This document shows, piece by piece, positions 1 through 64,000 of a stretch of DNA of 64,000 bases. The stretch lies in NCBI GenBank assembly GCA_963666275.2, contig CAXXOA010000002.1, positions 384,001-448,000 on the forward strand, written 5' to 3'. Below the pieces are notes generated by a model that saw only the letters and a program-made list of their open reading frames with translations, made no database searches and was not told the DNA's origin. A program made the translations under genes and the position numbers. Position 1 is the stretch's first letter, and each line of letters starts with the position of its first letter. Source of the DNA: Oceanispirochaeta sp. (GTDB taxonomy: Bacteria; Spirochaetota; Spirochaetia; DSM-2461).

Positions 1-501
1 ACCCAGGATAAGCACCCGGGCATCGGAAGAAGCGCTCTGCTGGATCAGTTCCCGGATTTTCTGGATTCCCCGGCTCTGACCGACCATCTTTTCCTCGACG
101 GCGGGAGTCCGTTTCAGATTCCGGTTTTCCCGTCGGAGTTTCTCCAGTTCCAGTGCATTCCTTGTGAGCGTCAGAACTCTTGTGAGGTCCAGAGGTTTCT
201 CCAGGAAATCAAAGGCTCCTATTTTGATGGCTTTTACAGCAAGATCCACATTGGCATGGCCGGAGATAATGATGACCGAAACCACAGGAAAGTCTTCCTT
301 TATTTTTTTCAGAACATCCACGCCTCCCATATGGGGCAGCCAGATATCCAGAAAAACAAGGTCAAAGGATTCGGTCTTCATCATATGAAGCCCTTCAATC
401 CCGTCTTTTGCGGTGAGAACTTCATAGCCTTCATCTTCCAGAATATCCGTCAGGACCTCCCGGATAGAGGCTTCATCATCAATTATCAGTATTCGTTCCA
501 T
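1..501 (-). CDS. NtrX/NtrC-like response regulator, N-terminal part (runs off the window edge)
   Basis: Not in the ORF track. Manual translation from ATG at 501 gives MERILIIDDEASIREVLTDILEDEGY...DLVFLDIWLPHMGG, a receiver domain. Overlaps the end of the upstream kinase. Confidence 0.85.
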   Translation of the reverse strand, partial: MERILIIDDEASIREVLTDILEDEGYEVLTAKDGIEGLHMMKTESFDLVFLDIWLPHMGGVDVLKKIKEDFPVVSVIIISGHANVDLAVKAIKIGAFDFLEKPLDLTRVLTLTRNALELEKLRRENRNLKRTPAVEEKMVGQSRGIQKIRELIQQSASSDARVLILG

Positions 502-2257
502 GCAATTCCTCATAGGGAAGGTCGATAAAAAAGGTTGTTCCCTCTCCTACTGCCGACTCCACCCAGATACGTCCCCGGTGATCAAAGACAATTCTTTCCA
601 CGATAGAGAGTCCCAGACCGGTCCCCTCTTCTCTTGTTGTGTAATAGGGATTGAATATCTTTTCCTGATTCTCCGCATTAATTCCGGGGCCCGAATCGGA
701 TATCTGTATTCTACAGTAAACAGAATACCCTTTCTTCACAAGATCAGCCCGGATTATAATCAGGCCGTTCCCTTCCATGGCCAGTATGGCGTTTGTAATC
801 AGGTTGTTGAAGACCTGCCGGAACTGAGGGATATCGAATTCAAGCATCAGATCAGAAGAAACATTCTCGGTAAGAATGGAAACATCGGGATAGGATGCCT
901 CGTAGACCTCTGTAATTTCATGCAGGAACTGCCGGAAGTTGCTGGCTTCCAGGACGGGTGGACGCTGCCGGGCAAACTCTCTGAACTCAACAAGAAGATT
1001 GTTCAGGTTGTCCACCTCCATCAGGATCCGGTTCATGGATTTTTCTATCATTCCCCGGGGAACAACCTCCTGATCCAGTTTTGTCAGAACTCTCTGGGAG
1101 TAGAGCCGGATGGGTGTGAGGGGATTCCGTATTTCATGGGCCAGCCGCTGGGCGATCTCCTGCCAGGCTGAAACCTTCTCGGTCTGCAGGATTTCACGGC
1201 GGGTCACATCCAGCTCTTTCATCATGGAATTAAAGGAGTCTGACAGAAAGGCAAAATCGTCATCCTCCCGGGAAAGGAAGCGGAAGGAGTAGTCTCCCTG
1301 CGTAACCCTCCTTGTGGCTTCTTCAAGCCGCAGAAAGGGCGAGATCAGTCTCTGACTGATCACAAGAGCCAGAACGAATCCCAGAAAGAGCATGGGCCCC
1401 AGAAAAATCGCATAAAAAAGGAGAAGTCCGATTTTGAAAAGCCGGCTGTAGTGGGTATACTGGCGGAATTTCTCTATCATTTGCGTCAGGTTCCTGGCAT
1501 TCCTGTCGAACTCTCTGGGAATGATCCTGTATATGACAATCCGGAATGACTCTCCCCGGACCTGCATCTCCTTGAGAAATCCAATGATACTGAAGTTCAG
1601 TCCGGTCCTTTTGGGAATCAGGCCGGGCGAAAGAGCCAGCAGATCCTGCCGGGTATAGTTGAGTCGGGGATCCCCGAAGAGGATCACATCGCTTGCGGTT
1701 ACAATCTGTATCCCGTCCAGACGGGGATAGAGCAGCTTCAACTCCTTCCAGGCGTCTTCGGGATCTGATCCCACCCGGCTGGCTGTGAGGGTAAAATAGG
1801 GACTTTCCCCGATATCCTCCAGCTGCTGATTCAAATCGTAGTAGTACTCCAAAGCGATATCGAGACCGCTGTTCAGAGCAATTCCCACATCATCGCCGAA
1901 CCACTTGTCGAAAACCATGTCCATAAAGCGGATGGACAGAACTGTCTGGGGAAGAGAAACAAGGACGACGATCAGCAGTATCAGCATGACCAGTTTGAGT
2001 CTGAAGTGATAGCTGCTGTGACGGTTTTTTATACGAACCCTGAGGTAGTAGATGCTATAGATCACAGTGAAAAGGATAATGACGGGAATGGTCATAAACA
2101 GAGCCATGAGAGTTCTGTTTTCACTGATGCTTTCCGGATCCAGCCCTTCCAGAATGGTGGATGAGAAAAAGAGAGTCAGGATGATTATGATCAGGTACAG
2201 GAGAACGATGGTGATGACACTGTTCTGCAGCAGCTCCCGAAAACGTGTCAGGTTCAC
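479..2257 (-). CDS. NtrY-like membrane sensor histidine kinase (TM, HAMP, HisKA, HATPase)
   Basis: H-box AWQEIAQRLAHEIRNPLTPI, N-box NLITNA, G-boxes DSGPG and GTGLGL. Confidence 0.9.
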   Translation of the reverse strand: MNLTRFRELLQNSVITIVLLYLIIIILTLFFSSTILEGLDPESISENRTLMALFMTIPVIILFTVIYSIYYLRVRIKNRHSSYHFRLKLVMLILLIVVLVSLPQTVLSIRFMDMVFDKWFGDDVGIALNSGLDIALEYYYDLNQQLEDIGESPYFTLTASRVGSDPEDAWKELKLLYPRLDGIQIVTASDVILFGDPRLNYTRQDLLALSPGLIPKRTGLNFSIIGFLKEMQVRGESFRIVIYRIIPREFDRNARNLTQMIEKFRQYTHYSRLFKIGLLLFYAIFLGPMLFLGFVLALVISQRLISPFLRLEEATRRVTQGDYSFRFLSREDDDFAFLSDSFNSMMKELDVTRREILQTEKVSAWQEIAQRLAHEIRNPLTPIRLYSQRVLTKLDQEVVPRGMIEKSMNRILMEVDNLNNLLVEFREFARQRPPVLEASNFRQFLHEITEVYEASYPDVSILTENVSSDLMLEFDIPQFRQVFNNLITNAILAMEGNGLIIIRADLVKKGYSVYCRIQISDSGPGINAENQEKIFNPYYTTREEGTGLGLSIVERIVFDHRGRIWVESAVGEGTTFFIDLPYEELHGTNTDN

Positions 2258-2817
2258 TCTGAAACCTCCGGAATTTTCATCCAGCCGCTTCGGCTGATAT
2301 ACCGCCCGGGAATCAGATACAACAGATTCAGAGGAGCTACAAATTTTTTATACACAACTTCCACCCTGTAGCGGATATCAGGTACCTCTCCCTCAAGACC
2401 GGAGACTTCAAGAGGAAAGTCCACCAAATGGGTAAGAGCCTGTTCGAAAGGTTCCCAGGACCTGTAGGTTCCTCTCTCGGATCCATTCATCAGGAGAATA
2501 AAATCGTCTGTGATAATATCCCGGAAGCCTGTACTGCGCAGAAGGATCTCTTTTGTCCTTAAAACCTGGGGATTCGTATTATCAGCAACCATTCTGGCTC
2601 TGAACGTATAGAGGATTTCGACCTTGCCCCCGTCCATGACACTGGCCTTAAGCCGTCTGGCATCCAACTGGGGTACAGCAACAGAAACGGCAATGGAATT
2701 GTTGCTGCCAATAGAGAAAAAACCTGTTTCCGGGGTCTGCGCCAGCAGAACTCCGGGTATTAAAAACCAGAGAAGAAAGCCCGGCAGATGAGAAAAGGAG
2801 ACGGATCTATTCCTCAA
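2254..2817 (-). CDS. Exported hypothetical protein (DUF4390-like position upstream of ntrY)
   Basis: Signal-peptide-like segment and 4-nt overlap with the kinase. Start uncertain; TTG at 2817 chosen to avoid a long overlap with ptsH. Confidence 0.55.
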   Translation of the reverse strand: MRNRSVSFSHLPGFLLWFLIPGVLLAQTPETGFFSIGSNNSIAVSVAVPQLDARRLKASVMDGGKVEILYTFRARMVADNTNPQVLRTKEILLRSTGFRDIITDDFILLMNGSERGTYRSWEPFEQALTHLVDFPLEVSGLEGEVPDIRYRVEVVYKKFVAPLNLLYLIPGRYISRSGWMKIPEVSE

Positions 2818-3070
2818 ATCTCGATTCAAACAGCTCAATAAGAGCGTTAACCGCGTTTTCCTCATCCGAACCTTCTGCGGAAATAGCAAGTTCCGTTCCG
2901 TAGGCGGCTCCCATTGTCAGAAGCCCCATGATGGACTTGGCATTGATTTTCTCAGAGTCTTTTTCAATAAAAACAGTGGCCTCAAACTGGCTGGCTGTCT
3001 GAACTATAAGAGCTGCCGGCCTGGCATGGAGACCGGCTCTATTCATAACTTTTGTATCTTTTCGGATCAT
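2807..3070 (-). CDS. ptsH: Phosphocarrier protein HPr
   Basis: GLHARPA (His15) and NAKSIMGLL (Ser46) motifs, 87 aa. Confidence 0.95.
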   Translation of the reverse strand: MIRKDTKVMNRAGLHARPAALIVQTASQFEATVFIEKDSEKINAKSIMGLLTMGAAYGTELAISAEGSDEENAVNALIELFESRFEE

Positions 3071-3073
3071 AAT

Positions 3074-4063
3074 TTATTCCTGTTTATTCAAGTAGTTATC
3101 CTGATACATATTTCTGGCGTTCTCACTTTCCAACCATTGTATCAGATTTTTGTTAAATTCTTTAGCAGAATAATGACCTTTCTTTTTTAATCTCTCATTA
3201 AGGGCAGCCGACTCAATAATAATCGGAATATTTCTTCCCGGTTTGACAGGTATATTAAAAATAGGAATCTTCACTCCCAGAATTTCCGTTGTTTTTATAT
3301 CTGTACCCAAACGGTCGTAATTTTTGTTCACATCCCACTCTTCCAGGTTGATCACAAGCTGAACCTGCTTTTTATCACGGATTCCACGGACTCCGAATAT
3401 CTGGGAAATGTTGATAATACCCAGGCCCCGGATCTCCATATGATGACCCAGAATTCTGCTGTCACTGAAACCCATAATTATTTTACCACTGAAACACTTC
3501 ATAAGTACAGAATCATCCGCAATTAAACGGTGTCCCCGTTCTATAAGCTCCAGGGCGGTTTCGCTTTTTCCAACCCCGCTCTCGCCTTTAATCAGAACTC
3601 CCACACCATACACTTCCACCAGAACCCCGTGTTCCGTTTTCTGGGGAGCAAAAATATCTCCCAGAGTTCTGATGATCCTGATGGAGAATTCCGAAGACTG
3701 GAGATTTGTCTGAAGGATGGGTACCCTGGCTTTTTCCGCTTTTTCCAGAAACCATTCGGAAGGCTCCAGATCCCTGCAGAAAACACAGAAAGGTATATCA
3801 TAGGTAAAAAGCCGATCTACCGAAGAGTAATCCTTCTTCCTTTCCAGCTCTTTCAGATACTCATATTCAGCTCCGCCGAAAACCTGTATCCGGTTGGGTG
3901 TAAAGGTCTTGAAAAAACCTGTCAGCGCCAGCCCCGGGCGGTTAAGCTCTATGTTGTCTATATTATGTATCAGCCCTTTTCTGCCTGCCAGACATTTTAT
4001 CTGCAGAGAGTTGTAATCCTGCAGATCCAGGTCGAGCAGATCCAGAACTGTAAACTTGGCCAT
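3074..4063 (-). CDS. hprK: HPr(Ser) kinase/phosphorylase
   Basis: NRPGLAL, GESGVGKSETALEL, LIADD, HMEIRGLGII, PVKPGRN motifs; start moved to MAKF. Confidence 0.95.
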   Translation of the reverse strand: MAKFTVLDLLDLDLQDYNSLQIKCLAGRKGLIHNIDNIELNRPGLALTGFFKTFTPNRIQVFGGAEYEYLKELERKKDYSSVDRLFTYDIPFCVFCRDLEPSEWFLEKAEKARVPILQTNLQSSEFSIRIIRTLGDIFAPQKTEHGVLVEVYGVGVLIKGESGVGKSETALELIERGHRLIADDSVLMKCFSGKIIMGFSDSRILGHHMEIRGLGIINISQIFGVRGIRDKKQVQLVINLEEWDVNKNYDRLGTDIKTTEILGVKIPIFNIPVKPGRNIPIIIESAALNERLKKKGHYSAKEFNKNLIQWLESENARNMYQDNYLNKQE

Positions 4064-4158
4064 TTGTATCCCCTGATGTACCGGTTCATTCACCGGCCTA
4101 ATGATTGTACAAAAAAAAACCGGATTCCGCCACCTTTTTGTTCGCTATTCCGGGGCAT

Positions 4159-4188
4159 AAAAAAAGGCTGCTCCCGGGAGCAGCCTTT
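4159..4188 (-). terminator. Intrinsic terminator after hpf
   Basis: aaaggctgctc-ccgg-gagcagccttt hairpin with a U-tract on the minus strand. Confidence 0.8.
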
Positions 4189-4207
4189 CCTATCTGTCAG
4201 AGATCAC

Positions 4208-4504
4208 TCAGTGAGCCTGGATTTTCTCCTTCTCTCTGGTACATTTTATCTCAATCTTATCAAAGCACAGGTCAATGGCTTTATACAGATCCCGGTCTTC
4301 CACTTTCACGTGAGCATTCTGACCCCATCGGAAATGAACATCCGAAGAGACAATATAATAACCCTTTTTTTCACGGGACAATGTCAAATGCAGGTCTACT
4401 ATCATTTCTTCTACATGTTTCAGTCGGCGGAGCTTTTTTTCAGTTAAATACTCCCTGGTCTTGTCGGTCACATCGTAATGAACACCTTTAATTTCTACTG
4501 TCAT
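4208..4504 (-). CDS. hpf: Ribosome hibernation promoting factor / sigma-54 modulation protein
   Basis: 98 aa, DLYKAID motif, directly downstream of rpoN. Confidence 0.9.
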   Translation of the reverse strand: MTVEIKGVHYDVTDKTREYLTEKKLRRLKHVEEMIVDLHLTLSREKKGYYIVSSDVHFRWGQNAHVKVEDRDLYKAIDLCFDKIEIKCTREKEKIQAH

Positions 4505-4522
4505 AGAAGCCTCCTATATAAA

Positions 4523-5893
4523 TTACCGCCTGAAAGAAGAATGGATATCCAGTTCTTTTCTGTATTTTGCCACTGTCCTCCTGGCGATATTTATCCCGCG
4601 CTTACTCAGAAGATCTGAAATCTTCTGATCTGATAATTTTTTCTCACCTGTATTCTCGGCAAGAATTTCTCTTATGATCTCCTTCACACCCTCTTTGGAA
4701 AACTTGGACCCTGTAGATCCTGCTCCCGAAATGGAGTTTGTGAAAAAATACTTCAACTCATAGATTCCCCATTCTGTCTGTACATACTTATTTGTGGTAA
4801 TTCTGGAGACAGTGGCTTCATGAACGCCAATCTCTGCGGCAACATCTTTCAGAGTCAGAGGGTTAAGGTATTTCGGCCCCTTTCTGAAAAACTCCCGTTG
4901 AAACTCCAGAATTGCGGTGGCAGTTTTCAGAAGAGTCTGATTACGCTGATTCACACTGTTGATAAACCAGCGGGCATCACGAACTTTTCCATTAACAAAC
5001 TGTTTTACCTGCTTATCTTCAGCGGTAACGCCTCCATCATGTATATCCTCGAAAAAGGAATTTATCCTCATAACAGGGATCTCTTCATCATTGAGAACAA
5101 TGACAAATTCCCCCTCTTTCTTTTTTACAACGATGTCCGGTATCACATAGTTGTAAGACGCATCAGAATAATCACTTCCCGGATAGGGGTTGAGGGTCTG
5201 AAGGAAATGAATCATTTCATCCCACTCCTCCCGGGTGATTTTCATCTGCTTTATAATTTCATTATATTTCCCTTTCTCCAGCAATTCAAAAAAATCTTTG
5301 AGTAATCGGTCAATGCCCTCAGGCATATCCTCCCGGAGATGGGCCTGAACCAGCAGAGAATCCAGATGATCTCTGGCACAGACTCCCTGGGGATCAAACT
5401 CCTGGACGATGTGAATCATATGTTCCAGAAGATCATATTCTTTCTCTTCTACAAGGGAGTGGGGATCTTCCAGATGAAAACCGTTGGAATCCAGATTTCT
5501 GATCAGAAGTTCTCCGATTTCAATCTCCCTCTCGGAGAGGACTGTGACATGGAGCTGCCAGAGAAGGTGATCCTGCAGAGATTCCTTACGGGAAACAGCC
5601 CCTTCCAGAAATTTCCGCTTCGTATCTTCCCCCGTATCGGGTGCCCGGGTATAACCGGGATCGGAGGAATTTTCAAAAGGATCATAATCATCACTTTTAC
5701 GGACGGGAATATCATCCAATGAGAGAGTTTTACTGTTTTCTACCAGTTCAAGAGCAGGGTTTTTTTCAATTTCCTCAGCAATTTTCTGCTGAAGGTCCTG
5801 TATGGGTAAAGCCATCAACTGTATTGACTGATACAGTTGGGGGCTCATTTTCAGTCTTTGTTCCTGCGTCAGAACAGGTCTTTGAATCTGCAA
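4523..5893 (-). CDS. rpoN: RNA polymerase sigma-54 factor
   Basis: Gln/Leu-rich region I, HEATVSR HTH, RpoN box ARRTVAKYR. Confidence 0.97.
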   Translation of the reverse strand: MQIQRPVLTQEQRLKMSPQLYQSIQLMALPIQDLQQKIAEEIEKNPALELVENSKTLSLDDIPVRKSDDYDPFENSSDPGYTRAPDTGEDTKRKFLEGAVSRKESLQDHLLWQLHVTVLSEREIEIGELLIRNLDSNGFHLEDPHSLVEEKEYDLLEHMIHIVQEFDPQGVCARDHLDSLLVQAHLREDMPEGIDRLLKDFFELLEKGKYNEIIKQMKITREEWDEMIHFLQTLNPYPGSDYSDASYNYVIPDIVVKKKEGEFVIVLNDEEIPVMRINSFFEDIHDGGVTAEDKQVKQFVNGKVRDARWFINSVNQRNQTLLKTATAILEFQREFFRKGPKYLNPLTLKDVAAEIGVHEATVSRITTNKYVQTEWGIYELKYFFTNSISGAGSTGSKFSKEGVKEIIREILAENTGEKKLSDQKISDLLSKRGINIARRTVAKYRKELDIHSSFRR

Positions 5894-5959
5894 AGGATCC
5901 TCCTGACAATTAAAATTGTATCATTATTCCGTATTAAAGCAATAGCATCCGATTATATA

Positions 5960-6718
5960 CTACATTGAGAAATCGTGTCCCAGATAAATAGTCCGGGCCA
6001 ATTCGCTTTTCAAAAGTTCCTCTTTTGAGCCGCTGACAATGATCTCACCAAGGTTCGTAATATAGGACCGGTGGGTTATCTCAAAAGTGTCCCGTACATT
6101 GTGATCGGTAATGAGGATTCCAATCCCCCGTCCCGACAGCTGTTCCACAATTTTCTTTATTTCATAAACCGCAATGGGATCAATCCCGGCAAAAGGTTCA
6201 TCCAGCAGCAGAAAACGGGGATCCGTCGCCAGAGAACGGGCGATTTCAGTCCTCCGCCGTTCGCCTCCCGACAGGGTAAAGGCCTTCTGGTCCCGGACTT
6301 TCTGTATGCCCAGATCTTCAATAAGCTCCTCCATCTTTTCGAGCTTTTCGGCTTTACTGAGATTTCTCCTTGTCTCCAGGATTGCCCAGATATTCTCTTC
6401 CACAGTCAGTTTTCTGAAGACTGAGGGTTCCTGGGGCAGGTAGGAGATCCCCAGCCTGGATCTCAGGTACATGGGTTCATGGGTGATCTCTTTATCATCC
6501 AGAAGAATTTTACCTGCGGTGGCCTTGATAAATCCCGCAATCATATAGAAACAGGTTGTTTTCCCTGCTCCGTTCGGCCCCAAGAGACCCACAATCTCTC
6601 CCTGGTGCATGGAAAAGCTCATGGTCTTTACGGCAGTTTTTTTTCCGTAGACCTTCCGGACATCCTCCACCCTGAGAGTGCAGGCGGGTTTCATGGAAAT
6701 GTTATCATTCTCCTTCAT
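5960..6718 (-). CDS. lptB: LPS/glycolipid export ABC ATPase
   Basis: GPNGAGKTT, YLPQEPSVFRKLTV, LSGGERRR, DEPFAGIDP, ITDHNVR; GGAGG RBS before ATG 6718. Confidence 0.93.
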   Translation of the reverse strand: MKENDNISMKPACTLRVEDVRKVYGKKTAVKTMSFSMHQGEIVGLLGPNGAGKTTCFYMIAGFIKATAGKILLDDKEITHEPMYLRSRLGISYLPQEPSVFRKLTVEENIWAILETRRNLSKAEKLEKMEELIEDLGIQKVRDQKAFTLSGGERRRTEIARSLATDPRFLLLDEPFAGIDPIAVYEIKKIVEQLSGRGIGILITDHNVRDTFEITHRSYITNLGEIIVSGSKEELLKSELARTIYLGHDFSM

Positions 6719-7376
6719 CCTGATCCTCCCCGGGGTCCTCGCTCTGAGAATCCTCTTCTGTATCTTTCTTTTCCTCAGAAAGTAGGGATCCCTGAACATC
6801 CCCTTCCATCTTGATTTCATCCGTATCCAGGTTCACTGTGATTCTTGACGCCCTGAAGACATCCTCATTCCTGAAAACAACGGGAAGTCCTGTCAGCTCC
6901 AGCAGATTCTGATCCCTGTAATACACGGCGAACTCACTCCGGCAGGCCAGATCCTCCTTCAGAATTCTAACACCGATCTGAAGGAAAATAATATTCTCCT
7001 CCTCCCGGTTCTCCATATAGCCGCTTTTGATGATAAGCTCGTTCTTTCTGTCCTCCATTATGGAGGGACCGTTGATCCGGATGATTTTTTTATCGTTATC
7101 ATAGAGAAAGACCTGTGAAGTCAGGGTAAAGTCATTTTCAAGATCTTTAACCTCCACGTCCCCTTGGCACTGAAAAATCGAAAAATTCTTCCCCAGAAGT
7201 TCCGCCTTCTCAGACCGGATGATCTTTGTTTCCGAAGAGATCTCCACTTTCCCCTCCAGTACAGTGACCTCACGTCCTTCCGCCATGACAGACTTGAGAT
7301 AGTCGCTGGAGAAATTGTAGTTCTCCGGGAAGAGAGACAGGGGAAGCAGAAAAAGGAGAAGGAGAAACCTATTCAT
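6705..7376 (-). CDS. lptA: LptA/OstA-family periplasmic protein
   Basis: Signal peptide, beta-strand-rich sequence, position between lptC-like gene and lptB. Confidence 0.7.
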   Translation of the reverse strand: MNRFLLLLFLLPLSLFPENYNFSSDYLKSVMAEGREVTVLEGKVEISSETKIIRSEKAELLGKNFSIFQCQGDVEVKDLENDFTLTSQVFLYDNDKKIIRINGPSIMEDRKNELIIKSGYMENREEENIIFLQIGVRILKEDLACRSEFAVYYRDQNLLELTGLPVVFRNEDVFRASRITVNLDTDEIKMEGDVQGSLLSEEKKDTEEDSQSEDPGEDQDEGE

Positions 7377-7923
7377 CAGCATCTCCCGGTGAAGTTTCAA
7401 TACTGCCGTTCACATCAGAGGAAAAACCGATTGTATTTGAGTAGAAATCGGCATTGAAACCCCGGCCTTTCAGAACAGATCCGTCATCCATGGAAATCTC
7501 CACCCGTTTTTCGTCTGTACTTTTCAAGATTCTCGTTTCGTCCTCCCACTGGAGAGATTCCGCAGTCATAGAAGCTTCATTCTGAGAGGAGTATCCTGAA
7601 ATATTCCCCTGAATCGTGGCATCATTGTTCTTATTGATAAGAAGATAGTCGGCTGTTCCTTCCGTAAGGATTCCGCGGCTGCTGTCGTATTCCAGGAATT
7701 TGACATCAAACAGTTCCGTGTCCTCCCGTTCCTCCCAGATCTTTGCCTCTTCCGCTGAAAAAGAAGCCCGGGGAACGCCGTTTTTCACCTGCACCCGGGA
7801 AACATCATAAAGGATTGATGATGGAATGGTATCGGAGAGCTCCTCTTTTACAGAAGTATCATAATCCAGAGAACAGGAGAAAAGAAAAATCGTTACTGTT
7901 AAGGAAAATATTAGAATCTTCAT
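7369..7923 (-). CDS. lptC: LptC-like lipoprotein
   Basis: Lipobox-like FLFSC, beta-jellyroll-like sequence ending LKGRGFNAD, gene order. Confidence 0.7.
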   Translation of the reverse strand: MKILIFSLTVTIFLFSCSLDYDTSVKEELSDTIPSSILYDVSRVQVKNGVPRASFSAEEAKIWEEREDTELFDVKFLEYDSSRGILTEGTADYLLINKNNDATIQGNISGYSSQNEASMTAESLQWEDETRILKSTDEKRVEISMDDGSVLKGRGFNADFYSNTIGFSSDVNGSIETSPGDADE

Positions 7924-8065
7924 TCTGCGAAAAATTATCTTTTTATCATCCTTCCCTGTCAATCGACATTTTACCAATTATTCTCGCAGTTGAACACTTT
8001 TATATACTATAATGAAAATTCAGATCCGATAATAGATTGAGCGACTGCAGAATTATCCGTTTTTA

Positions 8066-8095
8066 TTGACAGCCATATTCTGTTGGAATTAGACT
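8066..8095 (+). promoter_or_regulatory. Sigma-70-like promoter for cheR-cheB
   Basis: TTGACA-N18-TAGACT upstream of cheR. Confidence 0.5.
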
Positions 8096-8127
8096 CTGTA
8101 TAGTTAAAAAGGAAAGGAAAACCCCGA

Positions 8128-8946
8128 ATGTCTGAATTTTTAAATGATCAAGATTTTCAGAAAATCAGAGATCTCATTTATAACGAAAGCGGTATACATT
8201 TTTCAGACTCGAATAGAACAATTCTTGAGAGCCGGTTGAAAGAGAGACTCAAACTGCTGAATCTTTCCAGTATTATGGATTACCATAGAAAACTCACAAG
8301 CGACGGGGGAGAACTGAAAGACTTTCTTGATTCGGTTACGACCAACCTCACCCGCTTTTTCAGAAACAACGCCCATTATGATACATTCATAAATTATGTC
8401 ATTCCCGATCTGGTCGCCCTGAAAAGAAAACAGGGAAAGAAGAAGATAACTTTATGGAGTGCGGGATGTTCAACAGGAGAGGAACCCTATACAAATGCCA
8501 TGGTTCTGAAGGAACATCTCCCTCCTGATTTTGAAATTGAAATTACAGCATCAGACTTGAGTCTGAAGTCTCTTATGAAAGCCAAAGAGGGATTTTATCC
8601 CAAGAACAGAGTGACTGGTGTTGAAGATAAATATCTGAACAAGTATTTTGCCCCTCAGGATAACGGTTATAAAATAAAACCGGAAATCGGAGGCCTTATA
8701 CGGTTTGATTATCATAATCTGAAATTTGGCAGCCCTTTAAAAAATCTGGATATTGTTTTCTGTAGAAATGTCCTCATCTACTTTGATGAAGCGGCACAGA
8801 AGAATGTTATTGACAATTTTTACGATGCAATGTCAAATCATTCCTACCTGTTCATAGGACATTCCGAATCCCTATTCGGAATGGACACCCAGTTTAAATT
8901 CATCAAAACAGACTGGGCCTGTATCTACGGTAAAATATTAGACTAA
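8128..8946 (+). CDS. cheR: Chemotaxis methyltransferase
   Basis: TTNLTRFFR, WSAGCSTGEEPYT, FCRNVLIYFD, GHSESL. Confidence 0.96.
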   Translation: MSEFLNDQDFQKIRDLIYNESGIHFSDSNRTILESRLKERLKLLNLSSIMDYHRKLTSDGGELKDFLDSVTTNLTRFFRNNAHYDTFINYVIPDLVALKRKQGKKKITLWSAGCSTGEEPYTNAMVLKEHLPPDFEIEITASDLSLKSLMKAKEGFYPKNRVTGVEDKYLNKYFAPQDNGYKIKPEIGGLIRFDYHNLKFGSPLKNLDIVFCRNVLIYFDEAAQKNVIDNFYDAMSNHSYLFIGHSESLFGMDTQFKFIKTDWACIYGKILD

Positions 8947-8961
8947 TAGAAAGAGGCTTTT

Positions 8962-10092
8962 GTGTCAGTCAATAAAATATCTGTTATGGTCATAGACGAT
9001 TCCGCCCTGATGAGGAATCTCATATCCAAACTCATAGAAAAAGATAATAATCTGGAAGTTGTCGGAACGGCTATGAACGGCCGGTTCGGACTAACTAAAA
9101 TGCCCCGGCTGAATCCGGATGTCATAGTTCTTGATCTTGAAATGCCCGAAATGAACGGCATTGAATTTCTGAAAGAACTCCAGAAAAAGAATATCAAAAT
9201 CCCTGTGGTCATCCTTTCGTCAATTGCGACAAAAGGAGCCAAAGTAACAATGGAAGCCCTCGCATTGGGAGCTTCGGATTTCATTACCAAACCCAGAGGG
9301 GGAGACTCCGACGAACTGGATCAGATTGGAAAGCACCTCAGGGACCTTTTGACCGTTTATGGCAACAATCACAGAAAGAACAAGGGAAGCACACCGGTTA
9401 TGCCTGTGGAAACACCTCTTGAGAAATCCTACTCAACAACAGCTCTCTCGTCTGATAAAAATGGTATATCCGCCCCTTCCAGCGACTGGGAGGCTATAAC
9501 ACCCAGAAGGCGTCCGGGAAAAACTGAAATCATTGCCATCGGGATTTCCACGGGAGGTCCCAATGCCCTGAGGCAGGTGTTCTCCCAGATTGATCCGGAG
9601 TTGAAGATTCCGATCCTGGTTGTTCAGCATATGCCGGCGGGGTTTACCAAGGAATTTGCCGCCAGCCTCGACAGAATCTGTCCTCTGGAAGTCAAGGAAG
9701 CCCAGGAAGGGGATATTATAAAACCCGGAAGGATCCTTATCGCTCCGGGAGATGCCCATATAGAAGTGGAGAAAAAATCCCTCGCCGCGATTATCCGGCT
9801 GGATAATACGGAACTTGTTAACGGTCATAAACCTTCGGCGGGTGTTCTGTTCAAATCCATAGCCAAAAATTACGGCAGCAATGCCATGGCTGTTATTATG
9901 ACAGGAATGGGAAAAGACGGAGCCAGAGAGATAGGAGAAGTCCTCAGGGAAGGGGGAATTACCATTGCCCAGGACCAGCATTCCTGCATTGTCTACGGAA
10001 TGCCCCGGGTTGCGATCGAACACAACTATATCTCACATATAGTTCCGCTTCCCGAGATGGCTTCAAAAATTTCTGAATTGATTGTCGAGTAG
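8962..10092 (+). CDS. cheB: Chemotaxis response regulator methylesterase
   Basis: Receiver domain plus GISTGGP, VQHMP, MTGMGKDGA, YGMP. Confidence 0.96.
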   Translation: MSVNKISVMVIDDSALMRNLISKLIEKDNNLEVVGTAMNGRFGLTKMPRLNPDVIVLDLEMPEMNGIEFLKELQKKNIKIPVVILSSIATKGAKVTMEALALGASDFITKPRGGDSDELDQIGKHLRDLLTVYGNNHRKNKGSTPVMPVETPLEKSYSTTALSSDKNGISAPSSDWEAITPRRRPGKTEIIAIGISTGGPNALRQVFSQIDPELKIPILVVQHMPAGFTKEFAASLDRICPLEVKEAQEGDIIKPGRILIAPGDAHIEVEKKSLAAIIRLDNTELVNGHKPSAGVLFKSIAKNYGSNAMAVIMTGMGKDGAREIGEVLREGGITIAQDQHSCIVYGMPRVAIEHNYISHIVPLPEMASKISELIVE

Positions 10093-10094
10093 GC

Positions 10095-10562
10095 TCAGCC
10101 GCAGCCTTTACAGCTTGTACAGGCACTGTTGCAGCTTTTCCACTTCTGAATATCCGCCTGAGAGAGAATCTTCTCAATGTGAGGCATCTCTCCGGGGCCT
10201 TTATATTTTCTGATAAGAGCGATAATACCGAAACCGCCGGCAAGACCGGCCATGCCCAGCAGATAGAGGAGTGCTTCTTTCTGCAGGATCAGTTCTCCCA
10301 GTTTATAGGCTGCAAAAAAGCAGACAAGAGGAAATATAAACATCAGGAAAGCCGCTCTGACAGCTCCCGACGGGTCGACCATAATCTCAACCATATCTCC
10401 TTCATGGAGGTCCAGACTCTTACTGTTGCTGGCGGGGAAATTCTTTTCTTTGACTCCCCAGAAAGAGCGGGATGTATTGGACTTTTCAGATTTAGGATTG
10501 GGCAGGTGCACCTGTACAATTCTATGATCCTGTATACTTTCAACTATTACTGGCTGTTTCAT
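10095..10562 (-). CDS. RseC/MucC-family membrane protein
   Basis: GDMVEI...AAFLMFIFPL core with two TM helices; Cys cluster at the C-terminus. Confidence 0.7.
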   Translation of the reverse strand: MKQPVIVESIQDHRIVQVHLPNPKSEKSNTSRSFWGVKEKNFPASNSKSLDLHEGDMVEIMVDPSGAVRAAFLMFIFPLVCFFAAYKLGELILQKEALLYLLGMAGLAGGFGIIALIRKYKGPGEMPHIEKILSQADIQKWKSCNSACTSCKGCG

Positions 10563-11367
10563 TGGGAACCTCCGTACATGGTATTCTTAAACTTTCAATC
10601 GATTCAACTTTTCCATTGCTGTTCAGATCCATCACAACGCCCTGGAGCTCCAGATTCTCAAAACAGTCTTTGGAACGTTCGGGCACCTGGGTCATGAATT
10701 TTCCCAGCTCAATTTCAGGATCAAGCCCCCCCACGGAAAAGAGGCTCCCGGTTCTTCCCGAATCGGTAATGATAGCGGTTCCTTTGGGCATGATCCCGCA
10801 GTCTGCCGTTATGGCCCGGGTTCCCGAACCTATCACCGCAGAGACTTTTCCGTCTATCAGATGGAACATTGTCTGTTTTTCCGCTGTTGTGGTGGCATGA
10901 AAATTCACAATAATGGAATCTGTACTGCTCCTGAGTTTGCTCACAATCTCAGGCAGATAGGAAAAAGGGTTGGACAGGTGAACCCTGTAATAACCGGACT
11001 GACCCATTATATTGATCACTCCGATCTTCTGATCCCCCACATTGAAAACCCCCCAACCCCTGCCGGGACTGCCGGGAGGATAATTGGCAGGACGGAGAAC
11101 AAAGGACGCCTTGGATATAAAGCCGACCATATCTTTTTTATAATAGACGCACTCACCTGAGGTAATGAGATCAAGACCAAGCTTTTTCAACTGGAGAGAG
11201 TGATTCTTTCCCATACCGAATCCACCGGCGACACCATTACCATTGGCAATGGTAAAATCGATCCCGTACTCTTTTTTAATCCTGGGAAGCATTCGTTTTA
11301 CAGTAAAGACACCTGCTTTACTGACAATTTCACCGATGAAGAGAATTTTCATTATCATAAAATACAA
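10540..11367 (-). CDS. YmdB-like (TIGR00282) metallophosphoesterase, degenerate metal motifs
   Basis: LRPANYPPGSPGRG, FHA..AEK, TDSGRTG; several metal ligands substituted. Confidence 0.85.
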   Translation of the reverse strand: MYFMIMKILFIGEIVSKAGVFTVKRMLPRIKKEYGIDFTIANGNGVAGGFGMGKNHSLQLKKLGLDLITSGECVYYKKDMVGFISKASFVLRPANYPPGSPGRGWGVFNVGDQKIGVINIMGQSGYYRVHLSNPFSYLPEIVSKLRSSTDSIIVNFHATTTAEKQTMFHLIDGKVSAVIGSGTRAITADCGIMPKGTAIITDSGRTGSLFSVGGLDPEIELGKFMTQVPERSKDCFENLELQGVVMDLNSNGKVESIESLRIPCTEVPNETASNS

Positions 11368-11436
11368 AATTTGACCGCAAGAAACAATCGCCCGGCCCTC
11401 TTATATTCAATTGTTTTACTCCCATAAAGAGGGTTA

Positions 11437-11465
11437 TTGACAAAATGAATGAGGCTACCTATACT
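11437..11465 (+). promoter_or_regulatory. Sigma-70 promoter of tRNA-Leu copy 1
   Basis: TTGACA-N17-TATACT, 12 nt before the tRNA. Confidence 0.85.
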
Positions 11466-11477
11466 AAGCCCACGTCT

Positions 11478-11561
11478 GCCTGGATGGTGAAATTGGTAGA
11501 CACGCTAGTTTCAGGGACTAGTGCTCGCAAGGGCGTGGAGGTTCGAGTCCTCTTCCAGGCA
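11478..11561 (+). tRNA. tRNA-Leu(CAG), copy 1
   Basis: Acceptor GCCTGGA/TCCAGGC+A, anticodon arm CTAGT-TTCAGGG-ACTAG, long variable arm, GGTTCGAGTCC T-arm; CCA not encoded. Confidence 0.97.
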
Positions 11562-11562
11562 T

Positions 11563-11597
11563 AAAAGATCCAATCTGTTGATTGGGTCTTTTTTTTT
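11563..11597 (+). terminator. Intrinsic terminator after tRNA copy 1
   Basis: aaaagatccaatc-tgtt-gattgggtctttt followed by a T-run. Confidence 0.85.
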
Positions 11598-11666
11598 GCT
11601 TAAAACTTACGATTTCATCTTTAAAACTGTTTGCTATTTTTAAGTCATAACTCCGAATTGACTGAT

Positions 11667-12869
11667 TCAATTTCCGTTTTGAGCCCAGAGTCGTTTATAT
11701 AGGACTTCCGGTTCGACAGTATCAGCCGGAAGCACCTGGATATTTTCAATACCACTGCAAATATCCAGAAGATTATCCTTCCCGTAGCAGAGAAAGACCC
11801 CCATCGAATCCCGATAGAAGTTATCTGACTCCAGGATGGAAGGCCTGACAGGAAGCATTCCACCCGGGCTCATATGCAGATAGGATAAATAGACATCTTC
11901 TCTATAAAAAAAGTTGATAAACTTCTTAACCAGGTCCGGACTGATACCTGTATTGAAAATCCCCCATCCGCTCACACTCCCAAAACTTTTCACATCATCT
12001 CCATAGGAGAGAGCACTGATAAAACCGGTTTTTTCGAGAAGCCCTTTGCTGCTGTCAGTTCCGGTAAGATCAGAAAAATGTTTTCCAGTCAATGAGTCAG
12101 CCCCTATACTGTCAATTGCCAGATCATCCATAAGATGAGTAGAATAGATCAGCATGGGAGCTCTGTTCTGAAAGTAATAATCTCTGGCTCTGGAAGTTAG
12201 TTCCCCTTTCGGTGCTGATGCAGCCAAATTCCTGTAGAGTGCGAAAGTCTTCTCATTCAGCCTTCCACCTGACATCTGGTAGAATGACTGCTGGAGATAT
12301 CGGTCTTCAGCTGTGCCGATGATACATCCATAATCCATAATTCCGGAATTTATAATTAAGCGGGCAGTCTGCAGGATACTTTCCGGATTCTCCGGAACCG
12401 CAATTCCCAGATTTTGAAAAACATCTTTTCGATACCAGATAAGCTGGAGCCAGGCAGTGAAGGGGATTCCAATATATTCTGATGCCTCAACGGGGTCTTT
12501 AAAAGCGGATAATGCACCGGCATAAAATGGTTCACTCATCAATTCATTGAGAATATCTGTCGACAAAAACCGGTTCAGAAATCCTTTGTCAGCAAACATA
12601 TGAAGAATGGGAGAATCTGCAATTAAAATATCTGCCACAGGTGTGCCCTGGTCACCGATTAAACTCATTGGGGTTTCATCGCTAAAGGGAATAATTTCAA
12701 CTTCAATGGAAGGATAATACAATTCAAAAGCGTCACATAGGTATCTCAGCTCAGCCAACCTTTCCGTTTGCGTATTGGATGTGGCAAAACGGAGAACCTC
12801 AGAACTCAAAGGTGAGAAAGCCCATACCAGCAAAATCCCGGCTATGAATAATAAGCGAAACAGCTTCAT
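11667..12869 (-). CDS. Extracellular solute-binding protein (sugar-type, family 1)
   Basis: Signal peptide, GIPF...IWYRKDVFQNLGIAVP motif; 4-nt overlap with the cyclase. Confidence 0.8.
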   Translation of the reverse strand: MKLFRLLFIAGILLVWAFSPLSSEVLRFATSNTQTERLAELRYLCDAFELYYPSIEVEIIPFSDETPMSLIGDQGTPVADILIADSPILHMFADKGFLNRFLSTDILNELMSEPFYAGALSAFKDPVEASEYIGIPFTAWLQLIWYRKDVFQNLGIAVPENPESILQTARLIINSGIMDYGCIIGTAEDRYLQQSFYQMSGGRLNEKTFALYRNLAASAPKGELTSRARDYYFQNRAPMLIYSTHLMDDLAIDSIGADSLTGKHFSDLTGTDSSKGLLEKTGFISALSYGDDVKSFGSVSGWGIFNTGISPDLVKKFINFFYREDVYLSYLHMSPGGMLPVRPSILESDNFYRDSMGVFLCYGKDNLLDICSGIENIQVLPADTVEPEVLYKRLWAQNGN

Positions 12870-15001
12870 TTGCTATCCATCCATCTGTGAGGAGACCATT
12901 CCTTCCGGGTATCCATAAGCTGCTCCCGACAGATCGCAATTAAACGAAGGGTATTATAATCATCGTTCTTCAAAAAGACGGCAGACTCAAAGAGAACAAG
13001 CGCTTTTTCCAGTTTCCCTTTCAGATACTCTTCAAATCCCTCGCAGATCATTTCAGCGAAATCACAGGTTCTGGTATCTCTGCTTCCCGGCAGATCCATC
13101 AGCTCATAAATAATCAGAGGTTGGCTCCTGCCTTTCACAACAACCGAATCCATGGGGCGAATAATAAATGGATGGGTCAAACTCTCTTTTGTTCCCTCAC
13201 CGATAAGAATCTGTGTCCTGAAATATTTATTCATTCCTTCAATTCGACTGGCAAGATTGACTGTATCGCCGATAACCGTATAGTTCATTCTCTGCCGGGA
13301 GCCAATATTTCCGACCATGGCATTCCCCGTTTCGATTCCTATCCTTGTAAAAAACTCAGGCATCAGCGTTTTGTTCCAGAACTCGTTCATCCGGGATAAA
13401 ACACCCTGCATTTCCAGGGCGGCATAGCAGGCCAGATCTGCATGATTATGTTTGATTTCAGGAGCATTCCAGAATGCCATAATCGAATCTCCGATGAACT
13501 TGTCGATGGTACCGCCTCTGTTTTTAATTTCACCCAACAGAGCTTCGAAGTAATATGAAAGCTGCGTAAAGAGCTCCTCTGGATTTAGATTTTCAGAAAT
13601 ATTTGTGAAGTTCTGTATGTCAGAAAACAGAAAAGTCATTTCTCTCTGCTCTCCCTCCAGATTAACATCATTTGAAGAGTTGAGTAGCTGTTTGACAAGA
13701 TCAGAGGGAACATAGGAAGAAAAGTGACGGAGACCTTTTTTCATAACACCTATTTCGGTACTTAAAAGATGGATCTCTGTTATGGCTGTGTTGATTTGAA
13801 CATCATCGTCAAAATGGAATTCACCGATTTTTTTCGCTTCTTCCATAAGGCTGAGGATCGGCCTGCTTATTAATTTGGATATATAGAAAATTCCGGGAAT
13901 AGATGCCAGGAGAATCAGAAGGGAAATCAGAACGGTGATTCTAAATGTTCTAATGAAAGGAAGAAGTATCTGATCTTTTGACACGGCGACAAAAAGGAAC
14001 TCGTTTTGACTCCAGGGAACTGTATTGATCTTGATAATGAACTCTTCTTTTTCAGCAAAGACCGAATAGTTTTTATTGAAATCCAGATTATCAATACCGT
14101 ATTCTTCCATAAAAGCCTGAATCACCAGGTTATGAGAGTTCTCAAGGAGGGGCATCGTATTCATCCGGTAGGAAATCAGGGCATCCATGGGAAATGCGAC
14201 ACACTCGCCGTCACTGTTGAAAATCAGAGTCAGAGCCTGTTTGCTCTTGCCCAGTTCATCCAGATACTCATTCATTTCAGAAAGCAGCATATCAACTCCC
14301 AGAACTCCCCCTATGCTACTTGAGAACCCTTTTGAGACTGTGATTCCGGGAACTGTGATGTTTGAAAACATATAGGGCCCTGTTCTAACCGGTTCATTCT
14401 CATTAACGGCCGCTTTATACCAGATCCGGTCACGGGGATCGTACCCCCGATCCTTTTCCTTCCGCGATCCGATAGTCTGTCTTGAAGAATTCAAAAACTT
14501 CCATAACCTGACAGGCTTCTCTGAAGAACCTATATAAAACTGACGCAATATGGCATAGGCGGCCCCTTCAGGTGCCCCCAGATTAAAGACAGGACCCTCA
14601 TAATCACTGGCGGCTAGAGAGTAAATTTCAAAGAAAGTACCATCTTCATACCCCACATATATAATTCGAAGCTGTGGGTACCGATCCATGGAGTTCATAA
14701 TAAAATCTTCATAGGGATGGCTCTGAAGACTTGGTTTCTCAGCAATTCCTGGTAGGGATGAAGCCTGATCTGCTATGAAAAATGCCGGCTCATGCAGACT
14801 CTGCATTTCCATTACCACTTTCTCAGTTTTTTCAGAAATAGTAACTTCCGAAAGATCTATCGCGTATGCGACACTCCTTCTATACTGCAGTAATGTCACC
14901 GCTCCCACAATAGAAACGATGAGAACAGTAAACATAAAAAATATTGTCACCAGGATAGGAATACCAGAGTTTTTTTTCCCTTTAAAAAAATCTTTCTTCA
15001 T
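12866..15001 (-). CDS. Membrane adenylate cyclase (TM, Cache-like, TM, HAMP, class III catalytic)
   Basis: YDPRDRIWY Cache motif; FSDIQNFT, DKFIGDSIMAFW, GDTVNLASRIEG. Confidence 0.92.
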   Translation of the reverse strand: MKKDFFKGKKNSGIPILVTIFFMFTVLIVSIVGAVTLLQYRRSVAYAIDLSEVTISEKTEKVVMEMQSLHEPAFFIADQASSLPGIAEKPSLQSHPYEDFIMNSMDRYPQLRIIYVGYEDGTFFEIYSLAASDYEGPVFNLGAPEGAAYAILRQFYIGSSEKPVRLWKFLNSSRQTIGSRKEKDRGYDPRDRIWYKAAVNENEPVRTGPYMFSNITVPGITVSKGFSSSIGGVLGVDMLLSEMNEYLDELGKSKQALTLIFNSDGECVAFPMDALISYRMNTMPLLENSHNLVIQAFMEEYGIDNLDFNKNYSVFAEKEEFIIKINTVPWSQNEFLFVAVSKDQILLPFIRTFRITVLISLLILLASIPGIFYISKLISRPILSLMEEAKKIGEFHFDDDVQINTAITEIHLLSTEIGVMKKGLRHFSSYVPSDLVKQLLNSSNDVNLEGEQREMTFLFSDIQNFTNISENLNPEELFTQLSYYFEALLGEIKNRGGTIDKFIGDSIMAFWNAPEIKHNHADLACYAALEMQGVLSRMNEFWNKTLMPEFFTRIGIETGNAMVGNIGSRQRMNYTVIGDTVNLASRIEGMNKYFRTQILIGEGTKESLTHPFIIRPMDSVVVKGRSQPLIIYELMDLPGSRDTRTCDFAEMICEGFEEYLKGKLEKALVLFESAVFLKNDDYNTLRLIAICREQLMDTRKEWSPHRWMDSK

Positions 15002-15062
15002 ACCAGCTTGTTCAACTACTGTAAAATGAATTGAAAAGTATCCAAAAGAATATTCTCCGGTC

Positions 15063-15108
15063 CAAACATATAGATACTTTTTACTCCTGAAAAAAGTCTA
15101 TATGTTTG
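15063..15108. repeat. Long inverted repeat upstream of the cyclase gene
   Basis: caaacatataga...tctatatgtttg 12-bp arms with an inner cttttt/aaaaag pair. Confidence 0.65.
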
Positions 15109-15189
15109 ATTTTGGGAAATCAAGATTTTTTTACTGATTGATTATTTTTATGCTCTCCAGAAGAGATTCCGTATAAAATTCAGCACAAC

Positions 15190-15576
15190 CTATCGTCTCA
15201 GCAGCAGAGGCGTCATATCCTTCTCATCCTGGACATACCAGGTTTTCCCAAAGCTGAGCTCCGGATGGATATCATCTTTTTCCGGGCACACAAAGACTTC
15301 GTCCACCCGGGTTGGTCTCCAGAGAGTCAGGATATGGTGATACACTTCTCCTTTATGAATAAACCACTCCTCCCAGAAAAGACGATTCTGTTTTGCCCGG
15401 GGAGGTATGGCATTGATTACCGTATACTCATCGTTTTCCTTGAGGACCCATTTGTGTTCTTCATAGGGATTGCCGAAATCCGTGTCCGAATAGAAAAGGA
15501 TCTCCGGATCCAGGTCCAGTCTTCTGAAATAGTCATAGCAGCCGTTTGCCGATAAAGTTCTTCGTAAGCTATTCAT
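15190..15576 (-). CDS. Hypothetical protein
   Basis: 128 aa ORF with GAGG RBS; no motif recognised. Confidence 0.65.
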   Translation of the reverse strand: MNSLRRTLSANGCYDYFRRLDLDPEILFYSDTDFGNPYEEHKWVLKENDEYTVINAIPPRAKQNRLFWEEWFIHKGEVYHHILTLWRPTRVDEVFVCPEKDDIHPELSFGKTWYVQDEKDMTPLLLRR

Positions 15577-15660
15577 GTAACGCCTCTCACAATTTCATTT
15601 CTTCCAGTATGAATTTTAAACTAAATCGGATGAGGGAGCCATAGGAGAAGCGGGAAAAAA

Positions 15661-17319
15661 TCAGCGCCGCATATATCCGCCTGCCATGGCTGAAGCCGCG
15701 GTAGCCTGAAATATACCCAGAATTCCCGGGAGCTTTTCCTGTTTACGGGAGATCTCTTTCCGTCGTTGTTCAAAATCCACCCCCAGGGCTTCTATGATTC
15801 TTGAAGGTATATCGATCCTGATCCTGTCTCCATCTTTCAGAAGCCCGATCTCTCCCCCTTCTGCCGCCTCGGGGGAGACATGCCCTATACAGGGGCCTTT
15901 ACTGGCTCCGGAAAACCGGCCGTCCGTGATAATGGCTGTGGATGAAACAAGCTCCGGGTCCGCACAGAGCGCTTCGGTCGTATAGAACATCTCGGGCATG
16001 CCGCTCCCTTTGGGCCCCGCATAGGCAATAACAACAACATCCCCCGGCTGGATCCTGCGGGTCAGGATAGCATCCCGGGCATCCAGTTCTGTATAGAACA
16101 CCCTGGCAGTCCCTGTAAAGGTGTGCATCTTTTCATCCATGCCCACATATTTAACCACAGCTCCGTCCCGGGCAATGTTTCCTTTCAGTATGGCAATAGC
16201 ACCGGAGTCATTGAGCTTTTTTATGACATCCTTTTTACTGACGCTGTAATTTGCCAGAAACCCTTCTTTCTCTTTCAGGTATCCGCTTCTTTCCATCTGC
16301 TCCAGATTCTCACCCAGAGTCTGCCCTGTCACTGTGAGGACATCCAGATTGAGATGTTCCTTCAGAATAATCATCAGGGCGGGAACACCGCCGGCATACC
16401 AGAACATATCCGTAGCATAACGTCCCACTGGCCGGGTATTCACAAGGAAGGGAATTTGTCTCTGAATCCTGTCGACCTCATCCGCATAAAAGGGAATTCC
16501 CGCTTCCTCGGCAATTGCGGGAAGGTGAATGAGGGCATTGGTGGATCCTCCGATAGCCCCGTGAATGACCAGAGCATTGTGCATGGATTCTGGAGTCAGG
16601 ATATCCCGCACCCGGATACCTTTTTTCTGCAGTTCCACCAACCGGGCTCCGGCCTGCTTCGCCATATTCTGAATATCCGTGGACGATGCCGGCATAACCG
16701 CACTGTGGGGAAGAGACAGACCCATAGCCTCTGCCATGATCTGCATAGTTGCCGCGGTACCCATGAACTGGCAGGCCCCGCCGGAAGGACAGGCGCTGGC
16801 CTGGCAGATGCGGAATGTCTCTTCACTGATGATATTTTTCTTGAACCCCGCATTCACATTGCCGATCTGTTCCAGGGTAAATCCGTTGGGTCCGCTGGGC
16901 ATCACCCCTCCGGGAACAAAGATACCGGGCAGATTGAGCCGGGCCAGAGCCATCAGATGGGCCGGAACAGCCTTGTCGCAGGAAGAGATGCAGACCAGGC
17001 CGTCAAAGGCACTGGCTTTGGCATGGACTTCCACCATACCGGCTATGAGTTCCCGGGAAACAAGGGAGTAGTTCATGCCCTCATGTCCCTGGGCTATGCC
17101 GTCGCAGATATCTGTTGTGGTGTAGGACGAGGGCTTGGCTCCCCTGAATTTGATCCCGTCCGCGGCCATGTTCACCAGTTTATCCAGCCCCACACTCCCG
17201 GGGTGACTGTCTCCGAAGGTGCTTTCCACAAGGATCTGTTTCCGTTCGATATCTTCTTCATCCCAGTGCATGCCCATTCTGAGGGCATCCATTTCCGGGG
17301 CATTCGTGTTAATTCCCAT
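15661..17319 (-). CDS. IlvD/Edd-family dehydratase (probably sugar-acid dehydratase)
   Basis: CDGIAQGH, CDKAVP, GGACQFMGTA, GGSTNA, GMPEM, TDGRFSG, GHVSPEA; start moved to MGINT. Confidence 0.9.
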   Translation of the reverse strand: MGINTNAPEMDALRMGMHWDEEDIERKQILVESTFGDSHPGSVGLDKLVNMAADGIKFRGAKPSSYTTTDICDGIAQGHEGMNYSLVSRELIAGMVEVHAKASAFDGLVCISSCDKAVPAHLMALARLNLPGIFVPGGVMPSGPNGFTLEQIGNVNAGFKKNIISEETFRICQASACPSGGACQFMGTAATMQIMAEAMGLSLPHSAVMPASSTDIQNMAKQAGARLVELQKKGIRVRDILTPESMHNALVIHGAIGGSTNALIHLPAIAEEAGIPFYADEVDRIQRQIPFLVNTRPVGRYATDMFWYAGGVPALMIILKEHLNLDVLTVTGQTLGENLEQMERSGYLKEKEGFLANYSVSKKDVIKKLNDSGAIAILKGNIARDGAVVKYVGMDEKMHTFTGTARVFYTELDARDAILTRRIQPGDVVVIAYAGPKGSGMPEMFYTTEALCADPELVSSTAIITDGRFSGASKGPCIGHVSPEAAEGGEIGLLKDGDRIRIDIPSRIIEALGVDFEQRRKEISRKQEKLPGILGIFQATAASAMAGGYMRR

Positions 17320-17347
17320 TTCTCTCTTACAATCCTTTCTCAGTGTA

Positions 17348-18130
17348 TTAAACAGTGGCCCTGGTGGCTCCCGTAGAGATCCCGCCATCCACCAGAAGGC
17401 ACTGACCGGTTATGTATTCACTGGCATCCGAGGCCAGAAATACCACAGCCCCATCCAGATCCCGGGGATGGCCCGGACGGTTCAGGGGGATCCTGTCCTC
17501 TATGTATCTCACCCAGTCCGTGTTCTCATAAAGGACCCGGTTCTGTTCGGTTTTAAACCAGCCCGGTGCCAGGCAGTTGACTGTCACACCATAGCCGCCC
17601 CATTCATCGGCCAGACTCATGGTCATCTGCTTGATCCCTCCCCGGCTGGCACAGTAGGGGGTGATCCCGGCGTAGCCGAATACACTGGTAACGGAACCGA
17701 TATTGATAATACGTCCCTTCCGGGCTTTTATCATGCCCTCCGCTATAGCCTGGGCTACGAAAAAAGGCCCTCTCAGGTTCGTATCCAGTATGGTATTCCA
17801 TTCCTCCCATGTCACATCCAGGGCCGGTTTTCGAATATTGCACCCGGCGTTATTCACAAGGATATCAATGGCATCAAACTGGCTGTGAACCTGCTCTGCC
17901 ATCTGCCGGATGCTCCGGGGATCTGTCACATCCAGCTCAACAGGAAAAACCTGCCTTCCCATAGCGGAGATTTCTTCAGAGAATGCCTGCAGACTATCCA
18001 GACGCCGGCTTGTGATGACAAGGTCTGCTCCGGCTTCTGCCAGCGCCCGACCCATATACTGCCCCAGTCCCCGGCTGGCACCGGTGACAAGAGCTGTTTT
18101 CCCTGATAGATCAAAGAGTGTTTGTTTCAT
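17348..18130 (-). CDS. SDR oxidoreductase, gluconate 5-dehydrogenase/KduD-like
   Basis: TGASRGLG, NNAG, YCASRGG, APGWFKT. Confidence 0.85.
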   Translation of the reverse strand: MKQTLFDLSGKTALVTGASRGLGQYMGRALAEAGADLVITSRRLDSLQAFSEEISAMGRQVFPVELDVTDPRSIRQMAEQVHSQFDAIDILVNNAGCNIRKPALDVTWEEWNTILDTNLRGPFFVAQAIAEGMIKARKGRIINIGSVTSVFGYAGITPYCASRGGIKQMTMSLADEWGGYGVTVNCLAPGWFKTEQNRVLYENTDWVRYIEDRIPLNRPGHPRDLDGAVVFLASDASEYITGQCLLVDGGISTGATRATV

Positions 18131-18144
18131 AGTATTTCCTTTTT

Positions 18145-19179
18145 TTACGGGAGTAGAATCACTTTCAGCAGACTTGCCGAACCTTTTTCAAGAAGTTCCA
18201 TTCTGGAAGCCCCTTCGGAGAGAGGAACAGCCTGGGAGATCAGTTTTGAGACATCGATCCGGCGGCTGCGGATCATATCAATACAGATCTGATACTCTCC
18301 GGCAGAGGCGTTGGACCCCTGAAGGCGGAGCTGCCTGGCAACCACAGCCTGCAGAGGAATATCGATGTCTGGAGAAAAATTCCCTATCATTGTCAGGGTC
18401 CCTCCCCGGCCCAGGGTTTGTAGCCCCGAATTGGCTGTCACAGACAGACCTACCGCATCGATAGCGCAGTCCGCGCCCCTGCCTCCGGTCAGGGCAAGGA
18501 TCTCCCGGGGTACATCTTTTTCCGCCGAATTGAAAACGCCTGCGGCTCCCAGTTCCCTTGCGATATTCAGTCTCTCCTCATCCAGATCCGCCACAAATAC
18601 CCGACTGCACCCGGAGGCGAGGAGAACCTGCAGAGTCAGTAATCCGATCACTCCCGCTCCGAAGACTATTGCCGTATCTCCCAGGGATACTGGTGTGATA
18701 TTTACAGCATGAAGAGCGATGGAAAGGGGCTCTATCATGGCGCCCTCCTGAAAACTCAGCTCATCGGGTAATCTGTAGAGAATCCTCTCGGGAACACAGA
18801 TGTACTCAGCAAAGGTCCCGTCCCGGGAATACTCATCACAGCCTACGCCCAGAACTTTCCTGTTTTGGCAGAAGTTGATTTTTCCCTGACGGCAGTAGAA
18901 ACACTCTCCGCAGTAAATGGTGGAATCAAAGGTGACCCTGTCCCCGTTCTGAAACTCTTTCACGTTCTTTCCTGACGCTTCAATGATCCCCGCAGCTTCA
19001 TGCCCCATTATCAGGGGAGGAATCCTCCGGCCTGTACTGCCGTTGAATCCATGAACATCGCTGCCGCAGATCCCCGTAGCCCGGATCCGGATCAGGACTT
19101 CATCAGGCCCGGGAACAGGCTTTTCCACCCGGGAGAGAACAAGATTTCCATAACTCTTCAGCACCAGAGCATCCATCAT
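18145..19179 (-). CDS. Zn-dependent polyol/sugar-acid dehydrogenase (MDR)
   Basis: GICGSD, GHE, CGECFYCRQGKINFC structural Zn site, GAGVIG. Confidence 0.9.
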   Translation of the reverse strand: MMDALVLKSYGNLVLSRVEKPVPGPDEVLIRIRATGICGSDVHGFNGSTGRRIPPLIMGHEAAGIIEASGKNVKEFQNGDRVTFDSTIYCGECFYCRQGKINFCQNRKVLGVGCDEYSRDGTFAEYICVPERILYRLPDELSFQEGAMIEPLSIALHAVNITPVSLGDTAIVFGAGVIGLLTLQVLLASGCSRVFVADLDEERLNIARELGAAGVFNSAEKDVPREILALTGGRGADCAIDAVGLSVTANSGLQTLGRGGTLTMIGNFSPDIDIPLQAVVARQLRLQGSNASAGEYQICIDMIRSRRIDVSKLISQAVPLSEGASRMELLEKGSASLLKVILLP

Positions 19180-20174
19180 AAGGCAACCCCTCCCACCGCA
19201 TAGGCGGGAGTCTCCCCCCGGAGAAAAGAGACCACTGATTCGACAGACATCTGCTGCATCCGGAGTTTTCCCATATCCGTATCGGATCCCACATGGGGAG
19301 TGGCTATTACATTCAGTGAATTTTCAAGGGGGAGGTCTGGATACTCCCAGGGTTCATCCAGACAGAATCCGCGCAAACCGCCGGACCGGACAGCCTGATA
19401 GGCCGCCCGGTTATCAGTGAGCCCTCCCCGGGCACAGTTGATAAGACAGGCGGATCTTTTCATAAGTCTGATCTCCTCCTGGCCTATAATCCTCTGTCCC
19501 CCCGAGGCATGGAGAGTAATAAAATCGGAGACTTCGCAGAGCCGGGGCAGATCCACATATTCCACTCCCGCCTCCTCCGCCCAGAGTCTGTCGGGAAAGA
19601 GGTCAGAGGCAAGGATCTTCATTCCGAATCCACTCATCAGAGAGACAACCTCTCTTCCGATGGCTCCTGTCCCCACGATGCCCATGGTTTTTCCTTTCAC
19701 ATCCAGCCGGGACACGCCGCTTTTAAGCTTCCCCTGACGGCCTCTGGCATTCTGGTGGATCATACGCCCTGCGGTACCCAGCAGGCAGGAGACAGCCCAT
19801 TCCGCTGTGGACTGGGCGCTGGCCAGGGGTGTATTGGTAACTGTTATTCCCGCCTCTGCGGCAGCAGCAATATCCACAGAGTTATATCCGATGCCGTACC
19901 GGGCGATAAGGCTCAGATCTCCCCCGTAGGTTCTGCCGGCCCGCCTGAGAAGGGCGGATTCCCAGGGCTCCAGATCTGCAATCACAGCTATAGCGCCCTG
20001 TATCTCTTCATGGGTTACAGGTTCGGAAGGATTCCGGTCACAGCGGTATTCAATATCCACGGAAGCCTGCCTGGCAGCTTCTTCCAGCAGCCTTGCGGGC
20101 TCTCCCTCTCCGGATGGATGGGAAGTCAGTTCGTCCAGAAAACTTGTGGCAAAGACAAGGACTTTCTTGTTCAT
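19176..20174 (-). CDS. D-isomer-specific 2-hydroxyacid dehydrogenase
   Basis: ARYGIGYNSVD, GTGAIG, INCARG, TPHVG. Confidence 0.9.
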   Translation of the reverse strand: MNKKVLVFATSFLDELTSHPSGEGEPARLLEEAARQASVDIEYRCDRNPSEPVTHEEIQGAIAVIADLEPWESALLRRAGRTYGGDLSLIARYGIGYNSVDIAAAAEAGITVTNTPLASAQSTAEWAVSCLLGTAGRMIHQNARGRQGKLKSGVSRLDVKGKTMGIVGTGAIGREVVSLMSGFGMKILASDLFPDRLWAEEAGVEYVDLPRLCEVSDFITLHASGGQRIIGQEEIRLMKRSACLINCARGGLTDNRAAYQAVRSGGLRGFCLDEPWEYPDLPLENSLNVIATPHVGSDTDMGKLRMQQMSVESVVSFLRGETPAYAVGGVAL

Positions 20175-20323
20175 CAGGGGTTCCTCTTTTTTCTCAATCC
20201 AGGATTGATCTCTTTGATCTCATCTTAAATTGCCCTCAGAAGAACACAAGAAAATTGCGGCCAGCAGTATTATCCCGGGATGAACCGGAAATGACAGCTG
20301 TGAGCGGTATGGGAATATGTGAA

Positions 20324-21076
20324 TCAGACCCGGAGGCCCATCCTGATTTTGAAGTCTTTCATCCTTTCCCGGCTGACCTGGAGGGATGAGGAGTTTTCGA
20401 GGACCACAGCCAGCCGTCCCTGTCCCCAGGGCATAAGACGGAGAATCTTTTCGAGGTTGACAATGGCATTCCGGTGGATACGCATAAACGTCCGGGGATC
20501 CAGCCGTTTTTCAAACTGGTTCAGAGTTGTATCCGTCTGAAATTCCCTCTCTTTTGTCTGTATATAGACAAGACCTCCCACTATTTTAAAGCAGAGGATC
20601 TCTTCAACTGGAATGATGGCATAGACATGCTTATCCCTGACGCTGACTCTCTGGAGATAGTCCTCTGCTGAACTGAGACTGTCTACTGCGCTTCTGGTCC
20701 TGTCCTTGTAGTCATCCGGATCGACAAGGACTTTTTTCAGCTGATCGATAGACTGCCTGAACCTGTCCTTGCTGAAGGGTTTAAGAAGATAGTCCAGGGC
20801 ATGAACATTAAAGGCCTCTATGGCGTACTCATCGTAGGCTGTGGTAAAGACAACAATGGCATCATGAGTCAGCGCCCTGACGACTTCAAAACCATCCATC
20901 CGGGGCATCTGAATATCCAGAAAGAGGACATCCGGCTTCAGCTCATTGGCCATACCCACCGCGTCCGCTCCGTTGGAGGCCTCTCCGAGGACCTGGATTT
21001 CATCGTATTCCGCCAGAAAGGACAGAAGCCTCTCTCTGGCCGGCTGCTCATCATCCACCACAATGACTTTAATCAA
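20324..21076 (-). CDS. LytTR-family response regulator
   Basis: VVDDE, FLDIQMP, FTTAYDEYA, DYLLKP, FMRIHR, VSR; TTG start with GGAG RBS. Confidence 0.93.
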   Translation of the reverse strand: MIKVIVVDDEQPARERLLSFLAEYDEIQVLGEASNGADAVGMANELKPDVLFLDIQMPRMDGFEVVRALTHDAIVVFTTAYDEYAIEAFNVHALDYLLKPFSKDRFRQSIDQLKKVLVDPDDYKDRTRSAVDSLSSAEDYLQRVSVRDKHVYAIIPVEEILCFKIVGGLVYIQTKEREFQTDTTLNQFEKRLDPRTFMRIHRNAIVNLEKILRLMPWGQGRLAVVLENSSSLQVSRERMKDFKIRMGLRV

Positions 21077-23117
21077 AATACTCCCCCTTAACGGGGATTC
21101 TGATCCTGACAAGCAATCCCCGTGTCTCCTTTTTTTCAAACTCCAGATTTGTTCTGTACAGGGTGAGAAGCCTCTGGTTCACATTTTTAAGCCCTGTCCG
21201 GCTGTTGTTCAATAAACCCTCCAGCTCCACCTTTTCCGTGCCGTTATCGGAGATTTCAATAACAAGATCAGGCCGGCTGAACCGTATTTCCAGCTTCAGC
21301 TTGATCCTCCCTTCGGGATCCCCGCCGTACTTGATGCCGTTTTCGATAATAGGCTGCAGAAGCATAGGGGGAATCATCACTTCCATGGCGGAATCATCAA
21401 TGAGGTAATCCACATTCAGGCTGCTGCCGTGACGGATCCCTTCTATTTCCAGGTACTCTTTTATATGAAGGATCTCCTCGCTCAGGGGAACGGTCTTCCT
21501 TTTGGTGGAGATAAGAGAGTAACGGAACAGTCCCGCCAGTTTTTCCACCACTCCCACCGCGGTAGAGCTGTCGGTTTCTATGAAGTGGGCAATGGTATTG
21601 AGAGTATTGAAAAAGAAATGGGGATTGATCTGGGCCCGCAGAGCCCTCAGCTCCGCTTCTACAGCCTGGGCTTCCAGTTTTTCCCTTTCCCGGCCCATCC
21701 TGACCCGGATGGATTCATTGGAGAACAGAAGCAGTACCCCGTCGGGATCCCGCCCGTTGTCCGAAAGGGGACGGGCATTGAGCTTTACAGGAAGGACCTC
21801 GCCGCGGCAGGTGTACAGATCGCAATAGAAATCGGTCACAGCTTCACCGCAGAACATCTTTTCAATAAGCCGAGGATTCAAGGCGGAGAGCTGCCCCAGA
21901 GGATCGCACTGATCAAGGTCCTCCTGGGATTCCACCCCCACGAGATTCAGAAATCTATGATTGGTCTCCACGATACGTCTGTCCATTCCGAGTAGAAGGA
22001 TACCTTCATCGATAACTTCAAACATGCTGGTCAGAGTAGAGATCTTGTCGGCAATTTCCCGGGACATAAAGTTAAAACTCCTGGCAAGCACATCCTGGGG
22101 GGATTTCAGTGCAACCTCCATGCCGTACTGTCCATCCCTGATCCAGTCGGCTGTGACGGCAAACTCCTTCATATAGGCGGCGACCTCTTTCAGGGCGTTT
22201 CCCACAACACCCTGCCGGGGTAGATCCAGCAGGGAGGTTTCAATATGGCCTGTGGCAAGACGCCGGGCCAGACGGGAAAGATGGGTGTAATGGGTTATCA
22301 GGTCATCCACCGACTGCTCCAGCAGCAGCAGTTCATCCTCCGGATCGCTCCTCTGGGGTTCCACGCTTTTTCCTATAAACCCTTTCAGTTTTTTGCTGAG
22401 GTTCACAATGGGCAGAGAGAGAGCATTTGTAAAATGTCCTGTAATAAGAAACAGGCTGATCAGGAAGATTATAAAAAAGGCTATACTGAAAGAGTTCTGC
22501 AGAGCCTGAAGCCTGCTGTACTCCCGATCCATCAGCTGCAGGATCACGGCAAATAGATAGTTCATTGTATCGCTGTAGATGGGGAAGAATTCCACACCGT
22601 CGATATACTCTTTCAGTGCATAGGCGGAAAAAAGGTTCTCCGGATCCTCCCGGGAGATCAGCTCCATGTAGATGGGATACATCCTCTGCAGTCCCGGCTC
22701 CTGTATAAGAAGCTCTTCGATTCTCACAAATCCCTCGCTCTCCCGGATTTCCTCCAGGCGCTGAAGATTCACTATGGCCAGCTGCCAGACATGATTCAGA
22801 TTGGCCACGTATTCCTGAATATCCCGGCCGTAGAGGGATCCCTCTCCCGACTCCTCCACCAGGGCGGAGAGCCTTTCATTAAAGGTATCTTTATTGCGGC
22901 TGAACTTTCTGTAGGTCTCCCCGTCATTCCAGTTACTGACGGTTTCATTCATAAAGATAAGGATATCACCCCAGAGAATATTCACTTCCAGAAGGGCGTT
23001 TTTATCTTTCTCCATGGAGAGGCGGAAAGAACTCAGGAAAAAGGAAAGTGCCACATAGAAAAGAACGATGAGGATAACAATGATATAGGAGCGGAAAATC
23101 CTTCGCCGGATATTCAT
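21069..23117 (-). CDS. LytS/YpdA-type sensor histidine kinase with PAS-like region
   Basis: LRAQINPHFFFNTLNTI, LQPIIENGIKY, TGLKNVNQRL. Confidence 0.92.
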   Translation of the reverse strand: MNIRRRIFRSYIIVILIVLFYVALSFFLSSFRLSMEKDKNALLEVNILWGDILIFMNETVSNWNDGETYRKFSRNKDTFNERLSALVEESGEGSLYGRDIQEYVANLNHVWQLAIVNLQRLEEIRESEGFVRIEELLIQEPGLQRMYPIYMELISREDPENLFSAYALKEYIDGVEFFPIYSDTMNYLFAVILQLMDREYSRLQALQNSFSIAFFIIFLISLFLITGHFTNALSLPIVNLSKKLKGFIGKSVEPQRSDPEDELLLLEQSVDDLITHYTHLSRLARRLATGHIETSLLDLPRQGVVGNALKEVAAYMKEFAVTADWIRDGQYGMEVALKSPQDVLARSFNFMSREIADKISTLTSMFEVIDEGILLLGMDRRIVETNHRFLNLVGVESQEDLDQCDPLGQLSALNPRLIEKMFCGEAVTDFYCDLYTCRGEVLPVKLNARPLSDNGRDPDGVLLLFSNESIRVRMGREREKLEAQAVEAELRALRAQINPHFFFNTLNTIAHFIETDSSTAVGVVEKLAGLFRYSLISTKRKTVPLSEEILHIKEYLEIEGIRHGSSLNVDYLIDDSAMEVMIPPMLLQPIIENGIKYGGDPEGRIKLKLEIRFSRPDLVIEISDNGTEKVELEGLLNNSRTGLKNVNQRLLTLYRTNLEFEKKETRGLLVRIRIPVKGEYFD

Positions 23118-24442
23118 TCCTTCTCCTCCCTTTCCTCTTTCAGCTGCCGGTTCAGCAGCTCCGATGCTTTGAAGGCACTCTCTGTCAGACTGTCATTGAG
23201 GATGGATGCGGTGATGAGAGTACTGACTGATTCTCTGGCCCGGTTTATATCCAGAACCGGGGGATTCCAGTTGGTGACAGCGCTGTCATAACTGAGCAGA
23301 GAGGCATCGATCCACTCCCGGGAGAGCCCCTCGGAACTCTCTGCCAGATCTTCCCAGGCACTCCTTCTGGCTGCGGGGATCCCCTTGCGAAGGCCCTGCA
23401 GGGCAATATCCCTGCCTGTAGCCCATTGGATAAAGTACCAGGCGGCTTCTTTCCGGGAAGAGCCCGAATTGAGGGAGAGCCCCCATATGGAGGCATGGGG
23501 AACCGCACCGGCAGGACCCCGGGGGATCATGGCATAACCGACCTTCCCCACAACCTGGGAAACCTGAGAGTTCTCGTAATTGGACTTGAATACATTGGCG
23601 TCATAGATCATGGCGGCCCGTCCCTGCATAAACAGGGAAGTACTGCCGTACCAGTCATTGGATGGAGCGCTGGAGGGGCCGTAGAGCCTGAGAAGCCGCC
23701 CGTAGAATCGGGACGCTTCCAGCGACTCGGGCGAGTGAAGGGCCGCCCGGCCCCGGGAATCCAGCCAGTCTCCTCCGAAGGAGTGGACAAAGTCGATCCA
23801 CTGGCTTGTGGAAGCCCCCCTCTTTCCCCTCATGGTGATGCCGGAAATCTGACCCTCCGACTCCACATAGACTTTACGGGCAGCCTCCTCCAGCTGCTCC
23901 ATGGTATGGGGAACCTCGAGTCCGAACTGATCCAGGATCAATTTGTTGTAGGCCAGAAGGCTGGTCTCCATCATAATGGGAAGGACATAGGTTTTGCCCT
24001 GGCGGATTCCCGCATTCAGGGCGGTTACGATGATATCTTCCGGGTCATAACCGGGCCAGGAGAGACTCGTATTTCTCATTAGGGGAGTCAGATCGTCAGA
24101 CCAGCCTTCCTTTACATAGGAATCCAGGCTGTTTCCGGGCATCATCATAAAGACATCCACCCGGGAAACTCCGGAAAGCATCTCCACCATCCTTTTGATC
24201 CTGAACTGATCCTCCGGATAGACTTCGAGAGAGACCTCTATTCCGGTTATGGCAGTAAACTGGGATAGCCGGGGCTTGATCAGATCCACCCAGGGATGCT
24301 TGTTGGCCAGGACAACCAGTTTTTCTCCTTCAAACTGCCTCAGCCCCGTCTTGTCGGTAACGGACGGACTCTCCTTCCAGCCGCAGCCTGCCAGCAGAAG
24401 AAGAGCCAGTATCAGGATAAGATTTTGTCGGAGTCGTAACAT
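23114..24442 (-). CDS. Sugar-type solute-binding lipoprotein
   Basis: Lipobox LAGC, LAYNK, KEAAWYFIQWAT; 4-nt overlap with the kinase. Confidence 0.87.
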   Translation of the reverse strand: MLRLRQNLILILALLLLAGCGWKESPSVTDKTGLRQFEGEKLVVLANKHPWVDLIKPRLSQFTAITGIEVSLEVYPEDQFRIKRMVEMLSGVSRVDVFMMMPGNSLDSYVKEGWSDDLTPLMRNTSLSWPGYDPEDIIVTALNAGIRQGKTYVLPIMMETSLLAYNKLILDQFGLEVPHTMEQLEEAARKVYVESEGQISGITMRGKRGASTSQWIDFVHSFGGDWLDSRGRAALHSPESLEASRFYGRLLRLYGPSSAPSNDWYGSTSLFMQGRAAMIYDANVFKSNYENSQVSQVVGKVGYAMIPRGPAGAVPHASIWGLSLNSGSSRKEAAWYFIQWATGRDIALQGLRKGIPAARRSAWEDLAESSEGLSREWIDASLLSYDSAVTNWNPPVLDINRARESVSTLITASILNDSLTESAFKASELLNRQLKEEREEKE

Positions 24443-24498
24443 AATAATCTGCCTCTCTCGGAAGAGAGGATTATACCACCTTTCCGGGATTAGGGTGA

Positions 24499-25776
24499 CT
24501 AAAACAGGTTCGGTATAAACATAACCAGACCGGGAAAGAAGATCAGCAGAACAAGAACAAACAGCAGGGCTCCCAGAAAAGGAAGGAGCTGTTTCACCAG
24601 CTGCTCCATCTTTACATTGGCCACACCCGACGCCACGTAGAGCACTGTTCCCACCGGAGGAGTGACAAGTCCGATCCCCAGGTTAATACTCATTATAACA
24701 CCAAAATAGACAGGATCGATGCCGACTTCCATCATAACCGGTGTCAGAATAGGCGCCAGGATCAGAATCGCCGGCGTCAGATCCATGACAAAGCCGATCA
24801 GAAACAGAAGGAAGTTGCACAGCAGCAGGATCAGTATTTTTGAGTCTGTCAGCCCTGTGAGAAGATCAGCCAGAGAGGCGGGAACCCTTGCCCTGGTCAG
24901 CAGCCAGGCGGAAACCATGGCCATACCGCAGAGAAACAGCACAATCGCGGTGGTCTTTGCCGTAGACAGAAGGATCCTCGGAAGATCCCGCAGGGTAATC
25001 TGTTTGTAATAGAACAGCCCCAGAAGCAGGGACACCACAGCGGCCACAGCTCCGGCCTCGGTTGCGGTAAAGATTCCTCCCAGGATTCCCCCTACGATGA
25101 TGACGGGAAGAGTCAGGGCCGGCCAGACTTCCTTCAGGGCCTTCCAGACAGCGTGCATGGAAAAGGAGTTTCCCTGGTGGCTGTTTCCATAGCCATGCCT
25201 CCTGCTTGTAAAGTAGGTAACCACCATCAGAGCCAGACCGACGATGATCCCCGGGATGATCCCCCCCAGGAAAAGTTTGGCAATAGAGGTACTTGTAACA
25301 ATACCGAAAAGGATAAAGGGGATACTGGGAGGGATAATAATCCCGATCACAGCGGAGCTTGCTGTTACGGCAGCGGAATAGGAGGGCGGGTATTTCTGCT
25401 CCACCATGGGAGGAACCATCAGGCCTCCGATCGCTGCAGTATCGGCTATGGCCGAACCGCTGATACCGCCGAAAAACATACTGGCAAGTATATTCACATG
25501 CCCCAGGCCTCCGGTGATATGACCCACAAAAGCATCGGCCAGTTTAACGAGCTTTTTGGCTATACCGCCGTAATTCATAACCTCTCCCACAAACATAAAG
25601 AAGGGGATGGCCAGAAGGGGAAAACTATTCATTCCTGAAATCATCCGGCTGGGCAGTACCGTCATGGGCAGATCCATTAGAAAAAGCATGACAAGGTTAG
25701 CCAGACCCAGAGAAAAAACCACCGGAATGCCTATCGCAACCGAGGCAAATAGTATTAATAGAAAAATCCAAAGCAT
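24499..25776 (-). CDS. dctM: TRAP transporter large permease
   Basis: FPLLAIPFF, GGISGSAIAD, IIPPSI, TATEA, TPPVG. Confidence 0.95.
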   Translation of the reverse strand: MLWIFLLILFASVAIGIPVVFSLGLANLVMLFLMDLPMTVLPSRMISGMNSFPLLAIPFFMFVGEVMNYGGIAKKLVKLADAFVGHITGGLGHVNILASMFFGGISGSAIADTAAIGGLMVPPMVEQKYPPSYSAAVTASSAVIGIIIPPSIPFILFGIVTSTSIAKLFLGGIIPGIIVGLALMVVTYFTSRRHGYGNSHQGNSFSMHAVWKALKEVWPALTLPVIIVGGILGGIFTATEAGAVAAVVSLLLGLFYYKQITLRDLPRILLSTAKTTAIVLFLCGMAMVSAWLLTRARVPASLADLLTGLTDSKILILLLCNFLLFLIGFVMDLTPAILILAPILTPVMMEVGIDPVYFGVIMSINLGIGLVTPPVGTVLYVASGVANVKMEQLVKQLLPFLGALLFVLVLLIFFPGLVMFIPNLF

Positions 25777-25785
25777 AATAATATC

Positions 25786-26289
25786 CTACTCAATTGAGGT
25801 AATAGAATTTTCGTGAAATTCATCGCTTGTAAAAAGGGATACAAGCTTGCCCAGGCCGATCACAAGCATCATAAAGCCGCAGACCGGTACAATCATATAG
25901 ACAAAAGACATGGGAATCGAAAGGGCCGGTGAAACATTCATCACTGTCAGTGAAGCCTGATATCCGTACCATGTAATGAAACCCAGCAGTATGTTTATCA
26001 GGATAAAGCGGAAAATGGCCATCAAACGGCGAATGCTCCTGGATTCAATCTTCTCCACCAGAAAATTCAGCCCCACGTGCTCATCATTTTTAAAGGTAAT
26101 CACAGCTCCCAGAAAGGCCGTCCAGATAAAAAGGAAGCGGGACAGTTCATCCGCCCAGCCTACGGACTGGTTGATAACGAAGCGCATGAAAACATTGTAG
26201 GTAACAGTCAGAAACATGGAAACTGTCAGAAGAATCAGCAATGAGTTATAGAGACTTTCCAGGTTTTGAAAAAAGCGTTTTGCTTTCAT
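25786..26289 (-). CDS. dctQ: TRAP transporter small permease
   Basis: Four TM helices, WADELSRFLFIW motif. Confidence 0.92.
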   Translation of the reverse strand: MKAKRFFQNLESLYNSLLILLTVSMFLTVTYNVFMRFVINQSVGWADELSRFLFIWTAFLGAVITFKNDEHVGLNFLVEKIESRSIRRLMAIFRFILINILLGFITWYGYQASLTVMNVSPALSIPMSFVYMIVPVCGFMMLVIGLGKLVSLFTSDEFHENSITSIE

Positions 26290-26385
26290 CTTTTTTTAAC
26301 TCCTTAAAGAAATGGCCGGCCTGCGTGTTCATATCCCCGGAGAACCGGCCATTGTGTCAAAGGGCTCTTACAGCTTCTTCAACCC

Positions 26386-27393
26386 CTAGAAATTGTCAAT
26401 TTCCGACAGAACACTGTCGATCAGATCCTGACCGATCACATCGGAATATTTGTCATACACAGGACGGACAGTGGCCTGAAAAGCCGCTCTCTGCTGGGGA
26501 GTCAGGACTGTCACAGTCATAACGTCTTTGAGTTTTTCCATGTACTCTTTGTTGTAGCTCCGGTTGAGTTCCCTGTTTTTGTCTCTCGAGGCTTTGGCCG
26601 CATCCATGACAACTTTCTGAAGATCAGAGGGAAGATCATCCCAGAACTTCTGGGCAATCATAAGAACAAAGGGAGAGTAGACATGTCCGGTGTCAGTGGC
26701 AAAGCCCTGGACTTCGGGGAAATTCTGAAGATAGATGGTTCCCCAGGGGTTTTCCTGACCATCCACAACGCCCTGCTGCATAGCGGAAAAAAGTTCTCCG
26801 AAAGCCATAGGGGTCGGATTGGCGCCCATGGCTCTCCAGGCATCCAGGTGCATGGGGTTTTCCATGGTTCTGACTTTCATACCTTTCACGTCTTCAGGAC
26901 TGCTGACGGCTTTCACACTGTTTGTCAGGTTTCTGTATCCGTTTTCCCAGTAGACAAGCCCTTTGATTCCGATAGCCGAAAGTTTATCCAGAAGATCCTG
27001 TCCGACTTCTCCGTCCAGAACATAGTCTGCCGCTTCGTTGGAAGGAAAGAGGAAGGGCAGGTCAAACACACCATACTGGGGAATAAAAGGAACAATCGGT
27101 GCTGTAGAAGGACAGGTCATCTCCTGCTCTCCCCTCTGCAGGGCTTCCATCATCTCCCTGTCATCACCCAGCTGACTGGAGTGATACAGCTCTACAGTGA
27201 TCCTTCCCTGGCTGTTTTTTTCCACCATTTCCTTGAAGAACTCCAGAGCTTCGTACTGGGCGGATTTGTCGTTGAGACCGATTCCGGCAGTAATCTTATA
27301 AGTCTCCTGGCTCCCTTTGTCTCCCTGCCCATTGGCAAAAACGCCAAATGTCAGAACGGTTAAAACGATCAATAAAACGAGAATCTTTTTCAT
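26386..27393 (-). CDS. dctP: TRAP substrate-binding protein
   Basis: ENGYRN, KGMKVRT, QQGVVDGQENP; GGAGG RBS before ATG 27393. Confidence 0.95.
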   Translation of the reverse strand: MKKILVLLIVLTVLTFGVFANGQGDKGSQETYKITAGIGLNDKSAQYEALEFFKEMVEKNSQGRITVELYHSSQLGDDREMMEALQRGEQEMTCPSTAPIVPFIPQYGVFDLPFLFPSNEAADYVLDGEVGQDLLDKLSAIGIKGLVYWENGYRNLTNSVKAVSSPEDVKGMKVRTMENPMHLDAWRAMGANPTPMAFGELFSAMQQGVVDGQENPWGTIYLQNFPEVQGFATDTGHVYSPFVLMIAQKFWDDLPSDLQKVVMDAAKASRDKNRELNRSYNKEYMEKLKDVMTVTVLTPQQRAAFQATVRPVYDKYSDVIGQDLIDSVLSEIDNF

Positions 27394-27593
27394 GATTCCT
27401 CCTTTTGAAAAAATGAAATATGCCTTAATTATCCCCAGCCGAAAATTCCCCGCAATCAAATTCCTGCCAACAGCCATATGAAGGATTAAGCGGTAATATG
27501 CCCCCTTAAAGGGCTGTACTTCCATCTGCTTTTTTGGCAGTTCAATTGAATAAAGATCCTTTCAGGCATTGAAAAAAAGGATTACAATGACCC

Positions 27594-28931
27594 ATGAACT
27601 CCCCGAAATGGTTTGAAAACGCCCGCATTTACCACATCTACCCTCTCGGTTTTACCGGTGCTCCCGAAATAAATGACTTCCAGTCTCACCCGGAATCCCG
27701 GATAGACAGGGTCAGAGAGATCCTGGATCACATAAGGTCCATGGGACTGAATACGATCTACTTTGGCCCTGTATTTGAATCAGTCAGCCATGGGTACGAC
27801 ACGGCGGACTATACCTGTATAGACAGAAGGCTCGGAACAAACGCCTCCTTCCGCCAGCTGGTGGATGATCTTCATAAGCAGGGAGTCCGGGTGGTTCTTG
27901 ACGGCGTGTTCAACCACGTGGGCCGGGAGTTTCAGCCCTTTCGGGATTTGAGAGAAAGAGGGAAAGACAGCCCCTTTATCGACTGGTTCGAAGAGGTGAA
28001 TTTTGAAGAGGACAATGTTTTTCATGACGGCTTCAGCTACAAAGGCTGGGAAGGCCATCTGGAACTTGTCTCACTGAATTTGAAAAACCCTGAAGTGAAG
28101 TCCTATCTTCTGGACTGTGTCAGAATGATGATGGAAGATCTGCAGATAGACGGACTGCGTCTGGATGTGGCCTACCTTCTGAACAGAGATTTTATTGCCG
28201 AACTGGCCCGGTTCTGCCGCTCCCTTAAAGAGGATTTCTGGCTCATGGGGGAGATTATCCACGGAGACTACAATGAGATCGCCGGGCCGGACCTGCTGGA
28301 TTCGGCTACAAACTATGAGTGCTACAAAGGGCTCTACTCCAGCCATAACGACTACAATCTGCACGAAATCGCCTGGTCCCTGAATCGGCAGTTCGGTGAT
28401 CAGGGAATCTACAGGGATCTGAAGCTCTATAACTTCCTGGACAACCACGATGTGGACAGGATAGCTTCGGTTCTTGAAAATCCAGGCCAGCTGCCCGCCC
28501 TTTATGCCCTTCTGTTCATGATGCCCGGAATCCCTTCGGTCTACTACGGATCCGAATGGCTGTACCGGGGTAAGAGGACCGGCTATGACGACAAAGCCCT
28601 GCGTCCCTCCATCGATGACATTCCGAAAGAGGACAGGTCTCTGGTGGATCAGATACGCCTTTTCTCCCATATCCGGGAGGAGCATAAATCCCTCTCTCTG
28701 GGTAAGTTCACTCCACTTGAAACAGAGTCGGAACAGATGATGTTTGCCAGACAGCACAAAGAGGAGACCCTTGTTTTTGCCATGAATATCTGCGGCTCCC
28801 GGGTTCTGATTCCTCAAAACCACTTCGACTGCCTGGAAAACCTTTTCGACCCGAGAGAAATGATCCCCCGGCAGGGGCAGTTCGAACTGTATCCCTACGG
28901 ATGGAAAATATTTAAATATCCCTGTTCCTGA
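27594..28931 (+). CDS. GH13 alpha-amylase-family glycosidase (cyclomaltodextrinase/neopullulanase-like)
   Basis: HGYDT, DGVFNH, GLRLDVA, MGEII, FLDNHD. Confidence 0.9.
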
Positions 28932-29011
28932 CACCCTGGCTGTTTACCATCGTTTTTCTCTTCAGCTATAATTCCCCGAATTCAAATATTTGCTGTCAAA
29001 AAGGAAAAACA

Positions 29012-29569
29012 ATGAGTGACAACATGACAATTACTGACAGAACAGCCAACCCCGCTCCCCTGGGACTGATGGGTTTTGGTATGACAACAGTTCTGCTGAA
29101 CCTGCACAACGCGGGATTCTTCCCCCTGGATGCGATGATTCTGGGTATGGGAATTTTCTACGGAGGCCTGGCTCAGGTTATTGCGGGAATAATGGAATGG
29201 AAGAAGGGCAATACCTTCGGAACAACAGCTTTTACTTCTTACGGATTTTTCTGGCTCTCTCTGGTAGCCCTGAAAACCCTTCCAGCCATGGGACTGGCGG
29301 TAGCTCCGGGAATACCGGCTATGGCATCCTATCTGATTATGTGGGGAATTTTTACAGGAGTCCTTTTCGTGGGAACCTTGAAACTCAGCCGGGAACTGCA
29401 GGTAGTATTCGGGACTCTGACTCTCCTGTTCTTTCTCCTGGCTCTGGGAGATATCACAGAGAATCATGGCATAAAGACTTTTACAGGTTTTGAAGGGATA
29501 CTCTGCGGACTCTCTGCCATCTATGCCGGTCTTTCTCAGGTAATAAAAGAACTTTACAGCAAAAAGTAA
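29012..29569 (+). CDS. satP: Acetate/succinate transporter, GPR1/FUN34/YaaH family
   Basis: [31 protein letters not shown]. Confidence 0.93.
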
Positions 29570-29587
29570 GGGATATCTTTTTAAATG

Positions 29588-29621
29588 AAAAAGGCTTCGA
29601 CCGGTGTCGAAGCCTTTTTTT
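29588..29621. terminator. Bidirectional intrinsic terminator
   Basis: aaaaaggcttcgac-cggt-gtcgaagccttttt between convergent genes. Confidence 0.85.
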
Positions 29622-29622
29622 A

Positions 29623-31371
29623 TCAGGGGATTCCTATTCTGTGCACCGGGAACAACCGGAATATAACAAAACCTTCTATCCCCGATTCATCGATGGTAAT
29701 GGGATGAAGAAGGGAGCGGTAAACCAGGGAACTTTCTTCCTCTTTGATGAAGAACCTGTCTTCCGAGTGGAGGCCGTGGCGGAGATCCACAGAATTGTAT
29801 CTGTTGTCTCCCATCAGAAAGTAGTGGTCTTTCTGGATCAGGGCATTCTCAGGGAAGGGAGGCAGGTTTCTGAAATCATAGTACCGTATCAGGTATTTCA
29901 TGAATTCCCCCAGAGCCTCTTCCTGTTCGGCGATTGAGTCCTGCAGAGTAGTCAGGTCGTTATCGCTTCCGTTAATAAGGAACTCCAGGTATTCCAGATT
30001 TATAACCATCCACCGGCTTACCAGAGATTTGTACATCAGGTCTGTTTTAACAGAAATCTCCCGAAACATATCGTTCCTTCCGGGGTCTATATCCTTGGTA
30101 AGAAAACCCCAGCCTTCCATCCACAGGACAGAGTCGTCCATATTATAGAGGAAGTGAATCTGGTCCTCCCTCAGATACTCTACCTTCTGAAAAGGATGAA
30201 AATCTCTACTGACCGAAAGAGCTGCTGTATTCAGGCCGTTATACTGTCCCCGGAGGCCGCCTTTCACAGCATCCAGATGGTCCTGAACAAGCCGGGACCG
30301 GATAACATCGGCCTGAGATGCATACTCCCTGATCTGCCTTTCTGTCTCAATGATATTCAGGCCGGCAATTTTATCATCCCACTTGGTCAGAACATCCCGC
30401 ATGGTTTTATCTATGGGCAGATACCGAAGCTTCTCCAAAGTTTCATCGGGCAGTTCATACAGATCTGTTTCGGAGTGAATATTCTCTTCCAGAACTTCAA
30501 AATCACTATTCAGATCCCGTCGCACATAGATAACATCGTTGATGATCTGAAGCTGTTCACCCTCAACTCCCACGACCCTTTTTACAAGAGGATCGGCCTT
30601 TTCGTTGCCGAATTCGTCATACCGGTCCAGGTTTACCCCTGTAAAAGTCACCATATAGAGAAACTGGGAGAAAAGGTGCTTCAGTTCGCTCTCGACTGTT
30701 TTCTCGTATTTGGGATTCCTGAAGGTAACGATGTCACCTCTCTCGATCTTTTTCAGAGCGGGAATCCGGAATCTTGTAAAAGGAAGAGAGGGACCTCTTG
30801 TGATTTTATCAACCACCGGTCTGTCTTTGATCAGAAAGACAGGGTACATGGACTCCGAGGGGATACTGTAGATCTGAAACAGAAAAATATTGATCACAAG
30901 AACAAAGATCACCGCAGAAAGGAGGGCGTCGATCCAGCTGAACACTTCAACCACAGGATGCTTTTTCTTCTTCTCCGATGCTTTTTCAATTTTCTTCAGC
31001 TCCCGGGAGTAGATGAAAATCTGATAGGCATTAAAGAGCAGAACAGCCAGGAGAAGAAGTTCCAGAAGGAAAGGAGCACCCAGCACCTCCGGATCCGTTG
31101 AGATCATGGAAGCCTTCATACAGTAGGACATATAAAAAATAAATGTCGAAAAAAGAAGGTAGCTGTTATAGATCCTCAGAAGTCTATAGGAGAAATTCCT
31201 GGACAGATAGAAAAAGAAGAATATATTTCCTGACAAAACAAGGGCTGAAATAAGGACATAAACCGTCGCTTTCGATGAGGGATCCATTTTCCAGGAAAAT
31301 AACACCTGTATAAGGAAATAGAGTATGGTGCTTACAGCCAGTAAACGGCTGTATTTATTGAAGTTCTGCAT
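29623..31371 (-). CDS. lepB: Signal peptidase I with multi-TM N-terminus and large insertion
   Basis: IPSESM (Ser), LVKRVVG (Lys), MGDNRYNSVDLR; start uncertain. Confidence 0.85.
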   Translation of the reverse strand: MQNFNKYSRLLAVSTILYFLIQVLFSWKMDPSSKATVYVLISALVLSGNIFFFFYLSRNFSYRLLRIYNSYLLFSTFIFYMSYCMKASMISTDPEVLGAPFLLELLLLAVLLFNAYQIFIYSRELKKIEKASEKKKKHPVVEVFSWIDALLSAVIFVLVINIFLFQIYSIPSESMYPVFLIKDRPVVDKITRGPSLPFTRFRIPALKKIERGDIVTFRNPKYEKTVESELKHLFSQFLYMVTFTGVNLDRYDEFGNEKADPLVKRVVGVEGEQLQIINDVIYVRRDLNSDFEVLEENIHSETDLYELPDETLEKLRYLPIDKTMRDVLTKWDDKIAGLNIIETERQIREYASQADVIRSRLVQDHLDAVKGGLRGQYNGLNTAALSVSRDFHPFQKVEYLREDQIHFLYNMDDSVLWMEGWGFLTKDIDPGRNDMFREISVKTDLMYKSLVSRWMVINLEYLEFLINGSDNDLTTLQDSIAEQEEALGEFMKYLIRYYDFRNLPPFPENALIQKDHYFLMGDNRYNSVDLRHGLHSEDRFFIKEEESSLVYRSLLHPITIDESGIEGFVIFRLFPVHRIGIP

Positions 31372-31465
31372 GATTTCCAGAATATGTGAAATTCCCTGTT
31401 TCTTGCAAGCTGAAAAAGATGAAATAACAGGGTCTATTGAATTTTTATCACCCGCCTGAGCCATA

Positions 31466-31494
31466 TTGACAGATTTCCGCTATTTCGCTAATAT
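31466..31494 (+). promoter_or_regulatory. Sigma-70 promoter of tRNA-Leu copy 2
   Basis: TTGACA-N17-TAATAT. Confidence 0.8.
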
Positions 31495-31509
31495 CCTCGA
31501 GTACCAATT

Positions 31510-31593
31510 GCCTGGATGGTGAAATTGGTAGACACGCTAGTTTCAGGGACTAGTGCTCGCAAGGGCGTGGAGGTTCGAGTCCTCTTCCAGGCA
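31510..31593 (+). tRNA. tRNA-Leu(CAG), copy 2, identical to 11478-11561
   Basis: Same 84-nt cloverleaf sequence. Confidence 0.97.
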
Positions 31594-31629
31594 AAAAGAT
31601 CCAATCTAACCGATTGGGTCTTTTTTTTT
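31594..31629 (+). terminator. Intrinsic terminator after tRNA copy 2
   Basis: aaaagatccaatc-taacc-gattgggtctttt followed by a T-run. Confidence 0.85.
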
Positions 31630-31647
31630 GCTTACGTATACAAAAAA

Positions 31648-31774
31648 CCTGGGAGAGGACTCGAAACGCAGGTACGGCGCGAATACATGCAGCGCAAATC
31701 GGCACGATGCCGATTTAGAACCGAAGTCGGCCGGGACTGAAGCCACAGGACGTGGCGGAGGGGACGGCGAGTCC
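31648..31774. repeat. Structured tRNA-linked element with an inverted copy of the tRNA 3' end
   Basis: cctgggagaggactcgaa matches the reverse complement of the tRNA 3' end at 17/18; GGACTCG...CGAGTCC termini; two internal hairpins. Confidence 0.65.
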
Positions 31775-31843
31775 GCTTTAATGCCTGAATGGCTGGATCA
31801 TACACCTTTTGATGAAATGGCCGATTTAAAATTGAAATTATCT

Positions 31844-33370
31844 CTATGTAGTAGTGAGCCTTTCTAATTCATTCATATACGTATTGAGCTTTTTTAATAC
31901 ATAATTTGCTATAATATGAGGCTCATCTTTATTTGTGTAATGAAACTCCATGCAGACTTGTTTATGAGGCATGTCGACGAAAATGTCTGGAATGACGTTT
32001 TTGATCCAAGGATGATATTGATCATAATCAACTTGATATTCTGTTGTCTCTCTCAGAACCTCACGTACACATTTGTTTAAAACTTTATCACTTCCACTTC
32101 CGCCTGAACTAATCCATTTTACAATATGTTCAAAAACGTCACTACCTTTTTCAAGAGCAACGAGTGCTGGACCACCTCTTCTCAACCCAGCATGCATGAT
32201 TTCTCCCATTAATTGTTTATATGGAGCTGTTCTTTTAAAAGTCTTCTTAGTTTGATATTTTCTTTTCCAGTCTTTAGGAGCACCTGCTTTTTCTAACAGG
32301 TCCATTAAATCTTTATTATCAGTATAAGCATATAATATAGAGATCAATGTATTTGTAGGCAAAAATAGTATTCTTGTTTTAATTGATCCATATAAAGCCA
32401 TTTGTAATCTTTTCGCATCCCAGTCTGCAGACTTTTGACCACTCCTAGCATATTCGTTTAACTTTTCATGAATTACAGTCCAACTATCTTCAATACGATC
32501 AGATTTTTTTACAAATTGGGAAACAACTCTTTCTGCTTCTTTATAACAAAATAAAAACCAGACTTCCGTCGTTTTGGGAATTGAGGCTCTTACATCATCT
32601 TGATATTTACTATTCTTTTTCCATTTTTCAATGGAAATATTTATATACTCTCTTATTGTTCTTTCTTTTATTGGTAATTTTTCAACAATTTCATCTATCT
32701 CAGTAAAATCATCGTATGTCATTCCAAACTCTGTGATGTCTTTTCCATCGTTCAGAACTGATATTGTTCTTATTGTAATATCTTTAAATTTATTTTTTTT
32801 AGGACCCGAAAAATTAATAATTTCATTGTCTTTAAGAAAAAGGGTTCCTGATACTTGTTGCGCATAATCTAGCATTGTTTCAACGTCTTCATAATTTGTA
32901 ACTGGCCATAAAATAAGCATAGGTGTTTTTCTTAGAAGACCGTTCAATTTCCTAAAAAATGCCTTAATTTCTTTTTCATCATATTCATCAAGATATTCCA
33001 AATAATCTATAACGATACATGTAGGTCCTAGATCTTTTTTCTCTATGGCTAATTTCTTATAAGATTGAATTTCTCTAAAAATACCATCAATATTTTCTGT
33101 ATAATCATTAGCATCAATTTGAAAAAATCCACTAATACCGATATGTCTTTTCCATGATAGAGACCTAATGAATGTAGATTTTCCAGTACCTGGAGTTCCA
33201 AGAATGAAAGATAGATTACCACCAACTTTTGAAGCACGCGCTATTAAACTGATTTTTTCTTCAACATCTGGAAGAGGCTCAATGAATTCCATCATTTTTG
33301 CATCTGTAGAGTTTTCTCCAAGAACTGTCTCAATTTCTTCAAAAGTTGAATATAAAACCATCTCTTCCAT
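31844..33370 (-). CDS. P-loop ATPase with a putative C-terminal PD-(D/E)xK-like nuclease domain; AT-rich
   Basis: Walker A GTPGTGKS, Walker B-like CIVIDYLE, C-terminal IPDIFVD...VCMEFHY; much more AT-rich than flanks. Confidence 0.75.
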   Translation of the reverse strand: MEEMVLYSTFEEIETVLGENSTDAKMMEFIEPLPDVEEKISLIARASKVGGNLSFILGTPGTGKSTFIRSLSWKRHIGISGFFQIDANDYTENIDGIFREIQSYKKLAIEKKDLGPTCIVIDYLEYLDEYDEKEIKAFFRKLNGLLRKTPMLILWPVTNYEDVETMLDYAQQVSGTLFLKDNEIINFSGPKKNKFKDITIRTISVLNDGKDITEFGMTYDDFTEIDEIVEKLPIKERTIREYINISIEKWKKNSKYQDDVRASIPKTTEVWFLFCYKEAERVVSQFVKKSDRIEDSWTVIHEKLNEYARSGQKSADWDAKRLQMALYGSIKTRILFLPTNTLISILYAYTDNKDLMDLLEKAGAPKDWKRKYQTKKTFKRTAPYKQLMGEIMHAGLRRGGPALVALEKGSDVFEHIVKWISSGGSGSDKVLNKCVREVLRETTEYQVDYDQYHPWIKNVIPDIFVDMPHKQVCMEFHYTNKDEPHIIANYVLKKLNTYMNELERLTTT

Positions 33371-33542
33371 TAGTTAACTCCTAAGTCACCTTTCGATAAT
33401 AGACAAAACAATTTTACTATCAAATGGATAAAAAGCAACTCTATTAGATCTTTTTGCATAATTAGGAAGATTAATTCTTTTCCAATACACTTTAATACCA
33501 GTGATGAGTAATATAAAAACTTCTTCTGAGATCTCCTTGATT

Positions 33543-33642
33543 TTAGTATTCCTCTTTTTTAACTGTTCCTCTTAAATCTCCCAGTCTCTGGAGAATGAGG
33601 CTTATACTCTTTCGCCTTCTTCTTAAGTCTTTCCCCCAACAT
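33543..33642 (-). pseudogene. Eroded XRE-type HTH regulator fragment
   Basis: MLGERLK, then a +1 frameshift gives RRRKSISLILQRLGDLRGTVKK, resembling XRE helices 1-2; early stop. Confidence 0.35.
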
Positions 33643-33696
33643 AGAAGTATAAATAATTCACAATTCACTAAAATGCGATATCATAAAAGAAAATCA

Positions 33697-33764
33697 TATA
33701 ACAGTCAGACATACGGGCTGACGATTTTTCAGAGACTGTCAGGTGTAACAGACTGACTGATACA
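33697..33764. repeat. Long imperfect palindrome (attC-like or operator)
   Basis: tataacagtcag ... ctgactgataca outer arms, inner ctgac/gtcag pair. Confidence 0.5.
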
Positions 33765-33783
33765 AAAATTAAGGACTGAAAAT

Positions 33784-34302
33784 ATGAATGGAGAGTTTTC
33801 TACTGGGAACCATCTGATCTCTGTGTATGACATTGAAAATTTCGTCAAAATTACAAAGAATTTATCGACCCCGGAGCTGTTTGATCTTATGAATCAGATA
33901 CAGATTCTAACGATTGAGGCCCTCAGGGAAAGGAAGCCAGTTGTGGTCAAAAACCTGGGAGACTCGAATCTTATGGTTTTTGATACAAACGGGATAGATT
34001 TAACAATCACTGCCCTGTATAAACTGAAGTCTGATCTGGAAGAATTTTTGAAAAGCCGGGGCATTGCTGTAAAAGTCAGTTTTTCCTCCCATTACGGGGA
34101 GATATCTGTGGGCCCATTCGGGGCGGAACCTTTCAGGCAGACCGATGCCTTCGGAGAGGAGCTGAACAGAGCCTTTCTTCTGAACGGAAAACCCTACAGG
34201 GGCAGGTTCACAATAAGCCCTGAGCTTTTCCGCAAACTGGGAGCTGACTCCAGAAAAAGATTCCATAAATTCACCCCTCAGATAATGTATACTTCCGAAT
34301 AG
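33784..34302 (+). CDS. Stand-alone class III nucleotide cyclase-like domain
   Basis: YDIENFV, VKNLGDS, HYGE, DAFGEELNRAFLL follow the cyclase motif order. Confidence 0.7.
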   Translation: MNGEFSTGNHLISVYDIENFVKITKNLSTPELFDLMNQIQILTIEALRERKPVVVKNLGDSNLMVFDTNGIDLTITALYKLKSDLEEFLKSRGIAVKVSFSSHYGEISVGPFGAEPFRQTDAFGEELNRAFLLNGKPYRGRFTISPELFRKLGADSRKRFHKFTPQIMYTSE

Positions 34303-34311
34303 AGAGGCAAA

Positions 34312-34842
34312 ATGAAAAACGCAGCATACATAGCAGCCTCACTGGATGGCTATATCGCAACGGAAGACGGGGGGCTCGACTGGCTGGAGAGCATTCCGAA
34401 TCCGGAAGGGAGTGATTTCGGGTATGAAGCCTTTATGGACTCCATCGACGCCCTGGTGATGGGGAGAAAGACTTTTGAAAAAGTCCTAACCTTCGGAACC
34501 TGGCCCTACAGAAAACCAGTTTTTGTTCTCACCGGCACTCTGCAGAGCCTACCGGAAACTCTTCCCGGGAAAGTCAGCCTGGTAAGGGGAGACCTCCCGG
34601 GAATTGTGCAGGAACTCCATGAACAGGGGTATTTCAATCTCTACATCGATGGAGGTCAGACCATACAGAGCTTTCTCCGGGAAGATCTGATCGATGAATT
34701 GATCATTTCCACAGTATCGGTTCTGCTGGGCCGGGGCATTTCCCTGTTCGGAGCTCTGACGGAAATCCGGAAATTTAGAGTCGTAAAATCAGAAAAGCTC
34801 AATGATCATCTTAGCCAGACTCACTATAGAAAAGAGAGATAA
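34312..34842 (+). CDS. Dihydrofolate reductase / RibD C-terminal family protein
   Basis: IAASLDGYIA, MGRKTFE, IDGG, LIDELII, LGRGISLF. Confidence 0.92.
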   Translation: MKNAAYIAASLDGYIATEDGGLDWLESIPNPEGSDFGYEAFMDSIDALVMGRKTFEKVLTFGTWPYRKPVFVLTGTLQSLPETLPGKVSLVRGDLPGIVQELHEQGYFNLYIDGGQTIQSFLREDLIDELIISTVSVLLGRGISLFGALTEIRKFRVVKSEKLNDHLSQTHYRKER

Positions 34843-34878
34843 GGGAATGCATTTTTTCGTTTTAGAAAATCTTTTTTT

Positions 34879-35520
34879 TCAGTAAAGCTGTAGCAAATAT
34901 CCCCAGACTCCAGAAAAGATAAAAAGTCTGTAGGAGATACTCCACATGACAATCCCTATCACCGCATTCAGAATACGCCAGGTGATCGCTTTCCTGAAAA
35001 GCGGAGCGGCCAGGCCGGCGCCCAGAGTTAGCCCGAAGAACCAGAGATACGACATGACCACAGCCCCGGCCCCGAAAAGGTAGCGCCCGTAACCGGGAAA
35101 GGTTCCGCTTATCCCTCCCAGGAGAACAACCGTGTCCAGATAGACATGGGGATTCAGCAGGGTGAGAGCCAGAGTGGTAAGAACAGCCTGTTTCCGGGTT
35201 GTCAGCCCTGTGTTCCCCTGCCCGTCCAGACCTTCAGAATTTTTTACCACAGCAACCAGACTTTTCAGTCCGTAAAAGAAGAGAAATCCCGCTCCTCCTG
35301 CCGAAGCCACAGTGATCAACAGGGGTGAATGCTCTATAAGAGTCCCCATCCCGGCAATCCCGGCTCCAATAAGAATGGTATCGCAGAGAGCACAAACCAT
35401 GGACACAGTCAGATGATGCTCTTTTTTAATCCCCTGTGTAAGCACAAAAGCATTCTGGGATCCTATGGCAATGATCAGCCCCGCTCCCGTTCCCAATCCT
35501 GTAAAAAATGGAGTAAACAT
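34879..35520 (-). CDS. argO: LysE/ArgO amino-acid exporter
   Basis: LIIAIGSQNAFVL, LLNPHVYLDTV. Confidence 0.9.
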   Translation of the reverse strand: MFTPFFTGLGTGAGLIIAIGSQNAFVLTQGIKKEHHLTVSMVCALCDTILIGAGIAGMGTLIEHSPLLITVASAGGAGFLFFYGLKSLVAVVKNSEGLDGQGNTGLTTRKQAVLTTLALTLLNPHVYLDTVVLLGGISGTFPGYGRYLFGAGAVVMSYLWFFGLTLGAGLAAPLFRKAITWRILNAVIGIVMWSISYRLFIFSGVWGYLLQLY

Positions 35521-35546
35521 ACCGGAAGAGTACAGAAAAATAAAAA

Positions 35547-35590
35547 ATTAATGAAATTAATATTACAAATATATAATAAGCAATACTAAT
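35547..35590. promoter_or_regulatory. LysR (ArgP/LysG) boxes between divergent genes
   Basis: ATTA-N7-TAAT (35547-35561) and ATAA-N7-TAAT (35576-35590). Confidence 0.55.
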
Positions 35591-35599
35591 ATAGATTCC

Positions 35600-36514
35600 A
35601 TGATCGACTATAAATTTCTTGAAGCCCTCGCCGCCGTGATCGAGCAGAAAGGATTTGAAAGAGCGGGAGAGGTTCTTCATATTACCCAGTCCGCGGTCAC
35701 CCAGAGGATCAGGCAGCTGGAGGAATTAACCGGACAGGTTCTGCTTATAAGGAGTCAGCCCCCTGCGGTGACAGCGGCGGGCCGCCTTCTGTTGGAACAC
35801 CTTAAAAAGGTGAGAGTTCTTGAACAGGAATTCTCCCTTCGCTCAGGTTTATCGGGGTCACCCCAAAGGCCGCAGCTGTCTCTTGCTGTGAATGCAGACA
35901 GCCTGGCCACATGGTTCTCTTCTGTAGTCAGCCGGTATTTCTCTCTTTATTCGGGATATCTGGATATAAGAAGTGCGGATCAGGACGTTACTCACAAACT
36001 TATGACCGATGGAGACGTTATGGGCTGTATCAGCTCAATGGAGTCATCATTCAGAGGATGCCGGAAGGATTTTCTGGGCAGCATGGTCTACCGCTTTGCT
36101 TCAACCCGGAATTTTGCCGGTACCTACTTTCCGGAAGGAGTGGATGAGAGTTCATTCAACAGAGCCCCCAAACTGAATTTTGATAGAGACGATCAGCTCC
36201 TTGCCAAGTGGGCATGTCAGTTTTTTAAAGGTGCCCATCCCTTTGAAAACTCCCATATGATTCCCTCATCAGAGCAGTTTCCCATCCTGATAGGGGCAGG
36301 AGCAGTATGCGGTATGCTTCCTGAGGATCAGTTCGAAGCTTTACGCTCTGATTTTGATCTTATGGACCTGTCGCTGGAAAAGCCTGTTTCGACGCCTCTT
36401 TTCTGGCATAGATGGAGCCTTCCTTCACAAGAACTGGATTCTCTGAGTGAAATAATCAGAGAAGAAGCACGAAAGTCTCTGTCGCAGGAACTCCCCTCTG
36501 TTTCTTCCAGATAG
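35600..36514 (+). CDS. argP: LysR-family regulator ArgP/LysG
   Basis: LHITQSAVTQRIRQLE, AVNADSLATWF, LFWHRW; divergent from the exporter. Confidence 0.92.
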   Translation: MIDYKFLEALAAVIEQKGFERAGEVLHITQSAVTQRIRQLEELTGQVLLIRSQPPAVTAAGRLLLEHLKKVRVLEQEFSLRSGLSGSPQRPQLSLAVNADSLATWFSSVVSRYFSLYSGYLDIRSADQDVTHKLMTDGDVMGCISSMESSFRGCRKDFLGSMVYRFASTRNFAGTYFPEGVDESSFNRAPKLNFDRDDQLLAKWACQFFKGAHPFENSHMIPSSEQFPILIGAGAVCGMLPEDQFEALRSDFDLMDLSLEKPVSTPLFWHRWSLPSQELDSLSEIIREEARKSLSQELPSVSSR

Positions 36515-36583
36515 AAAAATCTTTTTAGGAAAAAAAACCGGCGCCCTGTAACACAGAACGCCGGACTCATATGTCAAAAGTAT

Positions 36584-37876
36584 TTATATAGAGAACAGAT
36601 TGAACACTCCGAGGAATGCCAGGATGGCACATATGATCGGAATGATGATTGCCACAGGAACCAGTGAGATAGACAGCTGATCCTTGATCTTTTCATCAGG
36701 ACAACCGGCAACAACCATGGCACCTCCCGTAGAGAAGGGAGAAATGGCGGAACTCATAGCACCGATGAAAACACAGGAAAACAGCATAACCGGATTCAGT
36801 CCCATTGCGGTTGCCAGGCCGGGCACCATGGGGTACAGGAGCGGACAGACAACACTGGTTCCGCTGGAAAAGAAGCTCAGGAATGCGGAAAATCCGACCA
36901 GAGCGACAGGAACAAGAATTTTGGGAATGTTGTTACTCATAATATTGGCAATGGCATCGGTCATTCCCGCATCCTGGGCTACTTTCAGAAGCATATACAT
37001 ACCGGCAATCAGAAGGATTGTATTCATGGGCAGCTTATGGATGATCTCTTTTTCATTCCCCAGTTTCAGCATAACACTGACAAAAGCACCGATAATCATA
37101 ACGGACTGGGGCTGACAGATCTGGGCCAGTGTTTTAATGAAAGGAGCTTTCACCCAGGCGTTGAGAATGGCGGGAATCACCATCAGAGCCAGAGCCACTA
37201 TCATAACTGTCAGCTGTTTTTTCTGAAGAGGGCTGAAGGGTTCGGGTTTATCAACAACGACCTTGTTTGCCTTGTATCCTTTGAAAACAAAGTAGGCGAT
37301 CACCATGATGATGATCTGCTTGATACAGGAGTTCAGCCATACCATCATTCCCATGCTGGTGGCATGGTCTCCATAGATTGTATCTGCAATCAGACCGGTA
37401 GAGATAACACCGCCGAAGCCGTTGATGGGGTTATCCCCACCCATCAGAGTCGCACAGCTGATAAAGATGGCAATCAGAATCGGATTCAGACCGGCCGCCA
37501 AGCCTATGGCAAAGGCAATGGGACCGATAATGGCAGGCGTCGCTGCACCGGCACCCATAAAAGCAACTACCGCACAGGTGACAGCAATGACCCAGGGGAT
37601 CAGTTTGGCATTGCCGTGCAGGGCATGAAGGAGATGTTTTGAAAGAACATCCATGGTACCGTTGCTGGTGGCGTAGTTGAAGAACAGCCCAATAGCCAGA
37701 AGAAAGAACACGATCCTTACAGGAAAGTAGTTGATAACTGTAGAAACTCTTCCTCCCATAAGAAAGACCATGATGATGAAAGCAAGCCCCATAGCCAGAA
37801 GCCCCGGATTCACTTTCATTTTCCATCCGACGATGATTGCTCCGATAATGGCAATCAATGAAATTGTCAAAACCAT
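36584..37876 (-). CDS. Ion-transporter-superfamily carboxylate carrier (MatC/SLC13-like)
   Basis: About 12 TM helices, N-terminal VNPGLLA, SFFSS and ISPFSTGGA motifs. Confidence 0.8.
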   Translation of the reverse strand: MVLTISLIAIIGAIIVGWKMKVNPGLLAMGLAFIIMVFLMGGRVSTVINYFPVRIVFFLLAIGLFFNYATSNGTMDVLSKHLLHALHGNAKLIPWVIAVTCAVVAFMGAGAATPAIIGPIAFAIGLAAGLNPILIAIFISCATLMGGDNPINGFGGVISTGLIADTIYGDHATSMGMMVWLNSCIKQIIIMVIAYFVFKGYKANKVVVDKPEPFSPLQKKQLTVMIVALALMVIPAILNAWVKAPFIKTLAQICQPQSVMIIGAFVSVMLKLGNEKEIIHKLPMNTILLIAGMYMLLKVAQDAGMTDAIANIMSNNIPKILVPVALVGFSAFLSFFSSGTSVVCPLLYPMVPGLATAMGLNPVMLFSCVFIGAMSSAISPFSTGGAMVVAGCPDEKIKDQLSISLVPVAIIIPIICAILAFLGVFNLFSI

Positions 37877-37993
37877 ATATAATACTCCTTTTAAATTGGT
37901 TGCAACTTTAATTGAGAGTTGCCCGGACCCTCAATTTTACTACCCAGGCAACTCTGTGATCACTCCTTCCCCCAGAACGGGGAGAGTGCCTCA

Positions 37994-40405
37994 CTACATC
38001 TGATGAGCCATCCTCTCAATGACTTCATCCTGAATACCTTCTGTCAGGCGGGTAAAGTAGGCACTGTAACCGGCCACACGGACAATCAGTTCGGGATGTT
38101 CGTCGGGATTCACCTTGGCATCCACCATCTCTTCCTTGTTCACAATATTGAACTGAATGTGTTTTCCACCGTTGGTCAGATAGGTCTTAATGACTGTACC
38201 GAGTTTGTTCAGATCGCTTTCGGTTTTCATATTGGAGGGAATGAACTTCATATTCATCAGGGTTCCCTGATAGGGATCCTGGTTCACTTTCATGGCGCTC
38301 TGAAAAACAGCCAGCGGTCCATTCACATCCTGTCCGTGATCGGGAGACAGAGACGCATCTGCCAGGATCTCTCCGCCTTTCCGTCCGTCAGCGGTAGCTC
38401 CCGTACAGGCTCCTCCGGGCTGATGGGCGGAAATGGAGATGGCATTGGGTTTGAGAGAATCGCCGTAGGCACAGGGCAGGCTCAGGCAGGTGTCTGCATG
38501 GAGCTGATAAATCTCCGCGACAACCGCATCAACCTCATCGTTGTTATTTCCGTATTTGGGAATGCTTTTGAAATCAGCCTGCATCTGCTCATAGCCGACC
38601 CAGTCCGCATCCAGTGCTTCAAGGAGCTGCTGCATAGTGTATTTCTTCTCGTCAAAAACAAGCTTTTTAATAGCGTACAGAGCGTTTCCCGTATTCACTC
38701 CGCCTACAGCCCCCAGTACCGCTCCGTTTTCAAACTCGAACCGGCGGTTGAACATATCTTTTCCTGACTTCACACCGTCTTTCATAAGGGAGGAACGGAA
38801 TACATCGGGAAACAGATTCCTTTCAGCAATCAGCTCCACATTGATCCTTTCGTTGGCCATTCCCATCAGATGCCGTATCTGGGAAAATACAGCTTCCTTG
38901 AACTCTTCATAGGTTTTCATCTTTGTCACATCGCCGCTTCTGATTCCCACCATCTCTTCGGTATAGCGGCAGTAACCGTCATGCATACAAATATCCATAG
39001 CCTGGGGAATGATAAAAAAGCAGGCTACCTGAGTTCGGGTCACAGTGGGCACATTGGCATCCACACAGCCTGTAGCCACATAGTCCCTGGCAACCTCCAC
39101 GGGGATTCTGTTCTTCTCACTCTGAGAGGTAAAAAATTTAATATTCGATTCGTCTCCCAGAAAGGCGGGAAGTCCCAGTCCGCTCTGGATGCACTTCAGC
39201 GCTTTGAGCATCAGTTTTTCCGGTGTGTTTTTATGAACTCTTACAGTCAGAGTGTGGTGAGGCAAATGGGTATCCAGTGCGGCATCCAGGAGCAGATAGG
39301 TCAGTTCATTGGTGGCATCGCTGCCGTCTGCTTTCTGCCCGCCGATGGTCCAGTTGTACCATTTGGCCATACCCGCATTCTTGGTTCTGTTGGCCTTTCC
39401 GGAAACACGGTTAATCTTCATCACCTTGCAGCGCATGATCTCCAGAAGTTCCAGAACCTCATCGTCATTCATGCGGCCGCTTTCGATATCTGCTTTATAG
39501 AATGGATACATATACTGATCAAAACGTCCTGCCGTAGAGGTAGGAGAGGGACAGATCATCAGGAAAGTGAACCAGAAGGCCTGCAGGGCTTCCTGAAATG
39601 TCTCTGCCGGCTCATAGGGCACCTTGCGGCAGATCCTCGCCATTTCCAGAAGTTCGGCTTTCCTTTTTTCATCTTTTTCACTTCCCCCCATCTCTTCGGC
39701 CAGGTCGGCATAACGTCCGGCAAAACGGACCCAGGCTTCGAAAACGATAATGACGCCTTCCCAGAAATCCCGTTTTTCAATACTGTCCGCCGCATCATAG
39801 CGCATATCTTTCAGGCACTGTTTTGCTTCTTCTATAACTGACCTGGCCCCGCCGTTCAGAATGCGTGCATAGTCAACGGCCACCAGAGAGAATCCCGGTC
39901 CCAGTCCGTATCCGGACATGGCAAATCCGCCGCCGGATCCTCCTGTCTTATCTTTCCAGGGAGGAAGGATTGTTCCGGATTTCATAAAAGGCCAGAGCCT
40001 TTCGTTCATTCCCAGAGATTTACCCATGGTTTCAATCAGGGTGCTGTTAAGGGAGTTCCCGGCAAAACGTTCATTGAGCTCATAGAGTTCTTTTTCATCT
40101 TCCGGATCTATGGTATAGATCTCGCTTTTCAGAGATTCCACTTCGTCTTTTGTCCAGACTCCGTATTCATACTGCATCTCCAGACCGAAAGGTTTGCTGG
40201 CTCCGGATCCGCATAGAAGATCTTCGGGTTCGATGAAAATATCAATATTGCCCAGCACATGAGCATGGAGCTTGGAACGTCTGAGCAGCATGGGTTCTCC
40301 CGCAGTTTTATCCAGAGATTCACTGGCCAGGCGGAATAATTGAACACACAGAGGGTACTTGTTTACCCTCAGACTTTCTTTCATTCTCTCAACTCTTTCT
40401 GTCAT
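37994..40405 (-). CDS. Glycyl radical enzyme of unknown specificity (PFL2/eliminase-like)
   Basis: 803 aa; FQEALQ, GRFDQYMYPFY, Cys loop TGCVD, PKYGNN, glycyl loop LIVRVAGYSAYF. Confidence 0.93.
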   Translation of the reverse strand: MTERVERMKESLRVNKYPLCVQLFRLASESLDKTAGEPMLLRRSKLHAHVLGNIDIFIEPEDLLCGSGASKPFGLEMQYEYGVWTKDEVESLKSEIYTIDPEDEKELYELNERFAGNSLNSTLIETMGKSLGMNERLWPFMKSGTILPPWKDKTGGSGGGFAMSGYGLGPGFSLVAVDYARILNGGARSVIEEAKQCLKDMRYDAADSIEKRDFWEGVIIVFEAWVRFAGRYADLAEEMGGSEKDEKRKAELLEMARICRKVPYEPAETFQEALQAFWFTFLMICPSPTSTAGRFDQYMYPFYKADIESGRMNDDEVLELLEIMRCKVMKINRVSGKANRTKNAGMAKWYNWTIGGQKADGSDATNELTYLLLDAALDTHLPHHTLTVRVHKNTPEKLMLKALKCIQSGLGLPAFLGDESNIKFFTSQSEKNRIPVEVARDYVATGCVDANVPTVTRTQVACFFIIPQAMDICMHDGYCRYTEEMVGIRSGDVTKMKTYEEFKEAVFSQIRHLMGMANERINVELIAERNLFPDVFRSSLMKDGVKSGKDMFNRRFEFENGAVLGAVGGVNTGNALYAIKKLVFDEKKYTMQQLLEALDADWVGYEQMQADFKSIPKYGNNNDEVDAVVAEIYQLHADTCLSLPCAYGDSLKPNAISISAHQPGGACTGATADGRKGGEILADASLSPDHGQDVNGPLAVFQSAMKVNQDPYQGTLMNMKFIPSNMKTESDLNKLGTVIKTYLTNGGKHIQFNIVNKEEMVDAKVNPDEHPELIVRVAGYSAYFTRLTEGIQDEVIERMAHQM

Positions 40406-40523
40406 CTACTCTCTCCTTATATTTCATCAGTAGTTCTTGTTGTTTAGCTTTGTTTAACCTGGAGAAACCCTAACATGGGTTTTTCAAAGCTTAAAAATTA
40501 AATCTTTATTGGAAATGAAATTC

Positions 40524-40570
40524 TGTGATGTCCATACATTTCATCCAGGGTGAAATGTGCGGATTGCACA
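40524..40570. promoter_or_regulatory. Tandem candidate PucR/CdaR operator boxes upstream of the GRE
   Basis: TGTG-N7-TACA (40524) and TGTGC-N5-GCACA (40556), 32 bp apart. Confidence 0.5.
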
Positions 40571-40679
40571 GACCTCATAAAAAAGAGAGAGAAAACCTAA
40601 AAAAATCGACAAATAGAAATAATGCCCCTATAATTTGGTCAATATCCAAACAGAATAGGGAAAATAGGTTAGGACGTTT

Positions 40680-42245
40680 ATGCTTTTTCTTTCACACATT
40701 CTGCAGCAGCTTGAGCCGTATTTAATCTTTGCCAGTAAAAAACAGCCCTACAGTACATGCCCGTCCAGAATCGAATTTATTGAGAATCAGAAAGCCTTTA
40801 CCTCTGACAGAACATGGATAGGTTCGGGGGAGCAGGCTGTCAATCAGCTTGAAGGAACCAGCATTGAACCGGGGGCCGTTATATTTATATGTGACAGCAA
40901 GGCCGGGAACACCAGCCAGGACAGACAGAAAAATTTCTCCTGGATATATGTCAGCTGTCCCGCCTCGACCCTTTTCAACATTCTCAATGCCTCGTTATGT
41001 CAGATCCAGCAGTGGACGGAAACCTTCTGTGCAGCTTCCGACCAGTCTCTCCAGAAAACTCTTTCCTGTGCCGCTGATCTTTCAGCAACATCTCTTATTC
41101 TCATTAATCCCGATAACCGCATGATTCTGAGCAGCAGACTGGATGAGAGCACCTACCTGAAAGAGAAACTGGACGATTCCGGAAGCATAGCGGGATATTT
41201 TCTGGAGGATATATTCTCAGGAGAAAAATCCCGGAATCTGCCTGTGAAATATTCAGTTCCTGATAGTCAGGTCGCCGTTTATGGTCAGAAAATATTCCAT
41301 GGAGAGACACATATAAGTACTCTACTCCTGGAAGACAGCCGCAGCCGGACGGATATGGATTTTCCGGGGTTATGCTTTTCTCTTGTCCAGGGCCTGTACC
41401 GGCATATAATCCCTACCAATATTCTTCGTCTGGGAACAAATACAATGAAATTTCAGGAAATCTGGCATGAGATTATGACGCAGAAACTCACCCAGTCCTT
41501 TGATGTCCTGAAAGCCCTGGACGGCCTTCCCTATCCGACGGAGATATTTGTCAGGGTGATTGTCGTCACCTTCCAGAACATGGATACTGAACAGACCCCT
41601 TTCAGTTTTGTGCTGGCTCAGCTCCGGGATGTTTTACCCGACTGCAATATGACTGTGTATGAGAATGAAATCATTATACTCAGGACCTACTGTGAAAGAT
41701 GCTTTGAACCAAACCTTGAAAAAAACCGCCTTCTGGCCATACTGGAACGGCATAACTGTTACGTGGGCATCAGCAATGGTACCAGAGACTACGGAACCCT
41801 CCGATCCCTCTATCTACTGGCAAAGAATACGATCCTGCTGGCAAAAAAACTCAGTCATAAACAGGGGGAAAGAATTTTTTTCCATGAAGAGTTCTGGATC
41901 TACAACGCCATCGATATGTGCGCCCATAAATTTGTCGAACTCCACCATCATGATGACATTATCTATCTGATCCATCCTGCGATAATCCATATCACAAGAT
42001 ACGACAAACAGCACAATACCAATCTGAGGGATACCTTATTCTACTATCTGCTGAATGACCGGAACCTTGTGAAAACTGCTACGGTCACATTTGCCCATCG
42101 CAACACGGTACTCAACAAAGTGAATAAAATTGACAAAATTATCAATCTGGACCTGGAAGACGGTTCTCTCCGGCAGAGGCTGATTTTCTCCTGTGAGATG
42201 ATTCGCTACTACGAAAAGTACATGAATAAACAGCTGAAAGTCTGA
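40680..42245 (+). CDS. PucR/CdaR-family transcriptional activator
   Basis: C-terminal YDKQHNTNLRDTL...HRNTVLNKVNKI HTH; divergent from the GRE. Confidence 0.87.
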   Translation: MLFLSHILQQLEPYLIFASKKQPYSTCPSRIEFIENQKAFTSDRTWIGSGEQAVNQLEGTSIEPGAVIFICDSKAGNTSQDRQKNFSWIYVSCPASTLFNILNASLCQIQQWTETFCAASDQSLQKTLSCAADLSATSLILINPDNRMILSSRLDESTYLKEKLDDSGSIAGYFLEDIFSGEKSRNLPVKYSVPDSQVAVYGQKIFHGETHISTLLLEDSRSRTDMDFPGLCFSLVQGLYRHIIPTNILRLGTNTMKFQEIWHEIMTQKLTQSFDVLKALDGLPYPTEIFVRVIVVTFQNMDTEQTPFSFVLAQLRDVLPDCNMTVYENEIIILRTYCERCFEPNLEKNRLLAILERHNCYVGISNGTRDYGTLRSLYLLAKNTILLAKKLSHKQGERIFFHEEFWIYNAIDMCAHKFVELHHHDDIIYLIHPAIIHITRYDKQHNTNLRDTLFYYLLNDRNLVKTATVTFAHRNTVLNKVNKIDKIINLDLEDGSLRQRLIFSCEMIRYYEKYMNKQLKV

Positions 42246-42388
42246 AAACAGGCCCCCTTTTGCGTCCTCTTCTGCCCCTCCCCCAAGGGGTGTAATCATA
42301 CCAAACACATCCCCTGAAATAAGTTAGCCCTGCAAAGATGCCGGTCGGATTTTTGACTTAATCAGTCATGTTTATTAGTTTATAAAGT

Positions 42389-44398
42389 ATGGAACACAAG
42401 AAAAACATGCAATCACATCAAAAGCACGGGAACCATCATAGTCATACAGATCACCATAGAATGATGATCAGAGATTTTCGTAAACGCTTTTACATAACTC
42501 TTGTTCTGGCGATTCCAGTACTGGCTCTCTCCCCGCTCATTCAGAACGTTCTGGGATTTTCCCTTCAGTTTCCGGGAGATTCCTATGCGGTGTTTCTTTT
42601 TGCCTCTGTCATCTTCTTTTACGGAGGCTGGCCCTTTCTAAAAGGTCTGGCAGATGAGCTTAAAAACAGAAGTCCGGGAATGATGACTCTTATAGGAATG
42701 GCCGTTTCCATTGCCTTCCTCTACAGTGCTGCCGTTACCTTCGGCCTGGAAGGGACCCCCTTCTACTGGGAACTGGCGACACTGATCGCTATCATGCTGG
42801 CCGGCCACTGGATCGAAATGGCCTCGGTCCTAAGCGCCTCGTCGGCTCTTGAAAAACTGGCACGGCTCATGCCTTCGGAAGCCCACAGGAAAAAGGGAGA
42901 TAAAACGGAAGACATCCCTCTGTCGGATGTTGAAAAAGGAGATCTCCTCCTTATAAAGCCCGGAGAAAAGATCCCTTCCGACGGAACCATCACAGACGGG
43001 GAGAGCTATATTGACGAATCCATGCTCACCGGGGAATCCAGGCCGGTTAAGAAGACGGAGGGAGATTCTCTTATCGGAGGATCAATCAACGGAGACGGCG
43101 CCATCGAGCTTCAGGTGGACAGCACAGGGGAGGAGTCCTACCTTTCCACGGTGATAAACATGGTACAGGATGCCCAGGCGGTGAAATCAAAAACTCAGGC
43201 CCTGTCGGACAGGGCTGCTTTCTGGCTGACCATTGTAGCCCTCACAGCGGGGTTTACGACCCTTGCAGCCTGGCTTCTGGCAGGGTGGGATCTTCAGTTT
43301 GCCATAACAAGGATGGCCACTGTGATGGTTATTACCTGTCCCCATGCTCTGGGGCTGGCAATCCCTCTGGTTGTGTCGGTATCCACTTCCAAATCCGCTC
43401 AGAACGGACTTCTTATCCATAACAGAACCGCCTTTGAAAACGCCCGGAAAATTACAACCGTTGTATTTGATAAGACCGGAACCCTTACAGAGGGAAATTT
43501 CGTCATCCAGTCCATAGAGACATATGGAGAAAATTTTGATGAAGAGGCCATTCTGAAAAATGCGGCGGCCCTGGAAGTCCGATCGGAACATCCCATTGGG
43601 AAGAGTATCCTGGAAGGAGCCTCTGAAAGGGATATAGAACCGGAAAAGGTTGAGGATTTCCAGTCTGTAAAGGGAAAGGGCGTCAGCGGTACAGTATCAG
43701 GAAGAAAGGTGGAGGTTGTCAGTCCCGGTTACCTTGAAGAACAGGGGATTGAGATTCCCGGGAAATCCGAGGATAAAGGAAATATCACTAGGGTTTTTGT
43801 CCTGATAGAAGGATCCCTGGCAGGATCGATCTCCCTATCAGATACAATCCGCCCCGAATCCCGCCGCTCGATCCGCACCCTGCAGAAAAAGGGAATCAAA
43901 TGCTGGATGCTCACAGGAGACAACAGGGCAACAGCAGAAGCTGTGGCATCCGAGCTGGGTATGGATGGTGTTTTTGCCGAAGTCCTTCCTGATGAAAAAC
44001 AGGAAAAGATCAAAGAACTCCAGAATAAAGGGGAGTTTGTGGCAATGACGGGAGACGGAGTCAATGACTCTCCAGCACTGGCTCAGGCGGACATTGGAAT
44101 CGCCGTCGGCTCAGGAACAGATGTGGCCGCCGCATCGGCGGATATTATCCTTATGAACTCCAATCCTCAGGATATCAGTGCCCTGATTATCTTCGGCAGA
44201 GCCACCTACAAAAAAATGGTTCAGAATCTCATCTGGGCCAGCGGGTACAATATTATAACCATCCCCCTGGCGGCAGGAGTCCTTTTTCACTGGGGAATCC
44301 TGCTTTCCCCGGAAGTCGGCGCTATCCTGATGTCCCTCTCCACAGTCATTGTGGCAGTGAATGCCCGGTTTCTCAAACTGCATAAAGAAATAGACTGA
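42389..44398 (+). CDS. copB: Copper-exporting P1B-3 ATPase
   Basis: His-rich N-terminus, TGES, CPHALGLA, DKTGT, SEHP, GDGVND, YN and MSLS. Confidence 0.92.
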   Translation: MEHKKNMQSHQKHGNHHSHTDHHRMMIRDFRKRFYITLVLAIPVLALSPLIQNVLGFSLQFPGDSYAVFLFASVIFFYGGWPFLKGLADELKNRSPGMMTLIGMAVSIAFLYSAAVTFGLEGTPFYWELATLIAIMLAGHWIEMASVLSASSALEKLARLMPSEAHRKKGDKTEDIPLSDVEKGDLLLIKPGEKIPSDGTITDGESYIDESMLTGESRPVKKTEGDSLIGGSINGDGAIELQVDSTGEESYLSTVINMVQDAQAVKSKTQALSDRAAFWLTIVALTAGFTTLAAWLLAGWDLQFAITRMATVMVITCPHALGLAIPLVVSVSTSKSAQNGLLIHNRTAFENARKITTVVFDKTGTLTEGNFVIQSIETYGENFDEEAILKNAAALEVRSEHPIGKSILEGASERDIEPEKVEDFQSVKGKGVSGTVSGRKVEVVSPGYLEEQGIEIPGKSEDKGNITRVFVLIEGSLAGSISLSDTIRPESRRSIRTLQKKGIKCWMLTGDNRATAEAVASELGMDGVFAEVLPDEKQEKIKELQNKGEFVAMTGDGVNDSPALAQADIGIAVGSGTDVAAASADIILMNSNPQDISALIIFGRATYKKMVQNLIWASGYNIITIPLAAGVLFHWGILLSPEVGAILMSLSTVIVAVNARFLKLHKEID

Positions 44399-44412
44399 TC
44401 CGTCAGTTCCCC

Positions 44413-44453
44413 AGAAACCCTCTGTATGATAAACCGCAGAGGGTTTCCTTTTT
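44413..44453 (+). terminator. Intrinsic terminator after copB
   Basis: gaaaccctctg...cagagggtttc followed by T-runs. Confidence 0.7.
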
Positions 44454-44568
44454 ACTCCCGTTTTTTTTTCAAATCTTCAATCTTCAAATATTCAAACTAT
44501 AAAAAAACTTCTGTATCCTAAAACTAACCAATAGTCAGAAAGATACCTCCGCTAGAAAGGAAGAAAGA

Positions 44569-44994
44569 ATGGAAGCTGTAGCAGATAAAACGGAAAGAAA
44601 GATGGAAGTATCCCTTCCCATCAAAGTAAAAAGTTATGAAATCGATGTGATGGGAATTGTGAGCAACATCAATTATATAAAATACTTCGAAGATATCCGG
44701 ACGGAATTCCTGGACCGGTACTATCCCTACGATGAGATGGTCAGAGAGGGGATTTCTCCCATTCTGATGCATACGGAAATTGACTATAAATTCCCTCTGA
44801 CCATCTATGATAAACCTGTAGGCACAGCCTGGGTCACACAGCTTGAAAAGATGCGCTGGGAATTCCAGTTTGAAATTGCCTGCGGAAAGAGGATCCATGC
44901 CACGGGCCTCCAGAGAGGCACCTTTTTCGACATGAATAAAAACCGCCCCACCCGGGTACCGGAACGTTTATCAGAGCAGTTCCTCAGGGAATAG
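44569..44994 (+). CDS. Acyl-CoA thioesterase (4HBT/YbgC hotdog family)
   Basis: EIDVMGIVSNINYIKYFEDIR. Confidence 0.88.
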   Translation: MEAVADKTERKMEVSLPIKVKSYEIDVMGIVSNINYIKYFEDIRTEFLDRYYPYDEMVREGISPILMHTEIDYKFPLTIYDKPVGTAWVTQLEKMRWEFQFEIACGKRIHATGLQRGTFFDMNKNRPTRVPERLSEQFLRE

Positions 44995-45030
44995 CCGCAG
45001 CACCCGGCAGGGATGAACAAACTCCTGATT

Positions 45031-46221
45031 TCAACTTTCTGCCGCAGCCTCAAGAGCCTGATCTATATCGTTGAGAATATCCCGGGAATCTTCCAGCCCC
45101 AGAGAGAGCCTGACCAGACCGTCTGAAATACCCGATGCCGCCCTTTCCTCAGGAGAAAGTTTGGCGTGGGTTGTCGTTGCCGGATGGGTGGCAATACTCC
45201 GGGAGTCCCCCAGATTGGACGTTAAAGAGATCATCTTCAGATTATTGAGGAATTTCATAGCGCCCTGACTGCCCCCGGGAAGTTCGAAGGATACAAGGGC
45301 TCCCCCTTTCTTCATCTGCTTTTCTGCAAGACTGAAACCGGGATGAGAAGGAAGCCCCGGATAGAGAACCCTCCCGACTCCTCTGCGGGATTCCAGAAAT
45401 TCCGCGGTCTGCCTGGCATTATCGCAATGCCTGTCCATCCTCAGTGAGAGAGTCTCCAGGCTCTTGGAGAGAATCCAGGCATTAAAGGGAGAGAGAGCCG
45501 GACCGGTCTGTCTTGTGAAAAACCGGATTTCATCTATTGTTTCCCTTTGTCCCAGGATCGCTCCTCCCAGAACGCGGCCCTGTCCATCCAGAAACTTTGT
45601 TGCCGAATGAAGGACAATATCCGCTCCCAGAACTGCAGGATTCTGTAAAACCGGAGTAGCAAAGCAGTTATCCACAGCCAGAAGAATACCCCTGGAACCT
45701 GCCAGTTCTGCCAGGGCTCCTATATCCAGGATTTCGAGGCAGGGATTGGAGGGTGTCTCAATAAACAGCATTTTTGTTTCCGGCCGCAGCGCTTTTTCCC
45801 ACTCCTTTGGATCAGAAGAATCCACATAGGTAAAATCGATTCCCCAACGGGGAAGGATCCGTGTAATGATCTGATGGGTAGAACCGAATAGTGCCCGGGA
45901 GGCGACCAGATGATCCCCCTGTTTCAGAAGGGATGCAAGAGCTCCGAACATGGCGGCCATACCGGAAGCAGTGGCCAGACCGTCTTCGGTTCCCTCGAGA
46001 AAACAGAGCTTGTCAATCAGCTCATCCGTGTTGGGATTGCCGTAGCGGGAATACACAAGCCCCTCTTCCTCACCGGCAAAAGTATCTCTTGCCTGTTCCG
46101 CCGAATCAAAGACAAAACTGGAAGTCAGATAAAGGGGCTGGGAGTGCTCCCTGAAGTTTGATCGGGCCTGCTGTCTTCTAATGGCCCCGGTGTCGGGCTG
46201 CCAGGAATCATTTATGGGCAT
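45031..46221 (-). CDS. metZ: O-succinylhomoserine sulfhydrylase-like PLP enzyme
   Basis: YLTSSFVF, YSRYGNP, ETPSNP, HSATKFLDGQGRVLGG, NLGD, HPATTTH. Confidence 0.85.
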   Translation of the reverse strand: MPINDSWQPDTGAIRRQQARSNFREHSQPLYLTSSFVFDSAEQARDTFAGEEEGLVYSRYGNPNTDELIDKLCFLEGTEDGLATASGMAAMFGALASLLKQGDHLVASRALFGSTHQIITRILPRWGIDFTYVDSSDPKEWEKALRPETKMLFIETPSNPCLEILDIGALAELAGSRGILLAVDNCFATPVLQNPAVLGADIVLHSATKFLDGQGRVLGGAILGQRETIDEIRFFTRQTGPALSPFNAWILSKSLETLSLRMDRHCDNARQTAEFLESRRGVGRVLYPGLPSHPGFSLAEKQMKKGGALVSFELPGGSQGAMKFLNNLKMISLTSNLGDSRSIATHPATTTHAKLSPEERAASGISDGLVRLSLGLEDSRDILNDIDQALEAAAES

Positions 46222-46664
46222 CAGCGGTCTCCTTCCCGGGCCACGTCGGCCTGGTGTATTTCATAACTGTAGGTTATATCAACCGAAGCCTTCAGCATTT
46301 CAACCACAGAGCAGTACTTGGTCACAGCAAGCTCCACGGCCCTTCCGGCTTTTCTGTCATCCACCCGGCCGAAAAGGTGATAGGTCAGATGGATGCTCTT
46401 AAAGGGATGGACATCCCCTGTATCAAAACGCTCGCCTTCAATATTGATCTGAATGTCTTTCAGATCCTGTCTCTGTTTTTTCAGTATGGCAACCAGATCC
46501 ATGACAGAACAGGATCCCACAGAAGCAAGGACCAGTTCCATCGGCCGAAATCCTCCCTGTACTCCTCCGATTGAGGGAGGTCCATCTATTAGGATCTCAT
46601 TCCCGTCGCTGTTGAGAGCGGCAAAATTGACATCATCATTAATCCGTTTTAACTGTACTTTCAT
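46221..46664 (-). CDS. OsmC-family protein
   Basis: RPMELVLASVGSCS and KYCSV two-Cys motifs. Confidence 0.9.
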   Translation of the reverse strand: MKVQLKRINDDVNFAALNSDGNEILIDGPPSIGGVQGGFRPMELVLASVGSCSVMDLVAILKKQRQDLKDIQINIEGERFDTGDVHPFKSIHLTYHLFGRVDDRKAGRAVELAVTKYCSVVEMLKASVDITYSYEIHQADVAREGDR

Positions 46665-46705
46665 CTATTTCCTCTCTTCCCTGTTTTCTCACATAACAGG
46701 AGAAT

Positions 46706-47605
46706 TCAACTGTAGAGACCTGTTGTCAGGTACCTGTCACCCCGGTCGCAGATGACAGTCACCACGACCCCGCCACAGACACCTTTTTTATCCAATTCCT
46801 GAGCCACCTGCAGGGCAGTATACACGTTTCCTCCGCTGGAGATTCCACCGAAGATCCCCTCTTCCCGGGCAAGCCGCCTCATGGTCTCTACCGCATCAGA
46901 GCGGGAAACTTCAATGGGCCGGTCAATCCGTTCGGGTTCATAAATGGCGGGAAGGTATTTTTCAGGCCAGGCCCGGATACCGGGAATACCGCCATCCGCA
47001 TCGGGTCTTACCGCAATGATTTCAATCCGGGAATTCTGCTCTTTCAGAAACTTTGATACTCCCATAATGGTTCCGGTGGATCCGGTGGAAGCCACAAAAT
47101 GGGTGATCTTTCCTGTAGTGTCATCCCATATTTCTGGGCCTGTCGTCGTATAATGTGCCTTGGGATTGGAGGGATTGCCAAACTGGTTGAGTATGACTCC
47201 CCGGCCGCTTTTCTCCATCTCCCGGGCTTTTTCAATAGCCCCCTCCATTGCCTGATCCCGTGCGGTCAGGACAATTTCCGCGCCGAAGGCTTTCATGGTA
47301 TCCACCCTTTCACGGCTCATATGTTCAGGCATAACCAGGATCATTTTCATACCCCTCAGTCCGGCCACCATAGCCAGGGCAATCCCTGTATTTCCACTGG
47401 TCGCTTCAATCAGGGTATCCCCTTTCCGGATTCTGCCGCTCTCTTCCGCATCCTTAATCATCTGAAGTGCCGGCCGATCCTTGACGGATCCTCCGGGATT
47501 CTGACCTTCCAGTTTTACATACACTTCCGTATTGCCCGTATAAATATGATTCAGTCTCACAAGGGGCGTTTTTCCAATGAGCTGTTCTATTCCTATATAG
47601 GTCAT
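46706..47605 (-). CDS. cysM: Cysteine synthase B
   Basis: KLEGQNPGGSVKDRPA, EATSGNTG, IPGIRAWP, CDRGDRYL. Confidence 0.92.
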   Translation of the reverse strand: MTYIGIEQLIGKTPLVRLNHIYTGNTEVYVKLEGQNPGGSVKDRPALQMIKDAEESGRIRKGDTLIEATSGNTGIALAMVAGLRGMKMILVMPEHMSRERVDTMKAFGAEIVLTARDQAMEGAIEKAREMEKSGRGVILNQFGNPSNPKAHYTTTGPEIWDDTTGKITHFVASTGSTGTIMGVSKFLKEQNSRIEIIAVRPDADGGIPGIRAWPEKYLPAIYEPERIDRPIEVSRSDAVETMRRLAREEGIFGGISSGGNVYTALQVAQELDKKGVCGGVVVTVICDRGDRYLTTGLYS

Positions 47606-47647
47606 CTATATCTCCTCAAATGCGCCGGATACCTTATTATTACAATA

Positions 47648-47672
47648 TACTATAATTTCTATCAATATAGTA
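47648..47672. promoter_or_regulatory. Palindromic candidate operator upstream of cysM
   Basis: TACTATA-N11-TATAGTA. Confidence 0.4.
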
Positions 47673-47785
47673 GTATATGTTTCCAGTGAATTTTCCGCCT
47701 GTTTCCCCGTGTCAGTTTTTTCTTCAGAAAAAGAAAGATTGCTTTTCTCTGTATCCCTGTAATAATGGAAGAGAGGAGGATTTCT

Positions 47786-48649
47786 ATGCAGAAAAGACCA
47801 TACGGAAAATCCGGGATAGACCTCTCGGTCATAGGCTTCGGGGGAATACTTGTCACAGATGAATCCAAAGCAGACGCAAGTCGCATTGTCTCAAAGGCGA
47901 TAGAAACGGGAATCAACTATTTCGATGTGGCCCCCTCCTATGGAAATGCCCAGGAGATGCTGGGGCCTGCCCTGGCTCCCTATAGGAAGGATGTCTTTCT
48001 GGCATGCAAAACCAATGTGCGGGATGCAGAGGGCGCCAGAAAGGATATGGAAAACTCTTTCCGTCTTCTCAAGACCGACTGGTTCGACCTCTATCAGCTT
48101 CATGGTGCTGCGGGCAGAGAGGAAACGGAAAAGATACTGGCCCCCGGGGGCGCACTGGAAACTCTGGATAAAGCCAAACAGAGAGGGGATGTCCGCTTCC
48201 TCGGATTTTCTGCCCACAGTGAAGAAGCCGCCCTGACCCTGATGGAAGCCTACGATTTTGATTCCATTCTCTTTCCGGTTAACTGGATTACCTGGTTCAG
48301 CGGAGACTTCGGCAGAAAAGTACTCCCTGCAGCCAGAAAAAAAGGGCTATCCATCCTGGCATTGAAAAGCCTGGCGAAAATGGCAATTCCCCAGGGCCAA
48401 CCCCGACCGGAGGAAAAAGCCTGGTACCATCCTGTAGAATCCTATGAAGAGGCTCTCAGAGGGCTGCGGTTTACATTGGGAACAGAAGGAGTTACAGCGG
48501 CAGTCAGCCCCGGAGTGGAACAGCTCTTTGACTGGATGGTAAAGGCGGAAAAGGAGTGGACTCCTCTTTCAGAACAGGAGCTGAAGCAGATGAAAGCCGA
48601 TGCCGGAGACAAAAGCCTGATTTTTGATGCTAACCACTCGCAATGGTAA
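47786..48649 (+). CDS. Aldo/keto reductase
   Basis: GINYFDVAPSYG, LACKT, DLYQLH, GFSAH; GGAGG RBS. Confidence 0.9.
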   Translation: MQKRPYGKSGIDLSVIGFGGILVTDESKADASRIVSKAIETGINYFDVAPSYGNAQEMLGPALAPYRKDVFLACKTNVRDAEGARKDMENSFRLLKTDWFDLYQLHGAAGREETEKILAPGGALETLDKAKQRGDVRFLGFSAHSEEAALTLMEAYDFDSILFPVNWITWFSGDFGRKVLPAARKKGLSILALKSLAKMAIPQGQPRPEEKAWYHPVESYEEALRGLRFTLGTEGVTAAVSPGVEQLFDWMVKAEKEWTPLSEQELKQMKADAGDKSLIFDANHSQW

Positions 48650-48710
48650 AAGTACCGGGGTTGTAATATGATTACCGATGTATAAATGACGCGATGAATC
48701 TTTTTCAGAA

Positions 48711-48756
48711 TGTAAACGCTTTCATTATTTAATGAATATTATTGTGAACGCTTTCA
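48711..48756. promoter_or_regulatory. Two LacI-family (cre-like) operators
   Basis: TGTAAACGCTTTCA (48711) and TGTGAACGCTTTCA (48743). Confidence 0.75.
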
Positions 48757-48854
48757 TTTTCCTCTATATTTCAAAGGAATACACCTCAGATCAGACTCAT
48801 ATTTGAAATTTTTGGAACAGGAGACTGAATCCAGTTTCCGGGAGCAAGGTAAAA

Positions 48855-49766
48855 ATGGAAGCACAATGGAATCCCCCTGCAGTGGTAACAGCCCAAATTC
48901 CCCATGGCGATATGCCTGGAGATAAAATTCTTATAGATGAAAAGCACCGTGAAATAGCAGAAACAATTTACAGGCGGCTCCGACAGGAAGAATCCCTGCA
49001 GAAAGGCGACAGGATCGTCGTATCCGTTTACGGCGGATCCGGTGTGGGTAAATCTGAAACGGCATCTCTTCTGGCCTACTTTCTTAACAGTGAAGGCCAT
49101 AGGACCTATATCCTTTCCGGTGATAACTATCCCAGAAGGATTCCTGAAAGCAATGATATAGAACGACTGGGAGTCTTCCGCAATGCCGGCCTGAGCGCCC
49201 TGGCCGCTAGAGAAGACTTTCAGAACATCTTTTCAAAAGAGCTGGAAGCTCTGAAAAAAGAAATGCTTGATATACTCCCTGCATCAGATCCCTTTATAGA
49301 TCCGGAGTGGCTGAAAGCCTATAAACAGGAGGGAGCTCAGGCTCTGCGAGAGTATCTCGGCACTTCAAAAGAGATTCAGTTTACTCTGCTCAACAGGGTC
49401 ATAGAAAAATTTAAAACCGGTGAAGCCGCCATAAACCTGAAACGGATGGGCCGGACAGAAAATGATATATACCTGGAAAAAATGGATTTTACAGACAAGC
49501 AGGTTCTGCTTATAGAATGGACCCACGGGAATAACCCTCTGCTGATGGGAGTGGACTATCCCGTATTCCTTTACAGCTCCCCTGCCGAAACTCTTGAGCA
49601 CAGGAAAAACAGGGCCAGAGACAGCAATACAGAAACCCATCTGATCTCCCTGGTACTGCAGCTGGAGCATGATATGCTGATGCAACAGCTGGAATCCGCA
49701 AAACTGATTGTCAGTAAAAAGAACAGGATCCTGACTCCCGCCGATATCAGGGAGGTTCTGAAATGA
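48855..49766 (+). CDS. P-loop sugar kinase, probably a stand-alone sucrose kinase (AgaSK kinase-like)
   Basis: PHGDMPGDK, GGSGVGKSE, SGDNYP, IEWTHG; 4-nt overlap with the GH13_18 gene. Confidence 0.65.
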   Translation: MEAQWNPPAVVTAQIPHGDMPGDKILIDEKHREIAETIYRRLRQEESLQKGDRIVVSVYGGSGVGKSETASLLAYFLNSEGHRTYILSGDNYPRRIPESNDIERLGVFRNAGLSALAAREDFQNIFSKELEALKKEMLDILPASDPFIDPEWLKAYKQEGAQALREYLGTSKEIQFTLLNRVIEKFKTGEAAINLKRMGRTENDIYLEKMDFTDKQVLLIEWTHGNNPLLMGVDYPVFLYSSPAETLEHRKNRARDSNTETHLISLVLQLEHDMLMQQLESAKLIVSKKNRILTPADIREVLK

Positions 49767-51290
49767 AAGAAAGTTGTCAATCAACCGGGCTCAGGGGAGT
49801 CATGTTCAATGCCTATCCCGACAGTATCGGCGGCTGTCTCAGATCTCAGATAGATCTGCTACAAAGGGAAATTTTCCGTAACTGCTTTTCAGTTTTTTAT
49901 ATCCTCCCTTCCCTTTTTAAAACAGATCTGGATAGGGGTTTTTCCATTCAGTCCTACGACCTGGACAGCTCTCTGGCAGACATAAATGATCTGAGGGAAC
50001 TCAGTAAAATGGGAATCAGATTAAAACTTGATTTTGTCCTGAATCATCTTTCAGTTCTTTCCCCCCAGTTTCAGGATCTACTCTCTAAAGGAGATCAGTC
50101 GAAATTCAGGGACTTCTTCATTGACTGGAATGAATTCTGGGAAGGAAAAGGAGAATCCGACAGCAGAGGCTGCCTTGTTCCTGACAGGGAATACCTGGAT
50201 AAACTTTTTATGAGAAAACCGGGTCTTCCGGTTCTGGAACTCCCCTTTCCCGACGGCTCCCGCAGATTCTACTGGAATACCTTCTATCAGGAAGTGATAG
50301 AAAGCCCTGAAGGGACAGGCTATCTGGGACAGATGGACCTGAATGCCCGGTCTCCGGAAGTATGGCATTTCTACGGGGAGACCCTGAAAAAACTGAAGAA
50401 CTATGGGGCGGAAATTGTCAGACTCGACGCCTTTGCCTACCTGCATAAAGATCAGGGACAGTCCAACTTTTTCAACAGGCCGGGAACATGGGAGATCCTG
50501 GAGAAGCTCCGTCTGATGGCAAAGCAGGAGGATCTTACACTCCTTCCGGAAATTCACAGCACCTACGGGGAGATGCTTCACAGGGAGCTCTCGACGGCAG
50601 GCTTTATGTTTTATGATTTCTTTTTCCCCGGCCTGATCCTGTTGGCCCTGGAAACAGGGGACACGGACAAACTGCTGGAATGGACAGAAGAGATCCGGAA
50701 GCATGATTATAAAACTGTGAATATGCTGGGCTGCCATGACGGGATTCCCCTGCTGGATCTGAAAGGCCTGATAGAGGAGGAACAGATAGAAGAGCTCTTT
50801 CAGATTATTCAGAACCGGGGAGGAAGGGTGAAAAACCTCTACGGCCCTGATGGTGAGAAGATCTCCTACTATCAGGTGAACGCCACATTTTTCAGTGCCC
50901 TCGGCGAAAGTGAGGAAAAAATGCTCCTGGCCAGGGCGGTACAGCTCTTCATGCCCGGAATTCCCCAGATCTGGTATCTTGATCTTCTGGGGGGAAAAAA
51001 CGACACGGAAAAAGCGGACAGGGAAGGACATAAAGAGATAAACAGAACAGACTTCTCCCGGGAAAAGACAGAAGAATGCCTGGGATCTTCTCTGGTTCAG
51101 AAACAGTTAAACCTGATCCGCTTCAGGAATACCTTTCCCGCCTTCACTCCCGATGCGGAACTTTCCGTTCAGACAGGAACAGAGAAGAATCAATTGACCT
51201 TCCAATGGAAAAAGGGAGACTGCACAGCCCGGCTGGATGCGGATTTCCTCACCTTTGATTTTAGAATACATTGGACTGAGAATGAAAAAG

Positions 51291-51310
<20 letters not shown>
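49763..51310 (+). CDS. GH13_18 phosphorylase, probably sucrose-6F-phosphate phosphorylase
   Basis: DFVLNH, FMRKPG, RLDAFAY, LPEIH, GCHDGIP, loop KISYYQVN, EINR. Confidence 0.8.
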
Positions 51311-52320
<1,010 letters not shown>

Positions 52321-52321
52321 A

Positions 52322-54934
52322 TCAGAGCCCTTTGGTTTTTATCCTTTCCAGAGCCCAGAGGGTATATTTCCTGACCTTCTTATCCGGATCCTGTTCCAGT
52401 TCTTTCAGAATGTCTTTCCCCTCTTCCGTATTCAGAGCTTCCAGGGCTTTGGTCACGCTTACCCGTACTTCCGTATCGGGATCTCTGGCTGCCAGAACAA
52501 TTCCCCGGAAGGCAGCTCTCGTCCTTACTGAGGAGAGGAAATCAGCCGCTTCTTTTCTTACTTTCGGATCTCGGTGTTTCAGCTTTCTGATATTCGTTTC
52601 CACATAACCCGAAGACTCCAGAACCTCGGCGATGTAGTGATGAAGAGAAGGGATATCCTCTTTCAGGAGATTCACCATAAGGGCTTCTCCCTGGGGTCCC
52701 ATCAGCTGAACGGCCCGGCTTATATCATCCCTCAGCTGGGGGCTGCCGTCTTTGAACTGCTCGACCAGAGCCTGGAGGGCTTTTTTATCCCGCATCCTGC
52801 TGATACTGTCCATGCACTCCATTTTAAGCTCCCTGTCCTCTTCTATCTTTCGGACAAGGATATCCACAGCCTTGGTACTGCCGGAACGGGAAAGTCCGAG
52901 GATAGCAGCTTTTTTCACAGAATCCACTTCATTTTCATCATTAATCAGAGAGTCCATTTCCTTCAGAACACTGTCGTTCCCGAACTCTCCCAGGGCTTTC
53001 GCCACTTCTTCCCGCACCGATGCCACCGGATCCCGGAGCATTTCCACACTCTTATTCAGATGTTTGGTCTCTCCGAAATCAATCAGAGCCCAGATACAGG
53101 CAACCCGGACCTCCGGATTGGCATCGTTCAGACCCTCCTGAATATTTTTGATAAAAGTTTTCTTTTCTGTTGCAGGAAGGCAGACAATAAGGGCAGCCCT
53201 GCTCTGGGCATCCACGGAATTGAGAATAGACTCGACCCTTTCATCAAAAAGACTGTCATCAAAGGAGCTCAGCAGCCTGGCAAATTCCTTTCCCTCCTCC
53301 AGAGGAAGGATCGAAAGATTCTCCATAATAATCTGCAGACAGTACTCTTTCTGCATTTCCACAAGAGTTTTCAGAGCCTGAATTCTTACAGGATGGGAGT
53401 AGACAGCGCGTCCGGCATGTATGATATCCAGAACAACGTCCAGAACTTCCGGTTCAGGCATATTTCTGAGAGCTTTTCGCAGGCTATCTTTCAGGACGAA
53501 GTCAGGATCTTTCAAATACATCACAAGAAGATCAATAAATATAAAACCGCTTCTCCGGGGGATCCGGTCCAGAAGAGCTTGCAGAAGTTCTTCATTTTCT
53601 TTGACCCGGGCGATTTCTTTTTTCATCAGCTTCAGAGTTTCATCGCAGCCTGACTCAGAGACACAGTCCAGAGTATTCCGGTAGAGTTCGCTGTACTCCG
53701 AGTCAATCTTTGTCTCTTCGGGGAGCTTAAAAACCTTTTCCGCCAGCTTTCTGATACTGTCTCTATGGGGAGACGATTTCAGCACACGTGATGCCAGAAG
53801 GAGTGTCCCCGGATTCTCCGACCGGTCCAGTTCCTGAAGGAAACCCGACACATTGACCTGTATGGCCTTATCCAGCAGAGAGAAATTTCTTTCCAGTTCT
53901 GCCATATCATTCAGGTAACTCTCCCTGAAAATCCGCCCCAGAATGCCGCAGGTCTGAAGGAACCTGGCCGCACTGAGCCGCATTTCCAGATTCTCACCGT
54001 CCAGGCATTTCATGGCGAAGTCCTGATCCTCCTGGGACTCACTGTTCAGAAGTTCGAGAACATGGAGAGACTGTTCAGTGGTCAGGGACTGGCCCTGCCA
54101 GGAGTAGAAGGTGTGAAAATCCTGAAGAATTCTCTCTTTGGCAGCCTTCCTCACTTCCAGAACAGGGTCGTTGAGTAGAAGTTTTTTCAGAGTATCGAAA
54201 AGGAAGGAGCCGCTCTGGCTCTGTTCCTGGGGATCATAGGGTTTCGCTTCTTTTTCAATTTCCTGGACGATGGTCGCTCTAATCAGGGAATGGGGATCTT
54301 CAAAAGACTCCCAGACAGCCCGCTCTGAACGTTCCTCTCCATCATGGAGTAGAATTTTTATGGCCATATAACGGGCGGCCCATTCGGGATCCCCTGTCAT
54401 TTCCCGTATTTCGTCCATTCTGTTCTGAAAAAGAACCATGGCTTTGTTTCCGTCAAAGTACTGCCCTTTTCCGGAAAGGGCGATCCTGCGGAGGATAAGG
54501 AGATCCTTGCTGTCATCCATAAAGCTCTGAAGTTTCCTGGCGACTTTCATATCATCCAGAGCCTTTATGAAAATCGAAAAAAGCCCCTTATCGGGAATGA
54601 ATTCCAGAATGGCCTCCAGAGCATCCGCATTGCTGTTCCTATTGAATTTCTCCAACCAGAACTCCCCCAGGTTCAGCAGTTCGGGTAGATTGAAATCCTG
54701 TTTACGGGAAATCTCTTCAATTGTCTTTGACTTCCGGCAGAGATACTCATAGCTGTAGTTCTCCAGAAGAGCTGAACTGTCCCGGGAGACAACAGCGGCC
54801 TCGAGGAGTTTCTGGAACTTTTTCTTTTTTCTGCGGACCAGAATAAGGATCACAACAGCAGCGATGATGACCACTCCTGCAAGAATAAGCACCCACAGAG
54901 GGATTTGAGATAGTTTTGAAAAAATCTGATTCAT
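52322..54934 (-). CDS. Membrane-anchored HEAT-repeat protein
   Basis: N-terminal TM followed by RRKKKK; repeated DP..VR..A..AL units. Confidence 0.85.
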   Translation of the reverse strand: MNQIFSKLSQIPLWVLILAGVVIIAAVVILILVRRKKKKFQKLLEAAVVSRDSSALLENYSYEYLCRKSKTIEEISRKQDFNLPELLNLGEFWLEKFNRNSNADALEAILEFIPDKGLFSIFIKALDDMKVARKLQSFMDDSKDLLILRRIALSGKGQYFDGNKAMVLFQNRMDEIREMTGDPEWAARYMAIKILLHDGEERSERAVWESFEDPHSLIRATIVQEIEKEAKPYDPQEQSQSGSFLFDTLKKLLLNDPVLEVRKAAKERILQDFHTFYSWQGQSLTTEQSLHVLELLNSESQEDQDFAMKCLDGENLEMRLSAARFLQTCGILGRIFRESYLNDMAELERNFSLLDKAIQVNVSGFLQELDRSENPGTLLLASRVLKSSPHRDSIRKLAEKVFKLPEETKIDSEYSELYRNTLDCVSESGCDETLKLMKKEIARVKENEELLQALLDRIPRRSGFIFIDLLVMYLKDPDFVLKDSLRKALRNMPEPEVLDVVLDIIHAGRAVYSHPVRIQALKTLVEMQKEYCLQIIMENLSILPLEEGKEFARLLSSFDDSLFDERVESILNSVDAQSRAALIVCLPATEKKTFIKNIQEGLNDANPEVRVACIWALIDFGETKHLNKSVEMLRDPVASVREEVAKALGEFGNDSVLKEMDSLINDENEVDSVKKAAILGLSRSGSTKAVDILVRKIEEDRELKMECMDSISRMRDKKALQALVEQFKDGSPQLRDDISRAVQLMGPQGEALMVNLLKEDIPSLHHYIAEVLESSGYVETNIRKLKHRDPKVRKEAADFLSSVRTRAAFRGIVLAARDPDTEVRVSVTKALEALNTEEGKDILKELEQDPDKKVRKYTLWALERIKTKGL

Positions 54935-54946
54935 GAAAACTCCCTT

Positions 54947-56521
54947 TTATGCCATTCCGGCAACATTGTATATCTGAATAGGTTTCACTTTCCCTTTTAC
55001 TTTTACAGGATCCCTTTTCTCAAGGATAAAACGGTCATCCAGATGGACTCTTGTATCTTCTGTTATGATAATCTCACCCGCTCCGGAAACTCCCTCCAGA
55101 CGGGCGGCCAGGTTGACTGTATCACCGATCACGGTATAGTCCATCCGTCTCGAACTTCCCAGATTGCCCGCCACAAGATCTCCTGTATGCATGCCGAAAC
55201 CCACTGCGAGATGCTCAGCCCTTCCCTGAAAGAATTTTCTTGTCTTGGATTTTACAAGTGACTGAATTTCCACAGCGCAGCTGACGGCCTTAATGGCATC
55301 TTCCTGTTCATTCACCATGGGAACACCCCAGGCCGCCATAATACAGTCCCCGATGAATTTATCTATATATCCGCCGTATTTGATCACAACCTCAACGGCT
55401 TCCCGGAAATACTCATTCAGAACTTCAATAATGTATTCCGGTGTCTTATCCTCGGAAAAGGATGTATATCCCCGGATATCCGCGAAAAAGACGGTGGCAT
55501 GTTTCGTTCCTCCCCCGGGTTTTACCAGATCCGGAGAATCCACAAGATTCTGAACAATGTCATTGGAGAGATACCGGGCGAACATATCCTTGATGACCCT
55601 CCTGTCTTCCTTGGCCACATCGGCACTCTCTTTGAGTTCCATCTCCCGGGACTGGTCTGTAAAGAGTAGTGTCAGCCCCTTATGCTTTCCCCTGACTCCC
55701 TTCAAAGGAGAGACATTCAGAGAAAAGTCCATGTCCTTCTCTCCCTTCCCTCTTTTGAAAATCCCTTCAAGCCCCAGCATCTCCCTTCCGGAATCTTTCA
55801 CTTTTCCCAGGGAGTTGAGGATCTTTTTGCTTATGTTCTTCTGAAATACAGCACTGAAATCCCTGCCTATAAAACTCTCATCCAGTCCCAGAGTCTCTTC
55901 GGCCTGACGGTTGAAGTATTCAATCCTGTCTTTTTCATCGATGGTTATGAGGATGTTGGTCATAGAGGAGAAAATACTTGTCTGGTACTGTTCCAGTTCC
56001 TCCACCTGTTTCACATACTCTTTGAGCTCCCGGAAAAGCCTGGCATTGTGAAGCATACCGCTTGCCTGTTTCGAAAAAGAATCGGCAAAGTTGAACTGCT
56101 CCCGGGAATAGGCATTCTCTTTCCTGGCATTGAGGACAAGGACCCCAATGTTCATCTTCCTTGTAATGACGGGGAGCGCAATGCCGCTGTTCATGCTTTC
56201 ATGAAGAAACAGCTCCTGAAATGTGTCTCTTTTCCTCTCCTGCAGAACTACAGACATGGCGCACTCATTCAGGAACTCCAGAAGTTCTCCGTCCCCCTCC
56301 AGCTCTGCAGGGACGGGATACCGCCCCCGTTTATAGGCCATTTTCAGAAGAGACGTGGAATCCTCGGGTTCTGTATGCAGATATAATACCGCCAGATCGG
56401 AATGGGTAACATCCAGAGACTGTTCCACCAGTACAGAGATCAGAGGTTTGAGTTCAAATTCTCCGGAGAGAAGAGAGCTGGCTCTCACCAGTTCGTCCAT
56501 GACATTTATACTTTTAATCAT
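54947..56521 (-). CDS. GAF-PAS adenylate cyclase (class III)
   Basis: GAF and PAS segments; FADIRGYT, DKFIGDCIMA, GDTVNLAARLEG. Confidence 0.92.
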   Translation of the reverse strand: MIKSINVMDELVRASSLLSGEFELKPLISVLVEQSLDVTHSDLAVLYLHTEPEDSTSLLKMAYKRGRYPVPAELEGDGELLEFLNECAMSVVLQERKRDTFQELFLHESMNSGIALPVITRKMNIGVLVLNARKENAYSREQFNFADSFSKQASGMLHNARLFRELKEYVKQVEELEQYQTSIFSSMTNILITIDEKDRIEYFNRQAEETLGLDESFIGRDFSAVFQKNISKKILNSLGKVKDSGREMLGLEGIFKRGKGEKDMDFSLNVSPLKGVRGKHKGLTLLFTDQSREMELKESADVAKEDRRVIKDMFARYLSNDIVQNLVDSPDLVKPGGGTKHATVFFADIRGYTSFSEDKTPEYIIEVLNEYFREAVEVVIKYGGYIDKFIGDCIMAAWGVPMVNEQEDAIKAVSCAVEIQSLVKSKTRKFFQGRAEHLAVGFGMHTGDLVAGNLGSSRRMDYTVIGDTVNLAARLEGVSGAGEIIITEDTRVHLDDRFILEKRDPVKVKGKVKPIQIYNVAGMA

Positions 56522-56713
56522 CCGGATTCTCCAAAGAGAGATTTATTTTGGATTCGTTAATAAACATACTATAAAAAACAGGTTTAACAGGAACTCCTGT
56601 CCATTTGTAATAATAGATTAGAAAAATTCTCCTTACAAGGTTTTATAAAAACTCTTATGATGACCTGCCGGAAGGTTTATGGTATCATGAATCTCCCGAA
56701 CAGGAGAAATTGA

Positions 56714-57088
56714 ATGCACGAAGAAACCATTATCCAGGAAAATCCCGGTAACAGAAAGAAAACATCTTTCCTGTCCGGCAGAGGAGTCCTTGTCTCACTC
56801 TCATCCGAAAGCCTGGGAAAAACCATTATTATTGATCGGGAATCATTGATTATCGGCAGGGATGCAGGATGTGATGTCTGTCTGGATGATCCTCAGATAA
56901 GCAAAGTCCACTGCAGGATCACTGTGGAGGAAGATAAAATTTTCAGAATTGAAGATCTGGGCTCCACAAACGGTACATACTTAAACAAGAAAAAAATCTC
57001 AAAACCCATGCAGATCTATTACAGCGACAGAATCCTGCTTGGAAATACAATATTCCGGTTTCTTATAGAAGAAACACTGGGAAAATAA
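56714..57088 (+). CDS. FHA-domain protein
   Basis: IGR, SKVH, DLGSTNGTYLN. Confidence 0.92.
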   Translation: MHEETIIQENPGNRKKTSFLSGRGVLVSLSSESLGKTIIIDRESLIIGRDAGCDVCLDDPQISKVHCRITVEEDKIFRIEDLGSTNGTYLNKKKISKPMQIYYSDRILLGNTIFRFLIEETLGK

Positions 57089-57111
57089 ATCCAGAAAAGG
57101 GGGGCGCGGAT

Positions 57112-57849
57112 ATGTCAGCAGGAAAACTGCCGATTCTCGTTCAGCAAACCTACACAGGCATAAAAAAATTCATAGATGAGGGACACTACAATGCCAACGG
57201 GCAGCTTCCTTCGGAAAATATCCTTTCAGAGCAGCTGAATGTGAGCCGGGCTACTGTGAGAACCGCTCTGGCGAAGCTGGAATATGACGGCGTTATCAAG
57301 CGGATCCATGGAAAAGGAACCTTTATCCGGGAAAAATCCATTAATCTCGAGACATCCCTTCAGGAAAAGTGGGATTTCATTCCCATGCTGGAAGAGAACG
57401 GACGCAAAGTGACGATCGATCTCCTTTCCATAAAACAGAGGACAGCCGGAACCAATGATGCGAACCTGCTGAATGTAAGAAATACAACAGAAATTGTGGA
57501 GATTGTGAGACTCTATAAGGCTGACGGAAAACCCGTTATCTACTCAAGGAATATTTTTCCCAAAAGTCTTCTGAAAAAGAGTGCCGATCCGATTCTCATG
57601 AATTACCAGTGCACAGCCTACGAACTGTTTAATGACTATTTTACAGAGCAGGCTGAAAATTCCCTGACCGATCTGATCCCTGTACTGCCAGATGAAAAAG
57701 TGGCCGAACATCTGAGAATCGCCAGAGACACACCCATATTGCTCTTCAAGGATTTCTTCCTGACGAAAGGGGAACAGATTCTCCTTGCAGGAGAAAACTA
57801 TATGCATGATAAAATGATGAAACTCCGCTTTCTCAGTAATCCGGTTTAA
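57112..57849 (+). CDS. GntR/HutC-family regulator (UTRA domain)
   Basis: LPSENILSEQLNVSRATVRTAL, GKGTFI. Confidence 0.92.
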   Translation: MSAGKLPILVQQTYTGIKKFIDEGHYNANGQLPSENILSEQLNVSRATVRTALAKLEYDGVIKRIHGKGTFIREKSINLETSLQEKWDFIPMLEENGRKVTIDLLSIKQRTAGTNDANLLNVRNTTEIVEIVRLYKADGKPVIYSRNIFPKSLLKKSADPILMNYQCTAYELFNDYFTEQAENSLTDLIPVLPDEKVAEHLRIARDTPILLFKDFFLTKGEQILLAGENYMHDKMMKLRFLSNPV

Positions 57850-57857
57850 CAGGATCT

Positions 57858-58316
57858 CTAAAGAAGAAAGGTGAGAATCTCTTTTCCGTGTCCTTCGGGA
57901 TTTACCTTATGAAAAGCCTGATGAATAACCATATTTTCATCTATGATATAGGTTGACCTGTAAATTTTCTGAATGATCTCATCATCGATCAGTTCTTTTT
58001 CTCCCAGAGCATCAAAACGGCTTATGACCTTTCTTTCAGGATCACTCAGGAGCTTAAAGGGCAGATTATATTTTTTTTTGAATTCCCTGTGAGATTCGGG
58101 AGGATCAGGACTGATACCCAGGACTTCCGCCCCGGCCTCAATAATCTCATCATACTCATCCCTGAAACTGCAGGCTTCTGTGGTACAGCCGGGAGTATTG
58201 TCTTTGGGATAAAAGTAGACTATGACTTTTTTACCCTTGAAATCCGACAGGGATACAGGATTTCCCTGTTCATCAGGGAGGGTAAAATTCTCTATTTTCA
58301 CACCGCTATTCAGCAT
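57858..58316 (-). CDS. bcp: Peroxiredoxin Bcp/PrxQ
   Basis: YFYPKDNTPGCTTEAC. Confidence 0.93.
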   Translation of the reverse strand: MLNSGVKIENFTLPDEQGNPVSLSDFKGKKVIVYFYPKDNTPGCTTEACSFRDEYDEIIEAGAEVLGISPDPPESHREFKKKYNLPFKLLSDPERKVISRFDALGEKELIDDEIIQKIYRSTYIIDENMVIHQAFHKVNPEGHGKEILTFLL

Positions 58317-58376
58317 TGGGAACCTCTTTCATTCATGATTAAATGTAAAATAATAAATCCGGTGTAATCATACAAG

Positions 58377-58395
58377 CTGAATCCTCAGGATTCAG
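58377..58395. promoter_or_regulatory. Perfect palindrome between divergent bcp and arsC
   Basis: CTGAATCCT-C-AGGATTCAG. Confidence 0.5.
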
Positions 58396-58495
58396 TCGTG
58401 TCGGATTTAACCATTCTTTCATAATTAAAACTACCATAGGCATAAAATTTATATTACTCTTTTAATAAAATTTGATAAGGACGGGAAAGGTATAT

Positions 58496-58915
58496 ATGAA
58501 AAAAAATATTTTATTCCTCTGTACAGGAAACTCCTGCAGGAGTCAGATGGCTGAAGGATGGATGAGAACCCTCCACGGGGATGAATATAATGTTTACTCT
58601 GCCGGGATCGAGACCCATGGACTGAATCCTGATGCAGTAAAGGTCATGAAAGAAGCCGGTGTAGATATTTCAGCTCAGAAAAGCGAAAATGTGAACACCA
58701 TGCTGGAGATTCCTTTTGAATACGTCATCACGGTTTGCGGTCATGCGGATGAACACTGCCCTGTTTTTCCTGGAAAGACAAAAAAAATCCACCACGGATT
58801 TGACGATCCCCCCAAGCTGGCCGCCGGAATTGAGGATGAAGAAAAAAAACTGGAACCCTACAGAAGGGTAAGAGATGAAATCAGAGCTTACCTCCAGAAT
58901 TTCAAGGGAGAATAA
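58496..58915 (+). CDS. arsC: Thioredoxin-coupled arsenate reductase (LMW-PTP fold)
   Basis: [27 protein letters not shown]. Confidence 0.9.
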
Positions 58916-58984
58916 GATAAATCAGTTTTTTTTTAAGTTTCAGGGTACACTGGTATGGTAAAAGAAAATAATGAAGAGGTTTTA

Positions 58985-59788
58985 ATGAAAAAATTCTATT
59001 TCACCATGTCCCTATTACTATTCCTGTTGTCTGCAGTTTCTGCAGAGGATATCAGAACAGTAACTGTGACAAATACACTTTCAGACTCTGTTTACTATCT
59101 GTATCTGACCCCCGAAGATCAGAGTGACTGGGGAGAGGACAGACTGGGAGATGATATACTTGATCCGGGTGATAGTATTTCCATCGATATAGATATTGAT
59201 TTCTGGGGTTCGGACTTTCGTCTTATGGCAGAAGATGAAACAGAAAGAGCCTACAGAATCGATAATATTGATCTGAGTGAATCTGATCAGCTGTCCATAG
59301 CAGAAAGTGATTACCTTCCTTTCGGAGGAAGATCTCCTGTGACACGTACTCTCACCTTTTACAATGACACAGACGAGGATATCTACTATCTCTATGTCTC
59401 TTCCAACAGCTCCATGTACTGGGGAGAGGATATCCTGGGCGATGAAATACTCTATTACGGAGAATACTTCACTCTGGACCTTCCCATCGACAGCGAATAT
59501 CCCTGGCATGACATTCTTGCTGAAGGTTCCAGCGGTTCTTCCTATGAACTGATGGATATGAACCTGATGGAAACTGATGAGCTTACTTTTACTGTTTCGG
59601 ACATGACATCATCCGGTGATGATTACGATTATGATGATTATGACTACTATGATGACTACGATGAATACGGAGAAGGTTACGACTCAGAAAACGACCCCTA
59701 CCTGGAAGGATACAGGGAAGGTTTCAAGGACGGCTGGAGAGAAGCCTATCAGCAGGGCTTTGAAGAAGCTATGAGGGAAAACGGTTAA
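58985..59788 (+). CDS. Secreted acidic protein with two repeated domains and a D/Y-rich tail
   Basis: Signal peptide; two YYLY...WGED.LGD.IL repeats. Confidence 0.75.
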   Translation: MKKFYFTMSLLLFLLSAVSAEDIRTVTVTNTLSDSVYYLYLTPEDQSDWGEDRLGDDILDPGDSISIDIDIDFWGSDFRLMAEDETERAYRIDNIDLSESDQLSIAESDYLPFGGRSPVTRTLTFYNDTDEDIYYLYVSSNSSMYWGEDILGDEILYYGEYFTLDLPIDSEYPWHDILAEGSSGSSYELMDMNLMETDELTFTVSDMTSSGDDYDYDDYDYYDDYDEYGEGYDSENDPYLEGYREGFKDGWREAYQQGFEEAMRENG

Positions 59789-59801
59789 AAGCGTATTAAT
59801 G

Positions 59802-59840
59802 CCTTTAAGTCCCGGAAAAAATAAGTCCGGGACTTAAAGG
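59802..59840. terminator. Inverted repeat between convergent genes
   Basis: cctttaagtcccgga / tccgggacttaaagg 15-bp arms. Confidence 0.65.
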
Positions 59841-60286
59841 AATTTCTTGAGGGGGATCATGTTCGATCCCTCCCAGGAATCTTTTCTGTAAAACTCCAGA
59901 GCGGGAAAGTTATCCTTGTCAGCCAGCAGCTGAACGCGGAGGCAGCCTTTCTCCCGGCACCAAACCAGGATTTCTTCGGTCAGTTTCTGTCCTATCCCTC
60001 TGCCCTGATAGTCCCGATCGACAACGAGATCTTCCATCCATGCTGAAAATCCTCCCGCCGCAGTGGAAACTGTGATCTGGGCCGTAACCATTCCTACAAT
60101 CTTTCCATCTGACTCAGCTACCAGAACAACAGCCTTATCATCAGGTTCCTGAAACAGTAAGGATAATCCCTTTGTATGGATATCCTCATTAAAAACAAAA
60201 TCCTCTTCGATAGTGAAGAGCAACTTCAGCAGCGGTATCAGTTCCCTGATATCATCCGGACCGGCTTTTCTCACCGTAAAACTCAT
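59834..60286 (-). CDS. GNAT acetyltransferase
   Basis: EDLVVDRDYQGRGIG, NFPALEFY. Confidence 0.92.
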   Translation of the reverse strand: MSFTVRKAGPDDIRELIPLLKLLFTIEEDFVFNEDIHTKGLSLLFQEPDDKAVVLVAESDGKIVGMVTAQITVSTAAGGFSAWMEDLVVDRDYQGRGIGQKLTEEILVWCREKGCLRVQLLADKDNFPALEFYRKDSWEGSNMIPLKKFL

Positions 60287-60876
60287 CAGCTGATTTTCTC
60301 CAGTTTTTTCAAAAGGTATTCTTTTTTTTCTTGAACATAATCTTTCAGATCTTCAAAATCATCGGCAGTTTCTGTAGCAGCCCCGGAAAGGATCAGTACA
60401 CGGTTGGCCCATTTGAACCAGAGATAGTGTTTTTCCTCAACAGCAAAATAGCCGGAAGCTCTCAGCCTGGCCTCCATTGCCGCGTCCAGATCAATGTGGT
60501 TGGCCGTGCCTGTAAGATACAGAACATCCCCGTCTTCCAGTATATAGATGACGCAGCGTTTAAATCCCTGCGCCAGAGCTTCATCATTCCTGAATCCTTC
60601 AAGACGCAGATCAAGCGTTCCCAGTCTGAGATTATATCCCTGCAGCCGCAACCCCTTCCGGATAGCCGCAAGTTCAGACCGGACATCCTGAATAACTTCC
60701 TGATTGGTTCTATTGGCTTCAAGTCTGTGACGCAGTTCTCTCAGATGAAGTTCATACTGCTGGAAGAGCTTTTTGTTGTTGGACAGATAAATAGTCGTAT
60801 CTGACAGAAGGGTCCAGGCAGACGAGAAATGCTCATTTATATTATTCAGGACACTCGATATTTTTCTTGATATCAT
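60286..60876 (-). CDS. Hypothetical protein
   Basis: 196 aa ORF coupled to the GNAT gene; no motif recognised. Confidence 0.7.
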   Translation of the reverse strand: MISRKISSVLNNINEHFSSAWTLLSDTTIYLSNNKKLFQQYELHLRELRHRLEANRTNQEVIQDVRSELAAIRKGLRLQGYNLRLGTLDLRLEGFRNDEALAQGFKRCVIYILEDGDVLYLTGTANHIDLDAAMEARLRASGYFAVEEKHYLWFKWANRVLILSGAATETADDFEDLKDYVQEKKEYLLKKLEKIS

Positions 60877-60954
60877 ATAAACCTATTATACTCGTTTATT
60901 CAAAAGAGATAAAATAATTAGAATAAATACATCCCAGAAAAGGAAGAAAGTCAA

Positions 60955-61683
60955 TTGTTGGTACTGGTTTTATCAGATATACATGGAAATTTTGAAGCAC
61001 TCAGATCTGTAATTAAAGACTCCAGACGATACAAATGGAAGGAGCTGTGGTTCCTGGGAGATCTGGCCGGTTACGGCCCCCGTCCACAGGAATGCTTTGA
61101 GCTTCTCAGAAAGTACATATCAACCATCATTCCGGGAAATCATGACTCCTATCTGGCCGGGACCATTTCAGGATCCTTTTTTTCAGAGCAGTCTCTCCAT
61201 TCCCTGATTCTCAACAGGGGACAGCTGAACCATGCCACCCTGGAACTTATCAAAACCATACCGAAGAAGCAGGAACGGAACGGTGTGACTCTGGTCCATG
61301 GAAGTCCGATTGATCCGATCACCGATTACATCATATCCGATTCTGATGCCCTGGAAAGCTTCAACGCCTTCAGGGGATCCTGCTGCCTTTTCGGGCATAC
61401 CCATGTTCAGGGTTACTACAGACTGAAAGACGGAGAAATTGAGAGCTCAAGAGCCGGCAGCGGAGAGATGATCTGCTACAAGAAGTCCCGGGTTCTGGTC
61501 AACCCCGGCAGCGTGGGACAGCCCCGGGATGGGAACCCCGATGCCGCCTGGTGCCTTCTGGATACCCGGAAAAAAGTAATTCAGTTTTTTCGAACTCCCT
61601 ATGATATAAAAGTGACCCAGGAAGAGATGCGGAAGCAGAAAGCCTCGGACTTTCTGATTGAACGCCTGGAAAAAGGGATGTGA
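60955..61683 (+). CDS. Calcineurin-like metallophosphoesterase
   Basis: SDIHGN, LGDLAGYG, GNHD, HGSP, GHTH, NPGSVGQPRD. Confidence 0.92.
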   Translation: MLVLVLSDIHGNFEALRSVIKDSRRYKWKELWFLGDLAGYGPRPQECFELLRKYISTIIPGNHDSYLAGTISGSFFSEQSLHSLILNRGQLNHATLELIKTIPKKQERNGVTLVHGSPIDPITDYIISDSDALESFNAFRGSCCLFGHTHVQGYYRLKDGEIESSRAGSGEMICYKKSRVLVNPGSVGQPRDGNPDAAWCLLDTRKKVIQFFRTPYDIKVTQEEMRKQKASDFLIERLEKGM

Positions 61684-63477
61684 TCAGACCTTAACAAGAT
61701 ACCCTTCCAGAATTCCTTCTGTCAGCAGATCTACAAGATTTTCCCTGAGGGGGAACTCTTTTTTCAATTCCGAGACTGTTCTGGCCGAAGTCAGTGCCGT
61801 AAGCAAGTCGGCAGAATCAGCCGGGAGCTTTTCAAAACAGATTTCCCAGTCCCTTGTCCAGAAGATCCATGGAGCATCCTCCTGATCTAGAAAAGGCAGA
61901 ATCTCATCCATGTCCGCATAAACAGACTGGGGAATCAGAGAGGGTTGGAGAGCAAAGTCTCTGATAAGGGCTCCCTCATAACGGGAGATTACTGATTCAT
62001 CAGTCAGGACAATCCCCTCTGCCGGAGTCGTACCCGTGTCATTCCGGTTTTCCAAAATTTCAAGGACAGCCAGATAATTCAGAAGATCCCGGCGGGCTCT
62101 GTAAGCATCCCTGTCAGAGTAGAGAGTCGCAAGAAAACTCTGTATTTCATCGGGAAAGAGAGGGTTTTGCGTATCCGGATTCCGAAACAGTCCCCACTTC
62201 TCCACGAGTTCCGATCCCGACAGGTCCAGATCACCGCAGACAGCATTAAACCAGCTGATCCCTTTACCCTCGTTATAGAGCTGATCAGCCAGAGCCGACA
62301 GAATCTCCGCTTTCCCCAGATCATCAGCGGAAAAAGAGTCAGTTCCAGTTACCCGGTAGGGATCCCGGCAGAGGGCATGCAGTCCCAGAGAATCAGCCTG
62401 ATCATACAGGACAGTGCCTGGAAGCACAGAAAGGGGAAAAAGATCCAGATGATTGGGTTCCAGAGAGAGGGCATAATCAAGAGACATTCTGTAACTGTCC
62501 AGAGTATCCCCGGGAAGGCCGTATATCAGATCCAGTCCGAATGAGATCTGATACTCCGATAACAGAGCCATCTTTTCCCTGAAAGCCAGGGAGTCGAATT
62601 TCCGGTTTACAAGCTTCAGGGCTTCGGGGTTGCTGCTCTGCAGACCGATCTGGAGAGTACAGGGGATCTGCGAAAAAGCCTCAGCCGTTTCATCATCCAG
62701 AAATTCGGAACGGATTTCAAAATAAAAGTAGGTGTCAGGGGCTAGCTCGGAGATAAGGTTCAGTATTTCAAGGACCCGCGTTTTATTCACATTGAATGTC
62801 GGATCCAGGACAAAAACCTGCTCAATCCCTGCATCTCCAATGATCTGCAGCTCCTCACGGATCCTTTCCGGATCCAGAGTACGGACGATCCTGCTTCCTT
62901 TGGATTCAAAGCAGAAATCACAGGCAAAAGGACAGCCCCGGGACAGTTCCCAGAGGAGACCCGTATTTTTATTCAGATCAAGAGCTCCCGACAGGATCGG
63001 TGAAGGCAGAGAATTAAAGTCCCGGCAGAAAGCGGCTCTTTCCGGCCTGGAATGTGCAGACCAGATACCCGGTAGGCCATCGGGATTCCCTCTGCCGGCG
63101 AGGGCATCAACCAGGGGAGCAATGACCTCTTCCCCCTCACCCTGCATGGCGTAGTCCACACCGGAATCAACGAGAAAACTCTCCGGAGCCGCAGTAACTT
63201 CTGGACCTCCCGCCAGCAGGATCAGATGCGGATTCAGACTCTTCAGCAACCGGGCAACCTGGATAACAAGTTCCCGATTCCAGAGGTACACCGGAAAACC
63301 TATGAGGTCAGGCTGAGTCTCAGCGAGGGAATCGGCAATTTCTTCGGCAGTCTGATCCAGAAAATGATCTGCCAGCAGAACATCATGGCCTGTAATCATG
63401 GATTTCAGACAGGCGGCTGCCAGAGGTATCGCTCTGGTCGAAGGTTCCAGATGAACTGTAGCAAAGAGTATTTTCAT
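61684..63477 (-). CDS. B12-binding radical SAM protein
   Basis: GGPEV, GEGE cobalamin-binding region; SRGCPFACDFC; DLIYGLPG. Confidence 0.9.
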   Translation of the reverse strand: MKILFATVHLEPSTRAIPLAAACLKSMITGHDVLLADHFLDQTAEEIADSLAETQPDLIGFPVYLWNRELVIQVARLLKSLNPHLILLAGGPEVTAAPESFLVDSGVDYAMQGEGEEVIAPLVDALAGRGNPDGLPGIWSAHSRPERAAFCRDFNSLPSPILSGALDLNKNTGLLWELSRGCPFACDFCFESKGSRIVRTLDPERIREELQIIGDAGIEQVFVLDPTFNVNKTRVLEILNLISELAPDTYFYFEIRSEFLDDETAEAFSQIPCTLQIGLQSSNPEALKLVNRKFDSLAFREKMALLSEYQISFGLDLIYGLPGDTLDSYRMSLDYALSLEPNHLDLFPLSVLPGTVLYDQADSLGLHALCRDPYRVTGTDSFSADDLGKAEILSALADQLYNEGKGISWFNAVCGDLDLSGSELVEKWGLFRNPDTQNPLFPDEIQSFLATLYSDRDAYRARRDLLNYLAVLEILENRNDTGTTPAEGIVLTDESVISRYEGALIRDFALQPSLIPQSVYADMDEILPFLDQEDAPWIFWTRDWEICFEKLPADSADLLTALTSARTVSELKKEFPLRENLVDLLTEGILEGYLVKV

Positions 63478-63596
63478 ACTGACGATAGTAACAGAATCCC
63501 CTTTTTATAGACAGATACGGACAATTCTGTTTTTAGCAGTTTTCTAACAGAATTTTCACTGTTTAACACATCTCTGACAACTAGTTTCTTTTATAT

Positions 63597-64000
63597 ATGG
63601 AAAATCTATGGGGACAATGGGCATCTCTCCTTCAGGAGACGAAAGATAAAGCTTTCAAGCTTTCCCACAAGGGCAGACGTTTCGTTATTTTCAGCGACCT
63701 TCATATGGGGAACGGCGGAACCCGGGACGATTTTGCCCCGAACGGGCCGGCTTTTCAGAAAATACTCACAAACTTCTATCTGCCGGGAGAATACGACCTG
63801 ATTCTGAACGGGGATATTGAAGAGCTGCAGAAGTTTCAATGGGAACAGATCCGGCGGTACTGGAAGCCTCTCTACGCGGTCTTTGAGGATTTCAACAGAA
63901 AAGGAAAACTCCATAAAACTGTCGGGAATCATGATCTTATCCTTTCCGGTCGGAATATGGATTATCCATTCCAAGTCCATGAGAGCCTGGAAATTCACAG
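63597..64000 (+). CDS. Metallophosphoesterase, partial (runs off the window edge)
   Basis: Not in the ORF track. Manual translation gives FSDLHMG, LNGDIEEL, VGNHD. Confidence 0.82.
   Translation, partial: MENLWGQWASLLQETKDKAFKLSHKGRRFVIFSDLHMGNGGTRDDFAPNGPAFQKILTNFYLPGEYDLILNGDIEELQKFQWEQIRRYWKPLYAVFEDFNRKGKLHKTVGNHDLILSGRNMDYPFQVHESLEIH

Follow-up and report, generated by a model that had tools for sequence, protein, structure and literature searches.

A stretch of Oceanispirochaeta DNA of 64,000 nucleotides (the window) carries an intact, regulated gene pair for a glycyl radical enzyme (GRE) and a carrier, next to a PucR-type regulator with a tandem operator. The GRE is a member of a large uncharacterised GRE clade that has Asp two residues after the catalytic cysteine (Cys-x-Asp), and this clade is possibly a new catalytic class. 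We tentatively read the enzyme as a radical C–O lyase for carboxylated hydroxycinnamate or lignin-derived conjugates. To our knowledge, no GRE class has yet been discovered that did not bring novel anaerobic chemistry with it.

The GRE–carrier locus and its operator

The initial annotation had described an intact 803-aa GRE with the loops RVAGYS and ATGCVDAN, a MatC/SLC13-like carrier on the same strand and a divergent PucR/CdaR regulator, and the open reading frames and Pfam domains bear out all three. The GRE matches the PFL-like domain (E 3e-145, 486 bits against a cut-off of 24) and the Gly_radical domain (96 bits against 22), and its cysteine and glycyl loops contain Cys447 and Gly779, respectively. 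The carrier has CitMHS and MatC_N domains, and the regulator a PucR HTH_30 domain. A 'dedicated activator' had also been named; the protein in question is a transcription regulator, and the cluster contains no activase. The features of the locus are as follows.

36538..36564 (-), terminator-like 12-pair hairpin with a T run, closing the GRE–carrier unit, found by a consensus scan whose sites were not above chance across the region as a whole
36584..37876 (-), MatC/CitMHS (SLC13-like) carboxylate carrier, 430 aa, 117 bp downstream of the GRE
37994..40405 (-), GRE, subtype A of the Cys-x-Asp clade, 803 aa (ORF, domains, homologues, AlphaFold model)
38069..38071 (-), Gly779, site of the glycyl radical; the GRE fingerprint around it is complete (as given in the available part of PMC13232127)
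39035..39037 (-), Arg457, putative carboxylate anchor by alignment register
39059..39067 (-), Cys447-Val-Asp449 thiyl loop (sequence and homologue alignment)
39359..39388 (-), Arg340-x-Lys342 ... Trp349 motif before strand 3
40524..40538 (no strand), operator box 1, a TGT-R-N7-Y-ACA palindrome 133 bp before the GRE start
40556..40570 (no strand), operator box 2, 32 bp from box 1
40606..40634 (+), sigma-70-like promoter ahead of the regulator gene, by consensus match only (11/12)
40680..42245 (+), PucR/CdaR-type transcription regulator, 521 aa, divergent

The GC content of the three genes (45–49%) is that of the genome (48%), and the carrier is 85% identical to the one adjoining the GRE orthologue in locus L035.

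We surveyed by tblastn the neighbourhoods (up to 10 kb) of clade GREs in 80 loci. The two palindromes of the window form the only exact box pair in the 5.27 Mb genome, which has 140 single boxes. With a pattern derived from the window, and with related loci that are not independent, a box pair precedes the GRE by no more than 300 bp in 17 of the 42 loci with a PucR gene and in 3 of the 34 without one, all three on short contigs; these are the 76 of 80 loci with enough upstream DNA. None of 30 shuffled sets contained a pair. Because the spacing is fixed, the simplest reading of the box pair is an operator for the PucR-type regulator.

A widespread but sparse Cys-x-Asp clade

The occurrence of Asp at Cys+2 is not chance. 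The initial annotation had made its proposal of a new class depend on conservation of this Asp among close homologues, and Cys-Val-Asp is indeed found in 119 of the 120 best ones (79–94% identity), the remaining one having Cys-Val-Val. All 120 also keep Arg340, Lys342 and Arg457, as do all 80 genome loci, every one of which has Cys-x-Asp (once as Cys-Leu-Asp). For a more distant sample we took the 120 proteins found in a search with the most distant paralogue, dropped four partial or fused rows, and used the 116 full-length ones, which are 37–51% identical to the window GRE. Here Trp349, Cys447, Ser657 and Gly779 are each invariant, Lys342 is kept in 115, Arg340 in 114 and Arg457 in 80; Asp449 is found in 112, with Glu in the other four. 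The presence of an acid at Cys+2 in all 116 argues for a catalytic base. Asp449 is one of several clade-wide residues, and the signature of the clade is Arg340-x-Lys342, Trp349, Cys-x-Asp and, often, Arg457.

The clade is widespread but sparse. The closest relatives of the window GRE (87%) come from Spirochaetia records, and other members from gut Clostridia, spirochaetes, sediment Chloroflexi, Desulfobacterota and Bathyarchaeia; source names in the distant set include Thermodesulfobacteriota, Dehalococcoidales, Dethiobacter and Bathyarchaeia. Cultured gut bacteria are among the named records, which include Mediterraneibacter gnavus, Intestinimonas massiliensis, Clostridium sp. OM02-18AC and Fusibacter ferrireducens. 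Only one of 399 sampled Clostridia genomes, besides the seed genome, has a true member (a second match was Cys-Val-Glu), a figure that is a floor because scoring was limited to two candidates in each genome; among 300 other genomes from the phylum of the window, no match exceeded 36% identity. There are at least six subtypes, 40–55% identical, and the 80 loci also hold paralogues (42–55% identity), two or more of them in 12 loci. In a quick IQ-TREE of 47 rows the clade, together with a Cys-Leu-Gly variant from a Novosphingobium plasmid, sits on a long stem (SH-aLRT 100).

An AlphaFold model of the GRE (pLDDT 86.7, built on 53 clade sequences) has the ten-stranded barrel fold, and Foldseek matched it to solved GRE barrels with TM 0.9 at 25–32% identity. 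In sequence, its identity to solved GREs does not exceed ~35%. Clustering at high identity with a characterised GRE, which the initial annotation had named as an outcome that would undo its proposal, was not seen, the best solved relatives being ~31–35% identical. The window GRE missed every curated NCBIfam equivalog by a wide margin: it scored 391–483 bits with CutC, HypD, HpsG and HpfG, whose cut-offs are 1000–1100. It is not a pyruvate formate-lyase by its single cysteine in place of adjacent Cys-Cys and its score of 99 of 994 with TIGR01255. The eliminases and isomerases compared (glycerol dehydratase 1R8W, propanediol dehydratase 5I2G, CutC, IslA, HpsG, YbiW and PflD) share its fold (TM 0.90–0.91), a single Cys and an acid at Cys+2. 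The window GRE differs from them, however, in having Asp for the Glu of their Cys-x-Glu loop, Leu at the position of the general acid His164, ~20 extra Gly-rich residues before strand 1 and only 28–33% identity.

The classification section of a June 2026 review (PMC13450708) describes no Cys-x-Asp enzyme. Its Section 5 names Cys-x-Glu for C–O, C–N and C–S eliminases, isomerases, HPAD and IAD; the statement of the initial annotation that decarboxylases use other residues is thus wrong for HPAD and IAD, which do carry Cys-x-Glu.

Predicted active site and neighbouring genes

We aligned the window GRE with the C. butyricum glycerol dehydratase of locus L089. His164 is replaced by Leu174, with no other His in its place in the alignment, and Glu435 by Asp449. 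At five further positions with presumed roles in glycerol dehydratase, His281 is replaced by Pro288, His332 by Lys342, Tyr339 by Trp349, Asp447 by Val460 and Tyr640 by Ile656. In an alignment with BSS (4PKC), Pro467 falls on index 517 and, through a ten-residue ungapped extension, Arg457 on index 507; we tentatively equate the latter with Arg508, by a +1 offset that rests on an assumed Gly829 and on the end register of the alignment. For MASS, counting residues gives a register consistent with Cys477 and Arg492 if an offset of +11 is assumed. According to the available part of PMC12358834, BSS Arg508 and MASS Arg492 hold one fumarate carboxylate. In eliminases and isomerases the Glu at Cys+2 acts on the substrate OH (PMC13450708, which also gives the numbering of His164, Cys433 and Glu435 in glycerol dehydratase). 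From the L089, BSS and MASS alignments we therefore predict an active site that has no His acid and accommodates one carboxylate or two.

The neighbours most often found in the 80 loci were an activase (48), PucR (42), MatC (30), CapA-like (16) and CocE/feruloyl-esterase-like (15) genes, followed by MmgE/PrpD (12), URO-D-like, CarA-like and flavoenzyme reductase (10 each), CarC-like and TctA (7 each) and HGD-type dehydratase genes (4). LarA-like and GlcDF-like genes also occur. The best match of the MmgE/PrpD proteins is IDS epimerase, and that of the CapA-like proteins the MslH epimerase family. Of the 43 loci flanked by 4 kb or more on both sides, 20 have both carrier and regulator. With the conserved operator, this upholds one side of the earlier view of a compact three-gene module. 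The three genes are not self-sufficient, however, because the activase would have to come in trans, and in many loci the carrier is optional or gives way to TTT, TRAP or ABC systems; many consist of activase and GRE only.

In locus L056 a CoA transferase, ligase, dehydrogenase, EtfB and EtfA follow one another, adjoined by a PadR regulator. This order equals that of carABCDE as listed in the available part of bioRxiv 2020.01.23.904417. The best PDB match of the L056 dehydrogenase is caffeyl-CoA reductase CarC (6FAH; 631 bits against 391 for the next), and six other CarC-like dehydrogenases are 56–74% identical to it. What the surroundings of clade GREs in several gut Clostridia have in common with carABCDE of Acetobacterium woodii is the order of the genes and a CarC that matches closely; the differences are that the operon, as that part of the source describes it, contains no GRE, and that it was not found in the window's genome. 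Indeed, that genome (G000) gave no match for CarA, CarC, the Etf pair, PadR, LarA or MmgE. Of the 80 loci, 10 have a CarA-like CoA transferase at a distance of up to 10 kb, and the other 70 show none.

As a control, 34 non-clade GRE loci (391 kb) had no CarA, CarC, MmgE, CapA, MatC, PucR or TctA, with URO-D-like genes in two and CocE in one. The contrast is not a statistical test, because the control loci are mostly of one family and a single mobile cassette may be the origin of all loci with Car genes. Of 64 metagenome loci, 25 had the clade motifs, and we counted CapA in four, MatC and PucR in three each, and MmgE and CocE in two each. One metagenome locus, L197, has a LigM (vanillate) demethylase and a benzoylformate decarboxylase, both over cut-off, beside a clade GRE.

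Predicted chemistry and activation

A 1,2-elimination from a carboxylated substrate, with a leaving group that needs no protonation, would fit the conserved acid at Cys+2, the absence of the His and the cationic residues. The neighbouring genes point to hydroxycinnamate or lignin-derived compounds, and the carriers beside clade GREs, which are of carboxylate types, also speak for this reading. We consider carboxylated hydroxycinnamate or lignin-derived compounds the probable substrate class, and radical C–O cleavage of their conjugates the leading, though tentative, reading of the window GRE. The regulator would sense the substrate and switch on the GRE and the carrier, which would import the (di)carboxylate. 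An activase encoded elsewhere in the genome (G000:C3:54753-55682) would install the Gly779 radical in trans. Arg340, Lys342 and Arg457 would clamp the substrate carboxylates, the Cys447 thiyl radical would take hydrogen from the carbinol carbon, and Asp449, replacing the eliminase Glu, would deprotonate the substrate OH. The ketyl would then eliminate an acyloxy or aryloxide group from the adjacent carbon; because such a group leaves readily, no His acid would be needed, and a hydroxycinnamate or phenol unit would be freed from the imported plant conjugate. Candidate substrates are the caffeoyl- or feruloyl-tartrate, -aldarate and -quinate esters; another set comprises carboxylated beta-aryl ethers from ferulate and lignin cross-links. 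A rumen review (PMC9108465), in its available part, says that diferulates are released and metabolisable by gut bacteria, and no more. The search is thus narrowed to carboxylated plant phenolic compounds, an activase is named, and an operator is given for an inducer screen, so that the question is directly testable; the clade is, moreover, large and present in cultured gut bacteria.

Several observations speak against the lyase. An esterase could release hydroxycinnamates without radicals, and the nearest solved relative over residues 172–803 is a decarboxylase. The caffeate genes are absent from the window's genome, as CarA-like genes are from most loci. The clade neighbours may serve other paralogues and not subtype A.

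A wider proposal, which we regard as improbable, is that the clade consists of anaerobic radical lyases for phenylpropanoid cross-links, in which paralogues would break beta-aryl ether or dimer C–C bonds of ferulate- or lignin-derived carboxylic acids, and MmgE/PrpD and CapA-like neighbours would funnel the stereoisomers. If true, it would fill a gap by showing how plant phenolic linkages can be opened without oxygen in guts and sediments.

Close behind the C–O lyase ranks an AAD-like radical decarboxylase, a somewhat unlikely alternative, which would remove CO2 from a (di)acid with an aryl, aryloxy or benzyl substituent. Asp449 would give a proton, as proposed for the Glu of HPAD and IAD, and the carrier would swap substrate for product with a gain in proton gradient. 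AAD of Olsenella scatoligenes (7E7L) is likewise a single-subunit GRE of similar length. Over the full length it scores 407 bits, against 417 for glycerol dehydratase; as a PDB sequence match, over residues 172–803 it is the best (405.8 against 385.2 bits) and over residues 324–524 again the best; in the printed alignments it shares with the query four gap states where glycerol dehydratase differs. FastTree joins the clade to HPAD-like proteins (support 0.895), on long branches and in a tree that does not include AAD. Minimal GRE and carrier modules would suit an excreted product, and a proton-gradient role has been proposed for arylacetate decarboxylases (PMC13285125). However, the kinship with AAD is suggestive only, because CutC and glycerol dehydratase both come ahead of it in the profile search and Foldseek puts diol dehydratases on top, with the poorly refined AAD structure 46th. 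In contrast to the window GRE, AAD has a Cys-Val-Leu-His loop and lacks, in the alignments as printed, residues equivalent to Arg340, Lys342, Asp449 or Arg457, and the N-terminal 170 residues of the window GRE are unaligned with it. The scores with NCBIfam IAD (434 of 1100) and HPAD (345 of 1150) are below cut-off, and the caffeate-reduction genes downstream of some loci would suit an enoate product better.

It is doubtful that the enzyme is a dehydratase or isomerase of a free hydroxy-polycarboxylate (of the tartrate, hydroxycitrate, glucarate or galactarate type), which neighbouring esterases would release from plant esters, with paralogues taking different stereoisomers. The MatC, CitMHS and TTT carriers, the MmgE/PrpD, LarA-like and GlcDF-like neighbours, the diol dehydratases at the head of the Foldseek matches and the loci with several paralogues would all agree with it. 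On contig C3 of the window's genome, a paralogue is preceded by HadBC-like dehydratase, CaiB, ligase and GlcDF-like genes, and followed by esterase and TTT genes and then by galactarate and glucarate dehydratase genes; CapA, HGD, CaiB, URO-D and TRAP genes form a separate cluster on C2. A water leaving group would, however, lack its His general acid, and two ordinary dehydratases of such chemistry are already encoded nearby. Fe–S and enolase-type dehydratases already perform hydroxy-polycarboxylate dehydration.

More doubtful still is C–C chemistry on a succinate core, like that of X-succinate synthases, in which hydroxycinnamate dimers (cyclobutane truxillate or truxinate, 8-8' diferulate) would be split to cinnamate monomers, or a polar C–H substrate joined to fumarate. 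By inferred register, Arg457, in the strand that follows the Cys loop, would occupy the position with which BSS and MASS (9O8U) bind fumarate, and MmgE/PrpD, found in some clade loci, also occurs in alkylsuccinate synthase islands (available part of PMC13685792). Stereoisomeric dimers would be in keeping with the large number of paralogues and epimerase families, and a cinnamate product would feed the CarABCDE-like genes. However, overall scores against BSS and MASS are low (25–26% identity), the clade has Asp at Cys+2 and cationic residues on the strand-3 loop, and Arg457 is absent in 36 of the 116 distant members. A Cys-pattern scan found small Fe–S beta/gamma subunits, on the same strand within 700 bp, in none of the 80 loci, and a brief literature search found no paper on microbial truxillate cleavage.

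There is no radical-SAM activating enzyme among the ORFs at 30000–50000 of the window. The genome has six PFL-like genes and five activase matches, each adjoining one of the other five GREs, and activases are described as specific to each GRE in the available part of PMC13450708. Both facts would suit an intact but inactive orphan, recognised by no activase of its genome. We consider this very improbable: no catalytic residue is missing, nor is there damage to the operator, the terminator or the carrier, 10 of the 43 well-flanked loci likewise have no activase, and among the 12 multi-paralogue loci six have one activase for several GREs and none has two. The window GRE is likely activated in trans, and the candidate is the C3 activase, whose neighbours are a Cys-Leu-Asp paralogue (55% identity) and another MatC carrier. 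With the activase beside the GRE orthologue in L035 it shares 65% identity, and for 43 of the 48 loci that have an activase it is the best match among the five.

Genes flanking the module

The module of glycyl radical enzyme (GRE), MatC/CitMHS carrier and PucR-type regulator is flanked on both sides, and a hairpin lies within it:

34879-36514, LysE exporter and LysR regulator, flanking the module
40465-40482, short hairpin with arms AAACCC and GGGTTT, in the interval from the GRE start to the operator
42389-44398, P-type metal ATPase, flanking the module

Neither the LysE/LysR pair nor the ATPase was seen close to orthologues. Further out, an ORF of 508 aa with a weak AAA match (31844-33370) sits in a low-GC stretch (32% GC at 32001-34000), possibly acquired DNA.

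Members of the Cys-x-Asp clade elsewhere

At L149 and L004 (G301:C34), about 17 kb holds four distinct Cys-x-Asp paralogues, with one activase seen, and a trio of DUF4125, DUF4037 and TPR genes that recurs close to clade loci. An aerobe also has a clade member, on the Novosphingobium PP1Y plasmid (L088:9920-12415); its loop reads Cys-Leu-Gly in place of Cys-x-Asp and its glycyl loop RIGGCS. Transposase genes adjoin it, and no activase was recognised in the ORF list over 22 kb.

In the paralogous locus, a hydrolase with a metallo-beta-lactamase fold lies between the esterase and DUF3237 genes (L087:14068-14910); it is subclass B3-like (172 bits against a cut-off of 240) and probably has a catabolic role. 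At L006:1716-2813, the start of a CapA-like gene is fused in a single ORF to a fragment of a paralogous GRE, through either a deletion or an assembly error.

Other spirochaete GREs and a GRE-free cluster

The sixth GRE of the window's own genome (L086, G000:C2:87701-89518) is highly divergent (22% identity), with a Cys-Gln-Glu loop, a non-canonical glycyl loop (MRIHGTF in the alignment) and its own activase adjoining. Spirochaete GREs of L094, L108 and L116, which combine Cys-Asp-Glu loops with RVVGY glycyl loops, are one more group without a name.

On contig C2 of the window's genome, a cluster without a GRE (L145, G000:C2:2128108-2141264) comprises URO-D-like, HGD-type dehydratase, two CaiB, TRAP, CapA-like and ligase genes, a set also found on the flanks of the GRE in L069 and L071.
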